Below, one piece after another: positions 1 through 64,000 of a stretch of 64,000 nucleotides of DNA. Source of the DNA: Ascidiella aspersa. Its lineage: Eukaryota. Location of the stretch: assembly GCA_963924565.1 (NCBI GenBank), contig OZ004608.1, positions 9,362,001 through 9,426,000 of the forward strand, written 5' to 3'. The notes beneath the pieces are model-generated. The model was not told where the DNA came from. It saw only the letters and a list, made by a program, of their open reading frames with translations, and did not search any database. How positions within the stretch are numbered: the first letter of the stretch is position 1; each line of letters begins with the position of its first letter. A program made the position numbers and the translations under genes.

Positions 1-496
1 AGATACTGTAGCTTTTAACTTAGAAAGCAAGAAACATGAATGAAGCTGCAGCTTGTGCACAACTAACCCTCGTGCACTTCCGCGTGATAGTCGTGCGTGA
101 ACGTTTGTAATAATTAGTAGCGCACACACAACATGAATGACGTTGGCAATTAACGATGTACATTTGTTGCTGTATAAATATTTACCTCGCCTATTTGACA
201 GAACGCTGTCACCGTACTGACGTTTGAAAATATCGTTTTTAAAGTTGAGAAAATCTGAATAATATAGTCGGTCGACCACTCGGGTAGCCCGAGGCAATCG
301 AGGCATGGTACTGTAGCCTACTATAGGAGTTTAAAAAAAAAATCGAAAACGATACTTATAAGTTAGTGCTACTGATAGCAAGGTTTGCCATAAGGAAAAT
401 TTTTGTTATCTGTGTTAGTTTAAGAAGTGTATGACGGTCATACTAACCACACAACGTTCCTAATTCCAGTACACTAGAAGGTTCTGAAAACGCAAC
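1..496 (+). promoter_or_regulatory. Conserved CYP upstream/promoter block (also ~5860-6844 and ~12500-13528)
   Basis: Alignable upstream of CYP-A, -B and -C. Paired GCGTG cores 13 bp apart at 82/95, 6425/6438 and 13092/13105. Confidence 0.5.
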
Positions 497-3400
497 ATGA
501 TTTTCGATTACATTTGGCTGCACACCAACTTTTACGTTGCACTCACATTCGTCGTAACCTTGCTGGTGATCTATGTCCTACATTTAAAGTCGTCAAAAGC
601 CAATCTTCCGCCTGGGCCATTCGGGGTTCCATTTCTTGGCAGTGTTCCCTTTGTAGGAAGCAGGGCCGACCTTACTTTCGGGAAATGGGCAGATAAATAC
701 GGCCCAGTGATGTACCTTAAATTGGGCGTACAACCGACGGTCATTTTAAGTACCTATGAGGCTGTAGAACAGGTAGGATATTGTCTTTTCCAAAAAAAAT
801 CATGTTTTTTTCCTTTTATTGTGGAGTTTCTATTGTGATAGTTATTAAACAAAATCGCAAGATGTTTCTGCGAATGTAGCCCACACCAAAATGATGTCAC
901 TGTAAAAGAATTAATATAGGACAAATACGGTTAGATGCTGTGGATTTAGTTTTATTGCAACAAATTTAATCATAGCATTTTCAATGTGAGTTTGTGAGTG
1001 TTTCTTTGTATGACGTATAGGCTTTCATCAAACAAGCACCGAAATTTAACGGAAGGATTACAAACTCATACCTAAAGGTAGTTACTGGGGATTCAGGAAT
1101 TATTTATTGCAAAGATTTCAATAAATGGAGTATTTACAGGAAATTCGGTCATAAAGTTCTCGGAAGGTAGGATCCAATATATTTCTATTATATTTTGTAT
1201 AATGTTTAAGGCTAGCACCAGTTGGTTTACAAACAGATTGTTTCATCAGTTTCCCTTCATAGAGACGGTTTGAATGAGGACTGTCTCACAATCAAACAAA
1301 ACGTCGCTTAAATAATCTCGAACGAGATAGCGACTTGCAAAGTAAATTTCTGCCAGTGTTGTAATGACTTAAATTATTGGGTCAAATGACTTGGGTTGAA
1401 ATTAGGGGTTTTCATTTAGCATTTTACTCTATATTGAGCGAGTTATATCAAGTATTGCAGGAAAAGGGATTAGATTGCTAAATATTTTGTATTGATGTTT
1501 TTTGGTTGAATTATTGCTGATATAATCGAGTTGTTTTATGATTACATCAATGATTTGACTTAAAACTGACTCGCTCTAATAATGACTTGACTTTTTTTTT
1601 TGAAAAGGCTTGACTTGGATTGGAGCCATATAACAAATGACTTGACTTTTTTGACTTGACTTGATTACAAAACTGGGTTCTGAAACCTCTAAGCCCTAAT
1701 TTTATCCTTATTGTGGGACTCATGAAAATGACACCTGGGTACTTGACCTACTGCACCATTCTGTAAGTAGTTTGGTTCGTGACAACATAACGCAAATAGT
1801 TGTTCGATAAAACAAAGGTAAGACTCAAGACGAATTGTGTAGTCCTTTTGCCCTTTTCGAAAGATATTTGGAGAATCAAATTGCGGCATAGGTATGCCTA
1901 TACGCAAATAGGAGACCCTGATTAAATCATAATCGCGTGACACAAGCACAACTAAGACAAACAGTTTAAACCTTTCATTTTAAAGTAGGGAAATGTTTTT
2001 CAGAAACTCATGCACTGTCAAACCAACAAAGATAGATACCGAAAAAATCTTGTTAATGCTTTGAAATTCAAGAACAAAACAAACACTTTCGAGCATTATG
2101 GCTAGACGACAGATGTTGTAGTTAAACCTCTTAACACTCATACCGAATAACGCATATATGAAAACATAAAACAATCTGTAGTTAAAGACAATTGTTTCGT
2201 ACTGTTAAATACAAAAACAAAACCTGAATATAGGTAATTTTTACAAACCCTGTATTGTCGCGGGTTTCATTTTATCATGGTCATGCTATGACGATATATC
2301 GTCTTACAAATTTAAGGAGTGTTTCTCAACCGTTGCCATTGACACCCGGGTCTTATGGAGTAGAATAGAACCTAAATCATTTTTAAGGTCTTGAGGGCTC
2401 TCCATTAACAGATTTTAAATCCCGTACATGTAATGTATGACTGAAATTTTAAGGGTAGTGAAAAACTTGAACGTAGGCCTACTAAAATAAAATTGTAACA
2501 ATTTGGAGAATTTTATGGCAGGTAGGATAAAACAAAGCGCTTTTTCGCCTCATCCAGGACTTAATGTCTTTTTTAGTTCCGATCTGCTAGGTGTTAGCAT
2601 TGAGAAGGCAATACAAACAGAAGCAAAACTTTTATGTGAACTCATCAAGGAGAGAGAGGAAACAGCATTCATATTAGAGGTTAGCTGAAAAACATCTCAG
2701 GTTTGCCGAACAGTTAACATTTCCGTTTATTTTAAACAGGGGCCTCTGGGTTTCTCGATTGGAAATGTTTTATTCAGAATAATGGCCGGAGAAACGATCG
2801 AGGGGTCGTCTTACAAAGATCTGGAGAAAGTCTTTCTAAACTCTGTCAATGGGTAAGTTCGATCGGGACTCTAAAGCGTCCGTAGTGCGCATGCGCAGAA
2901 ACGAATTTTAAAACTCCTACGACAGCAAAATGTAAATTGTAAAGGTAGTATAGCATACGGTAGAGTATTTTCCCACTAAGTATTGTGAGTCGATGAGCGA
3001 AATGACGCCCCTATAAGTTGGTTTGTGAATATCCATTTGATTTTTCTTACGTATATTAGAGGAATATAAGCTGCAGACTAAAATCCGGGACTCATCGAAA
3101 TGGCACATGTGACTAAATAGATCATTACTTCATAAAAGAAGCTTTATTTGAGGCAAAATAAAGAAAGTTGATGCTTATATCTAAAAGTGTGCAAATTTCC
3201 TGAAAAACCACTTAACTATAACATTAATATCCTAGAGGTAAGTTTGTCAAAGTAATAAATCCCATTTGATTAGGTTCGAAAGGCACAGAATTACAATGTT
3301 GTTGTTCATGTTGTTTCCTTGGACACGTCAACTTCCATTCCTTTCAAAAGATTTTAAAGATATTCTGGAAAATATAAAGTTGGTAAAAGGTGCTTGCACG

Positions 3401-4790
3401 TTTCGTTAGAAATAAGTTGATTGAATTCATTTGTACTATATTAAGTAGTCCACAAATCAATATTTTTCACCTGAAAATATATTTTTTGTAGATGTTATGA
3501 TTTCAATTATCAACGATCACCAAAAAGTATATGACGCGAACAACCATCGGGATTTAATTGATGTTTACTTAGAAAACATCAAAAAGCAAAAGTTCGGCTT
3601 TGATGTAAGCTTCACTAAATCTTAACATAATCGTTTCATTAAAAAAAAACAATTTATTAGACAATACAGCCTTGTTTTTATAGGGTATTTTTAAGATCTT
3701 GTTAATAGTGGAAATAGCACAGTGTGCAAGAATCATGTTCCTTTTATTAAGGTGGACCATTTGATCCACCTTTTAAAAGACTTTTTGGCTGCAGGAGTTG
3801 AAACCAGCACCACATCTGTTCGTTGGATTCTTTTTCATCTAATTACATATCCAGAAATCCAAGAGAAAGTACACAGAGAAATTGACCAAGTTATCGGTTA
3901 GTATAATTATTATGACAGAGTCTAAAAAGCATTTTGAGATTTTCAGATTTAAGAAACAGACTAAACTGGAATTTTTTCTGAAGGAAGGGATGGCAGTATA
4001 AGCAACAAGGTTGAACTTCACTACACAAAAGCAGTAATAGAAGAAGTGTTTCGATGCAAAGCAGCCGTTCCACTAGGTGTACCTCGTCGAACAACTGACG
4101 ATGTACAATTGATGGGATACAAAATACCTAAAGATACCCAGGTTTGATTAATCAGTAACTTTATATTTTAGACCTACCAAAACGTAGTCGGGCCCTTTCA
4201 ACGAACTTTTAGGGTAGCCGTTAGACTTTGAATATTTTAAAGTCTGGAACGAATCCCGTCGAATGCGGCTATAGTCACTGTCAATTTCAACATAATTTAG
4301 GTAGAAAATGAATAATTCATTTTGAGGACTAAATTGCTTTAACATGAAGCATGTGGACCACACATTGATATTGTATCTCGGTCACACGATACTTTTAAAC
4401 TGTGCGACTTGTCTGAGGAAATTTCTCATTCACTTCAGTCGAACTGTCAAAAAAGTTAACAAGGACAACTTTTTTCAGGTGATTGCAAATATTTCGAAAG
4501 TACATCAAGATACAGCTATTTGGACAAATCCTCAAGTTTTTAACCCGGAGCGGCACTTGGATGAAAACGGGAGGTTCATAAAATCAAACAAGGTTATACC
4601 GTTTTCGGTGGGACAACGGAACTGCTTGGGAAAGCAGCTGGCAATCACAGAAGTGTTTGTATTTACCGTGGCCATTTTGCAAAGATTTAAAGTTTTCGCT
4701 GGTCCAGGCGTCAAACAACCACTTCTAGAGGGTGAACTCGGTGTTGTGTACTACCCCAAAAAAGTCCCAATCTTGTTCAAGGAGCGATGA
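497..4790 (+). CDS. Cytochrome P450, clan 2 / CYP2-like (CYP-A), 9 exons, ~493 aa
   Basis: Exons 497-772, 1021-1166, 2577-2679, 2740-2852, 3274-3389, 3492-3604, 3752-3896, 3984-4141, 4479-4790. All introns GT-AG; they splice to 1482 nt in frame. Motifs: N-terminal TM anchor, PPGP hinge, I-helix AAGVETS, K-helix EVFR, FNPERH, heme motif FSVGQRNCLG. Confidence 0.93.
1354..1675. mobile_element. (TGACT)n MITE copy in CYP-A intron 2
   Basis: Begins CAGTGTTGTAATGACTT and has TGACT arrays; same position as the copy in CYP-B intron 2. Confidence 0.65.
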
Positions 4791-6844
4791 CTGTATCTTC
4801 AGAAAACAACTGGTTTATTGATAAAACATATGCTGACAATTGAAACGTCTTTTGTCTGTACGATTTATTATTGTAATACAATTTGTTATATTATTTTTTT
4901 TGCAACACAATTGTTTCTTTTAATTAGGTTCAGTTAGTCCTCCTTATGTCAAGTTTAGATTGTTGACGATATGTTTGTCTTTTAGATTAGTTAAAGGGTA
5001 TTCAGCATTGTTTTGGGAGCTGATTAGACTTTCCTGGCGGCTTAAGTCACTTTCTCAGACCAAGTTACAGAAAAAAATACGGATAAAACTATGGAACTTA
5101 TTCGTAATCAAGTGTGATACTAAATGAATTTTTAGTCAAACACCCAACACATACACAAAAAAACTGATTCAGTCTACTAACGGTAATTTTACTGACCGTA
5201 TATTATTAAGCGTACTCGTTCAGGACATGTCAGCAAAATAATGTTATTCCAATCAAAAACACCTGGGTTAAAGAACTATCTAAGCGACGGATGAATATTT
5301 TCACAATTCAAATAGGGCTACAATAAGTCTTTCAACACTTTCCTTTAAAAAAATGAATGGTCGCCCAAGGACATACTGAAAAACACCCAAGTGATTTTTT
5401 AATTTTGCCTTTGTTGCTGATATTTTTAACACAAATATATTGTTATGTGACGGCTTGATACCTAAGTCAAGGCAACTGACTTTTCGGCGACAGGATCAGG
5501 TCTAATCATTTTTGTTATCACCGTTTCTTAGAAAAGTTAAGGAAATCGCAAAATGTACATTATGTGAATCTAGCCAATAAACCGCTCACCAAAGACCAAA
5601 TAGAATCCAATGTCAACGAATTTGATAGGTATGAAAAGTAAACAGAACAGATATTTGCGCCAAACACTTTCTAGAAACAAAAAGATGCTTGCTACTCACA
5701 AAAAAACTCCACTTTTAAACTTATTTTTTTGCTATATTCAATTTGAACAAAAAAAATACTATTTTGCAAAATGCATGTTCTAGAAGACCAAGCTTTCAAA
5801 ATGACATGACCACACCAAGATATTAGGCTACTAACAAAAAATATGCTCCCCTAAAGCCTGACAAGGCTCAGTTCCGGAAGCATGCAATTTCATAATAACA
5901 CAGTTAGCATTATAGCCATAAAGAGACTTGATTCGACCAAGCTATGCGTCGCCAAGCATCACGTTTTCACAGTCATGCGTCGAAAAGTGAGAGTATCACG
6001 ACTTGCATAGCACATTCGCGCATTTGTAAATTGGTTAGGTAGCCAATGAGGTTTGATAGCAATTCTGAATAAAGATGTAGTTATAGCCTATAGTTGACAA
6101 TGTTGTAGTTTTATCTGTATGAAATTCACAATACGTTTAAAAAAGACAGCAAGTTACTGCGTGAGCAAAGCTTAGAACAGACGAAATTATGTAAATTATA
6201 TAGCTGTCTCTCATTTCCAGCAATAGCGACGGTGTGTAACGCCTACAGTAGTTAATATATTTTCGAAGAAACAGACTAAAAAAGTGTAAATGCTATCTTG
6301 TGTGCAAATGTAGACTTCGAAATTTCTGTGCCCTTTCTGTCTGCAACAGATACTGTAGCTTTTAACAGAGAAAGCAAGAAACATGATGCTGTAGCTAGTG
6401 CACAACTATCCCTCGTACACTTCCGCGTGACAGACGTGCGTGAACGTTTATGATAATGATTAGCGCACACACAAGACTGGCGTTAGTAGTAACTATGCAC
6501 GTTTGTTGCTGCAAATCGATTTAATTCAACAGAGCGCTTTTTACCGTATTGACGCTTCAAAAGATCGTTTTTATTTTTACGAAAATCTTATTAATATAGC
6601 CCGACGACCATTCACTCATTCAGGTAGCCCGAAGCATGGTACTGAAGTTGTATAAGAGTTTTACGAAATTTGAAACGATGTTTGTAAATTGCTGCTAGAG
6701 ATGGTTGAGTTTACCTTCATAGAAAGGTTTGTGTTAGTTAAAGAAATGTATGACGACCATTAACCACGCAACGTTCTTAATTCTTCTGCATTGATAGGTT
6801 CTAAAACAAATAGCCTTTCAGCATATTCTGTCGTCTGTGTCGGT

Positions 6845-9800
6845 ATGATTTTGGATTACATTTGGCTGCACACTAACTTTTACGTTGCACTCACATTCGT
6901 AACCTTGCTGGTGATCTATGTCCTACATTTAAAGTCGTCAAAAGCCAATCTTCCGCCTGGGCCATTCGGGGTTCCATTTCTTGGCAGCGTGCCTTTTGTA
7001 GGAAGCAGGGCCGACCTTACTTTCGGGAAATGGGCAGAAAAATATGGCCCAGTGATGTACCTGAAATTGGGCACGCAACCAACGGCCATTTTAAGTACCT
7101 ATGAGGCTGTAGAACAGGTAGGATATTGTCTTTCCAAAAAAATCATTTTTTTTCTTTTATTGTGGAGTTTTTATTGTGGTAGTTATTACACAAAATTGCA
7201 AGATTTTTCTGCGAATGTAGCCCACACCAAAATAATTTCACTGTAAATAAATTAACATAAATAGGACGAATACAGTTTGATTCTGTGGATTTATTTTATC
7301 GCAACAAATTTTAATCATAGCGTTTTAAATGTGAATGTTTTCTTTGTATGGCGTAGGCGTTCATCAAACAAGCACCAAAATTTAACGGAAGGATTACAAA
7401 CGCGTACACCAAGGCAATTACTGTGGATTCTGGAATTATATTTATCAACGATTTAAACAAATGGAATATTTACAGGAAATTTGGTCATAAAGTTCTCGGA
7501 AGGTAGGAACCAATATATTTCTATTATATTTTTTATAATGTGCAAGTCTATCACCAGTTAGCTTACAAACAGATAGTGTCCTTTTATAGAGACTGGTAGA
7601 ATGCGAGTTGTCTAACCAGACAAAACGTTATTTAGAAAAACTCGACCGAAAATAGTGATTTGCAAACGTTGCATAATAAAATTAGGATTCTGTCAGTGCT
7701 GCAATGATGACATGACGATTACTTGACTTAAGCGCAATTAAGTCATTGTTTTCAAAAGAAATGACCTAACTTAAGTCGGTTGGTCAAATGACTTGACTTT
7801 GACTTAAGCTATAATGTCAAATGACTTGACTTGGACTTAAGGTATTAGGTCAAATGACTTGACTTTGACTTAAGCTATAATGTCAAATGACTTGACTTGG
7901 ACTTAAGGTATTAGGTCAAATGACTTGGCGTGAAATTAGGTGTTTTTATTTAACCTTTTATTCTAAAATTGAGCTACTTGCCTCGCAGTAATGCACGAAA
8001 GGATCAGGCAGCTTTGTTGTTGGCTACTTTAGTTTAATAAATATTACTATTGCTGATATAATTGGAAGAGTTGATTTATTATAATATCAGTGATTAGACT
8101 TGAAAATGACTTGCTCTTATAATGACTTGACTGGGACGTGACTTGTTATTTTTTAATAGCCCTGACGACTTGGACTTAAGTCATATCATAACTGACTTAA
8201 CATATACTTCAAAATGAGTTGCTTACAACCCTGGGTACTGCAAGTTCTAATCCCCAATCTTGGCCTATTTGCTGGACTTATGAAAATGGCGCCTGGGTAC
8301 TTGAACTACTGAACCATTGTGTAACAATTGTTTGGGACGTAACAACCTAACGTAAATAGTTGTCCAAGACGAATTATCAAAAATTATTTTTACAAAACCC
8401 AGTATTGTCGTTCGTGTTCATCATGGTCATGCTATGACGATATTATCTTCTAATAAACTAATGGCGTGTTTTTCAACTGTTGCACCCCCCCCCCCCCCAC
8501 CCCGTATCGCCTCATCCAGAGTTTATTGTGTTTTTCTTTTTCAGCTCCGAGCTGCTAGGTGGCAGCATTGAGAAGGCTGTACAAACAGAAGCAAAACTTT
8601 TATGTGAACTCATCATCAAGGAGAGAGAGGAAACAGCATTCATATTGGAGGTTAGCTGAAAAACATCTTAGGTTTGCCGAACAGTTAACATTTCTTTTTA
8701 TTTTAAACAGGGGCCTTTGAGTTTCTCGATTGGAAATGTTTTATTCAGAATAATGGCCGGAGAAACGATTGTTGGGTCGCCTTACAAAGATTTGGAAACA
8801 GTTTTTCGCAACGCTGTCAATGGGTAAGCGGTTAAAAGCCAGGGCTGTGGAGTCCGACTTAGTTTGTTTGGCTGGAGTCGGATCGAGTAAGACTACCAGA
8901 GTCAGGAGTCCGTCGTGCATGCGCTGCAACGAATTTCGAAACTGATACGACCGCAAAGCAAACTTTAAATTGTAAAGGTAGATTAGCATATGGTAGAATA
9001 TTTTCCCAACAAGTATTGTGAGTCGATAAGCGAAATGACGCCCCTATGTGTGGATTTCTGAATATTCAACCTTATTTTTGTAACATAAATAAGCTGAAAA
9101 CAGGCTACAGGGTCAGAGCTGGACTCGGCAATATAGCAAATTGAGATACATAGATTATTCGTTCTTTAATGAGGGTTTATTTGGGGCAAAACAAGAAAGT
9201 AGATGCTTATATGTGTGTAAATTTAATAAAAAAACCTAATTATAACATTCTGATTTGAAATACAGTTTGATCGTAGAGGTTAGTTTATTAAGTAAAGAAC
9301 AATTTCCTTTGTTTAGGTTCGAAAGTCGCAGAATTACAAATATGTTGTTCATGCTGTTTCCTTGGACACGTCATCTTCCATTCCTTTCAAAAAATTATAA
9401 AATTATTCTGGAAGAACTAAAGTTGTTAGAAGGTGATTGCAAATTTGATCAAAAAAAGTTGATTGAACTCAATTGTACCATAGTAAGAAAAATAGTAAAA
9501 AAATTGCTTTTGTAGATGTGATGATTTCAATGATCAACGATCACCAAAAAGTGTATGACGCGAACAACCATCGGGATTTAATTGATGTTTACTTAGAAAA
9601 AATAAAAAAGCAAAAGTTCGGCTTTGATGTAAGCTTCCCTAAATCTTAACATAATTGTTTCATTAAAAAAAAATTTATTGGACAATACAGCCTTGTTTTT
9701 ATATAATATTTTTGAGATTTTATTAATAGTGCAAATAGCAAAGTGTGTAAGAAACATGTTCTTTTCATTAAGGTGGACCATTTGATGAACCTTTTAAAAG

Positions 9801-11259
9801 ACTTTTTGGCTGCAGGATCTGAAACCAGCACCACATCTGTTCGTTGGATTCTTTTTCATCTAATTACATATCCAGAAATCCAAGAGAAAGTACACAGAGA
9901 AATTGACCAAGTTATCGGTTAGTAACCTAATATGACAGAGTCTAAAAAGCATTTTAAGATTGCGTTACGTCAAGAAACAGATTAAGAAACAGATTTTCTG
10001 AATTAGGAAGAGATGGCTGTATAAGCAACAGAGTTGAACTTCACTACACAAAAGCAGTAATAGAAGAGGTGTTTCGATGCAAAGCACCTGTTCCACTAGG
10101 TGTACCTCGTCGAACAACTGAAGCTGTGCAATTGATGGGATACAAAATACCTAAAGATACCCAGGTTTGATTTATTAGTAGGCCTAACTTTATCATTTAC
10201 CAAAACGTATTCGCACGCTTTAACCAACGTTTTGGAATTGCAGTCAGACTTTGATAATTGTAAAGTCAAAACCGAATCCTCAGTCGTGTTTTTTATCGAA
10301 TACGGCTATTTCCTCTGTAAATTTCATCATAATTTAGGTCAAAACTGAATAATTCATTTTTAGGAATAAATTGCTTTCAACAGGTAGCATGTGTACCACA
10401 CAATGATATTGTGTCTCGGTCACAAGATACTTTTAAGCTGTGCGCCCTTAACATTGCGAAAGTCTGAATCGCGCTCGCTTTGCTTGCCAGGTGTGCCCTG
10501 ATTTGCAAAGGTTAACAAACACTGATAACTGTTAAGGTTATTGCGTTTTCTTAAAGTAGTTTTATTACACATTTTTAATTGGTAGTATGAATGGCGACGT
10601 GTGGACTCGAATTTTAAACCAAACATTTTTTCGCGCTTTGTGTCAACACTTTACTGCCTCCTTTAATGTAACTAAACACGTGTTAAAGTACAATAAGAGA
10701 TTCGAGGCCCGCTTTTTCTAACATTTTAATAGCACAATTTTTAGTTAACATTTGGTGCGGCACGCAGAGACCTTTCTGAGTTTGGTTTTGGCCCGCTACT
10801 AGAAAAAGGTTGACGACTCCTGCTTTATAACGACGCCATAACGGTTTATGTAGAAAAAGTAATTGTTTAAACTTGTCTGAATTTATCATACTCTTCAGTC
10901 TACCAGGTTAGTATTTGTAAAAATTTAACAAGGGCAACTGTTTTCAGGTGATTGCAAATATTTCAAAAGTACATCAAGATACAACTATTTGGACAAATCC
11001 TCAAGTTTTTAACCCGGAGCGGCACTTGGATGAAAACGGCAGGTTCAGAAAATCAAACAAGGTTATACCGTTTTCGGTGGGACAACGGAACTGTTTGGGA
11101 AAGCAGCTGGCAATCACAGAAGTGTTTGTATTTACCGTGACCATTTTGCAAAGATTTAAAGTTTTCGCTGGTCCAGGCGTCAAACAACCACTTCTAGAGG
11201 GTGAACTTGGTGTTGTTTACTACCCAAAAAAAGTCCCAATCTTGTTTAAAGAGCGATGA
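6845..11259 (+). CDS. Cytochrome P450, clan 2 / CYP2-like (CYP-B), 9 exons, ~493 aa; close paralog of CYP-A
   Basis: Exons 6845-7117, 7357-7502, 8545-8650, 8711-8823, 9317-9432, 9516-9628, 9773-9917, 10007-10164, 10948-11259. Same intron phases as CYP-A. Motifs AAGSETS, EVFR, PERH, FSVGQRNCLG. Confidence 0.93.
7693..8233. mobile_element. (TGACT)n MITE copy in CYP-B intron 2 with internal ~66-bp tandem duplication
   Basis: CAGTGCTGCAATGA...TTACAACCCTG; duplicated unit at ~7782-7927. Confidence 0.7.
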
Positions 11260-13528
11260 TTGTATCTTGGGAAAACATCTGGTGTATTGATAAAACATAT
11301 ACTGACAATTAAAACGTCTTCTATATGTGCTCGTTATTATTGCAATACAATTTGTTACATTCGTTTTTTGCACCACAGTTGTTTCATCTAATTAGGTTTA
11401 GTTAAATCATCTTTATCTTAAGTTTACAGTGTTGACCTCATGTTCCTATTGTAGATTAATTAAAATGAATTCAGCATTGTTTTGGGAATCCATTTACACT
11501 ATCATCTCATGTAACGGTTTTGTCACTTATTTATACAAAATTACAGGAAAATATACGGACAAACCCATGGAACTCATTTGTAACCAAGTGTGCTGATACC
11601 AATTGGTTTTATAGTCTAACACCAGAAAACACACAGAAAAAAATGATTCACCCTATTAAGGTTGACTTGACGGACCGTATATTATTAAACGTACTCGTTC
11701 AGGCCATCTCAGCAAAATTAGTTTATTGCAATGAAAAACTGGATTAAAGAACTACCCAACCAAGCGGCGGATAATTTAGGGCTACAATATATCTTTCAAG
11801 CTCATTTCTTAACAAAAATGAACGGTCCTCCGAGGACATTGAAAATCACCCAATTGCTTTTTGTATTTTTCCTTTGCACTGTCTTGCTGAAATTTTCAAC
11901 ACAAATATATTTTTTGTGACTGTTCGACATGAGGCCTAAGTTAAACCAACTGACGTTTTGGCGACAGTATCATGTCTAATCATTTTTATCATCAATCATA
12001 GTTTCTTAAAAAGTTAAGGAAACCACCAGATGTGCATTATGTGAATCGGGTAAATAAATATTCGGGATAATTAATATGGATAGCGTACAATTATCGACAA
12101 TAAGGTGATAAAATCTTTAAGCGTTAAACTATATTTGCATTGCAACCTTTTAGGGCGAAATTGTTTAGCACGTAATCGTTTATCGTCTTGCAAAGACCAA
12201 GAAGAATCGATTGTCAACGGGTTTGATAAGTTTACGCAGTGAATTCAACAGATATTTTTGGCAAACAATCACTTCCATGGAACTAGTAGGTGTATTTTTA
12301 CAGTACTCAAAAAAAAAAAAAAAAATTTCTTTAGCAGTAAATACTCATTACTCTGCGATATTTAATTTTAACATTTACTGTGATTGGGAAAAACTGCTAC
12401 AATTAAATACCATAGGGCAAAAGTGAGTTAAAAAAACAAACTTTCTTAACTACATGGTGACACCAGGTCATGAAGCTTATAACAATATACTACCACAAAG
12501 GCTGACAAGGCTCAGTTCCGGAAGCTTGCAATTTCAAAACATCTCAGTTAGCATTATAGCCAGAGAGACTTGATTCGACCAAGCTATGCGTCGTCAAGCA
12601 TCACGCTCTTACAGTCATGCGTCGAAAAATGTCTCGCTGCTTGATTAGAGAACTCACGACTTGCATAGCACATTCGCGCATTTGTGAGTTGGTTCAGTTA
12701 AACGTACCCAGTGAGGTTTGATAGCAATTATCTTTAAAAAACAATAATAATGAGTTATAGCATATAGTTGATAATGTTGTGGATTTAAAATCACAATAAG
12801 GATACTTAAAATACAGTTTGATCAAGATACTGCGTGGGCAAACTTTAAAACAGACTTAGTAAATTAAATATCTGTCTCGCATATCAGCAATGGCAGCGGG
12901 GTGTAATGACAGTAGTTAAAGTATTATCGATGAAAACAGTCTAAAAAGTGCAAAAGGCATTTGGTGCCCAAAGGTGGGCCTCGGCGATTCTGTACCCTTT
13001 TTGTCTGCAACAGATACTGTAGCTTTTAACTGAGAAAGCAGAAACATGAATGATGCTGCAACTTGTGCACAACTAACCCTCGTACACTTCCGCGTGCTAG
13101 TCGTGCGTGAACGTTTGTACTAATTAGTAGCGCACACACAACATGAATGACGTTGGCAATTAACGATGCATATTTGTTGCTATAAAGATATTTAACTCGC
13201 CTTTGGACTAGGATAGAGCGCTTTGGCCGTACTTACGTAAATTGAAAATATCGTTTTTAAAGTTTCGAAAATCTGAATAACATAGTCGGACGAGAACTCG
13301 GGTAGCCCGAGGCATGGTACTACAGCCTACAGGAGTTTCACGAAATTACGATGTTTATAAATTAGTGCTACAGATGACAAAGTTTACCTAAAAGAAAAGG
13401 TCTGTTTTCCGCGTTAGTTTAAGAATTGTATGATGGTTATTCTAATTACACAACGCTCTTAATTCTACTACACTGATAGGTTCTGGAAACGCCGTAACCT
13501 TTCAGCATATTCTGTAGTCTGTGTCAAC

Positions 13529-16384
13529 ATGATTTTTGATTACATTTGGCAGCACACCAACTTTTACGTTGCACTCACATTCGTCGTAACCTTGTTGGTG
13601 GTCTATCTTCTACATTTGAAGTCATCAAGAACCCATCTTCCTTCTGGGCCGTTTGGGGTTCCATTTCTTGGCAGTGTGCCCTTTGTGGGAAGCAGGGCCG
13701 ACCTGACTTTCGGGAAATGGGCAGACAAGTACGGCCCCGTGATGTACCTTAAAATGGGAATGCAACCGACGGTCATTTTGAGCAGCTACGAGGCAGTTCA
13801 ACAGGCATCGTTTTAACCATGAAACATTCCAATGTAAGTCTATGAAATAACTGTTTTTACTTTTGTATGGCGCAGACTTTCATTAAGCAATCTGCCAAAT
13901 TCAATGGAAGGATTACAAATTCCTACACGAAGGAAATTACGGAAAACTCCGGCGTCATATTTTGCAATGAATTGGACAAATGGAAGATTTATAGGAAATT
14001 TGGTCATAAAGTTCTTGGAAAGTGAGACACTGCATTTTTTTTACAAAACTATTAAAGATCAACGAAACATTTTGTATACATGTCATGCTTTATTCAAAAA
14101 ATAATATAAATTTTTAGCTCTTAAATTTTTTATGTTTCTAGCTCTGAACTGCTAGGCGGTGGAATCGAGAAGGCTGTGAAAACAGAAGCTGAAAACTTAT
14201 GTGAACTCATTAGGAATAAAGCGGGACCAGGATTTATATTGGAGGTTTTTTTCAAATATTTTTTTTTGTAATGAAAAATGTAAAACTTACTTTTTTTAAA
14301 TATAAGTTCTAACCTTCAACTATGTAAATATTCTGTACATAGGGTCATCTGAATATTTCCATAGGAGATGTTTTACTTAAAATATTGACAGGAGAGACAA
14401 TTTCTGATTCAAGTTACAAAAATATGAAAACTATGTTTGACAATGTCTTATATGGGTACGTTTTTTGCTATATGGACAATGGCAGAACAATCTGTAGCTA
14501 TAGTTAAAGGGATAACCTAGTTTGAAATAAGTGATAATATTTAAAACATTTGCTTGAATTACTTTATATGAAAATAAAATTGATCTTGATCCCTGTTTAG
14601 GTTTCAAGTACATAGAGTTGCATACCTGGTGTTCTTGCTTTTTCCATGGGCACGTCTGTTTCCACCTTTTTCAAAACACTTCAAATTAATGCTTGAAGAA
14701 AAGAAAATGGCAGATGGTACAATTCTTCTACAATATTTTCTAACTAAACCCATGTTTTTGAAAAGTTACTGTTATTTCGGCAATTTGTTTTTATTTTTAT
14801 ATTTCCTAATTAATAATTTTTTATAGATCTTATGCAGATGATAATTAAAGATCACATGAAAGATTTTGATCCGAACCATTATCGAGATTTGATTGATTTA
14901 TACTTAGATGAAATGAAACAGCAAAAGTTTGGTTTTGATGTAAGTTTAAGGCAAAGTTGGCAATAAGCATAGTACGAATATTAAAGCCCAGACAGAAGTA
15001 GGTAATTTCAGCATGTTGAAAATGAATCAAGAGTTATTCGAAACATTCAAAATGTTACCTACTTCTGTGTGGGCTTTGACATACAACCCTCCATTTTTTT
15101 TTCATCCATCTTATTACAATACTGGGACTTGAATAAAATTGTGTCCTGTCTTTAAGGTGGGTCATTTAAGCTATTTCTTGAAAGACCTTATAGCAGCGGG
15201 TGTCGAAACTAGTGCAACTACTATTCGCTGGATCCTTTTTCATTTAATTACTTACCCAGAAATTCAAGAGAAAGTTCACAAAGAAATTGATCAAGTTATT
15301 GGTGAGTAATTTAGTTATCGTTAAGTGAAAAATAATGTTTAAAAGCCTATAGTTTAATAAAACCAATATCAGGTAGGAATGGTTGTGTAAGCAATAGAGC
15401 TGAACTTCACTACACAAGAGCAGTAATACAAGAGGTGTTTCGATGTAAGGCAGCAGTCCCACTTAGCATCCCTCGCAGGACCACAGAAGATGTGCAATTT
15501 ATGGGCTTCACAATCCCGAAAAATACCCAGGTTTGAGAAGTGATTATAAAAATAAACAAACTGTATTTTTTGGAGATTTCTAAACATTTCCTGGTTTAAC
15601 ACTGGGTAGTACTTTGACAGAGTAAGTGCTGAACTATTTGTAATCTTACAAAGGTTTGATAGTAAACAATCTAGATAAGTGCAATTTCGCCCATGACTTA
15701 TTAATTATATACTAAGTTTAACAAGCATATGTAATTAGTTAAAAACCACTGAGATATATTTAAAAAATAACATCCTTCTACTAACAATTGTTTTCATAAC
15801 TTGGTAATTAAATGCAAAGTCAAAAGGTTAAGTAAATCGACATCATCTTGATTAAAATGTTGCAGAAGTTCCAGCTTTCGAAATTCAAGCTATAGCGCTA
15901 TAATGTTATACATCTTAATCAAGATGTCGATCTACTCAACCTTTTTTGGCTTTGCAATTAATTATTATCAAGCTACATTACCAATCTGTGCATAGTGTGC
16001 CCAAGTACTGTAAAGTAGTTAATTAAGTAGGTACCTGGCAGAGAATCAGAAACCATGTTTAAATATGTTTAGGTAATAGCAAATATTTGGAAGGTGCACC
16101 AAGACCCAGCTACCTGGACCAATCCCCACATTTTTGACCCAGAGAGACACCTGGATGAAAATGGCAGGTTTATAAAATCAAACAAGATAATGCCTTTTTC
16201 AGATGGACAGCGGAATTGTTTGGGGAAGCATCTGGCAATGACAGAGATATTTCTATTTGTAGTGACAATTTTGCAAAGATTCAAAGTGTGCACAAATCCA
16301 GGCAATGAAAAGCCTTCACTGGAGGGAATACTGGGGGTTGTATATTATCCAAAGAAATTTCCAATGTTGTTTGAGGAGCGATAA
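13529..16384 (+). CDS. Cytochrome P450, clan 2 / CYP2-like (CYP-C), 9 exons, ~493 aa; intron 1 needs a GC donor
   Basis: Exons 13529-13804, 13876-14021, 14142-14244, 14343-14455, 14601-14716, 14827-14939, 15157-15301, 15373-15530, 16073-16384. Exon sizes identical to CYP-A. Motifs AAGVETS, EVFR, FDPERH, FSDGQRNCLG. Confidence 0.88.
15804..15964. mobile_element. Fold-back MITE in CYP-C intron 8; related copies in Fringe intron 4 (~27729-27970, ~41730-41930, ~57250-57450)
   Basis: ~55-bp imperfect inverted arms TAATTAAATGCAAAGTCAAAAGGTTAAGTAAATCGACATC... / ...GATGTCGATCTACTCAACCTTTTTTGGCTTTGCAATTAATTA. Confidence 0.65.
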
Positions 16385-16537
16385 GAAAATCAAAAATGCT
16401 TAAATGCACCTTCTGATTTCAGTTCACAAAGCTTGCAGTCGTGGAGTCCTGTTGTTATCTTACACCCTTGCATATGTCATACTAGTTTCACGCTTGACAA
16501 TTGCGATTTTTGTAAATTGAATTTAGAGGAGAAAAGG

Positions 16538-17632
16538 TTTATTAGATTACAAAATTTAATAAAAGTAAAATTTTAACCATTGAGAAATTATTTTTATACA
16601 AGCATTGTTAAACATTATTTGAAAATGAGCATTAAAACTGTAACCACATTTATCAACAGAAGTCATTACACACAAGAATAGTTTTTTTTAACAGCATTAT
16701 ATTGTCTCACCTCACCTAGTTCAATTACCTTCAATTTTGTTGTTTGGTGTATTATGTGCTGCCATCCATCTTGATCTGGAGTTAAGTGATCCTTAAGGAA
16801 TGAGATCTTGTTAAATGTCCCATCTGCATTATAGTACTGCAACACACATACTTTTAAAAGCTAAAAAAAAGATTTAATGGTAAAATGGATATCTTTTCAT
16901 AAATCCCCGTGCTCAAAATTTAAGATAAATTGATGAAAACTAAATAATAAATCGGATTTTCACTGAATAAAAGATTTTGCTTGGTGGAAGAATGCTAAGA
17001 ATACTGGCAAATTGGAGACGATGTTGGGTGAAGAATAAACCAAAACTGAGGAAATGCGGATCAGGAAAAATAACTTTAAATAATTTTTTTAGTTAAAAAA
17101 CGCTCAGGGTTGTACACACATAGTCAATCTAATACTGTTTTAAAGTTTTTAATATACTATAGTGCCATTCAGAAAAAAGTCACAAGGCTGGCAATATTCT
17201 GTCAGCCTGTATATAACATTGTATTTCTTAGTAGTTTCCTGTTTTTTCTGGTATAAAAATATCTGACAGGAGTACAGTTATTAAAATTTGTTTTTTGAGT
17301 TATGGGCGGGGATAATAGAACATAGCTCATTTCAGTGACATTTAGTTCTGTTAAATGTGATTGGTTAACTGCTCTAAAGTAGACTAGTTAATTTCCCTGA
17401 CAGCTATATAATTTTTTTCTATACATAATTTGACCAATTTTAAGTCTCACCCCTACACCAACACCTTTCTCTGTTGAGTTTTAGTACATGTAGAGGTTAT
17501 GTCTATCAGTTTGTTAATAAAATAGCGTTGTCTGGCACAATGCACAATGAAATACCTTTGTAGTGAGGTCCCTTCATTTTCAGTAAGTTTTAGACTTCAG
17601 CCATATTGGCCAGTGTCACAAACAACCACACC
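16538..17632 (-). pseudogene. Putative decayed multi-exon gene of unknown family, antisense between CYP-C and CYP-D
   Basis: GT-AG-bounded minus-strand segments 17556-17632, 17451-17502, 17322-17403, 17158-17262, 16711-16836. The last two are open and phase-compatible (IFLYQKKQETTKKYNVIYRLTEYCQPCDFFLNGTI-YYNADGTFNKISFLKDHLTPDQDGWQHIIHQTTKLKVIELGE). The upstream ones carry 2 stops and a 1-nt frameshift. Minus-strand AATAAA at ~16538-16543. Confidence 0.4.
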
Positions 17633-17658
17633 CTTAAACAAATGTTTACGAATTTGAC

Positions 17659-17776
17659 GCAGGTCTAGAATCCTACCACTTCTTTTGTAGTAATGAAACG
17701 AGTTGTTAAAATTGAAAATTGTAAGCAGTTGGCAATATACAGCACGGCGAAAATGTGGTAGGATCCTAGACCACTG
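17659..17776. mobile_element. Small MITE
   Basis: Inverted ends GGTCTAGAATCCTACCAC / GTGGTAGGATCCTAGACC; a second right end at ~17943-17960. Confidence 0.5.
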
Positions 17777-17859
17777 CCCATCTTTTTAAGTAGCCTAAAG
17801 GGTTGTCAAAATTAAAATTACAACGAAGAGATAAATTTTGGAGAATAAATATAATAACA

Positions 17860-18260
17860 ATAGTACTTGACTAACAAGAACCCAAACGCCAAATCGCACC
17901 CGATCCCAAATAATTTTAGCAATGTAAATCCTTGGACAAAATGTGGTAGGATTTTAGACCAGCGCCACGAATTTTGTGTTTCCTATTATTGTCATCAGGA
18001 TTATAAAAACTTAAAAAGACCAACCAAAATCTTGCGTAGTTTTTGTTTAAACGGTTCAAACTACCTTTCTGCCAGCAAAAAACGGCGGGCAAACTTGTTT
18101 TGCACGTTTCGCCAATCAAGTGATTTGCTTTTAACCACGTGGTTTTTGCGGTCGCTAGGCAAAGACCTTAGCGGGGCGCCCCAACTGAAGCGGAACGAAT
18201 GTCAACAAACTTGTTCTTCATCGAGAGCAACACATGCAATCATGAATTGCAGAAAGTTGT
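17860..18260. promoter_or_regulatory. CpG-rich island, candidate bidirectional promoter (CYP-D and the antisense cryptic gene)
   Basis: Locally CpG-dense between CpG-poor flanks. Contains CCAAT (gccaatca ~18111), E-box CCACGTGG (~18135) and GC-rich motifs. Minus-strand donor at ~18064; plus-strand acceptor ttgacag at ~19048 before the CYP-D ATG. Confidence 0.4.
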
Positions 18261-18268
18261 AATTTCAG

Positions 18269-18705
18269 CAGTGTGGTTAGGGCTTGTGTCAAAGCGCACA
18301 TAAGTGTTTTTCAAATGCCTTGATTTGGACTTGGTTGTAATTAAGTCTTTACATTTAACATTTTTTTATATTATAAATTAGGCTATTTAATTTATTTTTT
18401 GCATTTAATATGATTAGATTGCTACATGTGGTTTTTTGTTTGGTTTTAGTTTAATTATTGCTCACTTTCGGACGATTACCTATTTCAATTGTTTATTGTT
18501 ATATCTTTATATCAATGATTTACCTATTGACTTGAGTGGAACTTGACTTTAACAGGTATCTTGGATTGGGAGTTGACCTTGGCGATGCAAAGTGTCATGT
18601 ATTTTATAAGGACTTGACCTGGAATTAAGTTATTGTACATATAACTTGACTGCTACTAAAGACATTTTTAAATTTCGGTGACAGACCGTGATTTGACTAA
18701 CAATA
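18269..18705. mobile_element. Degenerate (TGACT)n MITE upstream of CYP-D
   Basis: CAGTGTGG start and degenerate TGACT/TGACC arrays. Confidence 0.45.
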
Positions 18706-19085
18706 GTAAAATCCAGCCCATTCAATGATTAAGTTCATGACCTGTAATAAAGCAATGGTTTAAATTTTGAGTCAATGAGTAACATATTTTTTGTAACATT
18801 TGGGTGTTTCAATTTGTTTTCACAAACACCTGTAGTTAAATATTATTATAAATTATAACTCTCTTATTTTTTGTTAGCTTTAAAACATGTAATGGGTGGC
18901 ATTTAAATTCAATGTGTAACAAAATGCGAAAGTTTGTAGATTTGCAGTGCTCTGCTAAACAGTTAACTTTAGCAAATAAATTTCCAAATATATAATTGTT
19001 TTATAGTGGGAATTATTTAATTGTTTATCAATCTTTTTTGATTGACAGGCTTTTGTAAAACAAATAAAACAACAGCAAGCCAAAT

Positions 19086-22000
19086 ATGGTGCTAGTCCTG
19101 CTGTGGAATTGGTTGTCTTCCAATGTTGCTTTATTGGCAACCACAGTCGTGTTTCTTTTCCTTGTTAAAAAATACTTTTTCTCCAAATCTTCTCTTCCCC
19201 CTGGACCTTTTGCTCTGCCATTTCTTGGAAGCCTGCCATTTATCGACAAAAGAGCAGAAAAAACTTTTGCCAAATGGGCAGATGAGTATGGTCCAGTTAT
19301 GTACGTTCAACTCGGAAGCAGTCCAACTATTATTTTGAGCAGCTATGAAGCCATTGAGACGGTTGGTCAGATTAATGAGGACTTTGTTCTTTAAACCAAT
19401 GGTTAGTTTTATACAACACTAATTATTTGTTTTGGAAATATAGGCCTTTGTGAAACAAGCACTAAAATTTAATGGAAGGTACACAACTTTTTTCACTGAT
19501 GTATCAACTGAAAGCTCAGGAATTGTGTTTTTGAATGACATGGCCAAATGGATTATCCATCGGAGATTTGGATTAAGGGCTATTGGAAGGTATATTTCAA
19601 TTGCTTTTAAGTATTTCGATTCTTGTCCTTTTAAAATAAAAATTGTAGGGGCAAACAACTAAGTTTAACATTGTAAAAAGAACAAAAACACATATATAAA
19701 GGTAGATACCACTTGACTATTAATCTAGAAACTTTATAACTCAATATAGTGCTGGACAATTGGGAAACAACATAGAGCAAAGTGTTCAGGAAGAAGCAAA
19801 CCTTTTCTGTGAAGTGATCAGAAGCAAGAAGGGAGAGCCATTTATTGTCGAAGTATGTGGAAATTAAAATTGTGAATAGGAATTTATTGACGTTTGATAA
19901 AGTAAGGTGTTTATTCAGTTAACCCTAATACAGTCTAGTAAAACACTTATTTATGGGTTTGATATTTACACTGTTTTGTTATTGAATATTTTCAATATCA
20001 TTTGAAAAATTTCTGTAAAAAAACATTTTAATGTTATTGTAGAAAGTCCTTATTCTGGCAATTGCCAATGTTATAACAAGCATAACTATTGGCGAACGAA
20101 CTGAGCAGTCAAAGTACAAGTTAGATGAAGCATTTTTACAAACTATTGAAAGGTACTTAATATATGATAATCTTTAAACAAAGTTGGAAATCATTTACAT
20201 AAAAAAAGTTTTTTTAAATTGTATTACTATTTTGTAAATTCGTTTTTCTATATTAATTTTTATAGCTTTCGCAAAGATGGATTTGCTTACATCATGCTGT
20301 CTGTGTTTCCATTGAGTCGCTTTTTTCCTCCCATTTCTAAGAATTATAAACATTTGTTGTTTTCAAAGCATGAAGGGGATGGTAATGTTTTTAAGTGTTT
20401 CCTTTGGTAGTTATTTTGTTGCTTTTTTTTTATTTTTATGTTTATTTTTAGTTAGGATGATGGAAATTCTTAACGACCATGAAGAAGTCTTTGACAGAAA
20501 CCACCCAAGAGATATAACTGATCTTTACCTAAAAGAAATGAAAGACAACAAGTTTGGATTTGATGTACGACTTTATTATGACACTTACTCTAAAAACCTG
20601 TGTGTTAGGTAAAAATGTTCTTTAAATATACCAAACTAGATTCATGGAAAGAGCAAAACAAGGGACGTGACCTTAAGTGTTTATCAAAAATTACCAGAAA
20701 TAAAGAAACCAAGATTCAATGCTTTTAGGCAATTTAAGCCAATAACTCCTTATGCGGTCAAATATTTGCATTTATAATTATAGATAAAGCATTTGTGCCA
20801 GTACCTAAAAGACATGCATGCGGCAGGAACTGAAACAACCACCACCACTGTAAGATGGGCTCTTATCCAGCTCGTTAAGTTTCCTGAAATTCAGAAACGC
20901 GTTCAGAGGGAAATCGACAATGTTGCAGGTAAAATACTACTATTCTATTAATACAGATTTTGACCACGGCCAAAATAGAAAGAAGTCTGGTATAAAATGA
21001 AAGTTTTACAGAAGTCATGTAAATAGACCAAGTAGGATGTGAATGTTAAACTTTGTTTGTTTAAAATCGTTTGTGTTAACGTTTGTACGTGCACTTCTTG
21101 ATTCAATTCATCACTATTGACATCGATGTTGTTTTAAAGCAATGACTGTGCATTAAGTTTGTTGGCGATGCAGAGTGTCAGTAAACGGTACACTTTGTCC
21201 AGTTGTCGTCCTTTGTCAATAGTTAACGAACGTGCAATCGTGCTGCTTCTGTCATCACCATGTGGTTTTGTTGATCGTTGCCAAGTGTGTAACAACATCA
21301 ATGATACATTTTAGTTTCCGTTTTGAAATGTAATTTTATGAGATCGGTGACGTACTTTTAGCTATTCCTAGTTGTTTTTTTGTCAATTAACGGCGGGTAA
21401 AGCAACATTCTAGGATATAGAGTAGACTACAAACGGAATCGAACTGTGTTCCCTGTAATACAATATTATTTTTTAAATTTTTCTTTTTAGCTGGTCTTAT
21501 GCCTGGGTATTGGTATGGCAACTCATAACTAAGTCTGTGACATAATTCGCAGTCAATCAATTCCCATTGTTAAAAAAATGTTTAAAAGTGCACCACTTTA
21601 TGTAAACAATCAGGGCGCGACGGTCGTCTGAGCATCAACTCTGACCTACCTTACACGAAAGCGGTCGTTCAGGAGGTCTACCGCTGCCACACGGTGGTGC
21701 CCTTGAGCGTGCCGCGACGTACGACCGAAGAAGCGGAACTGATGGGCTACAAGATACCCAAGAACACCCAGGTAAAGAATTAAAAAGCGTTTAAAATAAG
21801 CCTGGTTGTCAAAAAATGGGAAACAGCACTAGTTATTTTTTCACTAGATTTGTGAGAGCGACGGTTTTGTTATGTGGACTTCGTTTTTACTGACTTTGCT
21901 ACATTGAGCATTTGACGTTTCTATGGCAACTAGTATTATACATTTTGTTCTCGTGAAAGAATATCAGTGTTGTACTGAATGAAGTCAATGACATCATTTT

Positions 22001-23755
22001 ACGTAAATCAATGTTTTTGAAAGACTTGCCGATGCGACTAAAGTCGTTTGAGTAAATGACCTTTTTAGAGGGTTGAATTTTTCCACATAAAATAGTTTGC
22101 TTGTTAACTGTAGCGTTTTTGATATTTTTTGTTAAGTTTATAATCGTAACAGTTTACAAATTTTATTGTGAGTTATTGATAACGTGTTGTCCCTCAATAC
22201 TGGTGCGTTACTTGCTGTAAATGGTGTCAGGACAAAAGGTATTCTTCAGTAGTAAGACTGTCACCTGATTGTCGTTAAAGCAACAATAATAATAATAAAA
22301 TCTTGACGCCGCTTGCAGGTGATCCCGAACCTGTGGAAGATCCACCATGACTCAAACCTCTGGAAGCATCCGCACCAGTTCCGGCCCAGCAGGCACCTTG
22401 ACGCTGCCGGCAAGTTTGTCAAGTCGCCCTACGTTATTCCCTTCTCAATCGGTCAGCGCAACTGCCTGGGCGAAAACCTGGCCAGAATCGAGGTTAGGCT
22501 TTGTTCTTTTTTTGGAATAAATGTAAGACTGAACAAAGGCAAAAGGATTGGGACAGCATTCTCTTTCGATTCGACCAAAAATGTGGTCGAGTGGTTTAGA
22601 ATTCATTTGTGCCTCTACAAATTTGGGCCCGACATATTAAACTGCATGACAGATAGCGTTTTTCTACACGACTCTTGTTATTTATAGGTGGTCAGCCATC
22701 CAAGTTCTAATTAACCAGTATTATGGTTGCTCAGGTGCATTCAACCTCGTAGCCTTTAAAAACCTTTTATTGACCCAATGGTCAGATTCAGATTTATTTT
22801 ATTACGTGCAATAAAGTTGTCGTGTTCTTGTAACAAAAAAATCTATAAAAAAGGAAACTTTACGAATACTTCTATTTTATGTTTGCTACATTATATCATA
22901 ACCAAACACAATTAAATCTGTGAAACTGACGCATAACAAAGTTTATTCACGTATAAATACATGTGTTTCTTTTCAATTTTTTCTCTATGTCGTCGGGGTT
23001 CATTTGTGTTGCATTCAGACGCGGTTAAAATTGCCACTCTGCCCTCTCTTTAACTTGAAAAAGGTTAAAATCTTAATGTCCTAAATTAAAATCCGTGATG
23101 TCCACATGCAGGTTTTTTTTAAGGTTTGGTTTGGGTGACCGCTAAGTAGTTTTAAGAGACCGCAATTGTATGAATTATTCGACAGCGCTCAGCTTAAATG
23201 ATTGTGACAGCGACCAAACAGCCTGCCCAACACGGCCGCCAAACAAGTTTGCTGCACAATCAAACAAAGTGTGCTTGTTGGCTTCTGCTTGTTATGTTTT
23301 CACACGTAAAAACTGATCATTATGCGCCATAAATCAGAAATAAACATTGACGAGTTTCGAAGGTGCACTTCTTTTGTGAATAACTCTTTGATTCAGCTGT
23401 TAGCTGTACCTCCACTTATTCTTTTTTCCGAACGTGAACTATTGATCGTAGGCTATATTCGTATTATCGACAAGACATAGCGAGAAACAACCATTACTTT
23501 TCTACTGTAGTTGCAAGTCCAAATTTGGGGAAACCGCTGGAGAAATTTGGGGGACCGTTCAACATTCTCTTTTGTGTCCTACTAATGCTAACAATTGTAC
23601 ATTTTGCGTTGTTGAAGGTCTTCGTCTTCGTTGCCACCATCTTGCAGAAGTTTAGAATCCTACCCGACCCAGACAATCCCATTCCTATAACAGATGGGAT
23701 ATTGGGCGTGGTCTACGCTCCTCATCACTATAAGATGAAGTTCGAGGAACGCTAA
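19086..23755 (+). CDS. Cytochrome P450, clan 2 / CYP2-like (CYP-D), 10 exons, ~492 aa; more divergent paralog
   Basis: Exons 19086-19361, 19444-19589, 19750-19852, 20043-20152, 20266-20381, 20452-20564, 20784-20928, 21614-21771, 22319-22492, 23618-23755 (1479 nt). Motifs PPGP, AAGTETT, EVYR, FRPSRH, FSIGQRNCLG. Confidence 0.92.
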
Positions 23756-24088
23756 ACGATTAGAGATCACCTCCTTTTGTCAATACTCACATGGTCGCGG
23801 TGCTATAGGCATATTTCTGTTTTTTTGACAGGAGCCCGGAAATATATGGGAAAATTTTAAAATGTAAAACAAATCAATTCTAAAAACAAACCTCTTTTCG
23901 ATTAGTGACTTTTTGTCGTTCAATTCGCCTGGGTTTGTTCGAAAAAAAGTATATATTTTAATGTGTATACGTTGCTCTCTGTTTCTTTCGTTTGGCGATC
24001 ACTAACCTTCAAACTATTTTATAAAATTTCTGGTTGTTTTGCTATTGTATATAATCTCGGCATGTCGTGTAATAATTCTGTTGCCGCC

Positions 24089-24345
24089 AAATTACACGTT
24101 TACTAACCGCGCATCCGCTTTTTTTAATCGCAAAATGTTTTACTAACTTTTGCCAACAATGCAAATTTGTCAAATTACACGTTTACTAACCGCGCATCCG
24201 CTTTTTTTAATCGCAAAATGTTTTACTAACTTTTGCCAACAATGCAAATTTGTCAAATTACACGTTAACTAACCGCGTATCCGCTTTTTTTAATCGCAAA
24301 TTTTTACACTACAATCACACTTTTACCAACAATGCAAATTTGTCT
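24089..24345. repeat. ~82-bp tandem repeat x3 in the 3' flank of CYP exon 10 (also ~36361-36622 x3, ~49338-49430 x1)
   Basis: Unit AAATTACACGTTTACTAACCGCGCATCCGCTTTTTTTAATCGCAAA...CCAACAATGCAAATTTGTC; aattacac core at ~24091, 24173 and 24256. Confidence 0.8.
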
Positions 24346-25788
24346 TTTCAGATCTGGGTTTTATGTGTTCCCCAGTTCGGTGCTTTTACTTTTATGCAAT
24401 TTTTAATGTTCGAGAATGTTTTCTTTCGTTTACTGTAATTTATAATCTGTATTTTGTAATCTTTGAAAGTTGTGAATTCTTTCAAAGTACTTTTAAAGTT
24501 CAATCGTTAAACCTGAGCTAGCATATTTTAGGTTTCGCTGTGTTACTTGCTTAACTTGCATGATGATTCTACTAATTATGTTCATGTGCCACTGGTACGA
24601 TTTAAATAATTAAAAATGTAACATACACCAAGCTCGACAGCTCGACTAATGCTTGTTTTAGATCAGCCTTACTGATATTACTAGAATAAAGAAAATACAA
24701 ATCGAACAACATTTTACGATGAAGTGATTTTATATTTGCGTATAAAGTGCAGAAGTCAATCGACTTAGATGAAGAATTTTAGTACAAGTTTGCACCTTGA
24801 AAATGTGGAAAAAAAACCTGAAAGGTCGTAACAATTAATGAACTCTGAAAAGAGTTAAACAATGTGGATATATGAGGCCAGAACAGGTTAATAATATCAT
24901 CAGGTAAGTTTGTATATAGTACCACTGTTGGTCACTTTTTTTAAAAAAAGTTAACGTAATTATGAACTTTGTCACGATTTTTTAAGACAAAAATTAATTT
25001 GAAAGTAGTTTTAAAATACAATGATTGAAGAAAGTCGTAAAAATTAATAAACTACCAAAGAGGTAAAACTTAAGGATACTTGGGGATGAGACACGTCAAT
25101 GCCACTTTTTGTTAAAACTAACAAATATTATAACTTTTTAGAATAACAAGATGTAAAATATAGCCTACTTGTTAATAAATGTTATGAACTTCGTATTGGT
25201 AAGCTTAAATTTTCACTTCTACCCTGACGCTGATGCTCAGGATTAGGGCATGATTTTTAAAAAGAGCGTAAAGAGCTATTTTTCTATTCAGCAAAAGATC
25301 AAACAGTTCTTAAAAATACGACCATATGCTGCTAAGTACCTTTAAATTTGGAATCGGTAAGACGGGAATTTTTTGTTTTGGCAAGAGGGGAATCTCCATT
25401 TTTTCCTGGTGAGTTTTACAAATAAAAATTCAGTAGATTCGTGTTTGGACCCAGAAAAATGTTTCCCTCTGGTCAGTATTTCATGTTCTGCAATTACCGC
25501 GTCGTTGGTAATAGGCTAAGGCTAGAGCTTATAATCGAGAGTTTAATTTCTGTTCTAAGAATTAACCTACATCAAAATCTTAATGTAACGATATTTTAGC
25601 AAAATAAGTTTCTAGGTGGAAATTAGTCGATTAGAATATCGACTAAAAGGGTGCACAGGTAAAAAGGTAGGAAACCACTGGGCTAAGCCGAATTGGTCAA
25701 CAATTATCATTCCCCAAAAAACGTTTACAGCAATTAACCAGCCAATTTTCCCACAGCGGTCGAGGGAGCACATAGGTTGCACAGAAGC

Positions 25789-28700
25789 TCAATCTCTCAA
25801 CGACTGGCAAATGGGATCTTTGGGATGCAACCAGCAGTGTACCGACAGCATTCGGCTGCGATCCTTTTGAAACTTGAACGTGTTGATCGAGGGTGGAAGC
25901 TGTAGTGTGTTTTTGTACGCATAGCTTAAGGTCGCCTGTAAAAGTCAGATGAAACACGATCGGTCAAAAATCTGCTTAGGAAACTTCGATAAGTCAAATT
26001 TGTCCGATTGCACGATTTAGAGCAAAATGCAAATGATTGTGCTTCAATATAAGTTAGGTTCTAACTTAAGAGTTGACTAAATATACAACTTTTAACATTA
26101 TTAAATCCGCATTTATATTGCAGACGAATATTAAAGTAAACTTTTTTTCGAGTTTGTGGCATGAATAACACTGTACTACAGTTAAAATCAGGTGTATTCG
26201 ATTTAATATGACTTTGAATTTGGTTGTGTTTTAAGTTTTTCTTAGTTTAAAAGTAACTTGGGTTAACTTAAATTCTACATTTTGTTTAACCAATTGATTT
26301 GGATGGTCAAAACAACTTGTTTTAAACAAAGTATAGGCCTATAAATGTCGCAATAGCCAGTTGCATATGAAGCCTTTTATTTCAATTTGTGTTTTACTAT
26401 AGGTAGGCTACTTCGTGATAAATAGGTGGTCTCTATTAGACAGAAACACTATCAAAAAATGTATCAGCAACTTTTAATTTTTCTGCGGTTGTTCAATTAC
26501 GGTTGACGATATATTAACGGCACCAGGCCCGGATCTTGGAGGGGGACAACTGATCTTGCCCGCACCCCTTGTTGTTTCTACGAAGGCCTTGATTGTTGTT
26601 TTTACGAAGGACTTGACTTTTACGTAAGTTATTTTTTTATATAAAGACTTTTCAAATTCAAAATGACTTGTTTACAACACTGCTTGGCATGCTTTATTCC
26701 AAAGTTCTTACCGCGTTCATCCAGTCCGACTCGTTAAGCGTTTCCAGCTTCTCACGGTGTGAATGAAATCGGAACGACTCGACGAATGGAACCTTCAGCA
26801 TGTAGGTGATGACGTAACCGAGGGTGCAATCGTCTGTGTTAGAAGCCAGGTTTTCACACGCGTTCACGAAAGTCCCATTTCTATAAAAATAGATTTTTCG
26901 ATTTTGGAATTGAAAAATATTTTTTTCAAAATCTACACCTTCTGTGGATGACAACAGACTTGATTAATAACAGCGATCTTAGGGGTCCGTAACTCATTTG
27001 TCTGTACAAACTTGGCAAGCAGATTGTCTTATCTTCTTTTCTTTCAACCTCTCCAATTATATTTTCCCTTTTCGCTTTACCATCACCATTACATCTTGCC
27101 ATTACATTACATCATTACATCTGGTTACATCTTCCAACATTTGGGCAGTAGGATGGCCCACTTTTAGTGACATATACTTTTTAACTTATATTTACGCATT
27201 TCGCTTTAAATCCTGTTGTTGTTTTTACTTTCTTATTGATTGCTACCAACCAGTTTTTCGTTTGCACTGCTTTTTTTTATTACGTCAGAAAAAAGTAAAC
27301 AATAGAAAAGAGTAAAGAATAGATCCAAAGGCTAAAATATCAAACAGGGTTACGCAATTATTTGGCTACAAAAATCGCAACCTAAACCTAATCTTACCCA
27401 CAAATCGGGTTCATTCTTTGCCACAGGGTCCTTGTAATGCACAATCCTGCCCCGCCATGCGCAAACTCATATTTCTGGTACCCTTTATTCGTCCATCGCT
27501 GTAAAATAAAATATTTCGGGCAATCTAACGCTTTAAGGCAAGGCCTGTACGACTGAATGTACGTAGAGCCTTATTTGTATTAAATTGAACACAAACTTAC
27601 TACTAGCACAAAAAAAACAGTTAGTTTTAAAAGTCATTGTGACATATGCTAATTTCCTTTTTATACCAACCTAAAACTGTTGTAAATCTTTTTCACCTAG
27701 GTACATTGTACAGATCTGTAAAATGTAGCTTGATAATGAATTTCAAAACCAAAAAGGTCGAGTAGATCGATATCAACTTGTTTAAATATGTTTCGCTCCG
27801 AACTTGTATTATCTTTAGGTAATGTGACTGAGAAGTAAATTAAAACATCATTTATAAAAGGTTTTACTCAGGTTTTTAACCCTTGAGTTTTTTTGTTTAT
27901 AAAAGGTGGGGCGCAATTCTTATATTTCTAATAGAAACTTGACCTTTTCGGCTTTGAAAGTCATTATCAAATTTTAAACATGTTTTAATAAATTCATCAC
28001 CTTGTGAAATGGCACGCTTTTTCTGCCTAGGTAGATGGAATCGCTTGCCCGATATTGGTTAAGTACTTCCAGTAGATGATCCACGTTCACGTAGTTGTCA
28101 TCATCGAAACGGCACCACCACCTTGTGTAATTGAAATGGTAAACGAAAGGCACAAAACACCTTGTCTTATCTCTAAGGATCAGGGAAAGTAATCTGTCAT
28201 GTATACAACTGGTTGCTTTGTAGAAAACTGGTGACTGCACAATTCTGATTTTAGAAGTGGGGATATAATTACAAACTCGGCACGAAAACCTGGGTTTGTG
28301 ACCATTATAAAAGCAACCGATTTTCAACAAAGTTTTTCACAAAAAATAGACAGAAATATCTTTAAACCTTCCCATGCCAAAACATGTGTGGGCAAAAATT
28401 CCTTTTTTGTGGTTTTCATTTCGTTGATGGTCGCGATGCTCAGTGTTGTAATGACTTAAGTCAATGACTTGACTTAAGTGCACTTAAGTCACTGTTTTTA
28501 AATGACTTGACTTGACTTAAGTCATTTGGGCAAAATGACTTGACTTGACTTAAGTATTTCAGACAAGTGACTTGACTTGACTTAAGTCTTTTGAACAAAT
28601 GACTTGGGTTTGAAATAAAGCAACTATTTTTTTGGTAAGATTAAGCTATTTGTCCAATTTTTGTACAAAAAACAAATTGCTTGCTATATGTTCCGTTTTC

Positions 28701-31700
28701 CTTATTTTTTAGTTCAGTTATTGTTCATAGTCATACGAGTTTAAAAATTCTAATAGTTTAACGTTTTCTTTTTTGACAAGGACATGACTTGAAGTTGACT
28801 TGTTACAATTATGACTTGTCTGGGACTTGACTTGTTATTTGTTCGAAAAGACTTGACTTGGACTTAAGTTATTTTACAAATAACTTGACTGGGACTTAAG
28901 TCGTTTTATAATGACTTGTTTACAACACTGGCCGATGCTTGATAGTAAAGCAGCTGTGCCAATTTGGGGCGTTCATTCTTATATTAAGCCCTCGGTATGC
29001 TATTTGTTAACGAAAAAGTATGACAAACTTACTTTTTGTTCGCATGAGGAAGAAACAAATCGAATTCTTCGCCAGTTTTGCAGCACAAGTCTTTCCTGAA
29101 ATGAAAACGAATTTAGAATTAAGGAAGAAAATCAATTAACATTTACGATGTCCAGATACACGTGACAATAATATTATAACCCCTTTCAAACTGTATATAA
29201 GAGCGTTTCGAGCAAAACTTAACAAACGTGAAATCTTGTCGTTCAGCTTGATCGGTCGCTGAAATCTCTGTCATTGGACAGTGGGGCGCTTTTTAGAAAA
29301 TTTACTCGTTATGCGAAGGTAAACCAGCCTGAAAAAATAAGCGCTTTGGAATACAAAGGCCCACGTATACAAAGGCGGTCGTTTTTGTATATGTGGGAGC
29401 TGTGCCGCAGAGCGGATACCAGCCACCCCCGTAAACTAGAAGCCCAATAATAAAAAACGGAGTTTAAGTTCAACAGGGATAGCGCAAATAACCTGTTTAT
29501 TGCGTGGGCTGCCAATAATAACATAACTACAACTATACGTATGGTATCTTTGGTCCAACTGTGCACGTTAATTGTGCTTTCATAATGTACATCAAACATG
29601 ACACAACGAATTACTGAAAACGTTTTTTCAAATTGAAAAAATAATGTCTTTTCATCTTATTTTGTAAAAAAAGCACATTTTAAACGCGATTTTTTTACAT
29701 CGCATTAGTTATTACTATAAAATGGTTCCTACAGCGATTTAAACTATTTTCGCTTTGATCATTGAAATTTGTAAAGTGAGTCAAACATTATTTAGAACAG
29801 TGGTTCCCAACCTTTTTTGTTACATTCCTCCCTTGGCCCATTTTCGAACTATTCATTCCTCCCCACGAAAAACAAATATAACGTAAAAAATTATAGCATT
29901 TTGAAATATATTTATTTCACATTACAACTCAATGCGAAATTTGCTCTTGTTTGCGCTCTGAAAGTAGTTGTATACGCGGCGCAGTTTGTGACAGTGCACA
30001 ACGCAAGTCATCCTCAACATCAAGTTTGTTTCTTGGTTTGCTCCTAATCTGCAACAGAGCAGAAAATCCTGACTCACATAGGTAAGTCGACACAAAAGGA
30101 ATAAGAATGCGAAAAGCTGTTTCTGTTGTTTTGGGGTAAGAATCTTTTATTTCCATCCAGAACTGTTGAAGAAGTTTTTCTTGATACACTTGCCTTGCCG
30201 AAGAGTCATTCTTTGCTCTAAAAATTCGTCCTGGCCTTTATCAGATGTCTCTGGAAAGTATCTTTCGAATTCCCTTCTCAAGGGTTGACAAATGCTTTAA
30301 AATTCCTTTTTTAATTAGCTCTGGCATTTTATCTGCTCTGCTATCCACAAGCATATCCAGTTTTTCAAACATTGCACAATTTTGTATTTCGATTTTTCTT
30401 TTCCAATTAGTCAATTTAGCTTTGAAAGCCTTCAGTGCATCAACAAACTTAATAATATTGGTATTTCTACCCTGCATCTGTAGGTTGAGTTTGTTTAATA
30501 AGCAAGAGAGAGTATCCATTGTTTATCATCTAGCCAACAGTAATAATACTCCATCTTGTTCTTAAGTTTACAAAATTCCTTTAATTATCTTCTAAGTTCA
30601 AAGACTCTTCGCGTAACGTTTTCTTTGGATAGCCATCGAGTTTGAGTGTGATGGAGAAGCACCTGGTGGTCTTAGTCCAAATCTTCACAGAATGTATTTA
30701 AAAGCCGGGAAGTCAAAGCTCCTGATGAAATTACCTATTGGAATCATCTTATGTAGAACCTTATCAAGTGATTCAGGTAATGTTTTGGAAGCTAGGGCTT
30801 GCCTGTGCAACATGCAGTGAACACCTTTGCTTCTTGGAGATCGGTTCTTTACAGAAGCTTGAAAGCCCGAATGGCACCACAACATCGCTGGCGCACCATC
30901 AGTACAGCAGCCAGCAAGATTTTTCCAATCCAAATTCCCAGCCACAAAACAGGATAAAACTTTCAGAACATCTGCTGCTTTTGTAGTCGTTTCAAGAGGA
31001 GAGCAAAAAAAAAAACTCTTCCTTAAATGCACCATTGAAAACATATTTTGCAAACACCATCAACTGTGCACATGAAGATATGTCAATAGATTCATCCTGC
31101 TGGATGGCAAAAAGACCAAACGGATCAGTTTTGATTTGTTGCACTACCTGACTTTTTATATCATCAGACAAATCTTTGATTCGTCTTTGAATCGTGTTAT
31201 TGGATAGCGAAGCTGCCGCTAGCTTTTTTTGTGCATTTTTTCCAAGTACTACATCTGCCATTTTTAGAGCACAAGGCTTGGTCAATATATTCCCAATAGT
31301 GTGTGACGTTTTCTGCTTTGCCATTTCAAGTGCCACTAAAAACGATGCTTCAACAAGTCCGTTAAAAAAATTCAACAGAAGCATCCAGTCTCAGCATTTT
31401 CAGAGCTTTATTGTGACGTTCGAAAACACTTTTTTTCTTATTTTGTAGATGTTGCTTAAGCTTCGTTGGTCTTATTGAGTCGTTGAAGAGTACTTTATTA
31501 CAACGTACGCACTGTGGCTTTTCCTCACCGCTTTCAGTGATTGCTGTAAATCCATACTAAATATATATCTCATTATATTTTCTTTTTTTACTACCCATGT
31601 CTCCTAAATACTAGTAGTATTTGACTAAAACTTAGGCTACAGCTAAAATCTACACTAGATAATAATATGTAACTAAGAATCTAGTTTCATTACACATACT

Positions 31701-33257
31701 GTTTACTAACTGTCAACTGTTCAATTGTTAAGCAACTAAGCAACAGCCAGATTGTCAAAAAACAAATATGGCAAAACAATGGACTTTGTTACGACAATAA
31801 TCGATTAATTTTACCCTTTGAAATGTGACATGCGGCAGTTTTTACAAGTAGAGCTTATAATTAGGGAGGTCAATTTCAGAACACTTTACAACCAGTTCTA
31901 AATGTGAGCCGGGTCCAAATCATAATAGACATCCCCAATTTATATACAAAAATGCTCGGCAACATTTTCAACGTATTTTTTTTTTAGTTTTTATGAAATT
32001 CCTCTGCTGAACTCATAAAATTCCTCCCTAGGGAGGAATTCCTCCTCGGTTGGGAACCACTGATTTAGAATATAGGTATCGAAATTATGTAGGCAATTGT
32101 ATAAAAAGGGCTGTCAGTGTCGCTTATTATTGTTGCACGGAATATTTATCGTTTGTGCGTGCGATTTTGTTTCTATATCACATCGTTTGCAACGTCTTTG
32201 TTCTTTTCACTTATTTTCCCCTTTCGTGAAGTATATCGTTTTATCTACATTTCCTCTATTGAATACAGTTTGAAGGCATTTCGGGTAGCGCTTGGCTTTC
32301 GCCAAATTGATAAGTGGGGCACCTGAAATTCGTGTAACACTATCAGTGTGTAATTACATGCTACACTGCGTTCGAACCTTTCGTGACTTTTCCCGCAGCT
32401 TGTATTGTGCATGCGACCGCCGCTTTTGCGTTGGTATTCTTCATCGTTCTCGTCCGTGACAAAGTAGATCTACAAGAGCAGTATTATAATGACATCTGCC
32501 TAAGCCAGTGATTTTTAATCTGTAAGTAATATCCCCAACGAATAATTGATATTTTCCCACAATAATATCGGATGATATATATTAACCATTAAAAAGCCAA
32601 CATTAGTATTCAACTTTCAGTTTGGAACTTTTGATTGTTTATTTGAATGAAAATTAATACAGTCCAATTATAAATTGCACCAATCAATTCTTTCTTGATT
32701 ACTTAGGTAGAAGTGAACGTAAGGTTTAGAAGAAGTGAACGTAAGGTTTGTATAAAATAAAGAATGTCATTAGACAAAATGATTCATTAAAACATGGCTT
32801 ATCTTGAACTGGGTTAGACAAGGCTATGTATTTATACCATCTTTTCTTCAATAGATTTACTTCGAGCAAAGTGCAGCTTTGTAGGTATAGGACGTTTGAC
32901 ATGGACGAGACTAAAAAGGGGTTCACGAATAAAACCATTTAAACAGTTCTTGCCAATCTCTTTTATGGTTATATTGGTATAACTAACCTGGTCCCTCGAA
33001 ATGTGCTTAAACCACGTGTTGAGAATTATCTCCAACTTGGTTCCGTGATTCTTTTTACAAGTTTTAACTGTGAACAAAACGTCGCTTAACAAGGTCTGCA
33101 AAGTATTAACTCCTTCCTTTTCCTTTTGGAGATGCGGTTTCACTTTGTCGATATTATAAACGGCAAACAGAGTACAAAGCGTCACCGCAAGAAATCCGAG
33201 GCGAATAAGACTCCGTTTTTTCCTCAAAAATTCCATTAGACTCGTAGTTGACAGCAT
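25789..33257 (-). CDS. Fringe-like beta-1,3-N-acetylglucosaminyltransferase (GT31), copy 1, 7 exons, ~320 aa
   Basis: Exons (minus) 33257-32988, 32469-32378, 29095-29033, 28121-28001, 27498-27398, 26880-26712, 25935-25789 = 963 nt in frame. Type II TM anchor; motifs VKT..NH, WWCRFDDDNYVN (DxD), FAHGGAG, DDCTLGY, FHSH, SVHCWLHP, all typical of the Fringe family. Confidence 0.92.
28441..28930. mobile_element. MITE with internal (TGACT)n microrepeats
   Basis: TIR CAGTGTTGTAA / TTACAACACTG; imperfect ~8-bp TSD (GCGATGCT). Empty site at ~42240 and ~57907. Confidence 0.8.
29798..32062 (-). mobile_element. hAT (Buster/Charlie-type) DNA transposon with frameshifted transposase, in Fringe copy 1 intron 2
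   Basis: 15-bp TIRs CAGTGGTTCCCAACC / GGTTGGGAACCACTG; 8-bp TSD ATTTAGAA (29790-29797, 32063-32070) with central TA. Transposase pieces ~29929-31598 carry DES, CTDGAPAM, CMLH, TRWLS and STYLCESGFS motifs. Empty site at ~59298 in copy 3. Confidence 0.95.
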
Positions 33258-34163
33258 ACGTTGATTCCATGTGATTTGCTAGAGTAGCAAAATCGCACTC
33301 AAATCGAACAACATTACGAAACTTAAATGTTCAAATTTGTCTAGTTTAAGACAAAAAATTTTTTCAAGACGTATTGTATTCAATAAACCGGCACACTATT
33401 TTTATGTAAGCAGTCGAGCACCTAAAGCATGTGCCAGTTACAGCCTGCGCCTGTCAGCCAGCGTTAACCAACAGTACGTCTTCCATAAAAGCTAAAGCAC
33501 TGCCAAACTCAAAGATTAGAACCTAACGAGTGAAAACCTAAGCCCTTTTAAGACCTTTTAGTTAAATTTCTAGCCGGAAAATTGACTTACCAATATCCAT
33601 TAAAAGACAACATATACACAATGTAAGAATATGCTCAACACCCAGCCTGTGGTTAACTGCCGTCTTCATAATGATTCTCGACACATTGACTCAAACTCAG
33701 GGGGCGGTTCCCCAAACGTTACGCCATTAAATATGGGCAGTTCGCAGACTGTGCCTTCTTAGCGCCACCGCACGGAAGGCAAACGTTAAAAGTTAAACCA
33801 AAAGGCATTTGCAATGTAAATGGTTTAAATCTTCTGAGAAGTAACAGCATAGCACGGGGTTTAATTGTTATTTACTGTGATTGATTGGATTATTGTTGTG
33901 TTTGTTAGTTTACTTTACACTTTTACAGAAACTTGGGATTCCGATACCCAATATTTTGACCAAAAAGTATACTACTGTCATGCATTACCAACTAGTTTAT
34001 GACCTAAAATTGCGGTAGTAGGTTAGAAACTAAGTTAACCACGATAATTTGTCATATTCGGGTTAACATTCACCGAGTAAAAAATACATTTCCAAATAGA
34101 AAGAACACAGGTTATTTATCCTCTTATGTATCCATATATACAAATAAAAATGGTGATATACGT

Positions 34164-34627
34164 CAGGGTTCGGCAACCTTTTTGGCCCTGCGGACCGGTT
34201 TGAAATTACAAATTTTCCGCGGACCGGCTTTAAAAAAACAAAATTTCAGTAAAAGTAATTTATTACAACCTTTTTTTTAATGAACTAATTAAAACGCATA
34301 CGTTCGTTTTGAAAAATTTCCTGCCTGAACATCAAAATAATAAATCATTTTGAAATGCATCTTACATGGCCACAGCACCTGTTTGTTTTGAACCTCACGA
34401 GTTCTTAATACTAATTGAGATTTTTTATCAAACCAATCAACCATGGAGTAACTTTAAACAAAAGTTAATGTGTTTTGAATAGAAAACCACATCTAATTGT
34501 TTTTGAATTATATCTTAGTTTTTTGGCATTTTACGTACGGTTTGGGTTTACATTAAAATTTTAATCTGGCAACCCATGCTACGGACCGGTAACGAACTCC
34601 CTGCGGACCGGCGGTTACCGACCACTG
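34164..34627. mobile_element. hAT-type MITE
   Basis: TIR CAGGGTTCGGCAACC / GGTTACCGACCACTG; 8-bp TSD ATATACGT. Empty site at ~45481. Confidence 0.85.
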
Positions 34628-35126
34628 ATATACGTAATACACGAAAATACGAGCACATAATACGTAACGAATCGAAAGATTTATTGTGAGCGGTTGTATA
34701 ATGTGCGGTGTGCATATATGATCTGCAAAGTAAAATATTTTACAATATGTATTAACAATAAAAAAGGTTTCTAAATAGAAATTACTTGTGGTTCTTTTTT
34801 TGTTTGGCCGTATTTAAACATATTTATATCTGAAAGAATTGTTCAAAACTTTGCAAAAATATTAGAATTTACATCAGTAATATATCAATTAACTAAAGTT
34901 GTGATTTGGGCTTCTATTTGGCTCATTTTGCTCTATTTTTTGTTCTTATAAGCAAGAATGAGTTCGTGTTGAAAATCTGAGAAGCTGTGTAAATAACAGA
35001 AGCCTTAAAAACAAAAAAAATGTGAGTGAGATCTAGAAATAATTTTTAGCTCTTATATCCCCAAAATTTCTTAGTAAATTTTACATACGAAACACATGAA
35101 AACACTGTAATATATAAAGTCTAAAC

Positions 35127-35959
35127 AAAAACTAGCCAGAATCGAGGGTTAGGCTTGTTCTGTTGAAATGGGTAGAATTTTCTTGGAATAAATGTAAGGA
35201 TGAGCAAAGGCAAAAGGACCGTGACAGCATCCTTTTTCGATTCGACTAAAAATGGGGCCGAGTGGTTTAGAATCCATGTGTGCTTCCATTAGTTGGTCCT
35301 AATGTATTAAACTGCATTTCAGATAACGGTTTTCTCCCTACGACTCTTTGTATTTATAGGTGGTCCAGTCTTGTGGTTGCACAGGTGCATTCAACCTCGT
35401 AACGTTCAAAAACCTTTCATCCTCTAGATTTATTTTATTACGTGCAATAAAGTTGTGGTGTTCTTGTAACAAAAAAAATCTATAAAAAATCAAACTTCAT
35501 GAATTCTTCTTTTATGTTTGCTACATTACATCATACCCAAACACAATCAAACTCTAACACTGACGTAGAACAAAGTTTATTCAGGGATAAAGTACATATC
35601 TTCTTTTACCTATTTTTTTTCTCTTTGTCGTGGGGGTTAATTAATGTTGCATTCAGACACGTTTAAAATGGCGACTCTGTCCTCTACTTAACTTCACAAA
35701 AAAAAAAAAAATTTTGTCCTGAATTAAAATCCTTGATGTCCACATGAATTAGTAAAAACGATAAAATCATTTCAACATTTTCTTTTGTGACATATGCTAA
35801 CAATTGTTCGTTTTTTTTAAGATCTTCGTCTTCGTTGCCACCATCTTGCAGAAGTTTAGAATCCTACCCGACCCAGACAACCCCATTCCTATAGCGGAGG
35901 GTATATTAGGCGTGGTCTACGCTCCTCATCACTTTAAGATGAAGTTAGAAGAACGCTAA
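35127..35959 (+). pseudogene. Orphan 3' fragment of CYP-D: exon 9 tail, intron 9 and intact exon 10 copy at 35822-35959
   Basis: gccagaatcgag(g)gttagg at ~35135 matches the end of CYP-D exon 9. After the acceptor ttttaag the exon reads IFVFVATILQKFRILPDPDNPIPIAEGILGVVYAPHHFKMKLEER*. Confidence 0.88.
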
Positions 35960-37515
35960 ACGATTAGAGATCATTTCCTGTTGTCAATACTCACAGTGTA
36001 GCGGAGTTATAGGTTACTTTATGTTTTTTGAGCCGGTGTTCTTTTTTCTAATTAAAAAAAAAAATAGGAAAACTGAGAAATGCCGAATAAAGCAATTCCA
36101 AAAACGACAGTCTTTTCAATTAGTCGCTTTTTAACGTTTGATTAATATGGGTTCGTTTGAAAAAATATATATATATTTTAGGGTGCATGCGTTGCTTTTC
36201 TTCCCATTGTTTGGCGAGCACTAACCTTTAAACTTTTGCGCTGTTGTATACAATTTAAACATGACGAAAAGTTTGGTTGATTTGCCCTTGTATATGATTT
36301 GGCTGTGCCGCCGCAATCGGATTCCAACGTTGTGTCCACTGTACTAATTCTGTTCCCTCCAATATACACGTTTACCAACCGCGTATCTGCATATTTAATC
36401 GCAATCTTTTATACTAAAATCACACTTTTACCAACAATGCAAATTTGTCAAATTACACGTTTACTGACTGCGCATCCGCTTTTTTTAATCGCAAATTTTT
36501 TTACTAACTTTTAGCAACAATGCAAATTTGTCAAATTACACGTTAACTAACCGCGTATCCGCTTTTCTTAATCGCAATTTTTATAATAGAATCACACTTT
36601 TACTAACAATGCAAATTTGTCTTTTCAGATCTGGGTTTTTATGTGTTCCTCAGTTCGGTGCTTTTACTTTTATGCAATTGTTAATGTACGAGAATGTTTT
36701 CTTTCATTTACTGTAATTTATAATCTGTATTTTGTAATCTTTTAAAGTTGTGAATTCTTTCAAAGTACTTTTAAAGTTCATTCGTTAACCCTGAGCCAGC
36801 GTATTTTAGGTTTCGCTGTGTTTAGCTTCAATGCATGCAATCGCCTAACTTGCGTGATGATTCTACTAATTATGTTCATGTGCCACTGGTACGGTTTAAA
36901 TAATTCAAAAAGAAATTATACCCCAAGTTCGACATTTTGACTAATGCTTGTTTCAGATCAGCGTTACTGACATCACTAGAATAAAGAGAGTACAATTTGA
37001 ACTACATTTAACAAGGAAGTGCATAATTTACATTTGCATAGAAAGTACAGAAGTCAAGGTGAAGAATTTAGTAAAAGTTTGCACCTTGAAATATTACAAA
37101 ATAAAATTAATAAGGTCGTGACATTTAATGAACTTTGAAAAGGGTTAAACAAGGGGATATATCAGGCCAAAACAGGTTAATAATCTTAGCAGGTCAGTTG
37201 TTTTTAAGTGGGATAAGTACTATTTGTCACTTTTGCGAAAAAATATACCGTAGTATGAACTTTGCATTAAGACAAGAATTAATTTGAAAAGTAGTTTTAA
37301 AATACACAGATTGAAGAAAGTCGTACCAATTAATGAACTATGAAAGGAGTAAAACTTAAGGATATTTGTATATGGAACACGTCAATGCCACAGTAACAAG
37401 TTTTATAGCTTGTAAGTCCAATTGGTCAACAATTATTATCCCCAAAAACGTTTGCAGCAATTAACCAGCCAATTTTCCCACAGCGGTCGGGAGATCTCAT
37501 AGGATGTACAGAGGC

Positions 37516-40500
37516 TTAATCCTTCAACGACTGGCACATCGGATCTTTGGGATGCAACCAGCAGTGTACGGACAGCATTCGGCTGCGATCCTTTTGAAAC
37601 TTGAACGTGTTGTTGGAGGGCGGAAGCTGTAGTGTGTTCTTGTACGCGTAGCTTAAGGTGGCCTGTAAAAAGTTGCCAAAACACGATCGGTCAAAAAACC
37701 GCCTCGAAATGTTCGATAAATGAAAATTTATCAGATTCCACGATTTAGAGCAAAATGCAGATAATTCCGATTTGATGTACTTGTGAAAAGCTGGTGTGCT
37801 CTAACATGAGTTGGATTCTTACATCAGATTTGACCAAAAATCCGACTTTTTGAGTTAAACTTAACTAGTTAAAGGCAGGGTTATTCGATTTCACAATCTA
37901 AAAATGTATCTGCAGCTTTTAATATTTCTGCAGTTGTTTAACTACGGCTGCTTTATAACCCAGGGTGGTATATGAACGGCACCAGGGTCGGTTCCAGAAG
38001 GGGAACACCTGACCATGCCCCCCTCCGCATTGTGCGAACCGATAAAATCTTGTTATGTAACTTTTTTTACAGTAACGCCTCTCCAACCTAAAATTTAACA
38101 AAATACTTTAACAGTGTGGAGCTATTAATTTAACTATTTTTGACCTAATGTTTCGATGTAACTCTTTGATGTTAACTCTAAATACGTTTTCATAGCTCCC
38201 CCAAACAAAATCCCGAATCAGCCCTCGGAAGACCACACTGCATATTTGTTTAGAATGATTTTTTACTTACAATGAAACACATTTATCGCACGATGCAGTA
38301 ATAACCACCTTACGCAGTGCCGTGCTTTCTATAAAAGTTGTATTTCCTTTCAAACAACGGCTAAAACACGGACTGGCGAAAGCAACAAGGCCACCACACG
38401 TTGTTTAATATCTGCAGTGGACTCTGTTCACCGATAAACGTGCAAAATAGCGTTCGCACCAATCTGTTGATATTGATCGTTTTTTTACATTTGAAACGGA
38501 GATGTTCAATCTTTTACCATTTACGTATTATGTGGCGAAAACATTTGTTTTGTTTATAGCGGGCTTACTAACCAAAGTAATGAAATTATTATCTACATTT
38601 TATGAAAAATATTGCAAATACATTGCTTTTTGTGTGAATTACCCTTGCGAATTATTTATGTAAACATTTAGCTTTATAATTTTGTTAATGTCCGGCGAAG
38701 TGAGAACAGAAGGTTAATTGTGTTAAATGAGGCAAATTGCTTGGTGCTTCGATGATAATCGTCAGTAACGCATATCGATTATTATGTAATCCATATATTT
38801 ACTTTCGACGACCTGTCAAATGTTATACAGGCCTTAGTAGGGGTTTCGCTCAATTTCAGTCAGGGGTGAAAGAAGAGCTGTTTTTTTAAAGGAACGATGA
38901 AAATTTTCTTAACGAAACGCATAAAAACTTCAGAGACGACGTCACAAGTTAAAGTCACAACGGGATAAGAAGCTTTAAAAAACCCGAGGAATTCCAGGTA
39001 ATAGCGGGACGGCCTGGTGAAGAAGGGTTATGACCCGCTAAAAAGTCAAGTTTTTTACCAGTTCGGTGTAACGGAAAAAATTATTTAAGCGAAACCCAGT
39101 TTCGGACCATTCCGACTTACTTCCACTACTCATTACAATACAGCATAAGTATAACTTTCCCAAAAAACATTAAAATGGGGGATTTACGGGGACATGAAAG
39201 GTATCTCGGAACAAAGTACGATGCTAAACATTAAGTTGACTACACTGCAATTTAAATTTACATTAAAAGTCATTAGCAGCAATTATTCATGGCTCTACCA
39301 TTCACATTCCATAGAAAACATTTCCACCTATAAAAACCGAACATTTTAATCGCAGGCTTATATGGAATTTTGTGTTGATTTTACTTTGGCTCAAGTCATT
39401 ATGTCAAATAATTTGGTTTGAGATTAGTTGAGTTTACGAAATATTTAAAAAAAAGGTTGTTTATTATCTCAATTTTTGCAAGTAAATTAATTTGCTTGCG
39501 ATGTGTTGCCTACGTTAGTTGAGATATTGCTAATGTGCAATAAGTTTACCGATTTTTCTTACTTTGAAGTTTTATTTTTATGTTAATGACTAAAAGTTGG
39601 CTTTATCTAATAATGACTTGACCGGGACTTAAATTGCTGTTTTTACGAAGGGCTTGATTTTGACTTTAGTTATTTTTCTTGACTGCGACTTAGGCAATTT
39701 CAAAATGACTTGTTTACAACACTGCTTGGAATGCTTCATTCCAAAGTTCTTACCGCGTTCATCCAGTCCGACTCGTTAAGCGTTCCCAGATTCTCAATGT
39801 GTGAATGAAATCGGAACGACTCGACGATGGGAACTTTCAGCATGTAGGTGATGACGTAACCGAGGGTGCAATCGTCTGTGTTAGAAGCCAGGTTTTCACA
39901 CGCGTTCACAAAAGTCCCATTTCTATAACAAAACATATTTTTTAAATTGGAAAAATTTCCGTTTTGTGGTTGACAATGTTTTCCATTTATTAAGATAGTT
40001 TCTAGGGGTCCGTAATATGTTTGTCAGCGTATTTTAAAACTGGACAGCGTATTTTAAAACTTTTTTTAACCTTTTCCTATATTTTTTTCGCATTTTCCAC
40101 TTTTTGACCGATTGCATTTTTTCCAACAATTTTATATTTACATTGTATTGTTTCCTGAGAAAAACTGTGCCGTTGGCAAAATATATTTTTCTTAACATTT
40201 CATAAAATCACTGGCTTTGAATACCAGAAAAAAAAAGAATAAATAGGATAAAGGTATGAGTTAACTTCATGCTATACCGTAAAAATGTATGATGTTTCTC
40301 AAAACAAATCCTTGATCATCTCTGTTAATTCGGGTATATAGGTGCGGTATATGATTAGTAAATCAGAGGTGCACAACCGTTTAGCTATAGATGGTGATAT
40401 AAACAGTCTGTATTTTACTCACGGCCGCCAGTAGTCTAGTTGCCCCATATTATTGAATCGGCGCCGCTACCTGACGTCAAGTAATAGTATGGTATTCGTC

Positions 40501-43500
40501 TGATACTAGGGTGATATAAGCGCCGATCCAATACCAAAGTACTTTTAGTAATGACAAATAATATCGATTGTAAGTGCTGTAAGTACATCACGTACAAGGT
40601 TTATCCCTATGCGAGTTACATATATTCGCGTTTTATTGGCCCGTTTTTACATCCGCGCACGTACATTTGAGTGTTCTACATGCCGTCGGCTTGACAACAG
40701 ATATATTGCCTATACATTTCAGTTCAGGTGTCGCTTGGAGCCTCTAAAGAAGTGTTTCTTAAACAGGTGAATGATTCACTGCAGGGTAAAAAGAATTTTT
40801 TGGTGGCCCATGATTGCCATCCTGTTTTGTTTTTCAATTTAACAAAAAATAGAAAAAAATAAAAAATAAAAAATAAAATAAAATAAAAAAAATTATTAAA
40901 AAAAAAGTTATTACAAAAAGGCCCAGGACTGCCATTCTCATATAAAACGCATTACGGTCGGACCAGCACTGCCATCATAGAATACTTGAGTATATGCAAT
41001 TTTCTATTGTGTGCTGTTTGAGTTCCAAGCCAGCTCATGGAGGTTTGCCACTTAGTCTTTTAGGCCTTCTGGTGGGATTCACCAAGGGGAATTTGGCAGC
41101 TCGAAATTCTTTGCGTAATATCTCCGGAAGTAAACAAGATTTTTTTTTTTATACACATGAAACAAGGGTGAATGAAATCTGGAGATAGATGCTATAGGGT
41201 AAACAAAACTAAAAAAGTTTAAGAAGCACTGCTTTAAGGCATTTCGGGATAGGCGTGCTGTGCTGGTTCAAATATAGGCAACATGTCATCACGAGGGCAA
41301 CTTTTTTTCACATAATGGTCCTTTTTACCCATTTTTCAAAAGGACCATATGTCGGACAAGGTTACATAGTTTTGCGGCTAGAAAAAACGCAAACAATATA
41401 CACACTACTGTGTTCATCTTACCCACAAATTGGGTTTATTCTTTGCCACAGGGGTCTTGTAATGCACACTCCTGCTCCGCCAGTCGCAAACTCATATAAC
41501 TGGTACACGTTGTTTGTCCATCGCTGTAAAATAGAAAAGTTTGGCTTTGTTAAAGCTAATCTAACGTTAAAGGCAAATACTGTAATAGCGCCTTATTTTT
41601 AATAAATTCAACATAAATTAAATACTTGCTCACCAAAAAAACACTGTGACATAATTTACCTTTTACACCAACCTAAAACTGCTGCGATAATTTTACACCT
41701 AGCTATATTTATGTACGGCTCTGTAATGGAGCTTGATAACGAATTTCAACGCCGAAAAGGTCGAGCAGATCGACATAATCTTGATTAATACGTTTATATA
41801 CGAAGTTGTATCTTTTTCTGGAAATGTGATTGAGAACGAGAAGTAAATTAAAACATTACTTATAAACGGTGGGGCGCAATTCTTATAATTCTTATCGAGA
41901 CTCGACCTTTTCGGCTTTGAAATTTATTATCTAATTTTGAACATGTTTAAATAAATTCATCACTTTGTGAAATGGCACGCTCTTTCTGCCTAGGTAGATG
42001 GAATCGTTTGCCCGATATTGGTTAAGTACTTCCAGTAAGTGATCCACATTGACGTAGTTGTCGTCATCGAAACGGCACCACCACCTATGTATTCAAATGT
42101 TAAACGAAACGCACAAAATATACTTTATCTTTTCTATTTAAGTAGCGTTGTAAGCGGGGAGAACGATTATACCGTTCCAGGATAAAAGTATAGGCAAAAG
42201 AACTTACTTTATTCATGGTTTACGTTTCGTTAACGGTCACGATGCTTGATAGTAAAGCAACGGTGTCAATTTGGGGCGTTCATTCTTATATTAAGTCTTC
42301 GGTATGCTATTTATTAACAAAAACTATGACCAACTCACTTTTTGTTCGCAAAAGGGAGAAACAAATCGAATTCTTCGCCAGTTTTGCAGCACAAGTCTTT
42401 CCTGAAATGAAAACGAATTTAAAATTCAGGAAAACAATATTTGCAAAATGAATTTTTTCGCGCCAAATATGTAGAAATAAAATAGACAATCCTATTAAAA
42501 TTACTATTTTCATCATTTTAATATTATATAAGTCGTTTTAAAATCGGTAATGAGCGTCTACACTTATTTTGTAAAGAAAGCAAATTTTAAACGATTTTTT
42601 CACATCGCATTATTACTACAACATGGTTTATTCAGTGATTTAAACTATTTTCGTTATGATCATTGAAATTAATTTTGCGCCTTTTATTATTTGATCTACG
42701 TTTCCTCTATTGAATACAGTTTGATGGCAATATGTGTGGCGCTTGGCATCCGCCAAATTGATAAGTGGGGCACCTGAAATTCGTGTAACACTATCAGTGT
42801 GTAATTACATGCTACACTGCGTTCGAACCTTTCGTGAGTTTTCCCGCAGCTTGTATTGTGCATGCGACCGCCGCTTTTGCGTTGGTATTCTTCATCTTCC
42901 TCGTCCGTGACAAAGTAGATCTACAAGAGCAGTATTGCAATCACATCTGCCTAAGCCAGTGATTTTTAATCTGTGAGTAATTATGCACAACGAACAATTG
43001 ATATTTTTCCACAAGAATATCGGATGATATATTTAACCACTAAAAAGCCAACATTAGTATTCAACTTTCAGTTTGGAACTTTTGATTGTTTATTTGAATG
43101 AAAATTAATATAGTCCAAATATAAATCGCACCAATCAATTCTTTCTTGATTACTTAGGCTTAAAATGACTTGGTAAAGATCGTGGTAGAAAAAAAACTTA
43201 ACTTAGTGTATTTGGCAAAATAAATAGGCAAGATAAGAAGTTGGATTGGTTACAGAATTGCCCCTTAAGCTTTACTTCAACTTGGAAATGGTTTCCCCCA
43301 AAGTTTACATTGGCTATGGTTTGAATTGGGCGGGCACTAGAAGTGAACGTAAGGTTTGTATAAAGCAGGGTTCGGCAACCTACGGCCCGCGGCCTATTTG
43401 ACAATAGGCACAACAAAGTCTATTTTACATACTTTTTGACTATAAAGTGCGAACAATTTTTTTATTTTTTTTTTCGCTTTGCGCGAATGGTTTAAATATG

Positions 43501-44540
43501 TCCGGTTCGTTTACGCTTGATGCTGTATTTGAAATATATAAGCGCTTTTTTACCGTTGCGGCGTGGAAGGCTGACAAACGTATTCAAAAATATTGGACAT
43601 TTATTTTTTAACATTTAACTATTTTCAGCAATGTAATAAAAACTTGAAATGCCGGTATACCAAAAAAATCGCGCTTTTCTCGCTCGCCATGTGCGCAGGG
43701 ACTTAAAAAGGTTAACAAACACTGAAGAAGATTAACCATTAAAATTATCGCGTTTCTAAGTAGTTTTACAGTTTTCATGTAGTATGGATGACGACGTGTG
43801 GACTCGAATATTAGCTTAGACCAAATGAAAACTTTTTTTTCGCGCTTTTCGCCAACACTGTACTACCTCCTTAAATGTAATTAAACACGTCTTTAAGTGA
43901 AAAAAATTCAAAGGCTCGCCTGATTCACAGTTGTTCTAAAATTTTAGTAACACAATTTTTAGTTAACATTTTGTGCGGCCCGCAGAGACCTTTCTGAGTT
44001 TAGTTTTGGCCCGCGACTAGAAAAAGTTTGCCGACCCCTGGTATAAAGGAATGTCATTAGACAAAATGAGTCATTGAAACATGGCTTATCATGGATGGGA
44101 CAAGGCTATGTATGTAGACAAGCTTTTCCTTACTTTGGTTTACCTAGAGCGAAGTGCACCTTTGTAGGTATATATAGGAGGTTTGATATGGACGAGACTA
44201 AAAATGTTCCCGAACAGAGTCAATTAAACAGTTCTTTTCTCTATTATATAGTTATGTTTGTATAACTAACCTGGTCCCTCGAAATGTGCTTAAACCACGT
44301 GTTGAGAATTATCTCCACTCTTGTTTGGTGATTGTTTTTACAAGTTTTAACTGTGAACAAAACGTCACTTAACAAGGTCTGCGATGTATTAACTGCTTGC
44401 TTTTCCTTCAACAGATTCGGTTTCAATTTGTCCACATTATAAACGGCGAACAGAATATAAAATGTCACCGCAAGAAATCCGAGGCGAATAAGATTCCGCT
44501 TTTTCCTCATAAACTCCATTAGAGTCGCATTTGACAGCAT
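37516..44540 (-). CDS. Fringe-like glycosyltransferase (GT31), copy 2, 7 exons, ~320 aa
   Basis: Exons (minus) 44540-44271, 42920-42829, 42401-42339, 42084-41964, 41523-41423, 39922-39754, 37662-37516. Motifs DDDNY, FATGGAG, DDCTLGY, FHSHIENL. Confidence 0.92.
43366..44040. mobile_element. hAT-type MITE in Fringe copy 2 intron 1
   Basis: TIR CAGGGTTCGGCAA / TTGCCGACCCCTG; 8-bp TSD GTATAAAG. Related fragment in CYP-B intron 8 (~10465-10823). Confidence 0.85.
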
Positions 44541-45561
44541 ACCTTGATTCTATGTGATTTGCTAGAGTAGCAAAATCGCACTCAAATCGAACGCCGGTAC
44601 ACAACTTAAATGTTCAAATTAGCCTATAGTTTTAGAAAAAATAGATTGTATGGTTAGGATGTGCATGGCACCTTAAATTTTCCAAAAATCCTTAAACAAG
44701 AATGAATTCAGTTGGTATTTAGATTACAGGTTAAACATATCATAAGGCATTTTGTAAAAAAAAATTAAAATCCAGAAGTCGTACCAATTTCCAGCAGAAA
44801 AATTGACTTACCAATATCCATTAAATGACAACTTATACGCACTGTAAGAATATGCCCAACAACACCCAGCCTGTGGTTAACTGCATTCTTCCTAACAATT
44901 TTCAACACATTTATTCGAGCTCAGGGGGTTTCCCCAAACGTTACGCCATTAAACTGGAACCTCACAATAGGCGTTTAAGTATCTTCCCCATTAAACATTG
45001 TCAGTTCAAGACTGTGTCTTTTTAGCGCCGCCGCACGGGAGGCAAATGCAAAAAGTTAAACAAAAAAGGCATTTACAATATAAATGGTTTAAAAGATCTT
45101 CTGACAAAAAACAGCATAGCACGGGGTTTAATTGTTATTCACTGTGATTTGTTTGGATTAATGTTGTGTTTACACTTTTACAGAAACTGCAGATCCACTT
45201 TGTTTCTTTATGCCATTGGTACGTTCAACAGAAATTAAACGTACCAATGGTGTTTGATTGGGATTCCGATGCCCCATATTTTGACCAAAAAGTATACTAC
45301 TGTCATATATTACCAACTAATTTATAACTTTAAACTGCGGTAGTACGTTAGAGACTAAGTTAACCAAGTTAATTTGTCATATTCGGGTTAACATTCACCG
45401 AGTGAAAAATACATTTCCAAATATAAAGAACACAGGTTATTTATCCTCTTATGTATCCATATATACAAATAAAAATGGTGATATACGTAATACACGAAAA
45501 ATACGAGCATATAATACATAACGATCCGAAAGATTTAGAGTGATCGTTTGTATGATGTGCG

Positions 45562-46354
45562 CAGGGCCGGATTAAGGGTATTATATAGGCCTAAGTCTGT
45601 TTACTTGAGAAGGGCCTAATTCACTAGAGAAGGGCGTAATACCATAACTTTCATGAACCTAGAGCCCCACACCTCATTTAAAAAAACACGCTAACTTAGT
45701 GGTTCTTAACGGCCGGTCCGCGTCAACTTTCCTGCCGGTCCGCCAAATATATTACAATTTTATCTCAATTGCAAAATGCAAGATGTTAAAAGCTTGACTC
45801 ACCAGTTTATCATAAGTCACAATGCTGCAAGTGTTCTGCCCAACTGTTTAAAAGTAGGCTACAACTCGTTTCTGTCTTAAACTTTAACACCAGTTTTAAG
45901 TGAAAAACTTAATAGAACCACGTATAACACGTATGCTATCAAAAAGACAGCAGCAAATCGCTCATTAAATTGAAGTTTCAATTATTTGCTTTAAAGTTGC
46001 ATACTTATGTCGTAATTACATTTTGGGTGAATTTTGATTTTTGGAAGACCACCGGTCCGCAAAACGTGTTTTAAAATTTTACCGGACCGTAAGCTAAAAG
46101 GTTGAGAACCACTGCTCTAACTAACCTGGCAACTAATACACAAATACGATTAATAATCCAATGATAATGCAACAATGTGCCACGTCGCCAAACCTAGTTC
46201 GCAGAAATTGCATAATGGTGACAATAGACGCCAGTCGTGCAGCAACTGTATTGAATTCCAACTATTGAATAAAATAAAACTAACTGAGGGCCGAATTTTG
46301 TAAGGGCTTAACTAAGGCTATAGCCTCATTAGCCTAATGGTTAATCCGGCCCTG
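45562..46354. mobile_element. hAT-type MITE with a second MITE nested at 45697-46114
   Basis: Outer TIR CAGGGCCGGATTAA / TTAATCCGGCCCTG, TSD GATGTGCG. Inner TAGTGGTTCTTAAC / GTTGAGAACCACTG, TSD C(G/T)CTAACT. Confidence 0.85.
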
Positions 46355-46793
46355 GATGTGCGGTGTGCATATATGATCTGTATGGTAAGTTATTCTACAA
46401 TATGTATAAACAAATGGTTTCTGAATAGAAATAACTTGAAGTTTTTTTTGTGTGTCGGCGTAATTAAACATAGTTATATCTGAAAGAATTGTTCAAAACT
46501 TTGCAAAAATATTTTGAACTTACATCCGAAATATAACAAATAACTAAAGTTGTGGTTTTGGCTTCTATTTGGTTTTGCTCTACTTTTTGCTCTTATAAGC
46601 AACAATGAATTAGTGTTTTCACATAAAATAACTTGAACTAAATAATATGAATTTATTTATGGTAGAAGAGCAATTTAAATTGTTAAACTTGATTAAAGTA
46701 AAATTTGAAAAGCTAAGAAGCCGTGTAAAAAACAAAAATATTAAAAACAAAAAAATGTGAGTGTAGTCTAGAAAAAGATTTTAGCTCTTGTAT

Positions 46794-47225
46794 TGTGGGG
46801 CACGAGATTAGTTTAGTTGAAGCTTCTGACCCTCGTTTTAAGGTTGCTTGAAGGTTGCGTGCGTATAACTCGTTTGCCAACCACAATGCTTCTGGTGATT
46901 ATTAATTGTATTGTCAGATAAGCGAACACCCAGTTGAAACTATAGTAGGCGGACAATCAACACTGTAAACAACACAGCGCTGTGAACAGCACAGCTCTGT
47001 CAACCGCACAACACGTTAACTGAAAAGAGATCCTGTTTACAAGCGGATAGCGGCCTTAAGTTGCCACAGACAATCGAACTGCTGACCGCCGGGAAATCGC
47101 GGAACAGCACATTTAGCATTTACACTTTGGTGCGAGTAAACAATAAATCTGGGGCATATGCCGTTACAGCGTAAATTGCACAATAAACACAAAATCTCTT
47201 AGTCGGTAAATAGCCGTGAGCCACA
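46794..47225. mobile_element. Solo LTR (probably Ty3/Gypsy-type), 432 bp
   Basis: TG...CA termini (TGTGGGGCACG / CGTGAGCCACA), 4-bp TSD GTAT, internal AATAAA. Empty site at ~35055. Confidence 0.75.
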
Positions 47226-47296
47226 GTATCCCCAAAATTTATAGTAAATTGTACGTACGAAACACATGGAAACCTTGTTATATATACAGTCTAAAC

Positions 47297-48085
47297 CAGT
47301 GGTTCTCAAAGAGAGCCACTTGGCTCACTTTGGGGGTAATTTCAAAATTTTTGGGAGGAAATTTGTTCCAGTGAGGAATTGGGGAGGAAAAGTGGATGAA
47401 AATGGCTCAATTTTTATTATTTGATAATTATAACACATATAACTATAACTGCTCAAGGTTTAAATGGGAACGTCTACTTACTATAGACTCAAAGTAGCCT
47501 TATGTGAAGACAATATGCTGCTTTAACTGTGTTAAATCTATGTCATAATAGACTCTGTTTGGTTTACAATGTCTATTGTTTCGTCACAGTAAGTAAAGTT
47601 CACTAGCACCAGGTGTCTGTTTTATACTGTTTGTTTGTTTGTTTTAGCATGGTTGTAAAAGCATGGTAGAAGTAATACGTAAAAGTATGCCAAATTAACC
47701 GTTGCAGAGCAAACACTTCTCCCATTTCCGACTACATATTAAGTTGAATGTGGTTTTAGTGCCATTACAGGCATTTTAACCAAATAGGGAACACTGTACA
47801 TTTGCAAAAACGGTGATCTTCGGGAAAAACTGACATTCTGCATAATTTTCATTGTTTTTGTTTTAAACATGAAGCTCATGGTTCACATTAACAATGAATA
47901 ACGCTTTGTACCCTACTTTTGTAATTATCACTGATATCTCTGAGATAAATCATAAAAACGCACCTTGCACATCATATCCATACTGTGAAATTTTGGCAAT
48001 ATTCCTTTTGTAATTTTTTAGGGAGGAATTAACATTGTTCAAGCCTTTAAGGGAGGAATAGGAAAAAAAACTTAGAGAACCACTG
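47297..48085. mobile_element. hAT-type non-autonomous element next to the duplication junction
   Basis: TIR CAGTGGTTCTC / GAGAACCACTG; TSD (G/A)TCTAAAC. Empty site at ~35120. Confidence 0.8.
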
Positions 48086-48093
48086 ATCTAAAC

Positions 48094-48990
48094 AAAACCA
48101 AGCCAGAATCGAGGGTTAGGCTTGTTCTGTTGAAATGGGTCTAATTTTCTTACAAAAAATAAGACTAAGCAAAGGCAAATTTATTGTGACAGCATTCTTG
48201 TTCGATTCGACCAAAAATGTGGTCGAGTGGTTTAGAATTCATTTGTGCCTCAACGAGTTTGGGCCCGACATATTAAACTGCATGGCAGATAGCGGTTTTC
48301 TATCTACGACTCTTTGAATTTTTAGGTGGCTAGCCATAAGTACTAATTAACAGTAGCCTATTGTGGTTGATCAGGTGCATTCAACCTCGTAGCCTTTAAA
48401 AACCTTTGATTGACCCAATGGTCAGATTCAGGTTTATTTTGTTACGTGCAATAAAGTTGTCGTGTTCTTGTAACAAAAAAAATCTATAAAAAAGGAAACT
48501 TTACGAATACTTCTATTTTATGTTTGCCATATTATGTTATAACCAAACACAATTAAATCTGTGAAACTGACGCAGAACAAAGTTTATTCAGGCATAAAGT
48601 ACATATGGGTGTGGGTTTTAAGCACAATGATAGATGGGTTTCTTTTCAACTTTTTCTCTTTGTCGTTGGGGTTCATTTTGTGTTACTTTCAGGGGTAAAA
48701 TTGCCACTCTTGCCCTCTCTTTAACAATCTTGATGTCCTAAATTAAAATCCTTGATGTTCGCATGAATTGGTAAAAACGATAAAAACATTTCAACATTCT
48801 CTTTTGTGTCCTACTAATGCTAACAATTGTTCCTTTTTTGAAGGTCTTCGTCTTTGTTTCCACCATCCTGCAGAAGTTTAGAAATTTTAGAATTCTACCC
48901 GACCCAGACAACCCCATTCCTATAGCGGAGGGGATATTGGGCGTGGTCTACGCTCCTCATCACTATAAGATGAAGTTCGAAGAACGCTAA
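48094..48990 (+). pseudogene. Second orphan 3' fragment of CYP-D (exon 10 copy at 48844-48990 with in-frame 9-nt duplication)
   Basis: Same junction sequence at ~48102. After the acceptor tttgaag the exon reads VFVFVSTILQKFRNFRILPDPDNPIPIAEGILGVVYAPHHYKMKFEER*. Confidence 0.88.
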
Positions 48991-50239
48991 TCGATTAGAG
49001 ATCACCTCCTGTTGTCAATACTCCCAGGGGCGCGGTGCTATAGGCATCTTTCTATTTTTTTAGCAGGAGCCCGGAAATATATGGGAGAATTTAAAAATGT
49101 AAAACAAATCAATTCTAAAAACAAACCTTTTTTCGATTAGTGACTTTTTGTCGTTTAATTCGCCTGGGTTTGTTCGAAAAAAAGTATATATTTTAATGTG
49201 TATACGTTGCTTTCTGATTCTTTCGTTTGGCGATCACTAAACTTCAAACTATTTTATAAAATTTCTGTTGTTTTGCTATTGTATATAATTTCGGCATGTT
49301 GTGTTCACTGTCCACTGTAATAATTCTGTTGCCGCCGAATTTCACGTTTACTAACCGCGCATCCGCTTTTTTAATCGCAAATTTTTATACTAGAATCACA
49401 CTTTTACCAATAATGCAAATTTATCTTTTCAGATCAGGGTTTTTATGTGTTCCCCAGTTCGGTGCTTTTACTTTTATGCAATTTTTAATGTACAAGAATG
49501 TTTTCTTTCGTTCACTGTAATTTATAATCTGTATAGTGTAATCTTTTAAAGTTGTGAATTTAGCTTCAATGCATGCAATCGCCTAACTTGCGTGATGATT
49601 CTAATAATTATGTTCATGTGCCACTGGTACGGTTTAAATAATTAAAAATGTATTTTACCCCAAGTTCGACATTTTGACTAATACTTGTTTTAGATCATTA
49701 CTGACATCACTAGAATAAAGAGAGTACAATTTGAACTACATTTAACAAGGAAGTGCCTAATTTACATTTGCATAGAAAGTACAAAAGTCAAGGTGAAGAA
49801 TTTAGTAAACGTTTGCACCTTGAAATATTAGAAAAAAAAATTGAATAAGGTCGTGACATTTAATGAACTTTGAAAAGAGTTAAACAAGGGGATATACCAG
49901 GCCAAAACAGGTTAATAATCTTAGCAGGTCAGTTGTTTTTAAGTGGGATAAGTACTATTTGTCACTTTTTCGAAGAAAATATGCCGTAATATGAACTTTG
50001 CATTAAGACAAGATTTAATTTGAAAAGTAGTTTAAAATACACATTTTGAAGAAAGTCGTAACAATTAATAAACTATTAAAGGAGTAAAACGTAAGAATAC
50101 TTGGGGCTGGACACATCAATGGAACAGTAACAAGTTTTATAGCTTCACCAAAAATTATTATTCCCAAAAACCGTTTGCAGCTGTTATTCTCGCCAATTTT
50201 CCCACAGCGGTCGAGGGAGCACATAGGTTGTACAGAAGC

Positions 50240-53200
50240 TCAATCTCTCAACGACTGGCAAATGGGATCTTTGGGATGCAACCAGCAGTGTACCGAAAGC
50301 ATTCTGCTGCGATCCTTTTGAAACTTGAACGTATTGTTCGAGGGCGGAAGCTGTAGTGTGTTCTTGTACGCGTAGCTTAAGGTCGCCTGTAAAGGTAAGA
50401 TAAAACACGATCGGTCAAAAATCTGCCTCGGAAACTTTGATAAGTCAAATTTGTCCAATTTCACAATTTAGAGCGAAATGCAAATAAATCAAATTTTGTT
50501 GTATTTTGTTACAAGCTGGTGGATCTCAATATAAGTTAGGTTCTAACTTAAGATTTGACGAAAAATTATACTTTCAACATTGTTAAATCCACATTTATAT
50601 TGCCGACTATAAAGTGCAACTAATTTTTTTCGAGTTTATGGTGTGAATAGAACTTAACTACTGTTAAAAGCAGGTTTATTGGATTTTTGGTAACTTTACA
50701 TTTTGTTGTGTTGTAAGGTTTTAAAAGTTTGGTAGATAGTCTTCTAAGTTTAAACTAAGTTGGGGTAACTTAAATTCTATATTTACTTTAACTAAATGAT
50801 TTAGAATTTAGATTGTCAAACCCACTTGTTTTAAACAGATCATAGGACTTTACAAATGTCACAATATTCAGTTAAGTACGCATCAAACGTTTTATTTTAA
50901 ATTTTTTTTACTATATTTCATGATAAGTAGGTGGTCTTTATTAGACAGCAACACTATCAAAAATGCATCAGAAGCTTTTAATATTTTGCGGTAGTTGAAT
51001 TACGGTTGCTTTATAACCAGGGATGACATACTAACGGCACTAGGGACGGATCCAGGAGGGGGGCACCTGACCATCCCCCCACACTTCGCGTTGCGCGGAT
51101 CGATAAAATCTTTGCCATGTAACTTTTTTTTAAAGTAACGCCTCTCCAACCTAAAATTTTAACAAAATACACGAACTGTGTGGAACTCGTCTTTTGACCG
51201 AAATTATTGTTATTCCGCTATGAAAAATATTGAAAATACATTGCTTTTTGTGTGAATCACCCTTGCGAATTGTTTGTGTAAACATTTAGCTTTATAATTT
51301 TTATAGCCTAACCGAGAAGTAAGAACAGAAGGTTAATTGTGTTACATGAGGCGAATTGCTGATAGTGCTTCGATGATAATCGTCAGTAAGGCATATCGAT
51401 TATTATGTAATCAATATATTTACTTTCGACGACCTGTCTAATGTTATACAGGCCTCAGTAGGGGTTCCGCTTAATTCCAGTCAGGGGTAAAGCAGAATTG
51501 TTTTCTTTAACGAAACGCATAAAAATTTCTGAGACGACGTCACAAGTTAAAGTCACAACGAGATAAGAATCTTTAAAAAACCCGAGGAATTCAAGGTAAT
51601 AGCGGGATGGTCTGGTGAAGAAGGGTTATGACCCGCTAAAAAGTCAAATTTTTACCTGTACGGTGTAATGGAAAAAAATATTTTACCGGAACCCAGTTTC
51701 GGACTATTCCGACTTACTTCCACTACCCATTCGCATTCCATAAAAAACATTTCCACCTATAAAAACTGAAGATTTTAATCGCAGGCTTATATGGAATTTT
51801 GTGTTGATTTCCATTTCACCTAAGTCATTATGTCAAATAAATTGGTTTGAGATTAGTTGAGATGACTAAATATATTTAAAAAAAGGTTGTTTATCCCATT
51901 TTTTGCAAGTAAATTAATTTGCTTGCGATGTGTTGCGTACGTTAGTTGAGATATAGCTCATGTACAAATAAGTTTACCGATTTTTCTTACTTTAAAGTTT
52001 TATTTTTATGTTAATGACTAAAAGTTAGCTTGCTCTAATAATGACTTGACCGGGACTTAAATTACTGTTTTTACGAAGGACTTGATTTTGACCTTAGTTA
52101 TTTTTCATATACTTGACTGCGACTTAGGCAATTTCAAAATGACTTGTTTACAACACTGCTTGGCATGCTTCATCCTAAAGTTCCTACCGCGTTCATCCAG
52201 TCCGACTCGTTAAGCGTTCCCAGCTTCTCAATGTGCGAATGAAATCGGAACGACTCGACGATGGGAACTTTCAGCATGTAGGTGATGACGTAACCCAGGG
52301 TGCAGTCGTCCGAGTTAGAAGCCAGGTTTTCACACGCGTTCACAAAAGTCCCATTTCTATAAAAAATATATTTTTTAAATTGGAAAAATATTTGCCAAAT
52401 TTACGTTTTGTGAAGTTTATAGAGCTCTTCTGGCAAAGTAACTTTTTATTCCGACGTTTCGACGTTCCGTCCTATACAGGTCGTCTTCATCAGGGTAAAT
52501 AACACTGAATGTGACTAGTACAGTGCACAATAAACAAAGGAAAAAATAATAAAGAAAAAAGAATGGAACGCAAGCAACGTTACAACGCAACGCAAACACC
52601 GCGCGATAACTCTAACCTTTAAGCAGGTGCCTGTAGCACGCTGACAGCAACACGTCTGTTTTGATGTTCATTGTGTTGCCCCGTTGGTGAATATTCCATG
52701 ACTCAAGAAATAGTCTTTTCCTGTAGTCAGGCTCCCGGGCCACAACAGACGCCGCATTGAAATCAATACGGTGGCCCTGTGACACCGCGTGATTGGAGAG
52801 GGCCGACTTCTTCGCGTCGCTGTTGGCAACATCCCGTTGATGTTCTTTTCGACGGGTGTTTAGTGACCTTCCAGTCTCCCCGATATATACTAACGGACAT
52901 TCGGCGCAGGGAATAGAATATACAACACCACGTTGTTCAAAGGTGTTGATTGGATCTTTCGGGTGACTCAGTAGCTTGCGGAGAGTATTGGCAGGTTGGA
53001 CGCCAACCGCTACACCAAAGTCACGCAACATACCGCAAAATATCCGTCAGTTTTGGTATGTACTAGGGTGTCACAAAACCCTCTGTTTTTGGATGAGTCA
53101 CCTGTTTGGGACAAGTTTCCCGTCGATCAAGGAGAATCCAATTGGGGTAGCCATTATATTGCAGGGCTTTGCGAACGTTTGCCAGTTCCGCCTCGCAGTC

Positions 53201-56200
53201 GTCACTATGTGTGCACAAGCGTCGCGCCCGATTTTTTAGGGAACGAACCACCCCTTTTCTGGTATGTGGGGTGATGAGATCGAAAATTGAGATACCTGTC
53301 GGTACTCGTTAGCTTGTGGTACACTTTCGAGTACAAGACACCGTCATCGGTTTTTGTGTCCTGAACATCTAAAAATGGAAGACAGTCTACCGATTGGAGT
53401 TCCATGGTAAACAGAATGCCTGGTTGCGCCTCGTTGAGATGCCGTAGAAATGCCTCAACCTCGTTATTATCAATGACACAAAACATGTCGTCAACATATC
53501 GCCGCCAGAATCTTGGTGGGTAGGCAAATGTTGATAGGGCTTTTTCCTTAAGCGCTTTCATTGTCATGTTCGCGACAACCACAGAGACCGGGGAACCCAT
53601 CGCTGTGCCTTGAACCTACTGGCAAAAGCTTCCCCTAAATGTTGAAAAGGATTGCTCCAAGTAAATCCGCAGACCGTCCACAATATCCAACGGGGGCCAT
53701 GGTGTTCTGTCTTTAAGGCTATAGTCGTTTATAATCCTGGATAACGCGATGTTCATTGCCAATTCAACAGGAACACTTGTAAAAAGTGACACAACGTCAT
53801 ACGATACCATTACCTCTTCGTTGGACAGGGGCGGCACCTGTGCTATCTCTTGAACAAACTTGGACGAGTTCGAAACAATCCATTCTGTATTGCCCACGAG
53901 CGGAGAAATAACTCTCGCTAGGTACTTCGCAAGGTTGCAGGATTGAGTACCAACAAACGAAACAATTGGTCGCAGAGGGATGCCATCTTTGTGGATTTTT
54001 GGTAATCCATTGATGTGCGGGGCGGAGCCGTCCGTGCTATGCAGTTGATGGAATGCGGCTTCAGAAATGCATTGCCTCTCTGTGTGTAATTTCCCCACAA
54101 ACTTATTAAGGACGCGTTCCGACTTACGTGTTCACGCTTTAAACGTTTGTAAGTCGAAGTATCCAGTAATAAGTCAGACATCTTCTTGTCGTAATCTAAG
54201 CGGTGCATGATAACAGTACAGTTCCCTTTGTCTGCGGGTAAGATCGAGATGTCTTCATTTGACCTCAAACGTTTTGTGGTTGACAATGTATTCCATTTAT
54301 TAAGATAGTGGTTTCTAGGGGTCCGTAATATATTTGCCAGTGTATTTTAAAACTGGCAAGCAGGTTGTATTATCTGTTTTAACCTCTTTCTCTATTTTTT
54401 TTCGCATTTCCATCATCACTGATTACATTTTCCAACACTTCACTTTTATTGATACACAATTTGCAACTTCTATTTAGTGATGACTGATGTCACTTTAAAT
54501 CCTTCTGTTGTTTTAACGTTTTAATTGATTGCTACCAACCAATTTTATGTTTACATTGTATTGTTTCCTGCGAAAAACAATGCCTTTGGCGAAATATATT
54601 TCTCTTAACATTTCATAAAATCACTGGCTTTGAATACTAGAGAAAAAAAGAATAAATAGAATAAAGGTATGAGTTAACTTCATGCTATGCCGTAAAAATG
54701 TATGATGTTTCTCAAAACAAATCCTTGATCATCTCTGTTTATTCGGGTATATAGGTGCGGTATATGATTAGTAAATCAGAGGTGCACAACCGTTTAGCTA
54801 TAAATGGTGATATAAACAGTCTGTATTTTACTCACGGCCGCCAGTAGTCTAGTTGCCCCATGTTATTGAATCGGCGCCGCTACCTGACGTCAAATGATAG
54901 TGGTGTTCGTCTGATACTAGGGTGATATTAGCGCCGATCTAATACCAAATTGATAAAGTACTTTGAGTAATGACAAATAATATCGATTGTAAGTGCTGTA
55001 AGTAGATTACGTACAAGTTTTATCCGTATGCGAGTTGCATATATTCGCGTTTTATTGGCCCGTTTTTACATCCGCGCACGTACATTTGAGTGTTCTACAT
55101 GCTGTGGGCTTGACAACAGATATATTGCCTATACATTTCAGTTCAGGTGTCGTTTGGAGCCTCTAAAGCAGTGTTTCTTAAACAGGTGAATGATTCACCT
55201 TAGGGTGAATACGATATTTGCAAGGGTGAACCAACCAAAAGGGGCAAATAAGGGTGAACCTTCAGAAATGGATGATAGCTTTGCAGTAAATCGACTACTA
55301 AACTGTTTTTTTTTTTGGCTAATTGTAATAGTAAAGTTGGTTTGCACTGAGTGTATAACTACAAAAACTTGGTGACTGTGTTTAGTGCTTTTGTAGCTTT
55401 ATATTTATGGACTCGAAAAATTGTAAATTTGCCATGATAAAACTTAGCTTGAGTTGATTAAAAAAAATCGAGAGAGTATTATGTCATGAGACAAAGGGTG
55501 AATGAAATCTGGAGATAAATGCTAGGGGTGAACAAAACTAAAAAAGTTTAAGAAGCACTGCTTTAAAGCATTTCGCGATAGGCGTGTTGTCCTGGTTAAA
55601 ATATAGGCAACATGTCATCACGAGGGCAACTTTTTTCACATAATGGTCCTTTTTAACCATTTTTCAAAAGGACCATATGTCGGACAAGGTTACATAGTTT
55701 TGCGGGTAGAAAAAACGCAAACCGTATACACACTACTGTGTTCATCTTACCCACAAATCGGGTTCATTCTTTGCCACAGGGGTCTTGTAATGCACACTCC
55801 CGCTCCGCCAGTCGCAAACTGATATAACTGGTACCCTTTCTTCGTCCATCGCTGTAAAATAGAAAAGTTTGGCTTTGTTAAAGCTAATCTAACGCTTAAA
55901 GGCAAATACTGTAATAGCGCTTTATTTGTAATAAATTCAACACAAATTAAATACTGGCTCACCAAAAAAAAACACTAAGTCATTGTGACATAATTTACCT
56001 TTTACACCAACCTAAAACTGCTGCGACAATTTTACACCTGGCTATATTTATGCAGGGGAAGTGCGGGAACCATGGAACATGGGGACCAATGGTACACTGG
56101 CATACCCCCTGTTGGCAGAACGAAATAAAATTTTGGTTGAGGGAATGAGATTTTGTGTACAGAACTTTTTCTAAAAAGTTCTACAGCGTGCTTTTGGAAA

Positions 56201-59200
56201 TGGTTGATTTATTCCAATTTTTCACTTTTCTAGGTGAAAAATGTACTTTTTAGCTTGATATTCGTACGGTGTTTTGATAGTCTTTAGGTAATTGTAAAGT
56301 AGTGAATATTATTTTGTGGAGAGAGGGGATTTCTAGGTACATGTTGAAAGTTAGTTTGATTAATTTGGTTCAGAGTACTTGCCATGAGTGTTTTTATTAA
56401 AAATGCGATTAGAGGACCTTTGGAACAGTCTGTTCCGTTGGTCTCTCGATCATTTTGTGATTGTATCCTTAGATTTTAAGGATAGCAGTATGCCAACTTT
56501 TAAGACAAGAACATCTAATAAGGGGTTGTTCAAAGGACCAGGGCTGCGGAGTCGGACTCGGGACTCGAAGGAGTCGGACTCGGGACTCGAGTAAGACCAC
56601 GTAAAACTACCAGAGTCCCTTGTCCGGCGTGCGCATGCGCAGTACCAAAAACCGATTTGCCGTCAATTGCAGTTTATTATAGCGGTATAGGATATGGTGG
56701 ATATTTTCGAACCATTTGTTGAGTGGCTTATATGACATCCCTATGAGTGGATTGCTAAATACCCACCGTATTTAGTTACATAAATTGGCGGAATACAGAC
56801 TGTAGAGTCAGAGTCGGACTCGGGACTCGACGAAATCGTACACTTGATTGACTATTATTATATTTGCAGATATGTTCTCATAAAACAGAAAAAAAAATTG
56901 ATATAACAAACCCCGGCACATTCTATTAAAAATAATAATAAAATATCTTTTAGCATTTTGTGCTTGTTTCCATGTGTTTTTATATTTATTTCTTAAAATA
57001 AATTTTCTTGTGTCACTATTTCTACACCATTAACTTAGTAGTTATGCACTTCTGGAATACCCACGTTTTTTATATTTATAAAAAAACTTAGAAGGATATG
57101 TCGGATTTCAATTATTTTTCCATGTAGGTACCCATAGCGGTAAGCTTTCCAAAGAAAATAACTGCGAGTGTTTTTGAGTTGTAGATATTACCGAAAAAAA
57201 CAAATCCGTTCCATGGGTCCCACACTTCCCCTACGGTTCTGTAATGTAGCTTGATAACGAATTTCAAAGCCGAAAAGGTCGAGCAGATCGACATAATCTT
57301 GATTAATACGTTTAGATACGAAGTTGTATCTTTTTCAGGCAATGTGATTGAGAACGAGAAGTAAATTAAAACATTACTTATAAACGGTGTGGCGCAATTC
57401 TTATAATTCTTATCGAGACTTGACCTTTTCGGCTTTGAAATTTATTATCAAGTTTTAAACATGTCTAAATAAATTCATCACTTTGTGAAATGGCACGCTC
57501 TTTCTGCCTAGGTAGATGGAATCGTTTGCCCGATATTGGTTAAGTACTTCCAGTAAGTGATCCACATTGACGTAGTTGTCGTCATCGAAACGGCACCACC
57601 ACCTATGTATTCAAATGTTAAACGAAACGCACAAAATATACTTATATCTTTTCTATATGGTTTTGTGAAAACAATGTAAGCGCTTTGTTGAAAACTGGTG
57701 GCTGCACAAATCTAATTTTTTAAGTAGCATTGTAAGCGGGAAGAACGATGAAAAAAGCGGCACGCCAACGGGCTTTTTAACCATTGTAAAAGCAAACCAA
57801 TAAATGTTTACCAATAAATAGACAAACACATGTTTAAACCGTCCCATGATAAAAGTGTAGGCAAAAGAACTTACTTTATTCATGGTTTACGTTTCGTTAA
57901 CGGTCACGATGCTTGATAGTAAAGCAGCGGCGTCAATTTGGGGCGTTCATTCTTATATTAAGCCCTCGGTGTGCTATTAATTAACAAAAACTATGACCAA
58001 CTCACTTTTTGTTCGCATAAGGGAAAAACAAATCGAATTCTTCGCCAGTTTTGCAGCACAAGTCTTTTCTGAAATGAAAACGAACTTAGAATTAAGGAAG
58101 AAAATCAATTAAAATGTACGATGTCCAGATATGCTTGACAATAATAGTATAACCCCTTTCAAACACTTAGTTAAAACAAAGTAGCAACTTTTTCCGCGCT
58201 TCGCGTGAATCCTATTGGTCTGTACGTGGCTGTTAGTCCGTTTGACGGTATCTCCTATTATCTGAAAGGCCCCGTTCAAATTCAGATTCAATTTATTTTT
58301 GCGCATGTTTGCAAACATCGAAAAACAAAATAACATACAGAATAACACAAGGACAGTTCGTATCATGGCAACCGTAATTAAAGTTTTGCAAACTTTGCCA
58401 ATGCATTTTTGTGCGCTAAATATGTAGAAATAAAAAAAAAAAAACTTTTAAAATCACTATTTTTACCAACCTAAACTAGATGTTGAAAATATTATATGAC
58501 GCTCATGGAAATGCAGCATTAAGCTTTTATGGCTCTCTAAGCTAAAAACGTTCCCGACCCCTGGTTTATAAGTTTCCGTGGGGTTAAAATTAATGTAATA
58601 TATGTCGTTTTATAATCGGTGATAAGCGTCTACACTTCTACGCCTATATAACATTTTTGTACAACGTTATACGCCAGAAAATGAAATGTTTGTGTTTTAC
58701 GTTAAAGAGTTAACATTGACGTAACATATTTCGTTTTACAAACGATGTTGAGAGTCTACATATTCCGGGCCGGACTCGGGACTCGACAAAATCGCACATT
58801 TGACCAGAGTCGGAGTCATTCGACAGTGGGGCGCTTTTTAGAAATTTTACTTGTTTCGTCATGCGAAGGTACTAGCCTTTGGAATACAGGCTCACGAATA
58901 CAATGGCGTCGTGTTTGTATATGTGGGACGTGTGCCCGCAGAGCGCATACCAGCCACCCCCGTAAACTAAATACAACAGAGATAACGCAAATAACCCGTT
59001 TATTGCGTGTGCTGCCAATGATATTATAACTACAGTTATACCTGTCCTATAGTATCTTTGGCCCGACTGTACATGTTAATTGTGCTTTAACATAATGTAC
59101 ATCAAACATGACACAACGAATTACTGAAAACGTTTTTTCAAATCGAAAAAATAATGTCTTTTCATCTTATTTTGTAAATAAGAACATTTTAAACGATTTT

Positions 59201-62200
59201 TTTTACATCGCATTAGTTATTACTATAACATGGTTTCTACAGCGATTTAAACTATTTTCGTTTTGATCATTGAAATTTGTAAAGTGAGTCAAGCATGATT
59301 TAGAACAGGGCTAGAAATTTAGTAGGAAATTTTGAAAGTATAGGGTTGTCAATGTCGCCTACTATTGCTGCACGGAATATTTATCGTTTGTGTGCGCGGT
59401 ATTGTTTCTATATCATATCGTTTGCACGTCTGTTGTTATTTTCACTTTGTTTCCACTTTTTTAAAGTATATCTCTTTTCCACTTTTGTACCGTACCTTTG
59501 ACGTTTTGTTTCTCATATATTTTTACCTTTTACTGTTTGGCAATAACTATCGTTACATTCGGGACTTACACCATTCTTTGCCTCCGTTTTGGTGGATCGA
59601 GAAACTGAAAGCAAATAAAGGCGGTTGGGTTTTGGGAAGGCTAATGTACGTTTTTAAACTATGGCATTGACGTTTAAACCCCTTTTTAGACGTTGGCCGC
59701 TTTTACTGTTTTACGCCTTTTATTATTATTTCATCTACGTTTCCTCTATTGAATAGAGTTTGACGGCACTTCCTGTAGCGCTTGGCATTCGACGTGATGT
59801 TAAGTAGCCTAGGGCTTCTGAAATTGGGTAACGCTACCAGTATATATACGTTGTGAGTCTTGTATTACCGTGTAGATGTCAAACTTAATGTTAGTACTTT
59901 AGGGTTCCCAAGAGCAGTTTGAGCAAGTTTTACCCATTCAAAAGTAGAATCTTGTCATTCAGCTTGATCGGTCGCTGAAATCTAATACGTATTTATTTGT
60001 TTAACGCCTTTTGTTAGTTTATTTACCATTCCTCAATTGAATAAAGTTTGAAGACACGTCGTGAAGTCTGGTTTTTGAACAAAACACAACCGTTTTTGAA
60101 CAAATGTTTGCATTTGTACAAGCCACGACATATTTTGCCTAAAATCCTACTTTGCCTCAATGGCAATTTTAGTCTCTCAGTCGAAACAAGTAATTTGAGC
60201 TAACATCGATCAGAACAAAGAGAATCAAATCTCTTTGGTCAGAAAACTTTAGGTGATTTTTATAGCCATTATTTTGCGCCTTTTGTTATTTTATCTACGT
60301 TTCCTCTGTTGAATACAGATTGACGGCCAAAATGTTAATTGTTCATCCGCCAAAATGTTAATTGTTCCGCCAAAATGTTAAAACACTATCAGTGTGTAAT
60401 TGCATGGTAGAATGCATCCGAACCTTTCGTGACTTTTCCCGCAGCTTGTATTGTGCATGCGACCGCCGCTTTTGCGTTGGTATTCTTCATCGTTCTCGTC
60501 CGTGACAAAGTAGATCTGCAAGAGCAGTATTGCAATGACATCAGCCTAAGCCAGTGATTTTTAATCTGTGAGTAATTATGCACAACGAACAATTGATATT
60601 TTCCCACAAGAATATCGGATGATATATTTAACCATTAAAAAACAAACATTAGTATTTAACGGAGTGTTGCTCTTCCAGCAGAATATATAATAGATCGACG
60701 TTTCGACGTGCAATACAGAACGTCTTCATCAGGATACTGACGTGACATGTAAAACTCTCGATCTATTATATATTCCGCTGGAAGAGCAACACTCCGTTAT
60801 ATATTATGCCTGGCAACAATAGCTTATTTCATTAGTAATTAACTTTCATTTTGGAACTTTTGATTGTTTATTTGAATGAAAATTAATACAGTCCAATTAT
60901 AAATCGCACCAATCAATTCTTTCTTGATTACTTAGGCTTAAAATGACTTGGTAAAGATCGTGGTAGAAAAAAAACTTAACTTAGTGTATTTGGCAAAATA
61001 AATAGGCAAGATAAGAAGTTGGATCTTTACAGATTTGCCCTTTAAGCTTTACTTCAACTTGGAAATGGTTTCCCCCAAAGTTTACGTTGGCTATATGGTT
61101 TGAATTGGGCGGGCACTAGGAAGTGAACGTAATGTTTGTATAAAGCAGGGTTCGGCAACCTACGGCCCGCGGCCTATTTGACAATAGGCACAATTAAGTC
61201 TATTTTACACACTTTTTGACTATTGTGACTATAGCGATTCGCGCGAATGATTTTAATATGCCCGGTTCGTTTACGCTTGATGCTGTATTTGAAATATATT
61301 AGCGTTTTTTTACCGTTGCGGCGTGGAAGGCTGACAAACGTATTCAAAAACATTGGACATATATTTTTTAACATTTTATTATTCTCAGCAATGTAATAAA
61401 AACTTGCAAGAAATTTAAAAGAAATGCCGGTATAAAAAATCGCGCTTGCCTCGCTCGCCATGTGCGCACGGATAGTAGTTTTATTACACTTTTCACAAGT
61501 AGTATGGATGAAGACGTGTGGACTCGAATATTAGCTTAGACCAAATAAACACTTTTTTTCGCGCTTTGCGCCAACACTGTACTACCTTCTTAAATGTAAT
61601 TGAACACGTTTTTAAGTGAAAAAAATTCAAAGGCTCGCCTGATTCACAGTTGTTCTAAAATTTTAGTAACACAATTTTTAGTTAACATTTTGTGCGGCCC
61701 ACATAGACCTTTCTGAGTTTAGTTTTGGCCCGCGACTAGAAAAAGGTTGCCAACCCCTGGTATAAAGGAATGTCATTAGGCAAAATGATTCATTGAAACA
61801 TGGCTTATCTTGAACTGGATTGAACGAGGCTATGTATTTGGACAAGCCTTTACTTAGGTTTACCTCGAGCAAAGTGCAGCTTTGTAGGTATGGGACGTTT
61901 GATTTAGCCGAGGCAAAAGGTGTTCCCGAACAGAGCCAATTAAACACTTCTTATCTCTATTATATTTATGTTTGTATAACTAACCTGGTCCCTCGAAATG
62001 TGCTTAAACCACGTGTTGAGAATTATCTCCACCCTTGTTCGGTGATTCTTTTTACCAGTTTTAACTGTGAACAAAACGTCGCTTAACAAGATCTGCGACG
62101 TATTAACTCCTTGCTTTTCCTTTAGGAGATTCGTTTTCAATTTGTCGATATTATAAACGGCGAACAGAGTACAAAACCCAACGGCAAGAAATCCGAGGCG

Positions 62201-62233
62201 AATAAGATTCCATTTCTTCTTCATAAACTTCAT
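50240..62233 (-). CDS. Fringe-like glycosyltransferase (GT31), copy 3, 7 exons, ~313 aa
   Basis: Exons (minus) 62233-61985, 60515-60424, 58068-58006, 57602-57482, 55851-55751, 52356-52188, 50386-50240. Same motifs; starts at the second Met of copies 1/2. Confidence 0.91.
52413..54268 (-). mobile_element. 5'-truncated Penelope-like retroelement (RT + GIY-YIG endonuclease), frameshifted, in Fringe copy 3 intron 5
   Basis: ORF pieces with GLPKIHK..PLRPIVS, SYDVVSLFT, MGSPVS, RYVDD and GVVYSIPC..YIGETGR..R..EH. 10-bp direct repeat ACGTTTTGTG at 52403-52412 and 54269-54278. Empty site at ~39960 in copy 2. Confidence 0.93.
52447..52500 (-). ncRNA. Minimal type I hammerhead ribozyme motif in the Penelope 3' tail
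   Basis: Minus strand reads uuacc-CUGAUGA-a-GACG-accuguauaggacggaa-CGUC-GAAA-cGUC-ggaauaa: conserved core, stem II GACG/CGUC, minimal stem III, GUC cleavage triplet. Confidence 0.75.
55169..55560. mobile_element. hAT-type MITE in Fringe intron 5 (same insertion at ~40750-41231)
   Basis: TIR CAGTGTTTCTTAAAC / GTTTAAGAAGCACTG; TSD CT(C/T)TAAAG. Confidence 0.75.
56055..57231. mobile_element. Non-autonomous TIR element at a TA site in Fringe copy 3 intron 4, with a nested GAGTCGGACTC-family repeat (~56540-56830)
   Basis: 24-bp TIR GGGGAAGTGCGGGAACCATGGAAC / GTTCCATGGGTCCCACACTTCCCC. Empty site TTATGTACGG at ~41710. The nested family also occurs in CYP-A/B intron 4. Confidence 0.8.
60661..60829 (-). 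mobile_element. ~170-bp Penelope-derived non-coding insertion with 42-bp inverted repeats, in Fringe copy 3 intron 1
   Basis: IR arms 60657-60698 and 60758-60799 (1 mismatch). Flanking direct repeat CATTAGTA(T/A)TTAAC at 60647-60660 and 60830-60843. Absent from the same site in copies 1 and 2. Confidence 0.8.
60692..60737 (-). ncRNA. Minimal type I hammerhead ribozyme motif
   Basis: Minus strand reads guauc-CUGAUGA-a-GACGU-ucuguauugc-ACGUC-GAAA-cGUC-gauc: core boxes, 5-bp stem II, stem I auc/gau. Confidence 0.75.
61146..61759. mobile_element. hAT-type MITE in Fringe copy 3 intron 1 (same insertion as 43366-44040)
   Basis: Same TIRs and TSD GTATAAAG. Confidence 0.85.
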
Positions 62234-64000
62234 TATACCTTAATGCTATGTGATTTGCTAGAGCAGCAAAATCACACTCAAATCGAACGACATTACGCAA
62301 CCTACAGGTTCAAACATCTCTAGTTTCAGAAAAAATAGATTATGTGGTTAGGATGTGCGTGATTATACGAAAAATCTTTGAAAAATTTTCAAAGCATCCT
62401 AAAACAAGAATGAGTTCAGTTGATATTTAGATTACAGGTTAAACAAATCATAAAGCATTTTGTAAAAAATGAAAATCGAGACGTCATACCACTGAAATTA
62501 CTATGTCAGATTGCATGATTTTCGCTTTCTTAGCGTGCTATGTTTGATCTGATGTAATTGTTCTAAGTGAGACAAGACGTTAGGTCAAAATTTGTCACAA
62601 TTTTAGTGAAAGTATCAGAAAATTGTTGGTATCATAATAAAAAAAAATATTAAAATATAATAAATGATCAGTTTGCTAGCTTTGCTAGACTATTGTGCTG
62701 TTACTGACAAATTTAGATAAACATAAGCATGTGTATCGACCCAAATTTCCCTTTCTATCAGTCAAACTCATTTTGACGTCTTGTATTCAATAAACCGACA
62801 CACTATTTTTATGTACGCAAGCAGTACAGCGTCTAAAGCTTACTGCCTGTTACAACCTGCGCTTGTCAACCAGCGTTAACCAACAGTACGTCTCCATAAA
62901 AGCTAAAGCACTGCCAAACTCAAAGATTAGAACCTAACGAGTGATGACCTAAGTCCTTTTGAGACCTGTTTGTTAAATTTCCAGCTGAAAAATCGGCTTG
63001 CCAATATCCACTTAAAGATAACTTGTACGCACTGTAAAAATATGCCCATCAACACCCAGCCTGTGGCTAAAATATGTTTATTTTGGCGTTAAAATTATCT
63101 GCCAAAATTATTTTGCCGACTAGCCCTTGGTCCCAAACACTAACCAAACCGACACCCTTTAAGGGCTCTGCACACCAGACACGGTGACGGCTGGCGATAA
63201 GCGGCGTCAACGGTTGATCGCGTTTCTTCCGCCTGTCTGGCCAGTTTGTTGGGCAATATGTTTCTACACATTTTCATTCCGCTTTTGATCCTTGTACTGG
63301 CTGCTACCAGAATCATATATACAGGGAGAATCCTGCACCAATTGTATCAGCACTTCATTGAATTCCATTGTTTTTTAAGCAAAAGTTTATCTAAACAAAA
63401 CTCTACAACACAACACCAAAATAATTAAATCAAACCAACATTATTGCACCTTTCATCGTGTCTTTCATTCTTTTTGCGACACTTTAAAAAAAATATTAGG
63501 GAAAGACAAACTGTACCCTTACCATAAATAAATTTTACATAAACCTTCTATCCTCAAGTAAACTAACTTAAAACTACGAAATTGTCCCGTTGCAACAAGG
63601 TTCTGCACACAGCTCTTCAGTCTGCAAGTAGTGCGGCTGACGGAAAAGTTAAATCTGATTTAACTTTATTTATATATATATATAAACCTATATAAACCTA
63701 AACAAACACAAATACGGTATTCTATGTCGACACTCTTTGACAAACTAGACACGAGTCAATTTCAAATACTTTTTGACTTTTTAACTACATAAGTGTGAAA
63801 AATCTTTGTAAGTCCGGGTTGTTTGCGGTTTGATGCTGTCTTTTGGACTAGATCAGAGCTTTTTACCTGCGCTCTGGAAGGCTGCCAAAGTGCCAAATGC
63901 GTCGCGGACAACGGAAAGCGTATTCAAAAATATTGGAGATAAATATTTTAAGACTTTTTTTATTTTTATTTTCGGCAATTTAATAAAAACATGCAACGGC

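Follow-up and report, generated by a model that had tools for sequence, protein, structure and literature searches.

Minimal type I hammerhead ribozymes (min-HHR) have been described in the pseudo-LTRs of Penelope-like elements of metazoans (Cervera and De la Pena 2014, PMC4209133). According to that report they have a core with one unpaired base between A9 and G10.1, a G10.1-C11.1 pair, a helix II of 7-8 bp, a short helix I and a palindromic 15.2-16.2, and they lie behind an RT/GIY-YIG ORF in thousands of mostly single copies, with close pairs on opposite strands. In the experiments reported there, cleavage was absent with minimal hammerheads tested singly and low with dimers, each of one motif repeated. 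A Penelope hammerhead from the anole is described as cutting only with its protein (PMC11167929), and one of nine Xenopus retrozyme dimers cut in the assays of a bioRxiv report (10.64898/2026.07.22.740005). In the accounts cited here, insertions of Penelope/Poseidon elements have an inverted pLTR, an optional tail of 30-40 bp and a target duplication of 8-10 bp (PMC3846280, PMC8557442, PMC11167929). The closest intronic case is the CPEB3 ribozyme, reported to be HDV-like, conserved and active as a monomer, with a half-life of 2-3 min and a position ∼9.9 kb before the next exon (PMC10274809).

Two motifs in a Fringe-like gene of the ascidian Ascidiella aspersa, here called A and B, share the core, helices, placement and genomic abundance listed above for min-HHR, and close opposite-strand pairs occur in this genome too. 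Unlike the published dimers, however, they belong to different families, and their helix I arms do not match. As with CPEB3, each is a motif of a self-cleaving kind located in an intron and sense to its host gene, but both are private to one paralog, lie close to the next exon and are predicted to need a partner. Among the papers listed by a literature search, with most subscription journals outside its coverage, none concerned cross-family hammerhead dimers in a host gene. The elements are of a known kind; what is new here is the host genome and the two families.

Two hammerhead cores in Fringe copy 3

The window, i.e. the whole stretch of DNA analysed, comprised 64,000 nt (GCA_963924565.1, contig OZ004608.1, positions 9,362,001-9,426,000, forward strand; Table 1). 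Its third Fringe-like gene, copy 3, has an intact reading frame and intact splice sites throughout; introns are numbered by coding exons only. A sequence-only reading had proposed that copy 3 carries two sense-strand minimal type I hammerheads of Penelope type, that both are absent from copies 1 and 2, that they arrived as independent insertions, and that they could complement each other as dimer partners in cis. The first three proposals held, given pattern matches on the minus strand, core features and element anatomy of Penelope type at both sites, uninterrupted target sites in each of the other copies, and separate families each with its own target duplication; on computational evidence, complementation in cis was not supported.

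Table 1. Coordinates of the Fringe copy 3 gene, the two insertions and their empty target sites (positions of the window).
Feature	Position	Strand	Remarks
Fringe-like gene copy 3	50243..62233	-	Pfam PF02434; seven coding exons, open frame ∼312 codons
Copy 3 coding exons 1-4	62233-61985, 60515-60424, 58068-58006, 57602-57482	-	
Copy 3 coding exons 5-7	55851-55751, 52356-52188, 50386 to stop near 50243	-	
Minimal hammerhead core A (family A)	52453..52493	-	Intron 5; predicted cut 3' of 52453
Element A, 5'-truncated Penelope-like element, family A	52413..54269	-	Intron 5; ∼1.86 kb; reading frame broken by frameshifts and stops
GIY-YIG endonuclease remnant	52612..53046	-	PF01541, E 0.0013, below curated cut-off
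Reverse transcriptase remnants, separate frames	53205..54131	-	PF00078, E 0.004 for 53208-53615, below curated cut-off
Target duplication upstream of element A (9 bp)	54270..54278	-	
Target duplication downstream of element A (9 bp)	52404..52412	-	
Empty element A target site, Fringe copy 2	39960..39968	-	In copy 1, diverged counterpart at 26938-26946
Minimal hammerhead core B (family B)	60697..60732	-	Intron 1; predicted cut 3' of 60697
Stub B, Penelope-like, family B	60657..60829	-	Intron 1; 173 bp; inverted tail, then short sense piece with hammerhead and shorter tail
Inverted copy of family B tail	60758..60829	-	60758-60806 pairs with 60650-60698, which includes the cut site and the helix I 3' arm
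Target duplication upstream of stub B (10 bp)	60830..60839	-	9/10 letters equal to downstream copy
Target duplication downstream of stub B (10 bp)	60647..60656	-	
Empty stub B target site, Fringe copy 2	43052..43061	-	Copy 1: 32601-32610

Both sites read CUGAUGA-A-GACG..CGUC-GAAAC-GUC on the minus strand. Core A is located in intron 5 (55750-52357), 96 nt upstream of the 3' splice site, and core B in intron 1 (61984-60516), 181 nt upstream of the 3' splice site. The pattern CTGANGA-N14-40-GAAACGTH was matched twice in the window against 0.05 matches expected, a count reached by none of 100 shuffles; the bare CTGANGA box was at chance level (21 seen, 17.3 expected). Each site has the core CUGANGA...GAAA..UH (here CUGAUGA and GAAACGUC), a helix III without a loop and a palindromic 15.2-16.2. 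Both families carry an extra A bulge between 9 and 10.1, a G10.1-C11.1 pair and a helix II of GACG/CGUC plus three upper pairs. The two window copies are damaged in upper helix II, core A by a private 5-nt insertion and core B by a private A-to-U change that disrupts the closing pair of loop II; neither change occurs in the other copies fetched from the respective family. The computed energy cost of these changes is almost nil, and neither catalytic core is damaged.

The minimal form was defined by a descriptor and not by Rfam models. No Rfam hammerhead model matched A or B in the covariance-model scan that the sequence-only reading had put forward as a check, with cut-offs of E≤5 for the window and E≤10 for site A by itself. 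A match to MIR7994 at 60663-60793 (49 bits, threshold 100) was rejected as a microRNA, as it reflects only a long hairpin.

Anatomy and abundance of the two insertions

By their domains and end structure, both insertions are assigned to endonuclease-positive Penelope-like elements (of the Penelope/Poseidon or another clade), with a hammerhead in the 3' pseudo-LTR, an optional tail, inverted or truncated ends and a short target duplication. It had escaped the sequence-only reading that core A terminates such an element and that core B lies inside a 49-nt inverted repeat (94%). In element A the order is reverse transcriptase followed by a C-terminal GIY-YIG domain, with RVT_1 and GIY-YIG scores below the curated cut-offs because the element is broken; the part of the reverse transcriptase remnant at 53619-54131 had no Pfam match. 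The element is ∼94% identical to younger family A copies, themselves 97-99% alike, and at least 64 genomic matches to it were obtained from the 40 candidates scored out of 289.

Stub B is built differently. Its sense part and its inverted arm both match family B loci, several of which have GIY-YIG sequence upstream, 57-69% identical to that of element A in three of them (L004, L007, L009). The site B hairpin is not considered a MITE or retrozyme, since its upstream arm is the reverse-complemented family B tail and the motif lacks a tandem arrangement. Like published Penelope/Poseidon insertions (PMC3846280, PMC8557442, PMC11167929), the elements here show 5' truncation, a copy of the 3' end inverted at the 5' side (stub B), 3' ends at two preferred points ∼30 nt apart and duplications of 9-10 bp. 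Stub B differs from those insertions as described in being only 173 bp long and in having one hammerhead rather than two, since its inverted arm ends at the cut site. At 12 of the first 30 loci among 186 exact-core matches, where two pairs of loci represent one insertion each, a copy of the tail in inverted orientation lies no more than 1.5 kb upstream, the layout described for Penelope-like elements in PMC3846280 and PMC8557442.

Genome-wide, 3,395 generic hammerhead motifs were counted, compared with 29 for a reversed control pattern. With so many motifs, ∼150 same-strand pairs as close as A and B should occur by chance (∼152 expected within 8.3 kb under uniform spread); at least 12 were counted among the first 100 matches listed, some of which may be two ends of one element. 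The probability of two sense motifs in one given 12-kb gene is nevertheless only ∼0.002, which counts against reading them as inert passengers.

Predicted folding and pairing of the motifs

Folded as monomers, neither motif gave a hammerhead, and stability was ordinary (z -0.7 and -0.4); with a helix III lacking a loop, neither is predicted to fold as a monomer. Within helix I, one pair is altered on both sides between families A and B (C-G in 9/19 and U-A in 10/19 distinct rows), as covariation a single event. Cognate arms are weak and not clearly above shuffled ones (equalled by 38/200 and 26/200 shuffles). In a double hammerhead the helix I arms are exchanged between the partners. Which motifs can act as partners depends on this helix, so cross-family motifs in one transcript would not be expected to complement each other. 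Helix I between A and B arms comprised just 1 bp per site and did not surpass shuffled arms (92/200 and 169/200 shuffles), with homodimers at 7 (A-A) and 5 bp (B-B), and double-hammerhead energies were -8.9 (B-A), -16.5 (A-A) and -13.3 kcal/mol (B-B). The cleavage nucleotide of B is predicted to be paired within its own inverted repeat (P ∼0.999); the computed cost of freeing its arms is 22.8 kcal/mol when the inverted arm is present and 7.6 kcal/mol when it is left out. The proposal that A and B act as mutual partners in cis is not supported by these predictions: a heterodimer would need helix I between the partners' arms and both motifs free to pair, and the models predict neither. As a pair predicted not to fit for cutting, the two motifs are unlikely to control Fringe. 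Even homodimers lie 11-13 kcal/mol higher than the misfolded monomers, which, with the weak cognate helix I, makes the model silent on activity in cells; nearest-neighbour energies leave aside core tertiary contacts, Mg2+ and proteins.

It is highly probable that two insertions from different Penelope-like families left the motifs as their hammerhead-bearing 3' ends, which are predicted not to pair with each other and are likely inert passengers removed by splicing. Target-primed reverse transcription would have placed each of them once copy 3 had separated from its paralogs, with A arriving truncated at its 5' end and B arriving as a stub whose tail is inverted. A heterodimer would lack helix I, B would be sequestered by its own inverted repeat once transcribed, and splicing 96 nt downstream would outrun whatever slow cutting remained at A. 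The conservation seen for CPEB3 is lacking, as the motifs are absent from both close paralogs and the motif A region (89-92%) is no better conserved than the body of element A (94-95%). A and B are ordinary transposon relics and, as they stand, of little meaning, being two more copies of a described retroelement motif. If cutting of a host gene by such motifs were shown, it would settle whether metazoan Penelope hammerheads cut in vivo and turn the ∼3,400 motifs of this genome into potential regulators.

Alternative readings and RNA evidence

Site A alone could be cut, in trans by family A RNA or with the element protein as chaperone, wherever the family is active, with copy-3 output falling as a side effect. 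Its helix I arms fit family A over 7 bp, no inverted arm was found within 1.5 kb of the site, young family A copies exist, and a protein-assisted Penelope hammerhead has been published (PMC11167929). Against this, pairing in trans amounts to 4 bp plus weak arms, and the 3' splice site follows shortly, slow intronic ribozymes being without splicing effect according to Fong et al. 2009, as cited in PMC10274809. Moreover, the account of the anole element describes no RNA-seq reads with ends at its cut site, and places the protein-binding region at the ORF start (PMC11167929). We regard such cutting as improbable, and give similarly little credence to site A as a trans-activated trap, in which RNA or protein of young family A copies would complete the hammerhead 96 nt before exon 6 and cut the pre-mRNA, the dose of this one Fringe paralog following transposon activity. 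If true, the trap would make helix I a family-specific address for thousands of motifs in the genome.

The insertions may also act on copy 3 without catalysis, through splicing, RNA editing or small-RNA silencing by way of the 1.86-kb element or the intron 1 hairpin. Both lie near 3' splice sites (element A 56 nt before the intron 5 acceptor), and the hairpin at site B is stable (-87.8 kcal/mol, z -15.6). Yet splice sites and frame are intact, and copy 3 holds several other insertions (introns of 11 kb compared with 6-6.5 kb in the paralogs), so nothing singles out A and B; such an effect is quite unlikely.

A search of sequencing runs listed no RNA data set with a match; one same-species RNA run (X9) was aligned to the window. 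Its read ends did not accumulate at the predicted cut position of A or of B, but coverage around the motifs was only ∼2-3, with reads from other copies mixed in, and ordinary RNA-seq is blind to such ends, for which reasons the read-end pattern was set aside as evidence. No X9 splice joint was among the 15 listed of 263 joints. Contigs from X1 and X2 extended 28-30 letters into element A from the flank, where 31 were needed to call the insertion. X9 reads carried the window letters at 6 places that differ from copy 1 or 2, in an animal not necessarily carrying the insertions.

That motifs B and A pair in cis over 8.2 kb into a double hammerhead that cuts the copy-3 pre-mRNA, as a paralog-specific control, is extremely unlikely: both are sense with intact cores, they have in common the self-complementary ACGU for helix III of a dimer, and intronic ribozymes can lower a host mRNA (CPEB3; PMC10274809), but helix I, which must join the partners, is no longer than in shuffled arms, the cut site and 3' arm of B are predicted to be paired (P≥0.998) with an arm transcribed earlier, intron 1 is over 181 nt past B and transcription reaches A 8,244 nt later, equally close same-strand pairs are common in the genome, and copy-3 RNA extends to the 3' UTR, with X9 sense reads at mean depths of 5.8 and 9.8 over the last exon and 3' UTR.

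Hammerhead motifs in the third Fringe copy

On its minus strand the window carries a tandem array of three Fringe-like genes (Pfam PF02434), each of which splices to an open frame of about 312 codons, with 92–94% coding sequence identity among the copies. A genome search with exon 1 recovered only these three at ≥78% identity. Separate from them is a large tandem cluster of Fringe-like exon 1 sequences (28 of 37 genome matches, 42–60% identity; G000 C2:28.70–29.20 Mb). About four tandem genes on the plus strand (window 1–22000) are presumably cytochrome P450-like, as named by a heme-binding motif (ORFs 4326–4790 and 10921–11259).

The sequence-only reading placed two minus-strand hammerhead motifs in copy 3, absent from copies 1 and 2, and both observations held: the minimal-hammerhead pattern matched the window only at motifs A and B (0.05 matches expected from 100 shuffles), and the target sites of both insertions are uninterrupted in copies 1 and 2. 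Motif B lies in intron 1, with the acceptor 181 nt downstream, and motif A in intron 5, with the acceptor 96 nt downstream, at a spacing of 8,244 nt. Introns total 11 kb in copy 3 versus 6–6.5 kb in its paralogs, and other insertions have also been taken up by copy 3.

Features in and beside Fringe copy 3 (window coordinates)
Feature	Position	Strand	Length	Basis or detail
Hammerhead motif A	52453–52493	minus		sequence match
Hammerhead motif B	60697–60732	minus		sequence match
Insertion A	52413–54269		1,857 bp	9-bp flanking duplication; motif A at 3' end
Insertion B	60657–60829		173 bp	10-bp flanking duplication, one mismatch; contains motif B
Further high-copy repeat insertions	55210–55485, 56052–57232, 61170–61760, 63070–64000			very high DNA read depth

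Origin of the insertions

Motifs A and B are minimal hammerheads of metazoan Penelope-like elements, a known kind to which these two members are new, and were left by two unrelated insertions. Insertion A still shows pieces of a reverse transcriptase and of a GIY-YIG domain, their frames broken, arranged as in Penelope-like elements that bear an endonuclease. At least 64 matches to it were obtained in the genome (40 of 289 candidates scored). The window element is likely older than its six long relatives, because it is ∼94% identical to them while they are mutually 97–99% identical. Identity in its motif region (89–92%) does not exceed that in the rest of the element, and 5 nt inserted in helix II of motif A are private to this copy. 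In family A, three independent insertions share almost the same 5' truncation point (window 54269, L032:1501, L033:1505), which suggests a preferred reverse transcription stop or a defined RNA 5' end; loci L034 and L035 extend further upstream.

The sense part of insertion B matches a second family, whose members have GIY-YIG sequence upstream, and at its 5' end the family B tail recurs in inverted orientation, making a 49-nt, 94% inverted repeat. An upstream inverted tail occurred in 12 of 30 fetched loci (the first 30 of 186 exact-core matches), and insertion B shares this layout with Penelope-like elements described in PMC3846280 and PMC8557442.

Transcription of copy 3

In about 6% of X9, one same-species RNA sequencing run, reads oriented as Fringe sense RNA should be reached a mean depth of 5.8 on the last exon of copy 3 and 9.8 on the 3' UTR. 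Reads matched the window at 6 sites where copy 1 or 2 differs (7–17 reads each, 0 other letters), some of which also vary among individuals; identity to copy 3 in that region is 91% for copy 2 and 84% for copy 1, both under the 95% cut applied to reads. Transcription of copy 3 in this sample therefore continues beyond both motif positions, in an animal that may or may not carry the insertions. None of the 15 joints listed, of 263, came from X9.

Predicted catalytic activity

Published activity of such hammerheads is low. Minimal motifs did not cleave as singles and did so little as dimers (PMC4209133), and 1 of 9 Xenopus retrozyme dimers cut (bioRxiv 10.64898/2026.07.22.740005). The anole Poseidon hammerhead cleaved only with its protein, and zero RNA-seq reads ended at its cut site (PMC11167929). 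Slow intronic ribozymes left splicing unaffected (Fong 2009, as cited in PMC10274809). We predict that motifs A and B are very probably inert. Cutting of motif A alone, with assistance, is improbable, and non-catalytic effects of the insertions on splicing are improbable to the same degree.

The earlier proposal that A and B serve as mutual dimer partners in cis was not supported computationally. The dimer model of PMC4209133 joins two motifs through their ACGU palindromes; its geometry implies that every active site is built from one motif's 5' arm and its partner's 3' arm. A and B arms form 1 cross pair per site, versus 7 (A-A) and 5 (B-B) in homodimers, and computed double-hammerhead energies were −8.9 (A-B), −16.5 (A-A) and −13.3 kcal/mol (B-B). 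The cross pairs have no advantage over shuffled arms, which did as well in 92/200 and 169/200 cases. In context, the inverted arm is predicted to sequester the cut site and 3' arm of motif B (P≥0.998); the computed cost of opening them is 22.8 kcal/mol when that arm is present and 7.6 when it is absent. Three points weigh against the reading of the motifs as inert: cognate helix I arms are likewise weak (matched by 38/200 and 26/200 shuffles), homodimers computed at 11–13 kcal/mol above misfolded monomers, and the energies omit tertiary contacts and proteins. The A-B heterodimer is highly improbable.

Abundance across the genome

The 308.6-Mb genome holds 186 copies of the exact core common to families A and B (control 0) and 3,395 matches to the generic hammerhead pattern (control 29). 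Assuming uniform spread, about 152 same-strand pairs ≤8.3 kb apart are expected; 12 were counted among the first 100 matches listed, some of which may be the two termini of a single element. With P = 0.002 for two sense motifs in one named 12-kb gene, the A/B pair looks striking locally; genome-wide it is ordinary.

Tails differ between the two families, with the terminal ∼25 nt in common (fetched loci L002–L037, 30–75 nt past the cut site). These copies end at either of two preferred points ∼30 nt apart, resembling the two reverse-transcription start sites described in anole Poseidon. Many more minimal-hammerhead families with differing helix II sequences appear among the matches listed (G000 C1:0.3–6.9 Mb), and the first helix II pairs co-vary between them, as judged by eye.
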